From Elusimicrobiota bacterium (lineage in GTDB: Bacteria; Elusimicrobiota; UBA8919), in the NCBI GenBank assembly GCA_043816185.1, contig JBDRIG010000010.1, forward strand, positions 1 to 48,449: a stretch of DNA of 48,449 nucleotides. Direction: 5' to 3'. The notes beneath the pieces are model-generated. The model searched no databases and was not told the DNA's origin. It saw only the letters and a program-made list of their open reading frames with translations. The position numbers and the translations under genes are program-made. Positions 1-48,449 of the stretch are shown here, in pieces (positions within the stretch are counted from its first letter, which is position 1; every line of letters starts with the position of its first letter).

Positions 1-238
1 GGGAATTGCTTCGCGGAAACGCCTCGCCTTTGAGGGCGGGCTCTCACTCGCACCGCTAAAAGTCATAAGGTGAAAAATAATAGTGTATGCGGTGCTCCGT
101 GAGGTTCCTCTCAGCAACCCCCTCGCTCTGCGATTAAAAAAAAGGTGTCCCGATAAATCGGGAAGGCTCTGTGGAAACTTTTCCATCGCTCTGCGATTGA
201 AGAAGGTGGAAAAGAATACAAAAGAAGAGTAAAAAAAG

Positions 239-781
239 ATGACTATTTTGGGTATTTCTGCTGCGGCATTAAATAGTCGAAGTGAGCTGCTTCTCAATTC
301 ACTTTTAGATGAGTTTTTAAAAAGCGGGGATGATGTTGAAAAAATTTTCATCCGCGACTTAAAAATATTTTTTTGTAGTGGGTTTCGCTGCTGTGAAAAA
401 ACTGGGAAATGTAACATTAGCGATGGTATGCAAATAATAGAAAAAGCGATTCTGTCATCGGATATCATCGTCGTTTCTACTCCGATTTATTTTACATCTG
501 TTCCAGCAAAATTGAAGGCAGTTGTAGACAGATGTCAGCTTTACTGGGTAAGAGAAAATATTTTAGGACTTTTGCCGTTATCGCCATTGTCAAAAAAAGG
601 ATTTTTTATATCGACCGCTGGCAGAACCCCAAATTTTAGTCATGCGGAAACGATAATCAAAGCGTTTTTCAGTGTATTCAACATAAAATTTTGTGGGAAG
701 TTTTATCTTCCAAATACTGACGGACTTGATAGTAAACAATTTGTGAAAGCGATTAAAGATGTAAAAAAATTGAAGATGTAA
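239..781 (+). CDS. flavodoxin-fold NAD(P)H-dependent FMN reductase / iron-sulfur flavoprotein-like protein
   Basis: 180-aa ORF. Central SDIIVVSTPIYFTSVPAKLKAVVDR segment is typical of FMN-reductase/Isf-type flavoproteins. Cys cluster CSGFRCCEKTGKC near the N-terminus. Purine-rich stretch upstream of the ATG. Confidence 0.6.
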   Translation: MTILGISAAALNSRSELLLNSLLDEFLKSGDDVEKIFIRDLKIFFCSGFRCCEKTGKCNISDGMQIIEKAILSSDIIVVSTPIYFTSVPAKLKAVVDRCQLYWVRENILGLLPLSPLSKKGFFISTAGRTPNFSHAETIIKAFFSVFNIKFCGKFYLPNTDGLDSKQFVKAIKDVKKLKM

Positions 782-894
782 AAAATAAACACCCGAATAA
801 AAGTGTCAGATAGAGATACTGAATGAAGACATCGAATTGTTCAGTTGTATTCGATTAACATTTGATTTATGTTTGGGTAAGGAGTGGGGTGGCC

Positions 895-1080
895 ATGAGA
901 ACAGTTATTGACAAGGATGTTTGCACTGGATGTGGATTGTGTTGTGATACGTGCCCAGATGTTTTTGAGATGCAGGACGCAGTAGCGGTTGTAAAAACTT
1001 TGGAAGTTCCATTATTGTCACAAGACAGTGCCAAACAAGCAGCATCTGATTGTCCTGTGGAAGCGATAAAGGTTGAATAA
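895..1080 (+). CDS. small single-cluster [4Fe-4S]/[3Fe-4S] ferredoxin
   Basis: Start trimmed to the ATG at 895, preceded by AAGGAGTGG. 61 aa with CTGCGLCCDTCP ... DCP cluster ligand pattern. Sits directly upstream of the PFOR genes. Confidence 0.8.
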   Translation: MRTVIDKDVCTGCGLCCDTCPDVFEMQDAVAVVKTLEVPLLSQDSAKQAASDCPVEAIKVE

Positions 1081-1203
1081 ACATTGGTAATGACACCGAA
1101 CAAAACCGTCGATACAATCTAATTTAGTCTGGTTTAGTTTGGCTCGACTTGGTTCAGTTCAGTTCTGTTGTCATTCAATTGTATCCTGGTAGGAGTGAAT
1201 AAA

Positions 1204-1779
1204 GTGAGCGACATTATTGAAGTAAGATGGCATGGTAGAGGTGGTCAAGGTGCAAAAACTGCAGCACTTCTTTTTGCGGAGGCAGCATTTGCGACTGGAA
1301 AATATGTTCAAGGTTTTCCTGAATATGGTCCTGAAAGGATGGGCGCACCCGTCCAATCGTTTAACCGTTTGTCAGATATACCAATTACACTTCACTGTGG
1401 AATTGCAAATCCAAATTTTGTTGTTGTGCTTGATCCTACGCTTATGAAAACGGTTGATGTGATAAGTGGACTTTCAAATGAAGGTGCGATAATTGTTAAC
1501 ACGGAAAAATCTGTTGACGATATGAGAAAAGAGTTAAATTTTAAAGGTAGAGTTTTTGTTATTAATGCCTCGAAAATTGCAAAAGAGTGTTTTGGGAAGG
1601 AAATTCCAAATACTCCAATGATGGGTGCGTTAGTAAAGGTTACAAACTTTTTAGAAATTTCTGGTGTTTTAGAAGATACGAAGAAAAAACTTGAAAAGAA
1701 ATTTTCCCATAAGCCAGAAATAATTGATGGCAATATAAAGTCAATAAAACGAGCTTATGACGAGGTTGTGGGAGAGTAA
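1204..1779 (+). CDS. porG: pyruvate:ferredoxin oxidoreductase gamma subunit
   Basis: IEVRWHGRGGQGAKTAA motif of 2-oxoacid:ferredoxin oxidoreductase gamma subunits. GTG start at 1204 with AGGAG 8 nt upstream is preferred over the TTG at 1168. Confidence 0.85.
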   Translation: MSDIIEVRWHGRGGQGAKTAALLFAEAAFATGKYVQGFPEYGPERMGAPVQSFNRLSDIPITLHCGIANPNFVVVLDPTLMKTVDVISGLSNEGAIIVNTEKSVDDMRKELNFKGRVFVINASKIAKECFGKEIPNTPMMGALVKVTNFLEISGVLEDTKKKLEKKFSHKPEIIDGNIKSIKRAYDEVVGE

Positions 1780-1781
1780 AA

Positions 1782-2111
1782 ATGTTGAGTAAAATAAAGT
1801 CTGTTCCAAGCAGTGTCTCTGGTGGAGAAAAAAAACTTGGTTGGAAAGAATTGCCAGAAGGTGATATTTTAGAGGCAGGAACTGCAAAAAACTTTAAGAC
1901 GGGCGATTGGAGAAGTTCACGACCAATCTATAATGCTGAAAAATGTATTCAGTGTTTTGTTTGTTGGATAAATTGTCCAGATTCATCAATAATTACTAAA
2001 GACGGAAAGATTACAGAGATTGATTACGACCATTGTAAAGGTTGTGGTATTTGTGCGAGAGAATGTCCGCCGAAAGTAACTGCGATAACAATGGAAGAAG
2101 AAAGAAAATAA
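1782..2111 (+). CDS. porD: pyruvate:ferredoxin oxidoreductase delta subunit (2x[4Fe-4S])
   Basis: Two CxxCxxCxxxCP motifs (CIQCFVCWINCP, CKGCGICARECP). Gene order gamma-delta-alpha-beta. Confidence 0.85.
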   Translation: MLSKIKSVPSSVSGGEKKLGWKELPEGDILEAGTAKNFKTGDWRSSRPIYNAEKCIQCFVCWINCPDSSIITKDGKITEIDYDHCKGCGICARECPPKVTAITMEEERK

Positions 2112-2206
2112 ACGCGAAAGAGACACAAAAAAAATGCAAAATTGACACAAAAATTGTAGTGGCGGATTCATCTGCTCACTTTCGTGTCGGTTTAACGAGG
2201 TTTTAT

Positions 2207-3376
2207 ATGAAAACAGCAAAAACAGGAAACGAAGCAATGGCAGAGGCGATGCGTCAGATAAATCCTGATGTTGTTGCCGCATATCCTATTACACCTGCGA
2301 CGGAAATCGTTATGATTTTTTCACAGTTTGTTGCCGACGGGCTTGTCGACAGCGAATATGTCGCTGTCGAGTCAGAACACTCCGCAATGTCAGCATGCAT
2401 AGGTGCTACTATCGCTGGATGTCGTGTTATGACATCAACATCTTCACAGGGACTTGCACTAATGTACGAAATGCTTTATATTGCCGCAGGATTACGACTA
2501 CCAATTGTGGTCGCCGAAGTCAACCGCGCACTTTCATCACCTATAAACATTCACGGTGATCACTCTGATACGATGGGTGCGAGAGATTCCGGCTGGATTC
2601 AAATTTTCTCTGAAAATTCGCAAGAGGCATACGATAATATGATTCAGGCAATTAGGATTGCCGAATCGGCGAAACTTCCAACAATGGTTACTACAGACGG
2701 ATTTATTATTAGCCATTGCATGGAAATTATTGATGTACTTGCTGACGATGACGTGAAAAAATTTGTAGGTGAGTATAATCCAGAGAGATTTTTGCTTGAT
2801 ACAAAAAATCCGTTTACGTGTGGTGCAATTGATCTACAAGATTACTATTTTGAACACAAAATGCAGGAAGTAGAAGCAATGAAAAATTCCAGAAAAATTA
2901 TTTTGGATGTTGCCGCAGATTTCAATAAAAAATTTGGTCGTGAGTACGGGTTATTTGAAAAATATAAACTTGACGATGCGGAAGTTGTTATTGTCTGCAT
3001 GGGTTCTACTGCTGGTACCACAAAATTTGTTGTTGACGAATTGCGTGCAAAAGGAATTAAAGTGGGATTGCTGAAGCCGAGAGTTTTCAGACCATTTCCT
3101 TACAGAGAAATAGCACGGGAATTGTCCAAAATTAAGGCACTTGCGGTTTTGGATCGATCAGATACTTTTTCGTCTTACGGTGGGCCGCTTTTTACTGAAA
3201 TTACATCTGCACTTTTTACATCTAATTTTCAAGTTCCGACTGCAAACTATGTTTATGGTTTAGGCGGAAGAGATATGAATACCGAACAAATAAAATCAGT
3301 TTTTGAAGATTTGTTCAAAATTGCTCAAACGAAAAAGGTTGATAAACCTATAAGTTATGTCGGTGTAAGAGAATAA
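2207..3376 (+). CDS. porA: pyruvate:ferredoxin oxidoreductase alpha subunit
   Basis: MKTAKTGNEAMAEAMRQINPDVVAAYPITPATEI is the canonical PorA N-terminus. Start moved from 2042 to the ATG at 2207 (GAGG RBS); the upstream extension overlaps porD. Confidence 0.9.
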   Translation: MKTAKTGNEAMAEAMRQINPDVVAAYPITPATEIVMIFSQFVADGLVDSEYVAVESEHSAMSACIGATIAGCRVMTSTSSQGLALMYEMLYIAAGLRLPIVVAEVNRALSSPINIHGDHSDTMGARDSGWIQIFSENSQEAYDNMIQAIRIAESAKLPTMVTTDGFIISHCMEIIDVLADDDVKKFVGEYNPERFLLDTKNPFTCGAIDLQDYYFEHKMQEVEAMKNSRKIILDVAADFNKKFGREYGLFEKYKLDDAEVVIVCMGSTAGTTKFVVDELRAKGIKVGLLKPRVFRPFPYREIARELSKIKALAVLDRSDTFSSYGGPLFTEITSALFTSNFQVPTANYVYGLGGRDMNTEQIKSVFEDLFKIAQTKKVDKPISYVGVRE

Positions 3377-3392
3377 AAAAGGATAAAAATCT

Positions 3393-4349
3393 ATGGCTAA
3401 TTTAAAAGAACTATCAAAAAAAGAGGAACTGTTTACTGGTGGACATCGATTGTGTGCAGGGTGCGGTGCGGGAATTATTGCAAGGCAGGTTTTGATTGCA
3501 TGTAATGATTTAGGAAAACCAGTTGTCGTAGCAAATGCTACTGGCTGTCTTGAAGTTGCAACCACAATTTTTCCATTCACAGCGTGGAAAGTACCATGGT
3601 TTCATTCTGCATTCGAAAATGCTGCTGCAACAATTTCAGGAATAGAAACCGCTTACAATGCTCTTAAAAAAAGAGGGAAAATCTCAGAGGACATAAATTT
3701 TATAGCGTTTGGTGGCGACGGTGGAACCTACGATATTGGATTGCAGTCATTGTCGGGTGCAATGGAAAGAGGCCATAGAATTCTTTATATTTGCTATAAC
3801 AATGAAGCCTATATGAACACAGGTATTCAGCGTTCATCGGCGACACCAAAAGGAGCACACACAACAACCGCTCCGTCGGGTGAAAAATCTTTTGGAAAAG
3901 TTCAAGCAAGAAAGGATTTAACCGCAATTATGATTGCTCACAATGTTTCATATATTGCACAGACAGCACTCGGTTTTCATAACGATTTAATCACAAAGGT
4001 TCAAAAGGCATTGAAAACTGAAGGCCCAACATTCATAAATATTATGCAACCGTGCCGACTTGGATGGATTTATCCACCAGAAGAAACTGTGCGATTTGGC
4101 CGACTTGCTGCGGATACCTGTGTTTGGCCTATTTATGAAGTTGAAAACGATGTTTACAAACTGAATTATAAGCCGAAGGAGAAAAAACCAATTACCGAAT
4201 GGTTAAAAAAACAGGGGAGATTTAAGCATCTTTTTTCTACTGACAAAACAGGTCAGCTTTTGACGGAAAACGAAAATGTAATAAAACAAATTCAGGAGAA
4301 TGTTGATAAAAATTGGGAAAAACTTCTCAAACTTTGCGAGGGAAACTAA
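3393..4349 (+). CDS. porB: pyruvate:ferredoxin oxidoreductase beta subunit (TPP-binding)
   Basis: GHRLCAGCG and GGDGGTYDIG...NNEAYMNTG TPP-binding motifs. Confidence 0.9.
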   Translation: MANLKELSKKEELFTGGHRLCAGCGAGIIARQVLIACNDLGKPVVVANATGCLEVATTIFPFTAWKVPWFHSAFENAAATISGIETAYNALKKRGKISEDINFIAFGGDGGTYDIGLQSLSGAMERGHRILYICYNNEAYMNTGIQRSSATPKGAHTTTAPSGEKSFGKVQARKDLTAIMIAHNVSYIAQTALGFHNDLITKVQKALKTEGPTFINIMQPCRLGWIYPPEETVRFGRLAADTCVWPIYEVENDVYKLNYKPKEKKPITEWLKKQGRFKHLFSTDKTGQLLTENENVIKQIQENVDKNWEKLLKLCEGN

Positions 4350-4449
4350 AAAATTAGTTGTAGTAACTGACGGTGACTGACAGCGACTAGTTTTGTTATT
4401 TTATAGTTATGAGTTCGGAGTTTGTGAAGTGTATATCGTATTGAAACTG

Positions 4450-4493
4450 AACAAGTTCAATGTGTTAGTGCAACACCGCTGACGCTGGATTGA
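4450..4493. repeat. dispersed 44-bp repeat (family B), copy 1
   Basis: aacaagttcaatGtgttagtgcaacaccgctgacgctggattga. Matches 16563-16606 at 43 of 44 positions. Both copies lie just 3' of a gene end (porB, dnaE). Confidence 0.85.
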
Positions 4494-4666
4494 ATCCGGG
4501 AAGGAAGCGTGTCAAAAGATGCTGATTTTTGACATGGGATGCTATTTTCTACTTGACATGCTTTTCCATAGATGACGCTGGATTGAATCCGGGAAGGAAG
4601 CGTGTCAAAAGATGCTGATTTTTGACATGGGATGCTATTTTCTACTTGACATGCTTTTCCATAGAT
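4481..4666. repeat. perfect tandem duplication, 2 x 93 bp
   Basis: The unit gacgctggattgaatccggg...cttttccatagat occurs at 4481-4573 and again at 4574-4666. Each unit holds an 8-bp-stem hairpin, tgtcaaaa-gatgctga-ttttgaca. Confidence 0.9.
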
Positions 4667-4693
4667 GACGGGCAAGGTATGGTCGGTGATCGT

Positions 4694-4735
4694 CCTCGTA
4701 CTCGTGAATCGTTTTTCACTTCTCGCTTCTCGTTG
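4694..4735. repeat. imperfect tandem heptamer array (non-coding)
   Basis: cctcgta|ctcgtga|atcgttt|ttcactt|ctcgctt|ctcgttg, directly upstream of the tpiA RBS. Confidence 0.5.
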
Positions 4736-4767
4736 TAAAGAATTGAAAATAAAGGAGAAAAATTAAA

Positions 4768-5559
4768 ATGACAAAAAGAATTTCTTTGATTGCTGGCAAT
4801 TGGAAAATGAATAAAACAGTTAATGAGTCGGTGGAATTAGCAAATGCTCTCAAACAAAAATTATCAGCGAGTTCTGCATCACAATGTGGAACAAACTCCA
4901 CAAATAATTGTGAAGTGCTTATATGTCCTCAGTTCATATCGCTTGTTGCGGTAAAAGAGGCTATTAAAGATACTGCAATAAAGTTAGGTGCACAAAATAT
5001 GTATTTTGAAAAATCCGGTGCTTACACGGGCGAGATTTCCCCTTCAATGCTAAAAGATGTCGGCTGCGAGTATGTAATTATAGGTCATTCGGAAAGAAGG
5101 CAGTATTTCAATGAGACCGACGAAAATGTCAACAAAAAAATGAAGGTTGCTTTTGAAAATTCGCTTATACCAATTGTTTGTGTTGGTGAAACATTACAAC
5201 AGCGCGAAAAAAACGAAACATTTTCAGTTATTGAAAAACAAATAAAAATTGGTGTTGCGGGACTGTCAGAAACGGAAGAACAGTCGAAAAAACTCGTTAT
5301 TGCATATGAGCCTGTTTGGGCAATAGGAACAGGAAAAACGGCAACACCACAGCAGGCAGAGGAAGTTCACGCATTTATCAGAAAAATTTATACTGAAATG
5401 TATGGGAAAAACGCCGCAGAGAGCGTTCGTATTTTATATGGTGGATCTGTCAAACCAGATAATGTTTCTGAAATAATGAAACAGTCAGATATTGACGGTG
5501 CACTTGTTGGCGGAGCATCACTTAAAGCGGATGATTTTATTAAACTCGTGCAATATTAG
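4768..5559 (+). CDS. tpiA: triose-phosphate isomerase
   Basis: IAGNWKMNKT, IGHSERR and AYEPVWAIGTGKTAT motifs. AAGGAG RBS. Confidence 0.95.
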   Translation: MTKRISLIAGNWKMNKTVNESVELANALKQKLSASSASQCGTNSTNNCEVLICPQFISLVAVKEAIKDTAIKLGAQNMYFEKSGAYTGEISPSMLKDVGCEYVIIGHSERRQYFNETDENVNKKMKVAFENSLIPIVCVGETLQQREKNETFSVIEKQIKIGVAGLSETEEQSKKLVIAYEPVWAIGTGKTATPQQAEEVHAFIRKIYTEMYGKNAAESVRILYGGSVKPDNVSEIMKQSDIDGALVGGASLKADDFIKLVQY

Positions 5560-5781
5560 ATGTAGGTAATTCGATAAAACTATTCTTACAATATTTTGAT
5601 TAAAAATGTAAAGGTGATAAATAAAAAACTTGTAGAAATTAAAGATTTATTAAGGCTAAAAAAGTACTATAAAAATGAAAATAACGCAGTGATATACGAA
5701 AAAGATATTAAGCGATTAGAAACCATTGTTAATAAGAAGAAATTTTATGATTCAAGATAGAGTAAATCTATTAATGAACTT

Positions 5782-6393
5782 ATGGAAAAAACAGCAGAAG
5801 ACATTAAATTGAGAGAAAAAGGAGCACAAAAATCTATTATAACAGATGTTTCGGCTAGGCATATTCATTTATGTCAAAAAGATTTAGAAAAACTTTTTGG
5901 CAATGAATATAAACTGACAAAAGACAAGGACTTAATACAACCTAATGAATTTGCTTCGAAAGAATTTGTTACTATCAAAGGGGCAAAAGGTGAAATTAGG
6001 AACGTTCGTATTTTAGGTCCGATAAGAAAATTTACACAGGTTGAAATTTCTAAAACAGATTCTTTTGTTCTCGATATAAATGCGCCGTTAAGGGTGTCGG
6101 GTGATATAAAAAATTCTGCGCCGATAACGATTATTGGAACCAACGGAACAATCGAACTAAAAGAAGGATGTATTATTGCAAAAAGACATATTCATTTTTC
6201 ACCGCAGGATGCGGAATTTTTTCAATTAGAAAACGGCGAAACAATTCGTGTGAAAAATGAGGGAGAAAGAGGGCTTATTTTCGATAATGTCGTTGTTCGG
6301 GTTTGCCAAAATATGGTATTGGAGTTTCATGTTGATACCGATGAGGCAAACGCTGCTGGAATAAAAAACGGTGATAAGGTAATAATATTTTAA
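5782..6393 (+). CDS. pduL: PduL-type phosphate acyltransferase (phosphate acetyl/propanoyltransferase)
   Basis: Duplicated PduL signature: VSARHIHLCQKDLEKLFG and IIAKRHIHFSPQDAEFF. About 200 aa. Confidence 0.8.
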   Translation: MEKTAEDIKLREKGAQKSIITDVSARHIHLCQKDLEKLFGNEYKLTKDKDLIQPNEFASKEFVTIKGAKGEIRNVRILGPIRKFTQVEISKTDSFVLDINAPLRVSGDIKNSAPITIIGTNGTIELKEGCIIAKRHIHFSPQDAEFFQLENGETIRVKNEGERGLIFDNVVVRVCQNMVLEFHVDTDEANAAGIKNGDKVIIF

Positions 6394-6421
6394 GAAAAAA
6401 ATTGGAAACAAAAAATAAAAA

Positions 6422-6859
6422 ATGAAAATTGCAATCGGAAGCGACCATCGTGGTTTCAAGTATAAAGAAAAACTTATAAAATTTTTATCAAAAAATTATG
6501 AAATAAAAGATTTTGGAACTTTTTCAGAAGAGTCTTGTGGCTATCCTGATTATGCCTACAAAGTTGCAAAAGCGGTTACATCAAAAAAATTTGATAAAGG
6601 AATTTTAATCTGCGGCTCTGGTGTCGGCATTGGTATTGCTGCAAACAAAGTAAAAGGCATCCGCGCAGCATTGGGTTACTCGGAAAAAGCGGCAGAATTT
6701 TCAGTAAGGCATCTTAATGCAAATATAATCTGTTTTTCAGAAGATTTTCCGATTGTAACAATCAAAAAAGCGATCAAAAAATTTTTTTCAGCAAAATTTG
6801 AAGGTGGTCGTCATTTAAGAAGAATTCAAAAAATAGAAAAAATTGAGGGGGAAAGGTGA
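6422..6859 (+). CDS. rpiB: ribose-5-phosphate isomerase B (RpiB/LacA/LacB family)
   Basis: MKIAIGSDHRGF...GILICGSGVGIGIAANKVKGIRAA signature. Confidence 0.9.
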   Translation: MKIAIGSDHRGFKYKEKLIKFLSKNYEIKDFGTFSEESCGYPDYAYKVAKAVTSKKFDKGILICGSGVGIGIAANKVKGIRAALGYSEKAAEFSVRHLNANIICFSEDFPIVTIKKAIKKFFSAKFEGGRHLRRIQKIEKIEGER

Positions 6860-7317
6860 GAAATACATGGCAGGTGTGGAACATAACGCAGAACAAATGT
6901 AGGACATGGAAGTGGTTTTTACTCTACACTCTATACCTTACACTCTGCACTCTACTTGGTGCTCAAGACGTAAATCAGCTTGTTGCTACTGGTAATAGAT
7001 TTATAAAAGAAGGAAAATATAATGAAGCGACTGAAGTATTATTTGAGGCAAAAAGATTAGACAGCCAATCTCCATTTCCAGACATTGCTTTAGGCATGAT
7101 GTTTTTGCAGAAAAACGATTTGTGGAAAGCCGAGATGCACTTGAAGACAGCAGAGTCACTTAGCAACGACCCGTCTGTTCAGTATATGCTCGCACTTCTT
7201 TACGAAAAAAATGGCAATAAATACGATGCAATAAATTATTGGAATAAGCTTAGTAGAAATCCGAATTTTAAAGAAACTGCAAAAAAGCACCTTCTATTTT
7301 TAGGAGGCGCAAGGTGA
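6856..7317 (+). CDS. secreted tetratricopeptide-repeat protein
   Basis: GTG start overlaps the rpiB stop (GTGA). Hydrophobic leader FLLYTLYLTLCTLLGAQD. TPR-like helices (GKYNEATEVLFEAKRLD..., MLALLYEKNGNKYDAINYW). Confidence 0.6.
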   Translation: MRNTWQVWNITQNKCRTWKWFLLYTLYLTLCTLLGAQDVNQLVATGNRFIKEGKYNEATEVLFEAKRLDSQSPFPDIALGMMFLQKNDLWKAEMHLKTAESLSNDPSVQYMLALLYEKNGNKYDAINYWNKLSRNPNFKETAKKHLLFLGGAR

Positions 7318-7967
7318 GACAGATAAAAATTAGTTCGATGGGTTTTCTGTGGAGAAATAAGAAGTTGGAAGCGAGAAACAAGAAGCGTTCTTATCTTTTA
7401 CTATTTACCATTTACTGTTTACTGTTTGCTGTTTTTACAGGATGTGCTACAAAAGCAGTAGTAAAAAAGGACTACAATTTTTCAGCTATAAAAAAGGTTG
7501 CCGTTTTTAAATTTTCTGGCAACGGTGGTGAAGCGGTAAGCAACGAATTCATAAGGCAGTTTTTAGCGTCAGGTGTAAACGTGGTTGATAGAACCAGCGA
7601 TGTAATGGCAAATGCAAAGTCGCTCAATGTAGATGCTGTTGTTTCTGGACACGTTACCGAGTTTAATCCATCAAACAAACTTTTGATATTTAAGGAACAT
7701 GGTGATATTGTGATTGCTAACAGGGTATATCCAATAAGTGGTACGACGGTAACATCTACTGGTTCATCGTTTGGTTTAGAGGATGCAAATGTTTACAGTG
7801 TTTCGGCATCCGTTTCAATTTCTGTAAAAATGACCGACATCGTAACAGATGAAATTGTATGGAGTGATTCAAATTGTTATGAAGCATTAGATATAAATAC
7901 CGCCGTTAAACTTCTTGCGTCGTCGTTTAAAAAATCGCTTAAAAGATATTGGAAAGAATTGGAATAG
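7314..7967 (+). CDS. lipoprotein of unknown function
   Basis: GTG start overlaps the upstream stop; AGGAGG lies 6 nt upstream. Lipobox-like AVFTGC after a hydrophobic leader. An internal ATG at 7338 is an alternative start. Confidence 0.55.
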   Translation: MRQIKISSMGFLWRNKKLEARNKKRSYLLLFTIYCLLFAVFTGCATKAVVKKDYNFSAIKKVAVFKFSGNGGEAVSNEFIRQFLASGVNVVDRTSDVMANAKSLNVDAVVSGHVTEFNPSNKLLIFKEHGDIVIANRVYPISGTTVTSTGSSFGLEDANVYSVSASVSISVKMTDIVTDEIVWSDSNCYEALDINTAVKLLASSFKKSLKRYWKELE

Positions 7968-7988
7968 TAATGACGAATGAGGACAATA

Positions 7989-8768
7989 TTATTTGTGATT
8001 CTGGTACGCTGAAAAATATTCTTTAAGACCATCGATAATCGTACTCGAAACTTTTTCTATATATTTTTTATCGTTAAGAAGTTTACTGTCGTCTTTATTC
8101 GAAAGATACCCATATTCTATTAAAATTGATGGTACTTTTGCAAACTCAAACCCCATAAGATGTTGTTTGCGAATGCCATCAACAATAATTCCGGATTTTT
8201 TAATTTTTTGATAAACTGTTTCTGCAATTTTTTTTGAGTCCTCTTTATACCACATCACTAAAACACCACGTTTTTTTTTGTTTGAAGACCAATTGCAATG
8301 AATCCGTAAAAACAAATCCGCTTTTTTTAAATTGGCAAATTCTGCACGAAGTTGATTATCATCATCTTGGCTTTTTGCATAACGCCAATAATTTTTTCTA
8401 CTACGCGTAAAATAAGTAGTTACCCCTTCCTGTAAAAACATTTCTTCAAGAACATCAGATATATCGATGACAACGTCCATTTCTTTTGTTCCACCTGCAC
8501 TTTTGCATCCATAATTAACAATTTCATCTTTTGCCTGCTCGACGTCTGCTTCACAGCCTGCTTCACAGCCTGCTCGGCAGTCTGCTTCACAATTCGTCAG
8601 ACAGCGTGCTAAATGAGACTTTTTGCATCCATGCCCAGGGTCAATTACGATAACTTTTTTCATTAACGATTCAGCGTTAGAAAATGTCAATATGAAAAAA
8701 TAAATTACTAAAAAGATATTTAAAAAGATATATTTTTGATTTTTAATACGCATTGTGACAAACCTCAT
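7989..8768 (-). CDS. N-acetylmuramoyl-L-alanine amidase (Amidase_3 type) with a Cys-rich insertion
   Basis: VIVIDPGHG, RIHCNW and SILIEYGYLSN motifs of AmiA/B/C-type amidases. N-terminal signal/anchor segment. About 40-aa Cys-rich insert directly after GHG. Confidence 0.8.
   Translation of the reverse strand: MRFVTMRIKNQKYIFLNIFLVIYFFILTFSNAESLMKKVIVIDPGHGCKKSHLARCLTNCEADCRAGCEAGCEADVEQAKDEIVNYGCKSAGGTKEMDVVIDISDVLEEMFLQEGVTTYFTRSRKNYWRYAKSQDDDNQLRAEFANLKKADLFLRIHCNWSSNKKKRGVLVMWYKEDSKKIAETVYQKIKKSGIIVDGIRKQHLMGFEFAKVPSILIEYGYLSNKDDSKLLNDKKYIEKVSSTIIDGLKEYFSAYQNHK
8534..8593 (-). repeat. in-frame 12-nt tandem repeat inside the amidase gene
   Basis: Plus-strand units ctgcttcacagc (two perfect copies at 8546-8569) plus three degenerate units. 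They encode C-E/R-A-G/D tetrapeptides (NCEADCRAGCEAGCEAD). Confidence 0.8.
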
Positions 8769-8924
8769 TAGACTATTATATTGTTGGATTTATTATATGA
8801 TATATTACTTAGCAAATCAACCTATTTTTTGCAATTAAAAAATATACTACGAATACTCTATTTCCGACAGACTGGGCTAACCAAAATATCAGAATAGCGT
8901 TTAACTTAAAATTTCAAAAAAACC

Positions 8925-8953
8925 TTGACGAAACGCTAAAAATTCTTTATACT
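8925..8953 (+). promoter_or_regulatory. putative sigma70-type promoter of the pilin-like cluster
   Basis: TTGACG, 17-nt spacer, TATACT. About 100 nt upstream of the 9055 ATG. Confidence 0.4.
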
Positions 8954-9054
8954 CACTGGTGTGAAGGTAGTGCAAAGAATGCTGAGAAAATAAAAAAGGT
9001 CGTTTTCAAAAAAGTTGTCTTTTTTAGTGTTGTGGTGAGGAGGAGGTAATCATT

Positions 9055-11178
9055 ATGCGAAATCTAAACAACCAGAATGGCGTTGTGGGGCTTATAACGA
9101 TAATAGGGTTTTCGATTTTGCTTTTGTATACTGGGTTAGGTTTTAATGTAGTATCTAAAGCATTACATCAAACTGTAACACTGGAAGAAAATTCTCAAAA
9201 AGCACTCTACACAGCCGAATCGGGTTTAGATATAGCAATGACATTACTTGATAAGGAAAAAATTGTAATTGACACAGGTCAGACCTACACATTTACAAGT
9301 ACAGTTACTACGCAAGGATTTTGCGATGTTTCAGTAACTAACCAAAGTTTTCATGATGGCGCAACTTTTTACATAGTTACTTCCACCGGTAGAGTTAAGG
9401 CATTTAATGCAAATGTGTATAGGCATTGTAGTTTAGAATTTTCAGTTTCAACTGAAACTGCTGTAATATATTTTCTTTATAACGGTGGTGGTGACACTAA
9501 CGATATATTTACAATTGATCCATGGAATACAGCAAATGTTCCTGTTACATGGTCTGATGGTGATACAAACGGTACCATTCATTCCAATTGCAATATGGTT
9601 TTGGATCCATATTCAGGCGGTGGTTCACTTAATATAACAGGTAATGTTAGCGCAACAGGAACTGTTACTAAAAACGATGTTACAATTACTGGTTCGATAT
9701 CCACGGGCGTTCCAAGAGCCGCCAGTATTCCCCCGTATACTTTTAGTATGTCTCCAGAGGGTATTCCAGAAAATCCAATGACGTTTCCAGTACCCACTTA
9801 TTCCACTAATCAACTTGATTATAACAATACTGCTTTTTGGGCCGCTAACGGTTATACTCAACAGATACTACCAGGTGGTTCAATGATTAATAGTCAAGTT
9901 TTAAACAAGAAAATAATTTATGTGACAGGAGATGCTAATTTTACCAACAGCCCAACGATTACGGGGCAGGGTGCGATTATTGCCGAAGGAAGGATTATCA
10001 GAAGTTGGAATACTCGATATGTACTCGATTATTTACCTCCAGATGTTCCCAATCGCAATGTTGGGCTACTTACTAATGATATGAGCGGTGATTCTTGGGG
10101 GTGTGGTGCAAATGTTGATATAAATACTGAAGTGTATTCTCGGGGCGGTATTGGTTTTTGGGTCGATGGTGGTTTAATTACTATTAGAGCCGGTGGTACC
10201 ATAAGGGCAAATGGTGCTATTACAATGGGAACTGGTACAAGTGGTGGTAGTTATGATATACAAGGTTCCATATATGCCGGTACTATAAATAATAGTATTC
10301 GTCCACTTGGTAATATAGGCGTTGCGGGAGGTCCACAAAAAATAATTATACGTGATCTTCTTCACCTTGCTATAAATAGGAATTGTTCGATTTTTTCAGA
10401 AATACAGGTAACAAATGGTAATTTTGATCTTTCAATAGATGGTCCTACTGTGGTACTCGCAAACAAGGTTGTAGCAAGAAATGTGAGAATGTGGCGAGGT
10501 ACTTCTGGTGGAATCTTTCAATTAACCAATGTTAATATCAATTGTTATGGTGGCGATTTTTGGTGTGGAACGAGTGGAACTTGGAATCCGAGAGTTGCTA
10601 GCGTCACCGGTCAGATAAGAGCATCAAATGACGTAAATTTCTATTGGTATGGTGATTTAGGACCAGACAGTTCTCAAATAACCGCCGATATCTATGCAGG
10701 AAGAGATATAAAATTCTATTCTGATGCGGTGAGATATAATATTGGTGGAAGACTTTTTGCTACACGTGATATAAATGCTACTGGTTTTGGAACAAGTAAT
10801 CCTAAGAGTTCAAAATTTACGAATGTAGAAATGCGCTGCGGAAGAGATATTAATCTTGGAACGTGGTCATATCCTGTCGTAGGTTTTTCAGGACTCGTTC
10901 AATGTGCTGGTTCTTGCTCGGTCAATAATTTTAGCGGAGCAATGAGTGGTGCTATTATGTGTAATGGCAGGTTTAGTGTTAATAATGATACCGAGAGTGG
11001 AACAGGTACTTTTACGGGTTCTATATTAGCTGGATTGGATTCCAATCCTACTATAGCAGGGGGTATATATTTTAAAAGAATGACATCCTTAACATTTAAT
11101 GTGGCAAGGGCAGAACAATTACAGCAAACACTTTCTACTGCAAGTAGAGTATCCAGATTTGAGTGGCGTGATTGGTGA
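9055..11178 (+). CDS. large PilX-N-domain (minor-pilin-like) protein with repetitive, probably beta-helical, C-terminal region
   Basis: GGAGGAGG RBS. N-terminus NQNGVVGLITIIGFSILLLYTGLG followed by KALYTAESGLDIAM resembles the PilX N-terminal domain. C-terminal half has recurring x-R/N-D-I/V-N/K segments every 21-26 aa (IRASNDVNF, IYAGRDIKF, LFATRDINA, MRCGRDINL). Confidence 0.6.
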   Translation: MRNLNNQNGVVGLITIIGFSILLLYTGLGFNVVSKALHQTVTLEENSQKALYTAESGLDIAMTLLDKEKIVIDTGQTYTFTSTVTTQGFCDVSVTNQSFHDGATFYIVTSTGRVKAFNANVYRHCSLEFSVSTETAVIYFLYNGGGDTNDIFTIDPWNTANVPVTWSDGDTNGTIHSNCNMVLDPYSGGGSLNITGNVSATGTVTKNDVTITGSISTGVPRAASIPPYTFSMSPEGIPENPMTFPVPTYSTNQLDYNNTAFWAANGYTQQILPGGSMINSQVLNKKIIYVTGDANFTNSPTITGQGAIIAEGRIIRSWNTRYVLDYLPPDVPNRNVGLLTNDMSGDSWGCGANVDINTEVYSRGGIGFWVDGGLITIRAGGTIRANGAITMGTGTSGGSYDIQGSIYAGTINNSIRPLGNIGVAGGPQKIIIRDLLHLAINRNCSIFSEIQVTNGNFDLSIDGPTVVLANKVVARNVRMWRGTSGGIFQLTNVNINCYGGDFWCGTSGTWNPRVASVTGQIRASNDVNFYWYGDLGPDSSQITADIYAGRDIKFYSDAVRYNIGGRLFATRDINATGFGTSNPKSSKFTNVEMRCGRDINLGTWSYPVVGFSGLVQCAGSCSVNNFSGAMSGAIMCNGRFSVNNDTESGTGTFTGSILAGLDSNPTIAGGIYFKRMTSLTFNVARAEQLQQTLSTASRVSRFEWRDW

Positions 11179-11287
11179 GTGAAGGTTGCGGTGTGAAGAG
11201 TTTTTCTATAGTGGAGTTCATCGGGCCAGTTTCTCGTTACCAATTTACTATTTTTACAACGATCTGGTAACGAAATCACTTATTTTT

Positions 11288-11746
11288 ATGATAATTTTAT
11301 CTCACAAGAAAATTCGATGTTTCAATAATAAAGGTATAGGCTTAATAGAAATAATGCTGTGCGTTATGATTTTGCCAATCATTGTTGTTGGTTTTTATTT
11401 ACTTTTCTCTGGCAATACAAAACAGATTATTTTTTCTGAAGTAGGAATAAGAGCATTTTCATTAGCACAAGAAAAAATGGAATCAATCAAAAACGATTTT
11501 AAGGTTAGTACTTACAAGTATATTATTCCTGCTAATTATCCACCAGAAAGTAGTAAAACGATTTTTCAACAATCGGGCTTTAGAGCAACAAGAACAGTTA
11601 CTATTATTGGTTGGGATGTTGACACGAACCAGCAGGTAGTGGTAGGAGCTGCAGCCGAGGACTATAGAATAGTAACTGTTACTGTAAGTTATTATGCTGG
11701 TGGTATACCATTCAGAAAAAGGCTTGCCTGTATTTTTTCGTCGTAG
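11288..11746 (+). CDS. prepilin-type N-terminal cleavage/methylation domain protein (pseudopilin)
   Basis: Start trimmed to the ATG at 11288. Leader MIILSHKKIRCFNNKG, then IGLIEIMLCVMILPIIVVGF (Gly at -1, Glu at +5, hydrophobic helix). Confidence 0.65.
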   Translation: MIILSHKKIRCFNNKGIGLIEIMLCVMILPIIVVGFYLLFSGNTKQIIFSEVGIRAFSLAQEKMESIKNDFKVSTYKYIIPANYPPESSKTIFQQSGFRATRTVTIIGWDVDTNQQVVVGAAAEDYRIVTVTVSYYAGGIPFRKRLACIFSS

Positions 11747-11752
11747 GAAAAC

Positions 11753-11798
11753 ACCACTTCGTTAAGCGACTCAGTTACCTGTTAGCTAACAAGTAGTG
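11753..11798. repeat. short hairpin repeat (family C), compact copy
   Basis: caccacttcgttaagcgactca...tgttagctaaca...agtagtg. Arms match the 16669-16744 and 27365-27410 elements in inverted orientation. Confidence 0.6.
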
Positions 11799-11897
11799 CT
11801 AAGAAATACATATCTTATACCCAACTCAAATTGTATAAAAAACCAACTGAGGTTCGTTAAAATGTTTAAAGTGTGGGAGTAAATTGAAAATATTTTT

Positions 11898-12500
11898 ATG
11901 ATAATTTTATCCAATAAGAAGATTCGAAGTGCAGGATTTACATATATAGAATTGTTTATATATTTGATCTTACTTGGTATTATCACATTTGTTATAGTTA
12001 TATTTTTTACTGCTTTAACCAAGGTTTTGGTAGTTGGAAAAGTAAAGCAAGAGGCAACAGAAAAAGCTGGAAGGGCGTTGTATGGAGGAGCGGGACAAGG
12101 AAGCGAGAACAGTTTGGCTAATGAAATAAGGCGAATGCGTTTTATTTCAGCAACCAGCCCAACTGATATAAGTAGTACTGTAATTAATTTTGTTATAGAT
12201 GTAGACACTATAAGTTATATCTATTCTAAAAATCCATATGGCAGCATTAATAAAAATAATATATTGGTTAGAACAATTAATGGTGCCAACGAACAAGAAA
12301 TTTCAGACTGCGTTTCAGATTTCTATTTTGTTTATTATACGTCTATGGGTTGGGTGATATATACCCCTGTAACAGATGTCGATATGATTGCTAAAATAGG
12401 AATTACTCTAAGTATTGATTATAATAAAGACAATGAATCAGATGCTACACTAAAAACTACGATATTACCACGTAACGAGCTCCTTAAGGCTCTACCTTAA
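11898..12500 (+). CDS. prepilin-type N-terminal cleavage/methylation domain protein (pseudopilin)
   Basis: Leader MIILSNKKIRSAG, then FTYIELFIYLILLGIITFVIVIFF (Gly -1, Phe +1, Glu +5). 21 nt around the start codon are identical to the 11288 gene. Confidence 0.7.
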   Translation: MIILSNKKIRSAGFTYIELFIYLILLGIITFVIVIFFTALTKVLVVGKVKQEATEKAGRALYGGAGQGSENSLANEIRRMRFISATSPTDISSTVINFVIDVDTISYIYSKNPYGSINKNNILVRTINGANEQEISDCVSDFYFVYYTSMGWVIYTPVTDVDMIAKIGITLSIDYNKDNESDATLKTTILPRNELLKALP

Positions 12501-12512
12501 AACACCTTCTTA

Positions 12513-12560
12513 TCAAATCCGACCTTCGTCAAATCTGACATTTGTCAAACCTGATCTTGA
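12513..12560 (+). repeat. three tandem 16-bp direct repeats (iteron-like)
   Basis: tcaaatccgaccttcg|tcaaatctgacatttg|tcaaacctgatcttga. The last unit overlaps a -35 hexamer. Confidence 0.7.
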
Positions 12561-12584
12561 CTTTTTCTTCCATAAAAGTAGAAT
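12557..12584 (+). promoter_or_regulatory. near-consensus sigma70-type promoter
   Basis: TTGACT, 16-nt spacer, TAGAAT, facing dnaE about 365 nt downstream. Confidence 0.45.
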
Positions 12585-12761
12585 ATGATCTACTGAAAAA
12601 TCAAATTTTTGAAATTTTTATATGCCTAGTAGAGGCAGTATATCGGTAGAATTGATGTCTATGAATTTCATAATGTCCAATAATCACGTAGTGGTGACAT
12701 ATTGGTAAAAAGAAAAAAATTATCGTAAAATATAACAAATGCCGTTAGGTATGATATATTG

Positions 12762-12799
12762 GTTGTTATCGAAATTGTGAAGTATTACACTGCGGAACA
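12762..12799 (+). mobile_element. remnant of an IS 3' terminus
   Basis: gttgttatcgaaattgtgaagtattacactgcggaaca matches the reverse complement of 47976-48013 at 34 of 38 positions. That segment is the stop codon and 3' flank of the rve-type transposase fragment. Confidence 0.5.
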
Positions 12800-12948
12800 T
12801 CGGATTTCATGCAAAACTACAAGGGTTTTTGGCACTTTTATCAGTTTTCCTTGCAGTTTCGTCGTTGTTTTCTATGTCCTTGTATATCTTTTTTGTCGAT
12901 ATGTCAACAAATTTTTTGTTTTTCGGTAGACCCTAAAATAAATTCGCT

Positions 12949-15900
12949 ATGTCATTAAAAAAACAGTCACGATTTGTTCATCTCCATAATCATACCGAGT
13001 ATTCCTTTTTAGATGGTGCTTGCCGAATTTTAGACGACAAAGGGAATCCAGCTGCATTGCTAAAAACGATGGAAGGGTTCGGGCTTCCTGCATTAGCAAT
13101 CACCGATCACGGTAATATGTGTGGTGCAATTGAGTTTTACAATGGCTGTTTCAAATCTGGAATAAAACCAATTATCGGACTTGAAGCATATTTTGCTGAA
13201 AAATCCCACAAAAACAAAATTCACGGTGAAAAAAATTATCACCTAACACTACTTGTCAAAGACGAAACGGGCTACAAAAATCTTACGAAACTTTCCTCAA
13301 TTTCATACCTCGATGGCTTTTATTACAAACCACGTATCGACAGAGAACTTCTTCAAAAATACTCCGAAGGACTTGTTGTTTTATCCGGCTGTCTGCACGG
13401 TGAAATTGCAACGCTTTTATTGGAAAAAAAGTATGAATCTGCAAAAAAATCAGTCGACTTTTTTAAACAAGTTTTTAAAGATGATTTTTATATTGAACTA
13501 ATGGAAAATGGTATGCCCGAGCAAAAATTGGCAAACGAAAAACTGATTGCACTTGCCAAAGAAATGTCGATTCCAGTTGTTGCAACAAACGATTGCCATT
13601 ATCTCAAAAAAGAAGATGCACAGGCACACGAAATTCTTATTTGTATCGGTACAGCCACCACTCTTGCCGACCCAAAACATTTGAAATTTGCGACAGATGA
13701 ATTTTATTATAAATCGCCAGAGGAAATGATTAATTCATTCAAGGATGTTCCTGATGCAATAAAAAATACACTTGCCATTTCCGAAAAATGCAATCTTATA
13801 TTAGATTTTGACAAACTTTATCTTCCCGATTATAAAGTTCCAGAAAATTTTACTCATGATTTTTATCTGAAAAAACTTTGCAAAGATGGACTTAAAAAAA
13901 GATATAATCTGACTGACGAGTCGTCTGATGACTTACCTCGCTGCGAAACTGGCCATCATATAAATAAGGCAGATAAATTAATCTCTGAAATAGAAAATCG
14001 ACTTGAGCACGAACTAAAAACTATATCTAATGCTGGTTATTCGAGTTATTTTCTTATCGTTTGGGATTTTATTCAGTACGCAAAAAGTAATCATATTCCT
14101 GTTGGTCCTGGAAGGGGAAGTGGGGCTGGCTCAATCGTATCCTATCTTTTGGGTATTACAGAAGTTGACCCTCTCAAATATGGGCTTCTCTTTGAAAGGT
14201 TCTTAAATCCTTCTCGATTAAGTATGCCTGATTTGGATATTGATTTTGCTGACGATGGTCGCGATAAGGTAATAGATTATGTTAGAAATAAATATGGTGC
14301 TAATCGCGTATCCCACATTATTACCTTCGGCTCAATGCTTGCCAGAGGTGTTATGCGGGATGTTGGTCGCGTACTTTCAATTCCGCTCGACGAGGTCAAC
14401 AAACTCACTACTCTTATCCCAAAGCAACTTGGCATTACACTTTCACAATCAATATCAATAGTTCCTGAATTAAAAGTTCTCTATGAAAAGGACGAAAAAA
14501 TCAAAAAACTTATTGATGTGGCTTTGAAACTTGAAGGACTAAAAAGACAACCTGGTGTTCATGCAGCAGGAATAGTTATTGGAAAAGACGAAATTACAAA
14601 TTATGTTCCTTTAGCCGTGGGAAAAGACGGCATTGCAACAACCCAATATGAAGGCAAGTTTTTAGAAAAAATGGGACTTCTCAAAATGGATTTTTTAGGT
14701 TTAAGAACACTCACGGTTATTCGCGACACTGTTGAACTTGTTAAAAGTAGACATAAGATTAAGATTGAAATTAAGAATATTCCGCTCGACGATAAAAAAA
14801 CATTTCAACTATTATCAAATGCCAAAGTTGCTGGTGTTTTTCAGGTTGAAAAATCTGGAATGCGCGATTTACTTAAAAAACTTAAACCGAAAAGTATCTC
14901 TGATATTACCGCTATTATTTCGCTTTACCGTCCAGGGCCAATGGGAAGTGGTATGTTAGATGAATTTATCGACCGCTATCACGGAAAAACAAAATTTAAG
15001 TATGAAAATAGCGTGATGGAAAAAATACTTTCCGAAACATATGGTGTTATCGTCTATCAAGAACAGGTAATGAAAATTGCTACCGGTCTTGCTGGGTTGA
15101 CGCTTTTTGAAGCAGATATATTTCGTTCTGCAATGGGCAAAAAAGACTCGGAAGTTATAGAAAAGTACCGTGAGATTTTCATAGATGGCGCCAAAAAAAA
15201 TGGACTTACTAAAGCAGTTGCTGAAAAAATTTTTAACAATATAAAAAGTTTTGGCGAATATGGTTTTAATAAATCTCACGCAACTGCCTACGGATTTTTA
15301 ACATATAGAACTGCATACTTGAAAGCGAATTATCCATTAGAGTTTTTTACAGCATTATTATCATCTGAAATAGGACATATAAAAATAGGTAAAGAGGATG
15401 AAAACAAGGTTATAGAATATATTGATGATGCCAAAGAGTTTGCAATTGAAATTCTTCCACCTGATATAAACAAATCGTTTTCAAAATTTACAATTGAAGA
15501 TAAAAGTATACGGTTCGGATTAGTTGCTATTAAAAATGTGGGCGATGGTGCGATTGAGTCAATAGCAATAGAGCGTGATAAAAATGGAAAATTTAAATCC
15601 ATAGATAATTTTATAACAAGAATTGATTTCCATTGTGTTAATAAAAAGGTTTTAGAGTCGCTATGTAAGGCTGGTGCACTTGACTCAATACTTCCCAAAA
15701 AAGGGATAATGCCTACTCGTGATACGTTTTGTGAAAATATTGTGCAGATTATTGCTAATGCACCTTCAAACCATCAAAAAAAAGATTCTGCCAATCAATC
15801 ATTATTATTTGATGTATCAATGTTGCAAAAAAGTAGAAAGAATGAATGTTGTTTTTATGAGATTCCAGAAGAAAAACATTGGCATGAGCATCAATTGCTT

Positions 15901-16533
15901 GCTTTTGAAAAAGAGGTTTTGGGATTTTATCTTTCAGGTCATCCTTTGGCGAAATATTCGAACGAAATGAAGATATATGTTGAGAAAGACATTTCACAGA
16001 TAAATCAAACTCCGACGTCTTTTGAGACAGTGCGAGTTGCGGGAATAATCGTCAGCTTAAGGCGTCTAATTTCTAAAAAAAAGGAGCAGTATGCGAGATT
16101 TAAGTTAGAGGACTTAGATGGCGAAATCGATGTGTTGGTTTTTCCTAGACTTTTTGATAGTCTTAATGGGGATATATTGAAAATGGACGAGATGGTTGTT
16201 GTAACTGGAAGATTAAATACCGATAATGAGCCACCAGAGATAATTGCTGATGAAATCGTTACTTTTAATCAGGCGAGAAAAAAACTTGTTCGATTTATTT
16301 CAATCAATATAAGTGAAATAGCACTTGAAAAACAAGTGCTTGAAAAATTGAAAGATTTTTTAAAGTTGCATATTGGTATTGCTAGGGTGGAGTTTGTTGT
16401 AATTGATCATACTGGTAAAAATAGCACGAAAATTCTAACAGATTTTGAGGTTGAACCGAACGATATGGTTATATCTGGAATTGAAAAATTACTTGGCAAA
16501 GGTGTTGTCACTTTTTCTGGAATTGCGAGATAG
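12949..16533 (+). CDS. dnaE: DNA polymerase III alpha subunit
   Basis: 1194 aa. PHP domain FVHLHNHTEYSFLDGA. GPGRGSGAGS, PDLDIDF and HAAG motifs. C-terminal OB region. Confidence 0.95.
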   Translation: MSLKKQSRFVHLHNHTEYSFLDGACRILDDKGNPAALLKTMEGFGLPALAITDHGNMCGAIEFYNGCFKSGIKPIIGLEAYFAEKSHKNKIHGEKNYHLTLLVKDETGYKNLTKLSSISYLDGFYYKPRIDRELLQKYSEGLVVLSGCLHGEIATLLLEKKYESAKKSVDFFKQVFKDDFYIELMENGMPEQKLANEKLIALAKEMSIPVVATNDCHYLKKEDAQAHEILICIGTATTLADPKHLKFATDEFYYKSPEEMINSFKDVPDAIKNTLAISEKCNLILDFDKLYLPDYKVPENFTHDFYLKKLCKDGLKKRYNLTDESSDDLPRCETGHHINKADKLISEIENRLEHELKTISNAGYSSYFLIVWDFIQYAKSNHIPVGPGRGSGAGSIVSYLLGITEVDPLKYGLLFERFLNPSRLSMPDLDIDFADDGRDKVIDYVRNKYGANRVSHIITFGSMLARGVMRDVGRVLSIPLDEVNKLTTLIPKQLGITLSQSISIVPELKVLYEKDEKIKKLIDVALKLEGLKRQPGVHAAGIVIGKDEITNYVPLAVGKDGIATTQYEGKFLEKMGLLKMDFLGLRTLTVIRDTVELVKSRHKIKIEIKNIPLDDKKTFQLLSNAKVAGVFQVEKSGMRDLLKKLKPKSISDITAIISLYRPGPMGSGMLDEFIDRYHGKTKFKYENSVMEKILSETYGVIVYQEQVMKIATGLAGLTLFEADIFRSAMGKKDSEVIEKYREIFIDGAKKNGLTKAVAEKIFNNIKSFGEYGFNKSHATAYGFLTYRTAYLKANYPLEFFTALLSSEIGHIKIGKEDENKVIEYIDDAKEFAIEILPPDINKSFSKFTIEDKSIRFGLVAIKNVGDGAIESIAIERDKNGKFKSIDNFITRIDFHCVNKKVLESLCKAGALDSILPKKGIMPTRDTFCENIVQIIANAPSNHQKKDSANQSLLFDVSMLQKSRKNECCFYEIPEEKHWHEHQLLAFEKEVLGFYLSGHPLAKYSNEMKIYVEKDISQINQTPTSFETVRVAGIIVSLRRLISKKKEQYARFKLEDLDGEIDVLVFPRLFDSLNGDILKMDEMVVVTGRLNTDNEPPEIIADEIVTFNQARKKLVRFISINISEIALEKQVLEKLKDFLKLHIGIARVEFVVIDHTGKNSTKILTDFEVEPNDMVISGIEKLLGKGVVTFSGIAR

Positions 16534-16562
16534 TTTGGATAGTGCAATTGTTGGATTGTTAA

Positions 16563-16606
16563 AACAAGTTCAATATGTTAGTGCAACACCGCTGACGCTG
16601 GATTGA
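16563..16606. repeat. dispersed 44-bp repeat (family B), copy 2
   Basis: 43 of 44 identical to 4450-4493. Confidence 0.85.
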
Positions 16607-16634
16607 TTGACTTCTTCTAAAAAAAAAGTAGAAT
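16607..16634 (+). promoter_or_regulatory. near-consensus sigma70-type promoter
   Basis: TTGACT, 16-nt spacer, TAGAAT. Same hexamers and the same aaagTAGAATA context as 12557-12584. Confidence 0.45.
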
Positions 16635-16668
16635 AGACAACGAAAATGGTTTTGGTGGGAACAATCAT

Positions 16669-16744
16669 CACTACTTCGTTAAACTTGTTATGACCATGAA
16701 CATAAAATAGGTTGTCGGTAAATGAGTCACTTAACGAAGTAGTG
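16669..16744. repeat. hairpin repeat (family C), full copy with 14-bp perfect inverted termini
   Basis: cactacttcgttaa (16669-16682) and ttaacgaagtagtg (16731-16744). The interior aacataaaataggttgtcggtaaatgagtc is shared with 27365-27410. Confidence 0.75.
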
Positions 16745-16793
16745 CTATAATCATTAAAAAGAAGACAAAATCTGTTAAGGAGGAAACAAAAAA

Positions 16794-17561
16794 ATGAAGA
16801 TATTAAAAAATTGGAAAAATTGTGAAAGGCTAGAAAAGATTGAAGGAAGGCTAAAAAAGATTTTAACTTTTGTAATTTTTCTAAATTTTTGTAGCCTCTC
16901 TAATTGTCTTTACTGCAAAACACAAAAACCATTATCAATAATTGATGTTCCGACGGCGGAGGTGGTTGAATATTCAAATTACGATTTAAGCTTTCGTCTA
17001 TATGGCATGGGCGGTGTTCTTTCAAAGATGAATTTTGGTGTTTTTAAACCAATAAACATTGGAATTTCTTTGGATGTGGATAAGTTGATAGGTTTTGGCA
17101 ATCAAGAAATTGACACTCGTCCGCCAGCAATTTTATTTAAAATACAAATCTTCCGCGGTGGGTTGAAACTTCCAGCAATATCCATTGGTTACGATGGACA
17201 GGGCTACGGCACATATAGCAGTAGTGACACTGAAAAATATCAATATCGCGAAAAAGGCATTTATATAGTTTTAACACGCGAGTATCTCATTCCAGGGCTT
17301 GAAATTTCGTTTGGTAGTAACATTTTTGATTTTGACAAAGACAGTGCATACGGTTTTATAGGTACAAATTTCTCGATAGAAAATAGAGTACTTTTACTTG
17401 CCGAATGCGACAATATCAAAAAAGCGGCTCAAAATCGTGCCAATTTAGGTATGAAACTTTTTGTTGCAGACAATCTTGATGTGGAAATTGCCGGTAGAAA
17501 TCTTTTTAAGGGAACTCAATCCGAAAGAATTGTGATTATAAATTATACGGGAAAGTTTTAG
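16794..17561 (+). CDS. hypothetical exported protein, possibly an outer-membrane beta-barrel
   Basis: AAGGAGG RBS. Hydrophobic leader ILTFVIFLNFCSLSNC. Alternating-hydrophobicity segments and a C-terminal ...YTGKF (terminal Phe), as in many OMPs. No recognisable family. Confidence 0.4.
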   Translation: MKILKNWKNCERLEKIEGRLKKILTFVIFLNFCSLSNCLYCKTQKPLSIIDVPTAEVVEYSNYDLSFRLYGMGGVLSKMNFGVFKPINIGISLDVDKLIGFGNQEIDTRPPAILFKIQIFRGGLKLPAISIGYDGQGYGTYSSSDTEKYQYREKGIYIVLTREYLIPGLEISFGSNIFDFDKDSAYGFIGTNFSIENRVLLLAECDNIKKAAQNRANLGMKLFVADNLDVEIAGRNLFKGTQSERIVIINYTGKF

Positions 17562-17680
17562 GAAGACGATTTGGATAAATAAAAGACCGATATAATTAAT
17601 TGTTAGCTAACAGTTAATGATGCAGACGAATAAATCAGATTTAATCGGTCACTTATCAGTTTGAATCGTCGTTATATTAT

Positions 17681-18709
17681 ATGGCTGAAATTACATATCT
17701 TGATTTTGAAAAACCAATAGAAGAACTTGAAAATAAAATTGCAGAGTTAAAAAAATTTTCTATTGAGCAAAAACACGACTTTTCAGATGAAATAAAAACT
17801 CTAACTGAAAAATGCGAAAAACTGAAAACAGATATTTTTCTCTCTCTTACCCCATGGCAAAAAGTACAAATAGCGAGACATCCAAACAGGCCTCATACGC
17901 TTGAATTTATAAATCTTATTACGACGGATTTTGTAGAACTTCACGGTGATAGGCATTTTGCTGACGATAAAGCAATTGTTTGTGGGTTTGCCAGCCTGAT
18001 CGGATCTGCTGAGCAGTCAAAATTTGACGATCAATCGGTGGCAATAATAGGCCATCAAAAAGGTGTAAACACCGAAGAAAATATGATGCGAAATTTTGGT
18101 ATGTCCAACCCAGAGGGTTATCGAAAAGCACTTCGCATATTCAAGCTTGCCGAAAAATTTAACAAACCAATCATTACTTTTATTGATACTCCAGGTGCAT
18201 ATCCTGGAATAGGTGCTGAGGAAAGAGGCCAATCAGAAGCGATTGCAAAAAATCTATTTGAGATGCCGCAATTAAAAGTTCCTATTGTTGTGTGTGTTAT
18301 TGGTGAGGGAGGTTCTGGTGGTGCTTTGGCTATTTCTGTTGGTGACAGAATTTTGATGCTTGAAAATGCTATCTATTCTGTAATTTCACCTGAAGGTTGC
18401 TCTGCGATTTTGTTTAAGGGCGCTGCGACAGAAAAAACAGGTTCATCTCCAGCGAAAAAAATTTCCGAAATTGCTGCCTCGCTAAAACTTACTGCACAAG
18501 ACTTAAAAAGATTTGGAATTGTAGACGAAATAATAAAAGAACCATTGTGTGGTGCCCACAGAAATGTTGAAGGAACCGCAAAACTACTTTCCTGTGCAAT
18601 AAAAAAACATCTCTTTGAGCTTCAAAAATTATCGTCAGATGAGTTACTTGAAGAAAGATATAAAAAATTTAGAAAAATCGGTGAATATAAGGAAAGTAAA
18701 AGGAAATAA
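17681..18709 (+). CDS. accA: acetyl-CoA carboxylase carboxyltransferase alpha subunit
   Basis: [49 protein letters not shown] and [10 protein letters not shown] motifs. Confidence 0.9.
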
Positions 18710-18718
18710 AAAACGGCA

Positions 18719-19423
18719 ATGTTATCAAAAGAAAAAATAGAAAAAATCAGTTCAGAAGTTAAGAAATGTTGGGAACAAGAATCGCAAAAGGAGTATTTTA
18801 TTGATATTGCGAAAGGCAAAGAGATAGGGCATCGTCTCGCCGACCTTGTTGACGAAAAGACAACGGCTGTAATTACCATAAATCATTTGACAAAAAGTCA
18901 GTATGATGGTAGAGGTGAAAAACGTTCACGGTCTATGGGCGATATATGGGTTAAAGATTTTCAAATATATCATCCTGTAAATGTAAAGACGGGTATTGTG
19001 GGGCACGAGGGACAACCAAATATGGTATCACTGAAAAAAATATTGGATGCTATAATCAACAGATGTATTGATAGTTATTATTTGCTAATGGTGAAATTTG
19101 AAATCAGTTCCAAAATATCTTCATCGGTATATTTTGTTGATATGCTGAATTATATTGATTTTTTATCTTTTGATTCCGGACCCGGGCAAGTTATGCTTAA
19201 TGCAAAAAAGTTTATTGAAAATTATGAAACATATAAAAAACCAAATTTAGAAATAAAACAAAAGGTAGAACAACTTATGGTTTTATATAAAAACGCTGAA
19301 TATAGATTGAGGCAAAATAGAAAAAGAGTATTTAGCATGTATAAATCTAAAGTTGATCTATTTCTTGAAAGTGATGAAATTGTAGTAACCACAGAAACAC
19401 AATCTGCTTTACTATTAAAATGA
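18719..19423 (+). CDS. putative type II restriction endonuclease (assigned mainly by context)
   Basis: 234-aa ORF whose stop overlaps the start of the methyltransferase gene (ATGA). Possible PD-(D/E)xK-like core GDIWVKDFQIYHPVNVK (Asp ... N-V-K). No family recognised. Confidence 0.4.
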   Translation: MLSKEKIEKISSEVKKCWEQESQKEYFIDIAKGKEIGHRLADLVDEKTTAVITINHLTKSQYDGRGEKRSRSMGDIWVKDFQIYHPVNVKTGIVGHEGQPNMVSLKKILDAIINRCIDSYYLLMVKFEISSKISSSVYFVDMLNYIDFLSFDSGPGQVMLNAKKFIENYETYKKPNLEIKQKVEQLMVLYKNAEYRLRQNRKRVFSMYKSKVDLFLESDEIVVTTETQSALLLK

Positions 19424-21138
19424 GCATAGCGAGAATAAACCGTGAATCTAAAAGACAATTAGGACAGTTTTTGACGCCACCTTTGTTGGCAAAAAAAATA
19501 GTTGAAACCATAAAAATACAAAACGACAGCAAGATATTAGAACCGAGTTTTGGTAATGGCTCTTTTGTTTTTCCATTGGTTGAATATCTAAAGAAAGCAG
19601 GGCGTCGATCAAAAGACATATCACAACAAATATATGGATGTGAAAAGGATAATAAACTTTTTTCGCAGTTTACAAAACACATTTCTGCTTTGTATGATAA
19701 TAAATATACTCTAACAAATTTTCATAACACCGATTTTTTTAAATGGATACCTCAAGACAAACAAATTGACTTTTTAGATTATAGTACATATATAAAAAAT
19801 AACTGGGGATATTTTGATTTAATCATCGGTAATCCTCCTTTTGGAGGCACTATTGAATATGCTATACAGGATAAACTTGATAAAATATATGGTTATCGTG
19901 GGTATGAAAAGATAAAAAAAGAGACATATTCGTTCTTTCTTGTTAAATCGTTTGACCTTCTTAAGCCGAAAGGTCAAATGGTTTTTATATGTTCCGATAC
20001 TTTTTTAACAATAAATACAATGAAGGGTTTAAGAAAACTATTGATGGATAATTGCGATGTTGAAATTGAAAGTATCCCTGACTGCTTTGCTGATACAAAT
20101 CAAAATATGGTTCTTCTAAAAGTTATCAAGACCGGGAAAAAGTCATTGTATATCAAGTTTAAAGATAAAATTATTTTGCGTGAAAATATTGAAAAAACCC
20201 CAAATTTAAGTTGGAATATAAGTGATGAATATACGAAGTATTTCTCTGGTGATGTTTTAGGAAATTATATTGTTGCAACAAGTGGAATGACGGTTGGCAA
20301 TAACGAACTATTTATTCGTAAAATCATTGATGGTTATATTTATGAACCATTTAAGTTTGAGTTTTTTGATGAACCAATCACATTAGAAAATGAAAGAAAA
20401 AAAGCACGGTTGAATAAATTAAGCAAGTTCCAGGGAAAAAAAATAAGACAACAAGAAATCAATGGCGACACTCAACGAAATGTTAGATGGGAACAAGTAG
20501 CGTCTTCCAAAAGAATAAAAATTCCAGATGCACGATATTGCTATTACAATAAAGCAAACAATGAAATAGTATACAGTAAACCGCAATGGGTTGTTTTTTG
20601 GGAAAACGACGGTGATGCAGTTCGTACTTTTAAAAAAAATGGTAATTGGTATTTAAATGGTATCGGGGGACAGAAGTACTTTAAAAGGTCAGGATTTACA
20701 TGGTCATTGATAGCAAACAAAATACATACTAAGTTTTTATCAGAGGGTTATATTTTAGATAGTGGGTCACCGTGTGCTTTTTTACGAGACGGTATTGGTG
20801 ATGATGAACTGTATTTTATCATGGCGTGGACACTTACTAAACGATGTAATGAAATTTTAAAACAAGTAATTAATCATACAAGAAACATTCAGGGTAAAGA
20901 TGTTGAAAGGTTACCTTATCCGTCATGGGTAGATTGTCACGATAAGCATTTAATCATTAAAAAAATGAAAAACTTGATAAATAATGCATGTTTGGGAAAA
21001 CGATATGTATTTGATGATTTAGAGATTAGAGAGTTTGATAATGATTTTGAATATAACGAAATAAATACTCACAAAAACAAACAAATAGATAAAAAAGTGT
21101 CATTATTTGATATGCCGTTCAACATGTGGGCAAGATAA
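19420..21138 (+). CDS. N6-adenine DNA methyltransferase (gamma class, Eco57I/TaqI-like)
   Basis: LGQFLTPP, AdoMet motif ILEPSFGNGSF and catalytic motif IIGNPPFGG in gamma-class order. Long C-terminal region, presumably target recognition. Confidence 0.8.
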   Translation: MSIARINRESKRQLGQFLTPPLLAKKIVETIKIQNDSKILEPSFGNGSFVFPLVEYLKKAGRRSKDISQQIYGCEKDNKLFSQFTKHISALYDNKYTLTNFHNTDFFKWIPQDKQIDFLDYSTYIKNNWGYFDLIIGNPPFGGTIEYAIQDKLDKIYGYRGYEKIKKETYSFFLVKSFDLLKPKGQMVFICSDTFLTINTMKGLRKLLMDNCDVEIESIPDCFADTNQNMVLLKVIKTGKKSLYIKFKDKIILRENIEKTPNLSWNISDEYTKYFSGDVLGNYIVATSGMTVGNNELFIRKIIDGYIYEPFKFEFFDEPITLENERKKARLNKLSKFQGKKIRQQEINGDTQRNVRWEQVASSKRIKIPDARYCYYNKANNEIVYSKPQWVVFWENDGDAVRTFKKNGNWYLNGIGGQKYFKRSGFTWSLIANKIHTKFLSEGYILDSGSPCAFLRDGIGDDELYFIMAWTLTKRCNEILKQVINHTRNIQGKDVERLPYPSWVDCHDKHLIIKKMKNLINNACLGKRYVFDDLEIREFDNDFEYNEINTHKNKQIDKKVSLFDMPFNMWAR

Positions 21139-21161
21139 AAAAATGAGGAGGAATTATTGTT

Positions 21162-22505
21162 ATGGAAAAGTACAACGATGTTGATGTTTTGATTAACGAT
21201 GCGGTGTTTGGGGATGACCTGCTTTGCCAGAGCGAAAGCGAGGCGAGTGAGACGAAAAAATACTGTAGGTATTTAATCAGGAAAAAGGCGCAGGAAAAAG
21301 GCATTGGACCTGCCTCCCCTTGTGAACTTTACAAAGCGATGGGTAGAGGTGAAGTTTCAGGATTTTCAATACCAGCGATAAATATTCGTGGCATGGCCTA
21401 CGATATGGCTCGAGCTGCTTTTCGTGCAGCAAAAAAAACGGGATCGGCAGCGATAATTTTTGAAATTGCAAGAAGCGAAATGGGATATTGCGAACAAAAA
21501 CCGTCGGAGTTTGTTTCAGCAGTCCTTGCGGCAGCATTAAAAGAAAACTATGAATATCCAGTTTTTATTCAGGGCGACCATTTTCAAGTAAAGGAAAAGG
21601 GATATAAATCTGATAAGCAAAAAGAAGTCGATGGAATAAAAAAACTTATTGCAGAATCAATAGATGCTGGATTTTATTCTATCGATCTTGATACATCAAC
21701 ACTCGTTGATTTGTCAAAACCAACGGTAAAAGAACAACAGAAACCAAATTATGGATTAGCAGCCGAACTTACAAATTATATCCGTTCTATTGAACCAAAA
21801 GGCGTGACAGTTATGCTCGGTGGAGAAATAGGAGAAATTGGCGGAAAAAATTCGAGTGAAGAAGAACTTTGTGCATATATGGATGGTTATAATGAAACAC
21901 TGCGTCAAGAAATTTTTGGCATATCAAAAATGGCTATCCAAACAGGTACTGTTCACGGAGGTATTCCGACTGCCGACGGCAAAATTGCAAATGTAAAATT
22001 AGATTTTACTACCCTTGAGAAACTTTCGTCGATTTCCAGAAAAGATTATGGACTCGCAGGATGTGTTCAGCACGGTGCATCAACTTTACCGTCGGAACTT
22101 TTTGATAAATTTCCAAAGACGGGTACTGCCGAAGTCCATCTTGCTACAGAATTTCAGAATATGATTTTTGACCACCCAAAATTTCCGTTAGATTTGAAAA
22201 ACAAAATCTATGACTACTTGAAAGTGAATGCTGCTTCCGAGAGAAAAGAAGGAGAGTCGGACTCACAATTTTTCTACAAAACTCGCAAAAAAGCATGGGG
22301 ACAATTTAAGAAAGAAACATGGTCAATTAGTAAAGATATCAAAGACGAAATAATGTCCGAACTTGAAAAAAAGTTTATATTTCTTTTTGAGAAACTGAAC
22401 GTTGTCAACACGGAAAATGTTGTAAAAAAATACGTCAAAACTTCGGAAGTGGAAATCAAAAAACCAGAAATCACCAATGTCGAAAAATTCGACGGTGCAG
22501 ATTAA
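21162..22505 (+). CDS. fba: class II fructose-bisphosphate aldolase (long form)
   Basis: FSIPAINIRG..., IQGDHFQV, SIDLDTS, GGEIGEIGG and VQHGAST motifs of class II (metal-dependent) aldolases. GAGGAGG RBS. Confidence 0.75.
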   Translation: MEKYNDVDVLINDAVFGDDLLCQSESEASETKKYCRYLIRKKAQEKGIGPASPCELYKAMGRGEVSGFSIPAINIRGMAYDMARAAFRAAKKTGSAAIIFEIARSEMGYCEQKPSEFVSAVLAAALKENYEYPVFIQGDHFQVKEKGYKSDKQKEVDGIKKLIAESIDAGFYSIDLDTSTLVDLSKPTVKEQQKPNYGLAAELTNYIRSIEPKGVTVMLGGEIGEIGGKNSSEEELCAYMDGYNETLRQEIFGISKMAIQTGTVHGGIPTADGKIANVKLDFTTLEKLSSISRKDYGLAGCVQHGASTLPSELFDKFPKTGTAEVHLATEFQNMIFDHPKFPLDLKNKIYDYLKVNAASERKEGESDSQFFYKTRKKAWGQFKKETWSISKDIKDEIMSELEKKFIFLFEKLNVVNTENVVKKYVKTSEVEIKKPEITNVEKFDGAD

Positions 22506-22522
22506 GGAGGCAGTTGTAGCGT

Positions 22523-24196
22523 ATGCCAAAACAAAAAATATCGGAACTTGAGACGGTAAGAAATAAGTTTAAACCTGTTTTGCCGACAATACTCAAAAAT
22601 GGCCCATCGCAAATAATACCAAAATTCGGAATGCCAACAAAAAGTGTTAGTGATGGCGAAACCGTACAGAAACTTTTTTCAAACACTTATGGGATGCCCA
22701 TTGTGAATTTTATTATGGGTAAAAATCCGACTGTTTCAAAAAAAACTATAAAGGTTGGGGTGGTTCTTTCTGGGGGTCAGGCGCCTGGTGGGCACAATGT
22801 CATCGCAGGACTTTTTGACGCCCTTAAAAAAGCAAATCTCAAAAATAAACTTATTGGTTTTCTTGGTGGCCCGTCGGGGATATTAGAAAATAAATGGAAA
22901 GAGATAACATCTTCATTTTTAGATGGGTATAGAAATACTGGTGGATTTGATATTATACAGTCGGGAAGAACAAAAATAGAGACACCAGAACAGTTTGAAC
23001 AGACAAAAAAAAATCTGATTGATAATAAAATTACTGCGCTGGTCGTAGTTGGTGGTGATGATTCCAATACAAATGCGGCGTTCATATCAGAATATTTGAA
23101 AAAAGAAAAAGTAAATATAAGTATCGTTGGTGTTCCAAAAACTATTGACGGTGACTTGAAAAACAAACAGATTGAAGCGTCTTTCGGTTTTGACACTGCG
23201 ACAAAAATATATTCGGAATTAGTTGGAAACATTTGCCGTGATGTTAATTCGGCAAGAAAATACTGGCACTTTATTCGTCTTATGGGAAGAAGCGCATCGC
23301 ACATAACCCTCGAAGTAGGACTAAAAACACAGCCAAATATAGTTCTTATTGGGGAAGAGATTCTTGCAAAAAAAATGACCCTTTCACAGATTATTGACGG
23401 TATTGTTGATATAATTGTAAAACGTGCCGAGATGAAAAAGAATTTCGGTGTTGTACTTGTTCCTGAGGGTTTAATAGAATTTGTACCTGAAATGAAGGAA
23501 CTTATATCTGCACTAAATGATGTTTTGGTAGAAAATGAGACAATACTTAATGCGATGTCTACTATTGAAGAAAGAAAGAGTTTTGTTTGCGAAAAGATTT
23601 CTGAAAATCTTGCGTCGCTTATGAAATCACTACCTAACATAATTTCGTCACAACTTTTAATTGATAGGGATCCTCACGGCAATGTTCAGGTTTCTCAAAT
23701 TGAGACGGAAAAACTTTTAATAGAGATGGTAAAAAAAAGATTGTCGGAGTTTAAAAAGGACGGAAAATATAGCGGAAAGTTTTCTGCAATTACACATTTT
23801 TTTGGCTACGAAGGTCGCTGCGGTGCACCATCAAATTTTGATGCAAATTATTGCTATGCGTTGGGATATAATTCGGCAGTATTAGTTCTTAACGAACTGA
23901 CGGGCTATCTTTCGTCGGTAAAAAAACTTGTAAAAAAAGCTGAATTGTGGGGATGTGGTGGAGTACCGTTAACTATGATGATGAATATTGAAAGAAGAAA
24001 AGGTAAGGAAAAACCAGTTATAAAAAAAGCATTGGTATGTTTTGGCAGTGCTGCATTTAAAGCGATACTTAAAAACAGAGACATCTGGGCGATTACAGAA
24101 AGTTATCTTTACCCCGGACCAATTCAATATTTCGGCCCCTCTTCAGTAACAGACATAACAACAATCACTCTTAAATACGAACAACACGGCAAATAA
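22523..24196 (+). CDS. pfp: diphosphate--fructose-6-phosphate 1-phosphotransferase (PPi-dependent PFK)
   Basis: GVVLSGGQAPGGHNV, VVGGDDSNTNAA (Asp instead of the Gly found in ATP-PFK), VPKTIDGDL (Lys diagnostic for PPi use) and MGRSASHITLE. Confidence 0.9.
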   Translation: MPKQKISELETVRNKFKPVLPTILKNGPSQIIPKFGMPTKSVSDGETVQKLFSNTYGMPIVNFIMGKNPTVSKKTIKVGVVLSGGQAPGGHNVIAGLFDALKKANLKNKLIGFLGGPSGILENKWKEITSSFLDGYRNTGGFDIIQSGRTKIETPEQFEQTKKNLIDNKITALVVVGGDDSNTNAAFISEYLKKEKVNISIVGVPKTIDGDLKNKQIEASFGFDTATKIYSELVGNICRDVNSARKYWHFIRLMGRSASHITLEVGLKTQPNIVLIGEEILAKKMTLSQIIDGIVDIIVKRAEMKKNFGVVLVPEGLIEFVPEMKELISALNDVLVENETILNAMSTIEERKSFVCEKISENLASLMKSLPNIISSQLLIDRDPHGNVQVSQIETEKLLIEMVKKRLSEFKKDGKYSGKFSAITHFFGYEGRCGAPSNFDANYCYALGYNSAVLVLNELTGYLSSVKKLVKKAELWGCGGVPLTMMMNIERRKGKEKPVIKKALVCFGSAAFKAILKNRDIWAITESYLYPGPIQYFGPSSVTDITTITLKYEQHGK

Positions 24197-24333
24197 TCAC
24201 GAAATAATCTGTTACCAATGTAATGGAGTTATGCGTTCAGAGTTTGTGAATTATTTCTTACCTCTTCGTTTTTTTGTAGGCGCGGTCTATGACCGTGCTC
24301 GTAAATCGTGGTTCGGAGTTTACTATTCACTAT

Positions 24334-25437
24334 TCACGTTTTTTTAATTATCCCGCCGCCTAAAACAATATCTTTTTGATAAAAAACAGCCGATTGTCCC
24401 GACGTAATTGACATTTGTGGTTCTTCAAATATAATCTTTGCAGCATTATTATCCATAAGATATATTTTTGCTTTTGATTGCTTGTGCCTATATCTTATTT
24501 TTACATCAGCAACAATCTCCGGTTTTTTTGGTGGTAAAACCGTCCACGAAACATTTTCTACTAAAAACTCTTTGCTCAAAAGTTCTTCTTTCTCGCCTAC
24601 AACAATTTCATTTTTTTTTACGTCAATTTTTATAACATATACAGGTTTACCAATGGCCAAACCGAGACCTCGTCTTTGACCAATAGTATAAAATGGAAGC
24701 CCTTCATGAGTTCCTAAAACCTTATTGGAAATATCAACAATTTTTCCAGGTTTTATATCAGCATAATCTGTGTTTTTTAATCTGTGTTTTAAAAATTCGT
24801 GGTAATCGGCATTTTCAACAAAGCATATTTCTTGACTTTCTTTTTTATCGGCGACTTTTAATTTTAGTTTTTTTGCAAGTTTTTTTATTTCCATTTTCTT
24901 GTAATCGCCAACTGGAAATAAAATATGAGAAAGATTTTTCTGAGTTAAACCATATAAAAAATACGACTGATCTTTTGTTTTATCAATTCCTTTTTTAAGC
25001 AGGTATCCTTTTTTTGTTTTTTCTATTTTTGCATAATGTCCAGTTGCAATTAAATTACATCCGAGCCCTTTGGCAAATTTTAACATTTCGTCAAATTTTA
25101 TTTTTACATTGCAGACAACACAAGGATTTGGGGTTCTACCTTTTATGTATTCAGAAACGAAATTTTCAATTACATATTTTTCAAAAACCTTCGTTTTATC
25201 AACAACATAGTGCTTGATGTCGAGTTGTTGTGCTGTTCGTCGAGCTTCATTTATATCATCGGACGAGCAACATTGTTTTTCGGACGTTTTTTTCACATAC
25301 GGTAAATCTACCTGATTTTTACATAAAAAAAGCCGAAGCGTGCAACCAATAACTTCATAGTTTGCTTTTTTAAGCAGATAAGCAGAAAGCGACGAGTCGA
25401 CGCCTCCAGACATTAGTACCAAAACTTTTTCCTTCAT
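24334..25437 (-). CDS. mnmA: tRNA 2-thiouridine(34) synthase
   Basis: PP-loop VLVLMSGGVDSS, NPCVVCN and GHYA motifs. Start overlaps the nifU stop (ATGA). Confidence 0.9.
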   Translation of the reverse strand: MKEKVLVLMSGGVDSSLSAYLLKKANYEVIGCTLRLFLCKNQVDLPYVKKTSEKQCCSSDDINEARRTAQQLDIKHYVVDKTKVFEKYVIENFVSEYIKGRTPNPCVVCNVKIKFDEMLKFAKGLGCNLIATGHYAKIEKTKKGYLLKKGIDKTKDQSYFLYGLTQKNLSHILFPVGDYKKMEIKKLAKKLKLKVADKKESQEICFVENADYHEFLKHRLKNTDYADIKPGKIVDISNKVLGTHEGLPFYTIGQRRGLGLAIGKPVYVIKIDVKKNEIVVGEKEELLSKEFLVENVSWTVLPPKKPEIVADVKIRYRHKQSKAKIYLMDNNAAKIIFEEPQMSITSGQSAVFYQKDIVLGGGIIKKT

Positions 25438-25820
25438 TTGGGTTTATTTATAGGATGTTTTTTGTAGTAATCATCAATGGCAGATTTGAGTGCTTCTTCG
25501 GCAAGAACTGAACAATGCATTTTGATAGGAGGAAGTCCACCTAATGCTTCTGCGACTGTTCTGTTTGAAATTTCCAACGCTTCAGTTATATTTTTTCCTT
25601 TTACCATTTCAGTTATCATTGAAGATGTTGCAATTGCGGCACCACATCCAAATGTTTTAAATTTTGCATCAACAATAATTTCATTTTCAACTTTAATATA
25701 AAGCCGCATTATATCGCCACAAATAGGATTCCCAACATTTCCGATGCCATCGGCATCCTCGATTTCTCCAACATTTCTCGGATTGCTAAAATGTTCCATT
25801 ACTTTTGTTGAATATTGCAT
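25434..25820 (-). CDS. nifU: Fe-S cluster assembly scaffold (IscU/NifU N-terminal type)
   Basis: HFSNPRNVG, NPICGD, FKTFGCGAAIATSS and PIKMHCSVLAE scaffold motifs. Confidence 0.9.
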   Translation of the reverse strand: MQYSTKVMEHFSNPRNVGEIEDADGIGNVGNPICGDIMRLYIKVENEIIVDAKFKTFGCGAAIATSSMITEMVKGKNITEALEISNRTVAEALGGLPPIKMHCSVLAEEALKSAIDDYYKKHPINKPK

Positions 25821-25921
25821 GTAATAACTCCAGTCACAAGTTGAGAGTTAAAAGTCAAGGACTGCAAAAATCAAAACTAATAACCCTCAATTCTTATTTT
25901 TCAGTTTGTAATTCTCAGTTT

Positions 25922-27124
25922 TTATTTGTTACTATCTGGCTTCCCGTCCGCTATCATCTTGTCTTCCCACAACGGAGACATTGCTCTTAATCGTCTTACG
26001 GTTTTCGGAAGAACTTCCAAAAGTTTATCTATATCGCTATCTTCCGTATAATAGCCAAGAGAAAATCTTATAGAACCTTGTGATATGTCGGGTGATATAC
26101 CTACTGATGATAAAACATGTGACGGTTCCAAAGTTCCTGAACTGCATGCACTTCCTGTTGAAGCGGCGATACCTTCCAAATCAAGAGATATTAAAATTCC
26201 TTCACCCTCTATAAAATTAAAGGAAATGTTTGATGTGTTAGAAAGTCGTTGTGTGAGATGGCCATTTATTTGGACGTGCTCAATTTTTTCCAAGATACCT
26301 TTTTCCAATTTTTGACGAAGTTTTAACAAGCGTTCGTTTTCTTCTTTCATATTGTTTGAAGCAATTTCACATGCTTCTGCAAATCCGACAATATATGGAA
26401 CATTTTCGGTTCCAGCACGCCTATTTTTTTCGTGATTTCCGCCGTGAAGAAGCGGAAGAAGTTTAGTGCCCCTTTTTATGTAAAGAACGCCAATACCTTT
26501 TGAAGCATAAAGTTTATGCCCCGAAATAGATAACAAATCAACATTTATTTTTTTTACATCAATAGGAATTTTGCCAGCCGCCTGCACAGCATCAACATGA
26601 AAAATTATATTTTTTTCTTTTGCGATTTTTCCAATTTCTTCTATTTGTTGAATTGTCCCTAACTCATTATTGGCGTACATTATTGAAATTAGTGCAGTTT
26701 TTTCCGTTATTGATTTTCTAACATTCTCAGGATCTACAATTCCATGTTTATCAACTGGTAGATATGTAACATCAACTCCAAATTTTTTAGAAAGATACTT
26801 GCAAGGTTCAAATACAGAATGATGCTCGATAGATGATGTAATTATATTGCAGTTTTTGTTGTAGTTTTCAAGTGCGATACCTTTAATAGCAAAATTGTTT
26901 GATTCCGTTCCGCAGGATGTAAAAACAATTTCTGACGGATTTTCGGCGCCCAAAAATTTTGCAATTTTTTCACGAGCATCTTCAACCACTTTTCTTGCTT
27001 GCTGACCGAAGGAATGAACACTCGAAGGATTCCCATAAACATTACTGAAATAAGGGAGCATTGCTTCAAATACCGCTCGATGAACTGGTGTTGTTGCGTT
27101 ATAGTCAAGATATATCTTTTTCAT
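25922..27124 (-). CDS. nifS: cysteine desulfurase (NifS/IscS)
   Basis: MKKIYLDYNATTP N-terminus, SGHKLYASKGIG PLP-lysine motif and SSGSACSSG active-site loop. Start trimmed from 27565 to 27124, because the upstream extension translates a repeat element. Confidence 0.9.
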   Translation of the reverse strand: MKKIYLDYNATTPVHRAVFEAMLPYFSNVYGNPSSVHSFGQQARKVVEDAREKIAKFLGAENPSEIVFTSCGTESNNFAIKGIALENYNKNCNIITSSIEHHSVFEPCKYLSKKFGVDVTYLPVDKHGIVDPENVRKSITEKTALISIMYANNELGTIQQIEEIGKIAKEKNIIFHVDAVQAAGKIPIDVKKINVDLLSISGHKLYASKGIGVLYIKRGTKLLPLLHGGNHEKNRRAGTENVPYIVGFAEACEIASNNMKEENERLLKLRQKLEKGILEKIEHVQINGHLTQRLSNTSNISFNFIEGEGILISLDLEGIAASTGSACSSGTLEPSHVLSSVGISPDISQGSIRFSLGYYTEDSDIDKLLEVLPKTVRRLRAMSPLWEDKMIADGKPDSNK

Positions 27125-27205
27125 GGTTATTATGCTATCAAACTGTTGAATAAAAGTCAAGTATTTTGTATAATAACACAATAAAAGGCCTATTTTGTCG
27201 TCATT

Positions 27206-27322
27206 CAGACTGTGTCGCAATGAGCTAAAAAGTTGCATTTTTATAGAAGATAGCAACTGATGGTAAAATATGGTACTGCAATCCAACACTAGATGGCAAA
27301 AGATGGATTGCGACACAGTCTG
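27206..27322 (+). mobile_element. 117-bp MITE-like element (family A), copy 1
   Basis: Terminal inverted repeats cagactgtgtcgcaat ... attgcgacacagtctg. No ORF. Near-identical copies at 38578-38693 and, inverted, at 43585-43701. Confidence 0.8.
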
Positions 27323-27364
27323 CTTGTTGTCATGGTCGTTTGTGGTGGCCTCGCAGTAACCATT

Positions 27365-27410
27365 AACATAAAATAGGTTGTCGGTAAATGAGTCGCTTAA
27401 CGAAGCAGTG
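27365..27410. repeat. hairpin repeat (family C), half copy
   Basis: aacataaaataggttgtcggtaaatgagtcGcttaacgaagCagtg. Two mismatches against 16699-16744. The left arm is absent. Confidence 0.7.
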
Positions 27411-27481
27411 ATAATAAACTCGTGAACGAGACGTAAACAAGATGTGAATAATGATAAAAATTTTGTCTGGAAAGGAGTGTA

Positions 27482-28489
27482 ATGACTATGAAAAAAATTA
27501 GCGAGACGTCCGACGTAAATCTTGTTGAAAAACTTGTTGAGGCAAAGATGGCAATTATTGAACAATTAAGAAATGTTATTGTTGGTCAGCAGGATGTAAT
27601 TGATCAGCTTTTAATTTCGCTTTTTGCCAAAGGGCACTGTCTTATCGTTGGTGTTCCAGGTCTTGCCAAAACACTTATTGTTTCCACAATTTCACAAATT
27701 CTGAATTTACAATTTTCAAGAATTCAGTTTACGCCAGACCTGATGCCGTCGGATATCACAGGAACAGAAGTTATTCAGGAGAATATTTCAACAGGCGAAC
27801 GTACATTTAAGTTTATAAAGGGTCCTATTTTTGCCAGCATAGTTCTTGCCGATGAAATTAATCGCACTCCACCAAAAACGCAGTCAGCACTTTTACAAGC
27901 GATGCAGGAATATAAGGTAACTGTTGCGAGGCAAACCTATCAATTGCCCGATCCATTTTTTGTTTTAGCAACCCAAAATCCGATTGAGCAAGAAGGAACG
28001 TATCCATTACCAGAAGCACAGTTGGATAGGTTTTTCTTTCAAATAAATATAGATTATCCGTCGCAAGACGACGAAAAAGAAATTATTAGAAAAACAACTG
28101 GAACGTATTTGCCACAGACAAAAAGCATACTAAGTTCAAGTGAAATTTTGGCATTACAGGAAATTATAAGAAAAGTACCTGTTAGTGATTATGTGATCGA
28201 TTATGTTATTAGGCTTGTTTCTGAAAGTCGTCCAAAAAATTCATCATTTGATTTTATAAAAAAGTGGATAAACTGGGGAGCAAGTCCGAGAGCATCACAG
28301 AATTTTATACTTGCGGGAAAAGCAAGAGCAGTGTTAGACGGAAGATACACTGTTTCCGTTGAGGATATAGAGCATGTTGCGTATTCTGTTTTGAGACACC
28401 GTCTTATTCTAAACTATACAGCCGAAGCAGACGGGTTGACATCTGAGGAAATTATAAAAAAATTGCTGGAAAACGTAAAACCAAAATAA
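27482..28489 (+). CDS. moxR: MoxR-family AAA+ ATPase
   Basis: Walker A GVPGLAKT, Walker B VLADEINR, ATQNPIEQEGTYPLPEAQLDRF. About 330 aa, as in MoxR. Confidence 0.9.
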   Translation: MTMKKISETSDVNLVEKLVEAKMAIIEQLRNVIVGQQDVIDQLLISLFAKGHCLIVGVPGLAKTLIVSTISQILNLQFSRIQFTPDLMPSDITGTEVIQENISTGERTFKFIKGPIFASIVLADEINRTPPKTQSALLQAMQEYKVTVARQTYQLPDPFFVLATQNPIEQEGTYPLPEAQLDRFFFQINIDYPSQDDEKEIIRKTTGTYLPQTKSILSSSEILALQEIIRKVPVSDYVIDYVIRLVSESRPKNSSFDFIKKWINWGASPRASQNFILAGKARAVLDGRYTVSVEDIEHVAYSVLRHRLILNYTAEADGLTSEEIIKKLLENVKPK

Positions 28490-28565
28490 GGCGATAAATC
28501 GATAAAATTTTTCTGTATAACCATATAACGATGCAGGTGTATCGATATATCGATGTTTAATATTT

Positions 28566-29453
28566 ATGAAATCATATCTTGATCCGTTGGTCGTTGCCAA
28601 AATTTCAACAATGTCCTTAAAGGCAAAATATGTTGTTGAAGGTTTTATTTCAGGACTTCACACCAGCAAATTTAAGGGTCATTCGTTAGAATTTGCCCAA
28701 CACAGAGAGTACTCGTTTGGCGACGAACCAAAGCATCTTGATTGGAAAGTTTTTGGAAAATCAGACAAATTTTTTATTAAACAATATGAGGAAGAAACAA
28801 ATCTTAAAGCATACATATTGCTCGATGCGAGTGGTTCAATGGGTTATAAATCAGGTGGCATCTCCAAATTAGAATATGGTTCCTATGTTGCTGCTGCACT
28901 TTCATATCTTATGATAAAACAGGGGGATGCTGTTGGGTTGGTCGTCTATGGTACTGAAATAAAAAAAAATATTCCACCGCGGTCAAATTTAAGTCACTTA
29001 TCGGTTATTTTTGATGAACTTTCAAAAACGACACCTTGTGGTGAGACCGATATTTCAAAAATGCTCAATGGTTTTTCTAAAAAACTTAAAAAAAGAGCAT
29101 TGATAATTTTAATTTCAGATTTATTTGATGATCAGGAAAAAATAATTAAAGCAGTAAAAAGTTACAGATTTGCTAAAAATGATGTTATTATATTTCACGT
29201 TATGGATGAAATTGAGGAAAATCTTAACATTGACGGAAATGTTCAATTTAAATGCATGGAAAACAAAGATTTTTTAATTACGGAACCAAAAATTATAAAA
29301 GATAAATATCAAAAAATTATTTCTGAATTTATTGAAAAATACAAATCAGAATTTAGAAAAAATGATATAAGTTACTCCTACCTTAACACTTCATCGCCAC
29401 TTGATTTATCATTGACAAATTATCTTTCAAAAAGGGAAAAGTTTCTAATATGA
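28566..29453 (+). CDS. DUF58-family protein (vWA-like, MIDAS motif)
   Basis: FAQHREYSFGDEPKHLDWKVFGKSDKFFIKQYEEE signature. MIDAS LLDASGSM. Immediately downstream of moxR. Confidence 0.85.
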   Translation: MKSYLDPLVVAKISTMSLKAKYVVEGFISGLHTSKFKGHSLEFAQHREYSFGDEPKHLDWKVFGKSDKFFIKQYEEETNLKAYILLDASGSMGYKSGGISKLEYGSYVAAALSYLMIKQGDAVGLVVYGTEIKKNIPPRSNLSHLSVIFDELSKTTPCGETDISKMLNGFSKKLKKRALIILISDLFDDQEKIIKAVKSYRFAKNDVIIFHVMDEIEENLNIDGNVQFKCMENKDFLITEPKIIKDKYQKIISEFIEKYKSEFRKNDISYSYLNTSSPLDLSLTNYLSKREKFLI

Positions 29454-31381
29454 CATTTCTTAATTCTGCTTTTCTCTTCGGTCTAACAGCCGTTTCGATA
29501 CCAATAATAATTCATTTACTTTCCAAAAAAAAACCAAGAATTATTAATTTTAGTGATTTAAGATTTTTGGAACTTGCCGCTCGTCAGTATGTGAAAAAAT
29601 TCAGAATACGACAGTACTTGCTTCTTTTAATAAGATGTCTTTTAATAGGTATCCTTACATTTATTTTTGCTAGACCTGTAATGCATTATGTTTCTTCGTC
29701 TAAGAATACTGAAACAGTTTTTCTTATTGATAATTCTTACTCTATGGATTATTATAAAGACGGTAAAACACGGCTTGAAGATGCAAAAAATGTTGTAAGG
29801 CAAACCCTCAATTTGTTAAACCCACAGGAAAAAATTACAGTATTTTCCTTTTCGGATACAGTAATACCTGTTGTAAAAAATCCTACAACAGATAAAGATT
29901 TAGTAATAAAAGAGGTAGAAAGAATAAAAATTGAGTATAAAAAGGCAAATATTACAAGTGCCATAAATAGTATTAAAAACTATTTCCAAAATAATAATAT
30001 AGAAAGAAGAATTATTATTGTTACCGATTTTGCAAAAAATAGTTGGACACAAAAAAAAGACGTTGAATCGCAAAATTATAAAATCGTTTGTATTGATGTT
30101 GGTGACAATAATGCTAAAAATTTTGCAGCATCAGATCTTGTTGTCGACGATAACAAGATAAGATTTTGTGTTTCGAACTATTCCAACGATAAGAAAAATA
30201 TTTCCGTTGATTTATATATTGATGATCAAATATATAAATCAACATTTCTTAAAACATATCCACATAAAGTTTCCGAAGCAACGTTTGATGTAAAAAATAT
30301 TCAAAAAGGAATTCATAAATGTTTTATTGACATTGAACCAGATAAACTTCTACCCGATAATAAATATTTTTTTGCATTTAATTATAAAGAAAAACCAAAA
30401 GTTTTACTGGTAGACGGCCATCCTCAATTTTCTGATTTTAATGGCGAAACTTTTTTCTTAAAGACAGCACTTACAAATTATTCTGATATTAAAGTTATAA
30501 ATTTTTCACAATTCGAAAACGAAGAAACAAACTACTCTATCTTATTTTTCTGTAATGTTTCTAACTTTACCAAAAATGAGGTCTTAAAGTTAAAAGATCT
30601 TATGTTAAACAACAGATATCTTGTTTTTTTTCTTGGTGACAAAATTTTAGACGAAGAATATAATACGAAAATATCTTTTTTATTACCATGTGAAATATCG
30701 TCTATTTTAAGCAACGGCCAATTATCGAACTACAATTTGTTTGAAAATAAAGAAATAATAACGGATGAAAATATTCATATTGATAAAAGATTTCTGTTAA
30801 TTCCTAAATATAACTCCGAAGTACTATTAAAGTTTACCGATGGTACACCACTTTTAATCAAAGGCAAAAACAATGTTTTTACCTTTGCAATATCTGCAAA
30901 TCTTTCGTACTCCGATATACCAATAAGACCTATTTTTCCTGTTATTATAAAACAACTTTTCAGTTATTTTTTAGATAACAATATTTTAATAAAATCGGCA
31001 AATATACAAGATACGTATTTAAAGACAGAAGAAACAGTTTCCGAAGTTGTTTTGCCGGACTATAGAACGGTGAAAAATTCAAATGAAATTTTATTTGAGA
31101 AAGCTGGCGTGTATGAAATTAGATATAAAAATCATAAAACGGAGTATGTGAATATAAATCCTGATACTAAATCTGGCGAATCCGATTTGACAAAAATAGA
31201 TGCAATAGAAATTAAAAAAATATTTGATAAAATGTTTAGTGGGGTGGTAATTATGGACGACAATTTTGAAAATAAGATGAAAAAAATATTATATGGCAAC
31301 GAAATAACAAAGTATCTTTTATTGCTTTTGTTGATGCTTTTTATAGTTGAAACACTACTTGCAAACTGGAAAAAATTATGA
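29450..31381 (+). CDS. BatA-like protein (N-terminal double-TM aerotolerance-type domain plus vWA)
   Basis: FLNSAFLFGLTAVSIPIIIHLL N-terminal domain. MIDAS FLIDNSYSM. C-terminal TM helix. ATGA overlap with the DUF58 gene. Confidence 0.7.
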   Translation: MTFLNSAFLFGLTAVSIPIIIHLLSKKKPRIINFSDLRFLELAARQYVKKFRIRQYLLLLIRCLLIGILTFIFARPVMHYVSSSKNTETVFLIDNSYSMDYYKDGKTRLEDAKNVVRQTLNLLNPQEKITVFSFSDTVIPVVKNPTTDKDLVIKEVERIKIEYKKANITSAINSIKNYFQNNNIERRIIIVTDFAKNSWTQKKDVESQNYKIVCIDVGDNNAKNFAASDLVVDDNKIRFCVSNYSNDKKNISVDLYIDDQIYKSTFLKTYPHKVSEATFDVKNIQKGIHKCFIDIEPDKLLPDNKYFFAFNYKEKPKVLLVDGHPQFSDFNGETFFLKTALTNYSDIKVINFSQFENEETNYSILFFCNVSNFTKNEVLKLKDLMLNNRYLVFFLGDKILDEEYNTKISFLLPCEISSILSNGQLSNYNLFENKEIITDENIHIDKRFLLIPKYNSEVLLKFTDGTPLLIKGKNNVFTFAISANLSYSDIPIRPIFPVIIKQLFSYFLDNNILIKSANIQDTYLKTEETVSEVVLPDYRTVKNSNEILFEKAGVYEIRYKNHKTEYVNINPDTKSGESDLTKIDAIEIKKIFDKMFSGVVIMDDNFENKMKKILYGNEITKYLLLLLLMLFIVETLLANWKKL

Positions 31382-32112
31382 AAAACAAAAAATTGTTTTT
31401 TTCACTATTCACTATTTATTACTCGCTATTTGCTATTCACTATCTTTCCGCTCAACAAGACGGCAAATTTGTTTTTGCACAATTATCGTACTCTGGTAAT
31501 TGGGATACTCGGGCAACTGCTTGGGATAAAATATTGAAATTTTTGACCGTCTCAACAAGCGTAAAAAGCATCAGCGAAAGAAGAATTGTTCAAATTAAAG
31601 ATGAAGAACTTTTTTGGTCGCCATTTTTGGTAGTTACTGGCGATTGCAGTTTTGTAATAACCGATGATGAAATAAAAATTCTTAAAAAATATATTCAATG
31701 TGGCGGAATGATTTTTATTGACGATTCATCTAATAAAAAAGATTCAATTTTTAACAAATCAGTAAGAAATATGGTCAATAAAATATCGCCAGAAAATCCA
31801 CTTACAAGAATTCCAATTTCGGATGCTATATTAAAATCGTTTTATCTGCTACAGGATATCTCTGGTAGGGTAATAACAAACAAATATTTAGAGGGTTGTA
31901 AAATAGGCGATCGTTACAGCATTATTTATTCGCAAAATGATTTATTGGGTGTGTGGGAAGAAGATAATCTCGGAAATTACATTTATTCTTGCAATGATAA
32001 ACAGAGATGGGAGGCAAAAAAAATGACGATAAACATTATAATGTATTCTCTTACTGGAACATATAAATCGGACGCAATCCATCTGCCTTTTATAAAAAGT
32101 AAAACCCGTTAG
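31378..32112 (+). CDS. DUF4159-like exported protein
   Basis: Signal peptide, then FVFAQLSYSGNWD... and GGMIFIDD segments resembling DUF4159, which is typical of these operons. ATGA overlap with the upstream gene. Confidence 0.6.
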   Translation: MKNKKLFFSLFTIYYSLFAIHYLSAQQDGKFVFAQLSYSGNWDTRATAWDKILKFLTVSTSVKSISERRIVQIKDEELFWSPFLVVTGDCSFVITDDEIKILKKYIQCGGMIFIDDSSNKKDSIFNKSVRNMVNKISPENPLTRIPISDAILKSFYLLQDISGRVITNKYLEGCKIGDRYSIIYSQNDLLGVWEEDNLGNYIYSCNDKQRWEAKKMTINIIMYSLTGTYKSDAIHLPFIKSKTR

Positions 32113-32242
32113 AGAACTCCATATTTTTTTGCAAGAGCGTATACTTGTGGTAACTTTTTTGATTGATTAAACTGGAATAAACTCCGCTTTTTCTGAAAAT
32201 AATGAGTAGGTGCGGAAATAAAGATACTGGAGAAATGGCTGA

Positions 32243-34291
32243 ATGAAAAGGACATTTTATATTTTAAGAATCGCTATATTCATACTAATAGTTTTTCTTA
32301 TAATTCAGCCAAAAAGAAAAATTTATAAATTGAGAAGTACTAAAACCGTAGCGGTTTTGGTGGACGATTCTCAAAGCATGCAAAATATCTTTGACAAAAA
32401 AATTTTTTTTAAATTAAAAAAAATAATGTCTAATTTTGCTAAATCACCAAAGATAAATTTTATTTTTTTTAAATTTTCTGACGATATAAAGAATATTGAA
32501 ATATCAGATATTGAAAAACTTACAGCAACTGAAACTAAAACAGACATTGTTGGAGCACTCGAAAAAGTAGATAAAGAATTTTTAGGCAAAGATCTGGACG
32601 CTGCAATTTTGTTTTCTGATGGAAATCAAAATGTAGAAAAACCTGCCGATGAAATAATTAAAAAATTTTCCGAATTAAATATACCTATCATTACCGTCGT
32701 TCCTCAAACTATTTTAGCGAAAAAAAATATATCTATTGGCAAAATTGATGTGCCAGATGTGGCTTTTAGAAATACTGGGCTAACGGTTTCTGTAAAAATT
32801 CATACTTGTGGTTTTGTGGGTCGTAAAATATCTGCATATTTGAAATCAGAAGAAACTGTTTTACAGAGCAAATTGCTTGATATTGTAAGCGATGGTGTTG
32901 TAGATGTTGATTTTGACATAGAGCCACAAGTTGCAGGAAATATTGATTATTCGATAGTAGTGCCCACATATTCTCAAGAAAAGAACATAAACGATAACAA
33001 GAAAAAATTTACAATTAGTGTAGAACCAGAAAAAATTCGCATTCTGTATTTGTGTGGACAGCCATCATTCAACTATTCGTTTTTGAGAAACACACTTAAA
33101 AACGACCCAAATGTTGAACTTGTTTCATTTGTAATTTTAAGAAATCCTGAAAACATAATTCCCGTTTTTGATAATGAACTTTCGCTTATACCTTTTCCGG
33201 TAGATGAAATTTTTTCAAAAGAAATTTTTAATTTTGATCTTTTAATTTTAGATAATTTTAATTATTCCAAATTCACGATAAACTATCAATACCTTGCGAA
33301 TATAAAAAATTTTGTTGTTGCGAACGGTAAATCTCTCTTTGTGATTTCTGGCGATCTTCCTTTATCAGTGTACCAAAACACACCAATTGCTGAACTGTTA
33401 CCTGTAAACGTATCGTCGGAAATTGTCCCGCAGAAATTTCAAATTACAGTTTCACATCCTGAGCATAGTATTGTGAAATTATCAGACGATGTATCAATCA
33501 ATAGTTGTATTTGGAAAGAAATGCCCGAGTTGAACAGCATAAACGTTTCTTCTATGAAAGATAAAAGCGTTATGCTTATTAAGAGCGAGAAATCAAACTA
33601 TCCCGTTGTGGCAATTTCTGAGTGTGGTAAAGGACGCGTTATGTGTAGTATGACACAATCATTGTGGCGATTGGCATTAGGCAGTGAAAATCCATATAAT
33701 TATGTCAAACTAATAGGACAGTCAATTAAATGGCTTACAAATGCTGCCTCTATAAAACAGGTAGTTATTTTTACAAAAAAAAATTATAACGTAAACGATA
33801 TTGCCACTTTAAAAATTCGCGTAAAAGATGAATATTTTAAACCAGTAAATGATGCGATGGTTTATCTTAAAATACTTTTGCCCAACGGTAAATGCGAGCA
33901 GGTTGAAGCCTTCCCTGAAATGGAAAATGGAGAATATCGTGCGAATATCGAATTGTCTTTTTCAGGGAAATATAAAATTACTGCCAAAGCATTTGAGAAA
34001 AAAAGATTTTTAGATAGCGACGAAAATTCTTTTACAGTTTTTGATGTTTCAAGAGAATTAGAAGACATTAATGTCAATGAGCACTTTATGAAAGAAATTG
34101 CAAGTAAAACCGCAGGAAAATTTTTTACAATGAATAATTTTAGCATAGAAGAGTTAGACATAAAACCCAAAACTACAAAATTAGATATTCTATCTGAAAT
34201 AAATATATGGGACAAAATGCCAATCTATTTAATTTTGATTTTTTTATTTGCTCTTGAGTGGTTTTTAAGACGACGAGATGGTTTACTATAA
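32243..34291 (+). CDS. membrane-anchored vWA-like protein
   Basis: N-terminal and C-terminal TM helices. MIDAS-like VLVDDSQSM. Operon context. Confidence 0.5.
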   Translation: MKRTFYILRIAIFILIVFLIIQPKRKIYKLRSTKTVAVLVDDSQSMQNIFDKKIFFKLKKIMSNFAKSPKINFIFFKFSDDIKNIEISDIEKLTATETKTDIVGALEKVDKEFLGKDLDAAILFSDGNQNVEKPADEIIKKFSELNIPIITVVPQTILAKKNISIGKIDVPDVAFRNTGLTVSVKIHTCGFVGRKISAYLKSEETVLQSKLLDIVSDGVVDVDFDIEPQVAGNIDYSIVVPTYSQEKNINDNKKKFTISVEPEKIRILYLCGQPSFNYSFLRNTLKNDPNVELVSFVILRNPENIIPVFDNELSLIPFPVDEIFSKEIFNFDLLILDNFNYSKFTINYQYLANIKNFVVANGKSLFVISGDLPLSVYQNTPIAELLPVNVSSEIVPQKFQITVSHPEHSIVKLSDDVSINSCIWKEMPELNSINVSSMKDKSVMLIKSEKSNYPVVAISECGKGRVMCSMTQSLWRLALGSENPYNYVKLIGQSIKWLTNAASIKQVVIFTKKNYNVNDIATLKIRVKDEYFKPVNDAMVYLKILLPNGKCEQVEAFPEMENGEYRANIELSFSGKYKITAKAFEKKRFLDSDENSFTVFDVSRELEDINVNEHFMKEIASKTAGKFFTMNNFSIEELDIKPKTTKLDILSEINIWDKMPIYLILIFLFALEWFLRRRDGLL

Positions 34292-34304
34292 ATTTACAAT
34301 ATAA

Positions 34305-37300
34305 ATGAATAATATACAGAAATTGTTATTAGACGCAAAAAGAAAAATAATTTTTTTACTTATTGTTAAAAATATTACAATAATATTTATTTCTATATTT
34401 TTTGTTGTATTTATCAATTATTTTGCCGATATTTTAGTCGTATCAACCCATCTTTTTAGACTGATTATATGGTTAATTGCCGTAGGTTTTTCCATTTATC
34501 TATTAGTAGAAATAATTTTGAAAATAAACTATTTAAAACATTCTGACGAGCAAATTGCGATTTTACTTCAGAAAAAAAATCCTACTTTGAAGGATAACCT
34601 CATAAATGCAATACAACTTAAACTAACTAAAAAAATAGAAACTTCGCAAGAACTTGCCGAGAAATTTATAGAACAAACGTCGCAAAAAATCTCACCCAAT
34701 TTATCTAAAACGGTTATTAATTTTGGCTCGATAAAAGGCATTTTTATAATTTTTTTTGTAGTTTTTATTAATTTTGTTTTGTTTTATAAATCGTTTCGAC
34801 TTAATAGATACCTTATGCCTTTTAAGAATGATATAAAAGTTTCTGTTATTCCTGGCAATATTGCTATTACTTCTGGAAGTACGGTGAATGTTTACGCAAC
34901 TGTTAAATTTGAAAAATCGACGCCGAATCTTGTTTTTAGGGAAATTGATGGTAATTGGCGTAAAAATAAAATGAAAAAAATTGCACCAGATAAATATAGC
35001 GAAACGATTGAAAAAATTACAGATGATATTGATTATTATATTGAAGTATTGGACGATCGGTCTCAAAGGTATAGGATTAAAATTGTTGCCCCTTTGACAA
35101 TTGCGGACATCAAACTCGAATATTTTTATCCACCGAACACTGGTTTACAAAATAAGATAGTCAATGAAACTGACATAGAAGCACTCGCGGGAACGACGGT
35201 AAAAATTTCCGCCAGAGCGAATAAAAAAATTAAAGAAGCATTTTTATTTTCGTCCGCTATGCGCTCCGTAGCTTATTACGAGGATAAGGTTACGAGAGCA
35301 GAAACCTTATTGCCTTGTAACTCAGCACAAGATGGTTCGTCGGCCGATATCGTGGAAAAAAATAAAATGGAACTTATCCAAGTAGATACTTTTGAGAAAG
35401 AAAATATTCTTACATCTACAATTGTAATAGGAAAGCAAAGTTGTTTTTGGTTTGAAGTAAAATCTATTGATGATGAAGATTATCAGTCAGTAAAGTATAA
35501 AATTAAAGTTATTAAAAACAATCCTCCTATTGTTGAAATAGTATCTCCTGCTTTTGATGTTGCAATTTCAGAAAATGGAATTTTAAAGATTGTTTATTCT
35601 GCGGAAGATGATTTTGGAATTAAAAAAATAGAAATAGATTACCTAACACTTAAAAAGAAAAACTTGATAAAATCATTTTCAAAACCACAACAAAAAATAA
35701 TTGATGATTACGAAATTGCCATATCAGATTTAGCATTAAAGTCTGGAGACACTATTCAATATCAATTAATCGTTACCGATAATAATATTTATCCATTCCC
35801 GCTGGTAGGAAATTCAAAAATTTATACTATTGAAGTTTTATCACTTGAAATGGAACACAAAATTATAGAAAATGCTTTGGTAGATTTTAATAATGAACTT
35901 CAGGAAATATTGTCAAAACAACTTCAAAGTAACACAATGTTTACCAAACATGATTTTGAAAATGCTCTGAAAATGCAAAAAGATGTACAGGAATCGACAT
36001 CCGCAGAAACTGATAATTTCCAAAAAGTGCTTGAAAAAATGAAAGATGACTCGCTAACTACTTATCAGACATACAATGAATATAAAAATTTATCGCAGGC
36101 GTTATCAAATTTGGAAAAACAAAAAATGCAAGATGCAATAAATATGCTTTCTGATAAACAATATGATCAAGCGGGACAAAAACAAGATGAAATAGCCGAC
36201 GAAATCAAACGGCTTTCGGAAATTTCGGAAAATATTCTGAAAAGTCAAAAAATGGAGGATTTAGTGTCCACCGTTGCAGAAATGAGTGGCATTTCAACAG
36301 GTATAGAAAAAAATCTCAATAATATGAAAGCAATGCCGAATGTTGAAAAAATGAAAGAACTTAAAAAAACAATGGAAAAACTTTCAGAATTGACGAACAA
36401 GTTAGCAGAAAAAATTTCAAAAATGCCGAAGGAACTCCCTAACGATTTTACGAACAATAAAAATGTGAAAAAGATTGATCTTGCCAAAATGCGGTTTACT
36501 GCGGATGAAATGAAATGGACGCTTGAAGCGGGTAACATAGATAAAGCAATTGAACTTGCCAAAAAATTAAACCAACAAATTTCTGATATGCTTAGTTCTG
36601 TTGAAAATGCATCGCAATCTGTTTCGCATAAAGATAACGCAGAGCTTGAATTAAAATTAAACAAATTATCATCGGAATTAAACGAAATTGTTGAAACACA
36701 AAAAAATATTATTACAGATACCCAAAAAATTGATGTCAGACGACTTGAAAAAATTCTTGTTTTACAAAAAGAACTTATTAAAAAATTAGTGGAATTACAG
36801 AAACAGTCGATCTCAAAACTTCAAAACTCAAAAATGATGTTGAAAAAAAACAATGAAGTGGCAGCGAATATCCATAATTTGTATAATTCACCAGAAATTA
36901 AAATGAACACTATCTTGCAAGAATTCATAACCGAAAAAATCAACAAATCACGACAGCTATTGACGGCTACAATAAGCGAACTCGATACGGTTTATAGAAA
37001 TATACATTTTAAAGAACCTGCGGAGTATCTTTTGGAGAGTAAGTTATTGGAGGAAAAAATTCTCTCTGAACTTACAGATTTTTCACCAAATAAAACCACG
37101 ATTTTCAGTAATGAAGATTTTGAAAGACACAAAAAATTATCGGAAACACAAAGACTAAATCAACAAAAAATAGGCGGCATAAAACAAAATCTTCTTGAAT
37201 TGGCAAATAAAACAACATTGGTGTCGTTGGAGACAATTGAGGGTATTTTATCATCGGAAAAATCAATGGAGGGAGCATCGGGAGAGCTTCTAATCTCAAA

Positions 37301-37622
37301 TATATTATCGGCAATTGATTTTGAAAAAAAGGCATTAGACGATTTATTAAATAGTAAAGATGCGTTAGATAAAACATCAAGCCAGATGAAATCTATTATG
37401 GGTGAGTCAATGGCTGGTAGAACAATGCAAAGAATCAGAATGCGTGGGAATGATAGTGGCGGTTCTACTGGTTTTAGAGGCAGATTTGTTAAAATACCGT
37501 CCAAAGATGACTACAGGCCACCGAAAGAATTCAGGGAAGAAATTATTAAATCATTAAGACAAAAATATCCACAAAAATATGAAATGCTAATAAAGGATTA
37601 TTTCAAACGTCTCGTTGAGTAA
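34305..37622 (+). CDS. 1105-aa membrane protein with long coiled-coil region (DUF4175-like)
   Basis: Three N-terminal TM segments. About 500 aa of Lys/Glu/Gln/Leu-rich heptad-like sequence. C-terminal KYEMLIKDYFKRL resembles the tail seen in DUF4175 proteins of Bat-like operons. Confidence 0.5.
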   Translation: MNNIQKLLLDAKRKIIFLLIVKNITIIFISIFFVVFINYFADILVVSTHLFRLIIWLIAVGFSIYLLVEIILKINYLKHSDEQIAILLQKKNPTLKDNLINAIQLKLTKKIETSQELAEKFIEQTSQKISPNLSKTVINFGSIKGIFIIFFVVFINFVLFYKSFRLNRYLMPFKNDIKVSVIPGNIAITSGSTVNVYATVKFEKSTPNLVFREIDGNWRKNKMKKIAPDKYSETIEKITDDIDYYIEVLDDRSQRYRIKIVAPLTIADIKLEYFYPPNTGLQNKIVNETDIEALAGTTVKISARANKKIKEAFLFSSAMRSVAYYEDKVTRAETLLPCNSAQDGSSADIVEKNKMELIQVDTFEKENILTSTIVIGKQSCFWFEVKSIDDEDYQSVKYKIKVIKNNPPIVEIVSPAFDVAISENGILKIVYSAEDDFGIKKIEIDYLTLKKKNLIKSFSKPQQKIIDDYEIAISDLALKSGDTIQYQLIVTDNNIYPFPLVGNSKIYTIEVLSLEMEHKIIENALVDFNNELQEILSKQLQSNTMFTKHDFENALKMQKDVQESTSAETDNFQKVLEKMKDDSLTTYQTYNEYKNLSQALSNLEKQKMQDAINMLSDKQYDQAGQKQDEIADEIKRLSEISENILKSQKMEDLVSTVAEMSGISTGIEKNLNNMKAMPNVEKMKELKKTMEKLSELTNKLAEKISKMPKELPNDFTNNKNVKKIDLAKMRFTADEMKWTLEAGNIDKAIELAKKLNQQISDMLSSVENASQSVSHKDNAELELKLNKLSSELNEIVETQKNIITDTQKIDVRRLEKILVLQKELIKKLVELQKQSISKLQNSKMMLKKNNEVAANIHNLYNSPEIKMNTILQEFITEKINKSRQLLTATISELDTVYRNIHFKEPAEYLLESKLLEEKILSELTDFSPNKTTIFSNEDFERHKKLSETQRLNQQKIGGIKQNLLELANKTTLVSLETIEGILSSEKSMEGASGELLISNILSAIDFEKKALDDLLNSKDALDKTSSQMKSIMGESMAGRTMQRIRMRGNDSGGSTGFRGRFVKIPSKDDYRPPKEFREEIIKSLRQKYPQKYEMLIKDYFKRLVE

Positions 37623-37721
37623 CCTTTTTAATAATTTTATTTTACATTTTTTATTTTTTTTGTATAATTTAACCCATTAGAAATTGTTCTATGCATATAT
37701 AATTCAAAGTGAAAAAGATAA

Positions 37722-38177
37722 ATGTTTTTATACGAGTTTAACTCGAAGTTTATGAAAACGTTTAATATCCATGATTCGAGTAACAGGTTAAATATGTCAT
37801 TTTGTCAAAAACGTGAAATTAAGTGTTTTTGTGGAAAAGAGTTTGAATGGGAATTATGGGATTCCATAAACGTAACAACAGATCCTGATTTAAAAGATGT
37901 GATTTTAAATGGACAGATGAATGTAGTTGTTTGTCCTTTTTGCGGAGTTTTATTTTATTACGAAAAATTTTTGCTGTATCACGATGAAAAAAAACGGTAT
38001 CTGTTTTATGTTTATGAACATAATTGTAAAGAAGATAAAACAAAATTAAAAGAGAAGGCGAATTGTGACTATGAAACTGTAAAAAAACAATCAAATAATA
38101 CAGTTTTTACCAATTATAAAGTTGAAGTTTTTTTTGGACTTGACGAACTTATCCAATTTTTAAATGAAAAAGAATGA
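37722..38177 (+). CDS. CpXC-domain zinc-ribbon protein
   Basis: CFCGKEFEWELWDSINVTTDPDLKDVILNGQMNVVVCPFCG matches the CpXC pattern (two CxxC pairs flanking an N-V-x-x-x-P-x-L segment). The true start may be the ATG at 37794. Confidence 0.6.
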   Translation: MFLYEFNSKFMKTFNIHDSSNRLNMSFCQKREIKCFCGKEFEWELWDSINVTTDPDLKDVILNGQMNVVVCPFCGVLFYYEKFLLYHDEKKRYLFYVYEHNCKEDKTKLKEKANCDYETVKKQSNNTVFTNYKVEVFFGLDELIQFLNEKE

Positions 38178-38190
38178 TTGTACCTGTTAG

Positions 38191-38472
38191 CTAACACTTA
38201 CTGAATGTGATGTAATAGATGATGAAGAACAAAACGCTTGTGCTGACAGCGGGTATTCCAGCACCGACGACTTAAAAAAAATTAAAGAAGGCAGGACTAT
38301 ACATCGTCTCATTAACGAAGATGTAAAAATCAAACTTGAAAAGCAGTACCTGAAAAAAGAATCCAAAGAAATCTATAAACTGCGAAAGCAAAAAGTTGAA
38401 CTTCCATTCGGGCATATTAAACGCAATCTTGGAGTAAATTCATTCTTGCTCAGAGGGCTTGATGGTGTCAAT
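38191..38472 (+). pseudogene. C-terminal fragment of an IS1182/IS5-like DDE transposase
   Basis: No start codon. Frame 1 reads ...ADSGYSSTDDLKKI...RKQKVELPFGHIKRNLGVNSFLLRGLDGVN (conserved DxGY and VE-x-x-FG-x-IK-x-x-x-G...FLLRGL blocks). The homology ends exactly where a MITE terminal repeat begins (38473). Confidence 0.7.
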
Positions 38473-38577
38473 CAGACTGTGTCGCAATTCCACTTTTGGT
38501 CATTGTGTGGCTTCCGAAGGAAGCCGTGGCAATCTCTTTCCGACGAAAATGTTTTAAAGATTGCTTCGCTTCGCAGT

Positions 38578-38693
38578 CAGACTGTGTCGCAATGAGCTAA
38601 AAAGTTGCATTTTTATAGAAGATAGCAACTAATAGTAAAATATGGTACTGCAATCCAACACTAGATGGTAAAAGATGGATTGCGACACAGTCT
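38578..38693 (+). mobile_element. MITE-like element (family A), copy 2
   Basis: Same termini and interior as 27206-27322, with 3-4 substitutions. An extra solo terminal repeat cagactgtgtcgcaat lies at 38473-38488. Confidence 0.8.
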
Positions 38694-38837
38694 CAATGAC
38701 GACAAAATCCTCAAAATCTCCCCAAAGAATATAGGATGCGATGTAGTTTGTTCAGCTTGTTTTTTTCGCCGCAGGTGAACCTGCTTGGTTTGTTTTCTCG
38801 TTAGTCAGTTTTTCTTACAACATTTATATTGTGAATT

Positions 38838-39743
38838 ATGAAAAAATTTAAAATTGGTTTGGCGTTAGGTGGTGGTGGAGCGCGTGGTCTTGCTCATATC
38901 GGTGTTTTAAAAATTCTTGAAAAAAATGGGATTTTACCAGATATTGTTGCTGGAACATCAATTGGTGCAATCATTGGAGCGATGTATTGTTATGGAATGT
39001 CAATCGATGAAATGGAGAAGAAAACCACCGAGTTCGTCTTAACCGATATATACACAGAGTTAAGATTTGACAAAATGTCGTCACCAGAATCAAAAAATAT
39101 TTTTACAGAGATATTCGGCAAGGTAAAAAAAAACACACTTTTTTATTTAGCAGGGGTTAAAACGGCATTTCTGGAAAAAAAATCTCTTGATAAGATGGTG
39201 GAGTTTTTTTTGCCAGATATTGATTTTTGCGATTTAAAAATTCCGTTTGCTTGCGTAGCGGTTGATATTTCACGAGGCAGAGAAATTGTGATTCAAAAGG
39301 GCCCTATTCGGGAAGCAGTTTCAGCGAGTATTTCAATTCCTGGAATTATGCCTCCTGTAAAATGTGACGGTAATATTCTCGTGGACGGCGGTGCAGTTCA
39401 GCTTATTCCAGTTAAAGTGATAAAAGATATGGGTTGCGATTTTTCAATAGGTGTCGATGTTAGTATGAGCCTTTCCGTTGTTTCACAGGATGATCTAAAA
39501 AATGCTTTTAATATCATTAATCGCACAAATGAAGTTACACTTTCCGTGCTAAGACAAATTCAACTTAAAGACGTTGATTTTTTAATTAAACCAGATGTCC
39601 AAACTGTAAAGTGGTTTGAGATAAAAAAATTTCGCGAGTGTATATTGTCTGGTGAAAATGAAACCCTAAAAAGTATTTCTCAGCTTAAAAGCAAAATAAT
39701 AACAAAGAGGATAAAAACATTTCTTAAACGTATTTTCTGTTGA
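38838..39743 (+). CDS. patatin-like phospholipase
   Basis: GLALGGGGARGLAHIGVLK oxyanion motif, GTSIGAIIGA (GxSxG) and DGG catalytic Asp motif. Confidence 0.85.
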   Translation: MKKFKIGLALGGGGARGLAHIGVLKILEKNGILPDIVAGTSIGAIIGAMYCYGMSIDEMEKKTTEFVLTDIYTELRFDKMSSPESKNIFTEIFGKVKKNTLFYLAGVKTAFLEKKSLDKMVEFFLPDIDFCDLKIPFACVAVDISRGREIVIQKGPIREAVSASISIPGIMPPVKCDGNILVDGGAVQLIPVKVIKDMGCDFSIGVDVSMSLSVVSQDDLKNAFNIINRTNEVTLSVLRQIQLKDVDFLIKPDVQTVKWFEIKKFRECILSGENETLKSISQLKSKIITKRIKTFLKRIFC

Positions 39744-39956
39744 CCATTTTTTTAATTTATGTATAATAAGGTTATTGAAAAAGTATCCAAAACCGTCATT
39801 GCAAGAAGTCTTGTTTTGTGGGACGACGAGGTAATCTTAACCTTATTGTCGGACGTAATTTTATAAGATTGCTTTGCAAACACTTGCAACAATGGCAAAA
39901 TCAGTTTTTCAATAATACTACGATGAAAATATATTGCATAAGGGAGAGTTAATAAG

Positions 39957-40091
39957 ATGAAACCAACTTTTAATCCAAACGTAAGAAGAGACAAAAAGCA
40001 TAAGGGATTTCGTGCCAAAATGGCCTCTTCTGGCGGAAGAAATGTCTTGAGCCGTCGTAGAAATAAGGGCAGAAAAAATTTGATACCTTAA
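39957..40091 (+). CDS. rpmH: 50S ribosomal protein L34
   Basis: 44-aa ORF, below the ORF-track cutoff: [54 protein letters not shown]. Directly upstream of rnpA. Confidence 0.9.
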
Positions 40092-40438
40092 TGGGTTTAT
40101 CGCGGTCAAATCGTCTAACAAAAGTCGATAACTTTGCCGAAATAAAAAAATCCGAAGGATGTAGGAAAATCTTATCCAATGGGTTTGTTTTTTATATCTG
40201 TCCGAATAAAAAAAATGTTTCTCGGATTGCCGTAGTATGTTTTTCAAAACTTGGAGATGCGTGTGTTCGCAACAAGTTGAAGCGGCGAGTTCACGAGATT
40301 TTTCGTCTAAATAATGTGCGATTTAAGTATTATGCAGATATTATTGTAATTCCGCAAAAAGATGTTATGCCGCTGGCAAATTATTTGTATATTGAAAAAC
40401 ATTTCTTGAATACACTAAAACAAATAAGAATTATATGA
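40091..40438 (+). CDS. rnpA: ribonuclease P protein component
   Basis: Start overlaps the rpmH stop (TAATG). Basic 115-aa protein with NKLKRRVHEIFR, resembling the RNR motif region. Conserved rpmH-rnpA order. Confidence 0.85.
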   Translation: MGLSRSNRLTKVDNFAEIKKSEGCRKILSNGFVFYICPNKKNVSRIAVVCFSKLGDACVRNKLKRRVHEIFRLNNVRFKYYADIIVIPQKDVMPLANYLYIEKHFLNTLKQIRII

Positions 40439-40641
40439 AATTATTGTCCATTTTTCTTATTAAAATATATCAACTTGTATTTTGTTTTATGCCAAAGTGT
40501 TGCAGGTTTTACCCGAGTTGCTCTGTGTACGCTGTTGAGTCGTTGAAGAAATTCGGATTTTTTAAAGGATGGTTTTTGACGCTAAAGCGACTTTTTAAGT
40601 GTGGTCCATGGCATCCTGGTGGCTATAATCCGGTGCCGTAA
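40435..40641 (+). CDS. yidD: membrane protein insertion efficiency factor
   Basis: CRFYPSCSVYAVESLKKFG...CGPWHPGGYNPVP is the YidD signature. Confidence 0.9.
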   Translation: MKLLSIFLIKIYQLVFCFMPKCCRFYPSCSVYAVESLKKFGFFKGWFLTLKRLFKCGPWHPGGYNPVP

Positions 40642-40781
40642 GAAGCTGTCCGACAAATCGTAAAACAGTCATTTTTTTGTAAAATATAGCAGTATTTGGC
40701 AACTAATAGCAACAAACAACACATCATTTTTTTACTGACGCTGTGTCGTCGGTAAAGCGGAATAGGTTGTCGGACAGCCTC
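40642..40781. repeat. inverted-repeat-bounded element in the yidD-yidC spacer
   Basis: gctgtccgacaa (40645-40656) and ttgtcggacagc (40767-40778) are perfect 12-bp inverted repeats 110 bp apart. The interior shares aataggttgtcgg with family C. Confidence 0.55.
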
Positions 40782-40836
40782 TTCAGACCGTTCATGTTTG
40801 AGTAACTTGTGTTTTGCACGTGGAGATTAATTTATT

Positions 40837-42480
40837 ATGGAAAAGAAAACTTTTTTAGCAATTGTTTTATCGCTCGTAATTCTTGTTGTTTGGCAGTGGG
40901 CATTTAAACCTAAATCGCAACATATAGATTTAGCACAATCCACACAAACTATACAAACCACATCTACCACCGATAAAATACAACAACCATCACAAATACG
41001 GGCTGAAAATAGCGAAGCCACATTGGACAATAGTGCTATTGAGTCAAAAAAACCTGCCAAAACATTTCAAATTGAAACAGATGAAATGATTTATACTTTG
41101 AGCGAGGACGAAGCCTCCATAACCAGTTGTCTCCTTAAAGAAAATCGTTTAAATAAAAAAACAACTGTTGAACTTGTGTTAAATGGCAAATTAGCAAATG
41201 ACAAAAATACTGGCAATTGGTTAAGCATAATATCTCAGAAAGATCGATCGCATAATATCTGCCCACCAGTCGTCGAGCAGATCTGCCCACCCGAATTTGT
41301 CGGACAGGCAAAATTCTTAAAGAGAATTCATGAGTTTGACATAGAAAAAACATTTTATTTCAAGAAAGATTCAAATTTTGTAGACATAAAATATAGTGTT
41401 TTGAATAAAACCAAATTGCCAAAAAGTTTTAATGGTTTAACATTGTCAATTGGTCCTGGGCTTGGTACCGATGTAAAAGAATTAAAGGAAAATAATCGTC
41501 TTTTAAGAGCGATTTTATATTCAACAAAAAAGGCTGAAAAATTAAAAGTCGGTGATTACCAATTCGTTTCAAAGTGGGCAGGTATTGACAATAGATATTT
41601 CCTCTCAGTTTTTTTACGAACGAACGATGATTTTAAAAATATAAAAGTTGAAACGTCAGAGAAAATACCATCAATGGAAATTTTTACAGGCAAAATTGAC
41701 TTTTTACCGTTTGAAAAAAAACTTTTTTCCATAATTTATTACACGGGACCTAAAGGGTATGCCAATCTTAAAGGAATGAAACTTGACGGACTTAACCCGC
41801 AACTTGAAAAGGCGGTTGATTTTGGATTTTTCAGCGATCTTGGAGAAATTGCACTTTTTGCATTGAATTACATTTACAAATTTACCAATAATTATGGTTG
41901 GGCGATCTTTATAATATCCGTAATTCTTAATATTATATCGTATCCACTTTCTAAGAAATCATTTACATCTTCACAAAAAATGAAATCGGTGCAGGAAGAG
42001 ATAAAGATACTTCAGATGAGATACAAGGGCGATCCTAAAAAATTGAATACCGAAACATGGGCACTTTATAAAGCAAAAGGTGTAAATCCTCTTAGCGGAT
42101 GTTTGCCAATGCTCGTTCAATTGCCTATTTTTTGGGCACTTTTCACGATGCTTAGAAATGCCTACGAATTACGTGGCGCACATTTTATATTCTGGATTAC
42201 GGATTTGTCGGCGAAAGACCCTTACTATATTTTGCCTATTTTAATGGGTGGTGGAATGTTTTTACAGCAATGGATGTCCACAAACACCGCTGACCCAACA
42301 CAGAAACAGATGATGATAATGATGCCAATAATTTTTACCGTAATGTTCCTCGGATTTCCATCAGGGTTAGTTATTTACTGGCTTACAAATAGTATTGTAA
42401 CAGTTCTAGAACAGTGGCTTATTTTTTCCAAAGGGTCTTCAGATAAAAAAAATAAAAATGTAATTTTATCTACTCGGTAG
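40837..42480 (+). CDS. yidC: membrane protein insertase YidC (long, diderm type)
   Basis: N-terminal TM, large periplasmic domain, and a C-terminal 60-kDa IMP core (GWAIFIISVILNIISYPL, NPLSGCLPMLVQLPIFWALF, VIYWLTNSI). Confidence 0.9.
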   Translation: MEKKTFLAIVLSLVILVVWQWAFKPKSQHIDLAQSTQTIQTTSTTDKIQQPSQIRAENSEATLDNSAIESKKPAKTFQIETDEMIYTLSEDEASITSCLLKENRLNKKTTVELVLNGKLANDKNTGNWLSIISQKDRSHNICPPVVEQICPPEFVGQAKFLKRIHEFDIEKTFYFKKDSNFVDIKYSVLNKTKLPKSFNGLTLSIGPGLGTDVKELKENNRLLRAILYSTKKAEKLKVGDYQFVSKWAGIDNRYFLSVFLRTNDDFKNIKVETSEKIPSMEIFTGKIDFLPFEKKLFSIIYYTGPKGYANLKGMKLDGLNPQLEKAVDFGFFSDLGEIALFALNYIYKFTNNYGWAIFIISVILNIISYPLSKKSFTSSQKMKSVQEEIKILQMRYKGDPKKLNTETWALYKAKGVNPLSGCLPMLVQLPIFWALFTMLRNAYELRGAHFIFWITDLSAKDPYYILPILMGGGMFLQQWMSTNTADPTQKQMMIMMPIIFTVMFLGFPSGLVIYWLTNSIVTVLEQWLIFSKGSSDKKNKNVILSTR

Positions 42481-42507
42481 ATTGGCAGATTTGGAGGTTT
42501 ATTTGTT

Positions 42508-43323
42508 ATGAAAAATGAGAAAAATGAAATTGAGACAACTGGTAAAACTGTGGATGAAGCGATAGAAAAAGGACTAAAAGAACTTAAAATTAGTAAAAAA
42601 GATGCTGAAATAAAAATTCTTGACGAGGGCAAACCCGGACTTTTTGGGTTAATGGGTTTTTCTCCGGCAAGAATAAAAATATCAGCTAAAAATGGTGTTC
42701 CAATATCGAAAAAAACCGATGAGTTTATTTCTGATGCTTCTAATGAGGCTCAACCTACTACTACGGATTTTTCTTCCATGTTAGATACTTATCCATTATC
42801 GGCGAAAGATTCACGGGTTTCGGACAGCAAAATTGGTAAAATTACATCTATTTCTCCAATTGACTACACGGTTGTATCAAAAAGTGCTGAAAAAATTATT
42901 AAAAAAATGTTGGAACTTGCTGGTTTCGTAGTCAAAGTGTCCACAGAAGTATCTCATAAAAATGGTATTACGTTCAATGTTTCCTGTGAGGACAGCCCTA
43001 TTCTGATAGGTAGACAGGGGCAAACGATTGAAGCAATAGAATATATATTAAAATTGATATTAGGCAAACAGGAAAGCCATGGTGTAAGAGTATCGCTCGA
43101 CATAGATGGTTATCTCGAAAAAAAATCTGAAAAAATTGTCAAAAAAGCAAAAGAACTTGAAGAATATGTGAAAGAAAAAGGTGAACCAATAGAAATAAAA
43201 CTTCCAGCAAACGAAAGAAAAATAATACATCTTACCTTGCAGAATAGCGAATTTGTTGAAACAATATCAGATGGTGAAGGCGAGAATAGAAAAATTATTA
43301 TTAGGCCAAAGTCTCACTCGTAA
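42508..43323 (+). CDS. jag: Jag/KhpB RNA-binding protein (Jag_N, KH, R3H)
   Basis: N-terminal GKTVDEAIEKGLKELKISKKDAEIKILDEG, KH-like GRQGQTIEAIEYIL, and R3H-like ERKIIHLTLQ. Conserved position after yidC. Confidence 0.85.
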   Translation: MKNEKNEIETTGKTVDEAIEKGLKELKISKKDAEIKILDEGKPGLFGLMGFSPARIKISAKNGVPISKKTDEFISDASNEAQPTTTDFSSMLDTYPLSAKDSRVSDSKIGKITSISPIDYTVVSKSAEKIIKKMLELAGFVVKVSTEVSHKNGITFNVSCEDSPILIGRQGQTIEAIEYILKLILGKQESHGVRVSLDIDGYLEKKSEKIVKKAKELEEYVKEKGEPIEIKLPANERKIIHLTLQNSEFVETISDGEGENRKIIIRPKSHS

Positions 43324-43346
43324 TTTTTCCAAAATTTTGTTAATAT

Positions 43347-43430
43347 GGGCAGGTGGCGGAGCGGCCAATCGCAACAGACTGTAAATCTGTCGGGCTGTGC
43401 CCTACGAAGGTTCGAATCCTTCCCTGCCCA
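43347..43430 (+). tRNA. tRNA-Tyr (anticodon GTA), class II with long variable arm
   Basis: Folded by hand. 7-bp acceptor stem gggcagg/cctgccc, 3-bp D stem, 5-bp anticodon stem acaga/tctgt with loop ctGTAaa, variable arm gggc-tgt-gccc, T arm gaagg-ttcgaat-ccttc, discriminator A. CCA is not encoded. Confidence 0.85.
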
Positions 43431-43584
43431 TTGTTTTAATTTTATTGTATTGAAAACTGGTTGTTGTCTTGCTTCTTTTTTGCTTCTCGTAGGCATGGTT
43501 CTTCAACCGTACGTCGTCGTGCGTGATGCGTATTGCGTATGGCGTCATGTGTTTGTAGGCATGGTCTGCGACGCATTTGTCATT

Positions 43585-43701
43585 GAGACTGTGTCACAAT
43601 CCATCTTTTACCATCTAGTGTTGGATTGTAGTACCATATTTTACCATCAGTTACTATCTTCTATAAAAATGCAACTTTTTAGCTCATTGCGACACAGTCT
43701 G
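43585..43701 (-). mobile_element. MITE-like element (family A), copy 3, inverted
   Basis: Reverse complement matches 27206-27322 with about 5 substitutions. Lies about 155 bp downstream of tRNA-Tyr. Confidence 0.8.
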
Positions 43702-43814
43702 ATTGCGAGCGGCCTTGTATTGTGAGCGAAGCGAAGCAATCTCGAACGGCACGCAAATAAGTTAGTGCCTACAACTTCTTACTTCTCTGCTCCTTTGACT
43801 CTCGTATTAAAAAA

Positions 43815-44474
43815 ATGCAAAAAGTAAAAATTAGTGGATATTATTTTATCACCGACGAAAATTTAAGTAAAGCAGGAAATATTTTGGATGTAAAAAATGC
43901 GGTTTCATCTGGTGTAAAAGTTGTTCAGTATAGAAATAAAAGTGGCTCGACAAAAGAAATGTACGATGAAGCACTTGAATTAAAAAAAATCTGTCGTAAA
44001 TCAAAAGATGTGATTTTTCTAATAAACGATCGAATAGATATTGCAGTTGCATCTAATTCCGACGGTGTTCATATTGGACAAGGTGATATGCCGTATCCTG
44101 TTGCAAGAAAAATTTTAGGCAAAAACAAGATTATCGGCGTTACCGTTCACACTGTTAAAGAAGCAAGAGATGCAGAAAAATTGGGTGCGAATTATATTAG
44201 TGTCGCACCCATTTTTTTAACAAACACAAAAAAAGATGCAAATAAACCCGTCGGAGTTTCGCTCATAAATAAGATAAAATCCTGTGTAAGTGGGACAATT
44301 CCAGTTATAGCAATTGGTGGAATAAATCTATTAAACGCAAAAGAAGTTATAGAGGCGGGTGCTGATGGACTGTGTGCTATATCGTCGGTAGTTACTAAAA
44401 ATAATGTCAAAAAAGAGATAAAAAAAATTCAAAAACTAATACAAAATAATACGGAAATTAAATATGCAAATTAA
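43815..44474 (+). CDS. thiE: thiamine-phosphate synthase
   Basis: YFITD..., VVQYRNK, INDRIDIA, DGVHIGQGD and IAIGGI motifs of ThiE. Confidence 0.85.
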   Translation: MQKVKISGYYFITDENLSKAGNILDVKNAVSSGVKVVQYRNKSGSTKEMYDEALELKKICRKSKDVIFLINDRIDIAVASNSDGVHIGQGDMPYPVARKILGKNKIIGVTVHTVKEARDAEKLGANYISVAPIFLTNTKKDANKPVGVSLINKIKSCVSGTIPVIAIGGINLLNAKEVIEAGADGLCAISSVVTKNNVKKEIKKIQKLIQNNTEIKYAN

Positions 44475-44627
44475 ATTTGTGAACCAACAAACTCCTTCTG
44501 ATAAGACAGAAAAAACCATAGAAGGTATTTTCCGAATGGCTAGTCAGATAATGTTTAATTATTACATTATAGTATTGAAGAAAGATATTCGACAAATTGA
44601 GAACAAATACACCGTATCGTTAACAAA

Positions 44628-45101
44628 ATGACCAATACACCTTATACTACTGAGTATTTAAGATTTCTTGAAACACTTGACAAAAATAAAGTGGATTATT
44701 TGATTATTGGTGCGTACGCCACAATGATACATACTAAAGAACCACGTGCCACTAAAGATATAGATACATGGGTACGACAAACGGAAGAAAACACTAAAAA
44801 ATTAAGTGCTGCACTGAAAGAATTTACCGGCGAAATAATTTCGCCGGAAACCATTATGCGAAAGGATCAAAAAATAGAAATAAAAAGTGAGACATTTAAA
44901 ATTGAAATATGGACGTCTCAAGAGATAATTACCTTTGAGCAGGCATGGGAAAAGAAAAAAACAGAATTGGTCGCCGGATTTACTATTACCGTTATATCAA
45001 AAGAAGATTTAATAAAATTAAAAAAACATTTTAATAGACCACAAGACAAGTTAGATGTTTTCTTGCTTGAATCAAAAGATATTCACAAAAAAACGGAATA
45101 G
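44628..45101 (+). CDS. small nucleotidyltransferase-fold protein of unknown function
   Basis: VDYLIIGAYATMIHTKEPRATKDIDTWV (Gly-rich strand-turn plus D-x-D) and C-terminal VISKEDLIKLKKHFNRPQDKLDVFLLE resemble minimal NTase-fold proteins often found in toxin-antitoxin or defence contexts. Confidence 0.55.
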   Translation: MTNTPYTTEYLRFLETLDKNKVDYLIIGAYATMIHTKEPRATKDIDTWVRQTEENTKKLSAALKEFTGEIISPETIMRKDQKIEIKSETFKIEIWTSQEIITFEQAWEKKKTELVAGFTITVISKEDLIKLKKHFNRPQDKLDVFLLESKDIHKKTE

Positions 45102-45152
45102 ATTTTACAATGCAAAAAAAAAGTATCTAAAAAATTCAAAGGGAGGTAAAGT

Positions 45153-46538
45153 ATGGAACAGAAAAATCTTGATTTTGTTAAAAAGTATTACAGTGACCCA
45201 AAAATAAAGGAACTCATTCTTTCGCAGTCACAAAATTATAGTTACTGTGTGGGAACAGGTGTAACGCTGCTTGAACAGGGTTGGACATTTCCTATAAAAG
45301 AAGTTGGAATTTCGCAGATTGAAGAACTTTTGAACGAGGGATTAGATATATCCTTTCCGATACGATGTAAAGACGATAATTATTTATATATCGTGTGGGA
45401 TATAAAATATTTCAACACAGAAAATCCTAATTGGATTTTTGATAGAGTAAACCAGAAAAAAATATTTGAATTAGGAAGTCCGATTTTTGAAGCAGTAGAA
45501 GAAACGCTTGATTCATTCGGCATAAAATATCTTGTAGATATTACAGTGTCGGGAATACATGTATGGTCAAAAATAAAAGTATCGTCGGAAGCATTTTGTA
45601 AATTTGCCAGCGAAAGCAACCTTTTTCCATCGCTTGAGCAAAAGTATACACAAATTATACCAGAAGACAAAAAAAGAACGAGACCTGTTTCTTTGGATTT
45701 GGGTAGAGCGTATAACACAGCAGGAAAAATACTTGAATATTTTTCTCACATTTTGATTGATAAAAGTAAAGAATTTAAAATCCCTATAACTGTTTCTGGT
45801 GCTGCGTCATTTAGTAAAAATTTTTCGTTTTCTGGCATTTCATCAGATTTGTCACAATACAGCCATCCAATATATATGAGATGTATGCGGGCTTTTTGTT
45901 CTCTCCATCAGAAATCAGTGATGAATGGTTTTTCTGAACTTGGATCTGCGGTTAACATAATTAAAACGAAAGAAATTTCTTACGTAGATTCGCTTGAAAT
46001 AATGTGGAACGTCGATAAAGCACTAAATTTTTACAATAAAAATTTTAAAAAGAAAAAAATTGATGTTCCAGATTCCTCGCAAGGGTGGCTTGAAGCGTTT
46101 AATTCATATACAAAAAGCGAGTTGAGAAAGAAGCATAAGATATGGGAAAGGATACCCGCAACAAAGAAGGATTGTGATTTAACACAGCCAGATGTAAAAA
46201 AGTTTTTTGAGCCTGCGAATGCCAATCCTGCTCTTTTGATACCGAGCAATTTACAGATTATAGTAAACCATTTTGCTTCAAGTGGTGTTTCAGCGGTGAA
46301 AAAAGTTTTTTCCATAATCGCTAAATATTATGCCGATAAAATGCTTGGATGGTATGATTATTTAAAATTTACAGGAATAAACTGGGATAAATACGACCCC
46401 GAAACTGTTAGTGATTTCTGGGGAAGAATATATTGGTCGTTAAACATTCCAAGTGTTCCAAAAAATGTTCAGAATGTTCCAAAATCCAGCAAAAGTCAAA
46501 AAAAACAAAAAAAGCAGAAACGAAAGAATGGCAAGTAA
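45153..46538 (+). CDS. hypothetical protein with archaeo-eukaryotic-primase (AEP)-like motifs and a poly-Lys C-terminal tail
   Basis: GGGAGG RBS; 461 aa. Candidate AEP motifs: I LYIVWDIKYF, II ITVSGIHVWS, III SSD-x10-RCMRAFCSLHQKS. Tail KSSKSQKKQKKQKRKNGK. Confidence applies to the CDS being real; the functional call is tentative. Confidence 0.7.
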   Translation: MEQKNLDFVKKYYSDPKIKELILSQSQNYSYCVGTGVTLLEQGWTFPIKEVGISQIEELLNEGLDISFPIRCKDDNYLYIVWDIKYFNTENPNWIFDRVNQKKIFELGSPIFEAVEETLDSFGIKYLVDITVSGIHVWSKIKVSSEAFCKFASESNLFPSLEQKYTQIIPEDKKRTRPVSLDLGRAYNTAGKILEYFSHILIDKSKEFKIPITVSGAASFSKNFSFSGISSDLSQYSHPIYMRCMRAFCSLHQKSVMNGFSELGSAVNIIKTKEISYVDSLEIMWNVDKALNFYNKNFKKKKIDVPDSSQGWLEAFNSYTKSELRKKHKIWERIPATKKDCDLTQPDVKKFFEPANANPALLIPSNLQIIVNHFASSGVSAVKKVFSIIAKYYADKMLGWYDYLKFTGINWDKYDPETVSDFWGRIYWSLNIPSVPKNVQNVPKSSKSQKKQKKQKRKNGK

Positions 46539-46545
46539 TGAATGA

Positions 46546-47940
<1,395 letters not shown>

Positions 47941-47994
47941 CAGAGATAATTAACATAGAAAGTTTTTAGAATAATTGTTCCGCCGTGTAATACT

Positions 47995-48189
47995 TTACAA
48001 TTTCGGTAGCAACTTGGCGACCGAATTAAGTTTATCTAAAGGTGTCTGATAGTTCAGTGCTAAATGTCTTCTTTGATAATTATAGCTATACATAAAGTTG
48101 TTAAGTTCAGCGATGAAATCGGTTTTTGAAAGAGAAACAGTTTGAAGTCTGATACACTCATTATACAATATTTTCCAGAATCTTTCAAT
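47995..48189 (-). pseudogene. C-terminal fragment of an rve (integrase-core) type transposase
   Basis: Minus strand reads IERFWKILYNECIRLQ...FMYSYNYQRRHLALNYQTPLDKLNSVAKLLPKL-stop (the IERF..., YN..R.H.AL...P tail of rve transposases). The upstream part is replaced by the repeat array that starts near 48190. Confidence 0.7.
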
Positions 48190-48194
48190 CTAAC

Positions 48195-48305
48195 GTATCA
48201 AACATGTAAAATCTAACCCGTATCAAATCATGTAAAATCTAACCCGTATCAAATCATGTAAAATCTAACCCAAGGGGTCATCGTCAAATCATGTATAATC
48301 TAACC
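48195..48305 (+). repeat. tandem 25/26-bp direct repeats forming the left end of an IS
   Basis: gtatcaaacatgtaaaatctaaccc (48195-48219), gtatcaaatcatgtaaaatctaaccc twice (48220-48271), and a degenerate copy (48277-48305). Followed by an aatctaacc / ggttagatt inverted repeat abutting the transposase ATG. Confidence 0.8.
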
Positions 48306-48324
48306 ATGTAAAGGGGGTTAGATT

Positions 48325-48449
48325 ATGAATTTAGAATTCAAAATGAATTACTTAAAAACCATTTATCAACGGTATCACAAATCAACTCGTAAAGAGAAAA
48401 GAGAAATTCTCAACGAGTTCTGTACTGTTTGTGGATATAACAGGAAATA
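48325..48449 (+). CDS. transposase N-terminus (HTH region), partial at window edge
   Basis: MNLEFKMNYLKTIYQRYHKSTRKEKREILNEFCTVCGYNRK resembles the N-terminus of rve-type DDE transposases (...ILDEFC..CGYNRKYA...). The ORF runs off the window. Confidence 0.6.
   Translation, partial: MNLEFKMNYLKTIYQRYHKSTRKEKREILNEFCTVCGYNRK

Follow-up and report, generated by a model that had tools for sequence, protein, structure and literature searches.

A native gene of predicted primase fold and a mobile nucleotidyltransferase cassette, probably made neighbours by a replacement event in an Elusimicrobiota genome

Two genes that lie side by side between thiE and purA in an Elusimicrobiota genome are, in the explanation that we favour as a whole with moderate confidence, independent elements made neighbours by a replacement event: gene 2 is a native gene with the predicted fold of the archaeo-eukaryotic primases (AEPs), and gene 1 is a nucleotidyltransferase (NTase) carried by a mobile cassette. 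The window, that is, the whole stretch of DNA analysed here, comprises the 48,449 nucleotides of contig JBDRIG010000010.1 (assembly GCA_043816185.1). A first-pass annotation had described the region as an orphan island in which the NTase and the AEP-like protein formed one module. The island was found to contain a foreign segment, confined to positions 44446–45133, whereas gene 2 belongs to the locus as the B gene of a thiE-A-B array.

Gene content of the region

A check of the sequence confirmed the open reading frames of the region, all on the forward strand: thiE (43815–44474), a native gene for thiamine-phosphate synthase (Pfam TMP-TENI, E=2e-61); a 55-codon ORF (44464–44631); gene 1 (44628–45101); gene 2 (45153–46538); and purA (46609–47940), an unrelated housekeeping neighbour encoding adenylosuccinate synthetase (Pfam, E=5e-180). 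purA was not matched downstream of the gene 2 homologue in any related locus (L001–L031). The short elements that the first-pass annotation had read, namely the ATGA overlap, LYIVWDIKYF, SGIHVW, SSD, RCMRAFCSLHQKS and a Lys/Gln/Ser tail, are all in the sequence.

Predicted fold and motifs of gene 2

Gene 2 encodes a protein of 461 aa, and its AlphaFold2 model (pLDDT 85.4, pTM 0.86) shows the fold of the AEPs, as had been proposed from the letters of the sequence. When the model was compared with the PDB by Foldseek, ranks 1 to 34 were all AEPs (LigD-Pol, Prim-PolC, CAPP and human and yeast Pri1), the best matches being to the LigD polymerase domain (Prim-PolD) and mycobacterial Prim-PolC (3pky_B, E=5e-4, probability 1.00; 6sa0_A, E=6.9e-4). 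The top 12 matches had a probability of 1.00 and target-normalised TM scores of 0.43–0.52, although the query-normalised scores were only about 0.33 and the E-values were modest (5e-4 at best). A viral structure library gave weaker primase matches. Profile searches, which had been proposed for both proteins, placed gene 1 in DUF6036 (see below) and matched the gene 2 family to no Pfam, NCBIfam, PADLOC or PHROG model; moreover, a profile of 50 family sequences found no AEP among the PDB sequences and no recurrent match in Pfam. The membership of this family among the AEPs is therefore drawn from the predicted fold and the motifs, and not from a sequence-level link to known AEPs.

AEPs are defined by the motifs hhhDhD/E, sxH and hD/E (PMC5862659), and the gene 2 family carries motif I (in the family as a whole), motif II and motif III. 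The three blocks picked out in the first pass correspond to these motifs: D83-I-K85 (45399–45407), on the beta-strand 77–88 of the model; S133-G-I-H136 (45549–45560), with the sxH nucleotide-binding histidine; and S230-S231-D232 (45840–45848), with the third catalytic acidic residue at the end of the beta-strand 227–232. The motif residues are thus predicted to lie on beta-strands, as in AEPs. D83, H136, D232, R243, R246, S250 and K254 all fall in invariant or near-invariant columns, both among 25 close homologues and among 50 diverse members of the superfamily. In the latter, the first D of motif I (50/50), the G of motif II, the D of motif III (50/50) and R243 (R240 in P0048 numbering) are invariant, and the motif II histidine and R246, S250 and K254 (R243, S247 and K251 in P0048) are at least 90% conserved. 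The consensus of motif I is hhhhD-[IVF]-[ED]-Y-x-N, its second acidic position being E in 42, D in 6 and K in 2 of the 50 members. H136, for which the canonical reading is TGQGYH, is invariant in the alignment of close homologues and present in 48/50 superfamily members. The block R243-x-x-R246-x-x-x-S250-x-H252-x-K254 (45879–45914) corresponds to the RxxRxPFSxHxK of canonical members (R 50/50, R 49/50, S 45/50, H or Y 46/50 and K 49/50) and resembles the nucleotide-binding segment of PriS.

Behind the catalytic part there is a conserved C-terminal helical domain (45960–46445; alignment and model), in which four cysteines are invariant in canonical members and missing from the clade of the window. 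The order of a catalytic and then a four-Cys helical domain is also that of PolpTN2, a PriS-PriL fusion (PMC5862659), but a PriL-like nature of this domain lacks statistical support: in a fold search with the canonical domain (C-terminal domain model, pLDDT 90) the best match was p58C (E=2.8, probability 0.21, not significant), single weak Pfam matches were to DNA_primase_lrg (0.029) and RepB_primase_C (0.12), and the weak, non-significant matches taken together point to PriL/p58C, the pRN1 helix bundle and RepB'.

The native locus of gene 2 and its partner

The family comprises 198 representatives at 50% identity, every one of which bears the source name 'hypothetical protein'; they come from Elusimicrobia, Aureabacteria, Hydrogenedentota, Schekmanbacteria and metagenome-assembled genomes (MAGs) of the PVC group, so that this is apparently an undescribed AEP-like superfamily confined to uncultured bacterial phyla. 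The family was not found on plasmids, in phages or in IMG/VR, and the neighbours in its loci are housekeeping genes.

Gene 2 itself has 25 homologues, all from Elusimicrobia where named. In 14/14 close Elusimicrobia loci, from 8 lineages, thiE is followed by A and then by B (thiE-A-B), B standing for the homologue of gene 2 and A for its paralogue (26% identical, E=6e-25), and tandem paralogue pairs occur in distant lineages too. Gene 2, which had been taken for a stand-alone gene, is thus ancestrally the B half of a pair. In the window a tblastn search found no remnant of paralogue A, and the cassette fills the position that A holds in related genomes. Gene 2 is therefore native to its locus, and A is its usual partner, displaced by the cassette. 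Solitary B-type genes nevertheless occur in Endomicrobiia and in further lineages (L002, L006, L024–L031), and in one assembly A and B are unlinked (L013 and L025), so the genome of the window may encode A at another site; the annotation of the window's assembly also lists another B-type gene (P0007).

The family shares with LigD-Pol and Prim-PolC the three catalytic motifs and a chromosomal, non-mobile location. It differs from them in having no detectable sequence similarity, an extra C-terminal helical domain of ~170 aa and an arrangement in tandem paralogue pairs, in being restricted to uncultured phyla, and in its surroundings: no Ku or ligase domain, the ATP-dependent ligase included, was found among the called neighbours of 18 annotated loci, and likewise no helicase nearby. 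With PriS/PriL it shares the AEP fold (the structural matches include human and yeast Pri1), but the partner here is a second AEP-fold paralogue and not PriL, the window clade has lost the four cysteines, and the family occurs in bacteria, where DnaG is the expected primase.

State of the gene 2 copy in the window

The copy of gene 2 in the window is probably catalytically impaired, as judged from its sequence, and would either be in decay or have been retained for some function other than catalysis. This is suggested by the loss of the adjacent partner, a lysine at a motif I ligand and the largest number of private substitutions. The second metal-ligand position of motif I is K85 (codon AAA, 45405–45407), where 48/50 relatives have Glu or Asp. 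The lysine had been noticed in the first pass and is present in the sequence of this copy, but it is an anomaly of the copy and not a trait of the family. The motif I acidic residues have been essential in every AEP tested (PMC5862659), and the only other member with K among the 50 (P0049) also lacks the motif II histidine. At otherwise invariant columns the window copy has 8 private changes, including D216G and D268N, versus 0–4 in the other 24 homologues. Furthermore, where homologues have a C-terminal LGR motif this copy ends in a unique Lys/Gln/Ser-rich tail (46446–46535, residues 432–461), which is predicted to be disordered (pLDDT <50); this tail, described earlier as poly-Lys, does belong to gene 2, although it is no feature of the family, being present in 0/24 homologues.

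It is possible, if rather unlikely, that gene 2 is fully functional in spite of these changes, alone or with an A protein encoded elsewhere, E85K being tolerated, compensated or an assembly error. The substitution needs no more than one G-to-A change, read from the consensus of a MAG, so that the last of these could apply; in addition, the ORF is intact and preceded by a strong ribosome-binding site, all the other catalytic residues are kept and the model is confident. The divergence of B, when calibrated on thiE, is high (1.58 vs 1.15 ± 0.33) but makes the copy no clear outlier, and the solitary B-type genes, the unlinked A and B and the presence of P0007 mentioned above would also fit a working protein. 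The substituted ligand, its rarity, the private substitutions and the exchanged C-terminus nonetheless lead us to prefer impairment.

A sister subfamily and the proposed role of the family

In a sister subfamily, a TIM-barrel gene lies directly downstream of the AEP-like gene or is fused to it in 66/66 loci, a count open to bias, as the TIM domain was part of the query. The TIM-barrel partner keeps all nine metal-ligand positions of the Endo IV type and retains the D-x-H of the third metal and the HAP/HPG histidines, which are traits of Endo IV-type phosphodiesterases. Sugar epimerases are not known to have this D-x-H and these histidines. The linkage or fusion to an Endo IV-like phosphodiesterase suggests, by analogy, a role as repair primase-polymerase for the family, since Prim-PolC takes part in base excision repair together with LigC and with Endo IV, which belongs to its complex (PMC5663958).

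The same neighbourhoods could be read in terms of metabolism, with an AEP-like fold that serves the nucleotidylation or processing of small molecules or cofactors instead of nucleic-acid polymerisation, an alternative that we regard as improbable. It would account for the order thiM-thiE-A-B, conserved in all close Elusimicrobia loci, for the helicase, ligase and Ku not found nearby and for the lack of sequence similarity to known primases. It is also in line with the other relationships of the TIM-barrel partner, whose nearest solved relative is the uncharacterised MJ1311, whose top match in NCBIfam, CbiR, is a phosphodiesterase of cobamide remodelling (E=1e-14 to 1e-17, short of the cut-off), and against which sugar epimerases score about equal to Endo IV overall. 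However, the thi linkage is limited to one narrow clade and the neighbours in distant lineages are unrelated to it, the AEP motifs for catalysis and NTP binding are conserved in full, the partner keeps the Endo IV-type residues described above, and a Cas4-like PD-(D/E)xK nuclease adjoins the pair in two loci (L010 and L014), all of which argue against the metabolic reading.

The mobile cassette

The foreign segment (44446–45133, forward strand) is a two-gene cassette of ~690 bp, consisting of the 55-codon ORF and gene 1, and it is a mobile unit. A copy with 82% DNA identity over 691 bp follows a resolvase gene in L033 (5819–6509), which belongs to the genome encoding the closest homologue of gene 2 but lies on a different contig from that homologue. 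Homology to this copy stops at 45133, 20 bp short of the start of gene 2, and the ribosome-binding site of gene 2 (AAAGGGAGG, 45139–45147, read from the sequence) lies just beyond and is native. At the other end, the last ~10 codons of thiE (from about 44442) and its stop are derived from the cassette, the thiE of the window having an extra QNNTEIKYAN tail where its relatives end in QKLF. The cassette is bracketed by a 12-nt exact direct repeat, AAAAAATTCAAA, at 44422–44433 and 45129–45140, the right copy spanning the right junction; among equally spaced pairs of 60-bp segments of the contig, only 0.1% share a match of at least 12 nt, a test defined post hoc, after the repeat had been noticed, and in a region that is A-rich and of low complexity.

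The 55-codon ORF is, judged from its sequence, a real gene. Its product, a putative partner or antitoxin of the NTase, shares 75% identity with its L033/L034 counterpart and 62% with that of L032, so that it is found in three contexts, and the ORFs of these loci have the same length of 55 codons and the same 4-base overlap (ATGA) with the NTase. The toxin-antitoxin-like arrangement seen in the first pass is therefore that of a conserved bicistron, and by analogy with the AbiE/MenAT pairs the 55-aa protein and the NTase are probably a selfish or defence-type toxin-antitoxin module. The 55-aa protein matched no Pfam, NCBIfam or PADLOC family, and no antitoxin family among them; its sole library match was one sub-threshold PHROG of unknown function (E=0.076).

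Gene 1, read earlier as a minimal NTase, is indeed a DUF6036/AbiEii-like minimal nucleotidyltransferase of 157 aa, scoring 35.4 bits with Pfam DUF6036 (PF19502; gathering threshold 23.6, E=1.2e-8), and the NCBI name of the protein is DUF6036 family nucleotidyltransferase. Matches to AbiEii were weak (Pfam E=0.0055, 17.1 bits vs a cut-off of 22.5; PADLOC E=0.002). In AbiEii proteins, motifs I/II follow the pattern hG[G/S]x15DhD, motif II also containing an Arg, and motif IV is a +DxxD pentad (PMC3985639). Gene 1 fits the former with I-G28-A29...R40-A-T-K-D44-I-D46, in which G28, R40, T42 and D46 are invariant and the conservation of D44 reaches at least 90%; the second small position is taken by A within its own clade and by G in distant clades, with a spacing of 14. 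As to motif IV, R137-P-Q-D140-x-x-D143 is conserved, but D140-K-L-D143 is preceded by Q and the Arg stands three residues ahead of D140. The catalytic signature thus appears intact.

The cassette resembles AbiE (AbiEi/AbiEii) and MenAT (DUF1814) in being a bicistron whose small upstream gene overlaps the NTase start, in its variable and mobile contexts, in the weak AbiEii matches, in the long spacing and motif II Arg of the Pol-beta NTase signature and, less clearly, in the C-terminal DxxD of its NTase. Unlike these systems, gene 1 is only 157 aa long and belongs to DUF6036 and not to DUF1814, and the upstream protein has 55 aa and no detectable wHTH or COG5340 similarity. HEPN-MNT (type VII) systems are likewise two-gene units with a minimal NTase of similar size, and the L032 copy of the cassette adjoins an MNT-type gene, but the partner here has 55 aa without a HEPN match and the best family of gene 1 is DUF6036, not NTP_transf_2.

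The cassette most probably has no functional link to gene 2. That the NTase works with the AEP-like protein, and possibly the small ORF too, as a single module for conflict, repair or priming within a variable island, as the first-pass annotation had suggested, is very unlikely, even though genes 1 and 2 are adjacent on the same strand with 51 bp between them and both have nucleotidyl-transfer folds. None of the 31 examined loci with AEP-like genes contained the NTase or the small ORF, and the cassette copies elsewhere never adjoin such a gene: the copy with an 85%-identical NTase lies beside the resolvase, on another contig than the closest gene 2 homologue of that genome, and in L032 the cassette adjoins an unrelated pair, an NTP_transf_2 gene followed by a 133-aa ORF. 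Moreover, cassette homology ends before gene 2 and its native ribosome-binding site, and the conserved partner of gene 2 is paralogue A.

Implications for the family

Taking gene 2 and the cassette as independent elements, we propose that gene 2 is the B gene of a vertically inherited chromosomal pair of AEP-fold paralogues, for which thiM-thiE-A-B would be the ancestral order in the Elusimicrobia clade, and that in the genome of the window the mobile bicistron would have replaced A at this locus. That the pair is a bacterial replicative primase replacing or supplementing DnaG in these phyla is extremely improbable, for although the family is chromosomal, non-mobile and vertically inherited, and its two paralogues and four-Cys helical domain are loosely reminiscent of PriS/PriL, the B profile matched only 16/185,579 species-representative genomes, with a patchy distribution even within Elusimicrobia, A is dispensable at the locus of the window, the sister subfamily is paired with a repair-type phosphodiesterase, and bacteria uniformly use DnaG (PMC5862659). 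Members of the family would instead carry out two-metal nucleotidyl transfer as primase-polymerases, with the D-x-E/D of motif I and the D of motif III as metal ligands and the NTP bound by the motif II histidine and the R..R..S.H.K block. A and B probably act as a heteromer, and the C-terminal helical domain, with its four invariant cysteines in canonical members, may have a part in initiation or in handling the template. The likeliest role of such a pair would be in the repair of DNA gaps or ends and not in replication.

Results

The gene 2 product has the fold of archaeo-eukaryotic primases

Between the flanking genes thiE (43815-44474) and purA (46609-47940), both confirmed, the window carries a 55-codon ORF (44464-44631), gene 1 (44628-45101, 157 aa) and gene 2 (45153-46538, 461 aa). 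Each feature reported in the first-pass annotation (ORF coordinates, ATGA overlap, peptide blocks, Lys/Gln/Ser tail) was verified in the window sequence. The GC content over the region is 0.30-0.34, the same as in the flanks, and the contig overall is ordinary chromosomal core (PFOR, TIM, DnaE, AccA, FBA, PFK, MnmA, IscS, MoxR-BatA, RnpA, YidC, Jag and tRNA-Tyr). Amid the core metabolic genes AccA, FBA and PFK lies a gene for a DNA methyltransferase of the Eco57I/N6_Mtase type (19420-21138), for which a restriction partner is not obvious, and two large ORFs of 707 aa (9055-11178) and 1105 aa (34305-37622) are without significant Pfam match. The contig end (47995-48449) consists of mobile-element debris, with a C-terminal fragment of an integrase core (rve; 47995-48168, minus strand), 3.4 copies of a 26-nt tandem repeat (48187-48271) and the start of another ORF at 48327.

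Gene 2 had zero matches in Pfam, NCBIfam, PADLOC and PHROGs, and a phmmer comparison with PDB sequences returned no archaeo-eukaryotic primase (AEP) and no match at all. We found 24 homologues at 49-61% identity, the named ones all from Elusimicrobia or Endomicrobiia MAGs, and none of the 24 has a Pfam domain. An AlphaFold2 model made from the close-homologue alignment was confident (pLDDT 85.4, pTM 0.86), with pLDDT values below 50 only in the loop 218-225 and the tail 432-461. In the Foldseek search of the PDB with this model, which the first-pass annotation had proposed, ranks 1-34 were AEPs only (LigD-Pol from M. tuberculosis and P. aeruginosa, M. smegmatis Prim-PolC, CAPP, and human and yeast Pri1); the best match was 3pky_B (E=5e-4, probability 1.00, target-normalised TM ~0.5) and the second best was mycobacterial Prim-PolC. 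Primase matches were also obtained in a viral fold library, although weaker (the TOTE primase domain, RepB and DUF927 primases). The gene 2 motifs are placed on model beta-strands 77-88, 134-142 and 227-232, consistent with the definition of AEPs by hhhDhD/E, sxH and hD/E (PMC5862659). The motif residues initially picked fall on invariant columns of the close-homologue alignment, where the invariant positions include H136, S230-S231-D232, R243, R246, S250, H252, Q253 and K254. The initial AEP call for gene 2 is thus supported by both fold and motifs.

Gene 2 belongs to an unannotated family of uncultured bacteria

In an exhaustive profile search the family comprised 198 representatives (at 50% identity), of which 100 reached E<=1e-10; most of the 198 are 430-490 aa long. 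It is also present in hundreds of metagenomic loci. Across 50 diverse members the first Asp of motif I, the Gly of motif II, the Asp of motif III and R240 (numbering of the homologue P0048; R243 in gene 2) are invariant, and the motif II His together with R243, S247 and K251 (R246, S250 and K254 in gene 2) reach 90% conservation or more. The corresponding sequences of canonical members are LDIEYFN, TGQGYHF and RxPFSTHQKHK. Every source name seen was 'hypothetical protein', and the family was found in uncultured phyla only, the source MAGs being Candidatus Aureabacteria, Hydrogenedentota, Schekmanbacteria, Euphemobacter, PVC-group and Elusimicrobia. No Pfam model falls on any member, a permissive scan of the 50 members showed no recurrent family, and the Pfam, NCBIfam, PADLOC and PHROGs scans of distant members were empty. 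As the family profile did not detect an AEP among the PDB sequences either, membership of the AEPs is argued from fold and motifs only. We dropped a mobile-element origin of the family, which was not found in 72,556 plasmids, 50,697 phages or IMG/VR. Bacterial AEPs are nearly always located on mobile elements, with the exception of the LigD/LigC repair polymerases (PMC5862659); in contrast, this family is non-mobile.

Four cysteines of the C-terminal domain do not vary in canonical members (one lies in LPPC, the other three in NCxSxxxKGxCxxxxCG), and all four are gone in the clade of the window. The domain was confidently modelled as a helical bundle (pLDDT 90) and had no significant structural neighbour in the fold search (best E=2.8). 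Eleven of the 19 weak fold matches were primase helper domains (the PriL/p58C Fe-S domain, the pRN1 helix bundle and RepB'), and weak primase-related Pfam matches were obtained in one member each for DNA_primase_lrg (E=0.029) and RepB_primase_C (E=0.12). We take this likeness to primase helpers as a lead and not as a result.

Gene 2 is native to its locus and has lost its neighbour

The first-pass annotation had described an orphan island between thiE and purA, which for gene 2 is not supported by the gene order of related loci. In all 14 loci with a close homologue and upstream flank (L001, L003-5, L007-9 and L016-22, from 8 distinct lineages) the order is (thiM-)thiE-A-B, in which B is the homologue of gene 2 and A is a paralogue of ~451-460 aa (26% identity to gene 2, E=6e-25). 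A is more canonical than B, with LDIEYYN, TGQGYHYHS, RVPFSTHQKHK and a C-terminal Cys cluster. Tandem paralogue pairs also occur in distant lineages (L010, L011/12 and L014/15), and because both pair members keep the catalytic residues, the simplest reading of their sequences is that A-B would form a heteromer of two active-looking subunits. B-type genes of a more distant kind stand alone (L002, L006/26 and L024-L031), and one assembly carries an A-like gene (L013) without linkage to its B-like gene (L025). The neighbours in the A-B lineages are housekeeping genes, with the thi linkage limited to one narrow clade, and no helicase, Ku or ligase was seen among them, so that this gene context is little informative on function. 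Downstream of the A-B pair, Aureabacteria-like lineages have a gene for a protein of 609-657 aa without family match (L010 11091-13064, L014 7178-9007) and next a convergent gene for a Cas4-like PD-(D/E)xK nuclease (L010 13019-14212 and L014 8971-10164, minus strand).

A and thiM were sought throughout the window, and neither gene nor remnant was detected. Gene 2 is native to its locus, and its neighbour A has been lost. In relatives (L003/L007) A-B is immediately followed by a MoxR-DUF58-BatA/VWA (aerotolerance) operon; in the window the same operon (27482-37622) ends near 37.6 kb, ~8 kb upstream of the thiE start, and B is followed by purA in its place, so that the locus has been rearranged on both sides. 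The place of thiM in relatives is taken by a relatively GC-rich (0.42) spacer of 384 bp (43432-43814) between tRNA-Tyr (43346-43431) and thiE, without thiM remnant and with short internal repeats and a hairpin at 43515-43544. This spacer has no Rfam match and no TPP riboswitch, and tRNA-Tyr was the only RNA detected upstream of thiE.

The NTase gene is part of a mobile bicistron

Gene 1 scored above the Pfam threshold for DUF6036, with weaker matches to Aminoglyc_resit and DUF2204 and a sub-threshold one to AbiEii, and has 28 homologues, mostly in Elusimicrobia. The protein P0291 (85% identity) is encoded in GCA_028718185.1, which is also home of the best gene 2 homologue, but on a different contig, and is preceded by a 55-codon ORF with the identical 4-base overlap. 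The small protein has 75% and 62% identity among the cassette copies, which indicates that the 55-codon ORF is a real gene. Between the window and the P0291 locus (L033), DNA homology covers 44446-45133, with 82% identity over 691 bp. Its left edge corresponds to the usual thiE stop (relatives end in ...QKLF*, and the thiE of the window gained the tail QNNTEIKYAN), and its right edge lies 20 bp upstream of the gene 2 ATG, so that the RBS of gene 2 stays in native sequence. The P0291 cassette stands directly after a resolvase gene, near an S24 repressor gene, small ORFs and a gene for a 2028-aa RadC-Eco57I-SNF2 protein, and a third copy (L032) adjoins an NTP_transf_2 gene followed by a 133-aa ORF. 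In L033 the 2028-aa protein (1-2071; contig JAQUMH010000018) has RadC, Eco57I methylase and SNF2/helicase domains, and the region with this protein, the resolvase and the cassette is mobile-looking.

The cassette is bracketed by an exact direct repeat of 12 nt, AAAAAATTCAAA, at 44422-44433 and 45129-45140. A match of this length is rare, occurring in 0.1% of comparable segment pairs of the contig, a test that was defined after the repeat had been seen, and the left copy is inside an A-rich low-complexity stretch. The repeat could be microhomology or the duplicated target site of the event that replaced A.

The pairing of NTase and AEP in one module, as initially proposed, is refuted, as co-occurrence of the two genes was found in 0/31 AEP-carrying loci, with no match to the NTase or the small ORF in any of them. 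A suspected linkage of the proteins P0296 and P0008 on a shared 6444-bp contig was judged a coincidence. The cassette is a discrete mobile DUF6036 NTase bicistron that displaced the partner gene A.

The window copy of gene 2 is probably impaired

The second motif I ligand, which among 50 members is Glu in 42, Asp in 6 and Lys in 2, is Lys in the window copy (AAA, 45405-45407); the other Lys-bearing member has lost the motif II His as well. At columns invariant in the other 24 family members the window copy has 8 private substitutions (F67S, G155S, D216G, P218A, D268N and LGR435-437VPK), compared with 0-4 in other members (median 1). The poly-Lys tail, described in the first-pass annotation as suited to nucleic-acid binding, is unique to the window copy and disordered in the model. 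Calibrated on thiE, the divergence of B in the window (1.58 vs 1.15 +/- 0.33) is at the high end; accelerated evolution is suggestive but falls short of a clear outlier. With A gone from the locus, the Lys ligand and the private substitutions lead us to read this B as probably catalytically impaired and under relaxed constraint, a reading that concerns a singleton lineage and in which E85K stems from one G-to-A substitution in the consensus of a MAG. A copy of A may also be present at another place in the genome. The same assembly has a second B-type gene on a 7374-bp contig (P0007, ABID79_00795; 57% identity to gene 2), with an intact motif I (D-I-D) and the locus-tag prefix of the window gene (ABID79_00750), which is either a second locus, possibly with an intact thiE-A-B, or a sign of two populations binned together.

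A sister subfamily is linked to an Endo IV-like protein

A third subfamily (C-type) has the motifs HLDIEYVNF and SGRGHH, and two of its representatives carry a fused TIM barrel of the xylose-isomerase-like type (PF01261, E=8e-36 and 3e-29). Its gene context is more informative than that of the A-B lineages. The subfamily is widespread, with 388 relatives in a metagenome scan. Among the 80 best loci of these relatives (L035-L114; for example L035 6995-8449 and 8456-9295), a TIM-barrel coding region lies immediately downstream on the same strand in 66/66 loci with at least 500 bp downstream, a ranking that favours loci with both because the query contained the TIM domain. The barrel is fused in ~5 of those loci and otherwise encoded by a separate gene of ~280-297 aa, and no further recurrent neighbour was found in the best 80.

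In an alignment with M. tuberculosis Endo IV, the residues conserved in the TIM partner (SFHAPF, HPGP, EN, CLDTGHA, HxxDN, DxHxPPG and a late E) coincide with metal-ligand positions of that enzyme, third-metal D-x-H included, and 9/9 trinuclear-metal ligand positions are kept. Judged by the E. coli Nfo structure, sugar epimerases are not known to have the third-metal D-x-H. An identification of the fused barrel as a plain Endo IV was rejected, as all matches were below curated cut-offs and the nearest relative of solved structure was the uncharacterised MJ1311 (E=9e-28). Since the best NCBIfam match, phosphodiesterase CbiR, is also below cut-off, we label the partner Endo IV-like, a putative activity.

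Discussion

The cassette is probably a toxin-antitoxin-like module with a very small partner protein, by analogy with the AbiEii family, in which the NTase is the toxin and its gene lies downstream of that of the antitoxin in a bicistron (PMC3985639). Gene 1 has a Pol-beta NTase signature with long spacing and an Arg inside motif II (G28-A...R40-A-T-K-D44-I-D46) and a conserved C-terminal R137-P-Q-D140-K-L-D143. Compared with the AbiEii motifs I, II and IV (+DxxD) as defined in PMC3985639, it agrees in motifs I and II, whereas in motif IV (+DxxD) the agreement is partial. The 55-aa protein matched no known family in our scans, and we found no paper mentioning DUF6036. In any case, this 690-bp bicistron represents a discrete mobile unit whose 55-codon gene is easily overlooked.

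Gene 2 is a native B-type member of an apparently undescribed chromosomal AEP-like family; we found no paper describing this family or linking AEPs with Elusimicrobia, and a set of unannotated proteins gains an AEP-fold assignment. As to its role, mycobacterial Prim-PolC, also an AEP, works with LigC in BER, where it closes short gaps as part of a complex containing Endo IV (PMC5663958), and the linkage of the third subfamily to an Endo IV-like partner finds a direct precedent in it. Because of this precedent and this partner, we favour a putative role as repair primase-polymerase. A broader scenario, which we put forward as doubtful, is that A, B and C constitute an unrecognised, chromosomally inherited clade of bacterial AEPs that would act as two-component repair primase-polymerases (an A-B heteromer, or C-type with an Endo IV-like 3'-end/AP-site phosphodiesterase) with a PriL-like four-Cys (Fe-S or Zn) initiation domain in cis, serving a new route of excision or gap repair in Elusimicrobia, Aureabacteria, Hydrogenedentota and uncultured phyla related to them; in that case the window would show the system while a mobile NTase toxin-antitoxin cassette is taking it apart.

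As the NTase-AEP partnership does not exist, the window instance, an orphaned and probably impaired copy of B, is less exciting than the family as a whole, in which the biological interest mainly lies. The tandem paralogues, the four-Cys helical domain and the sister branch linked to an Endo IV-like protein suggest that a DNA-repair primase-polymerase system has gone unrecognised, and every one of these features yields a directly testable prediction.
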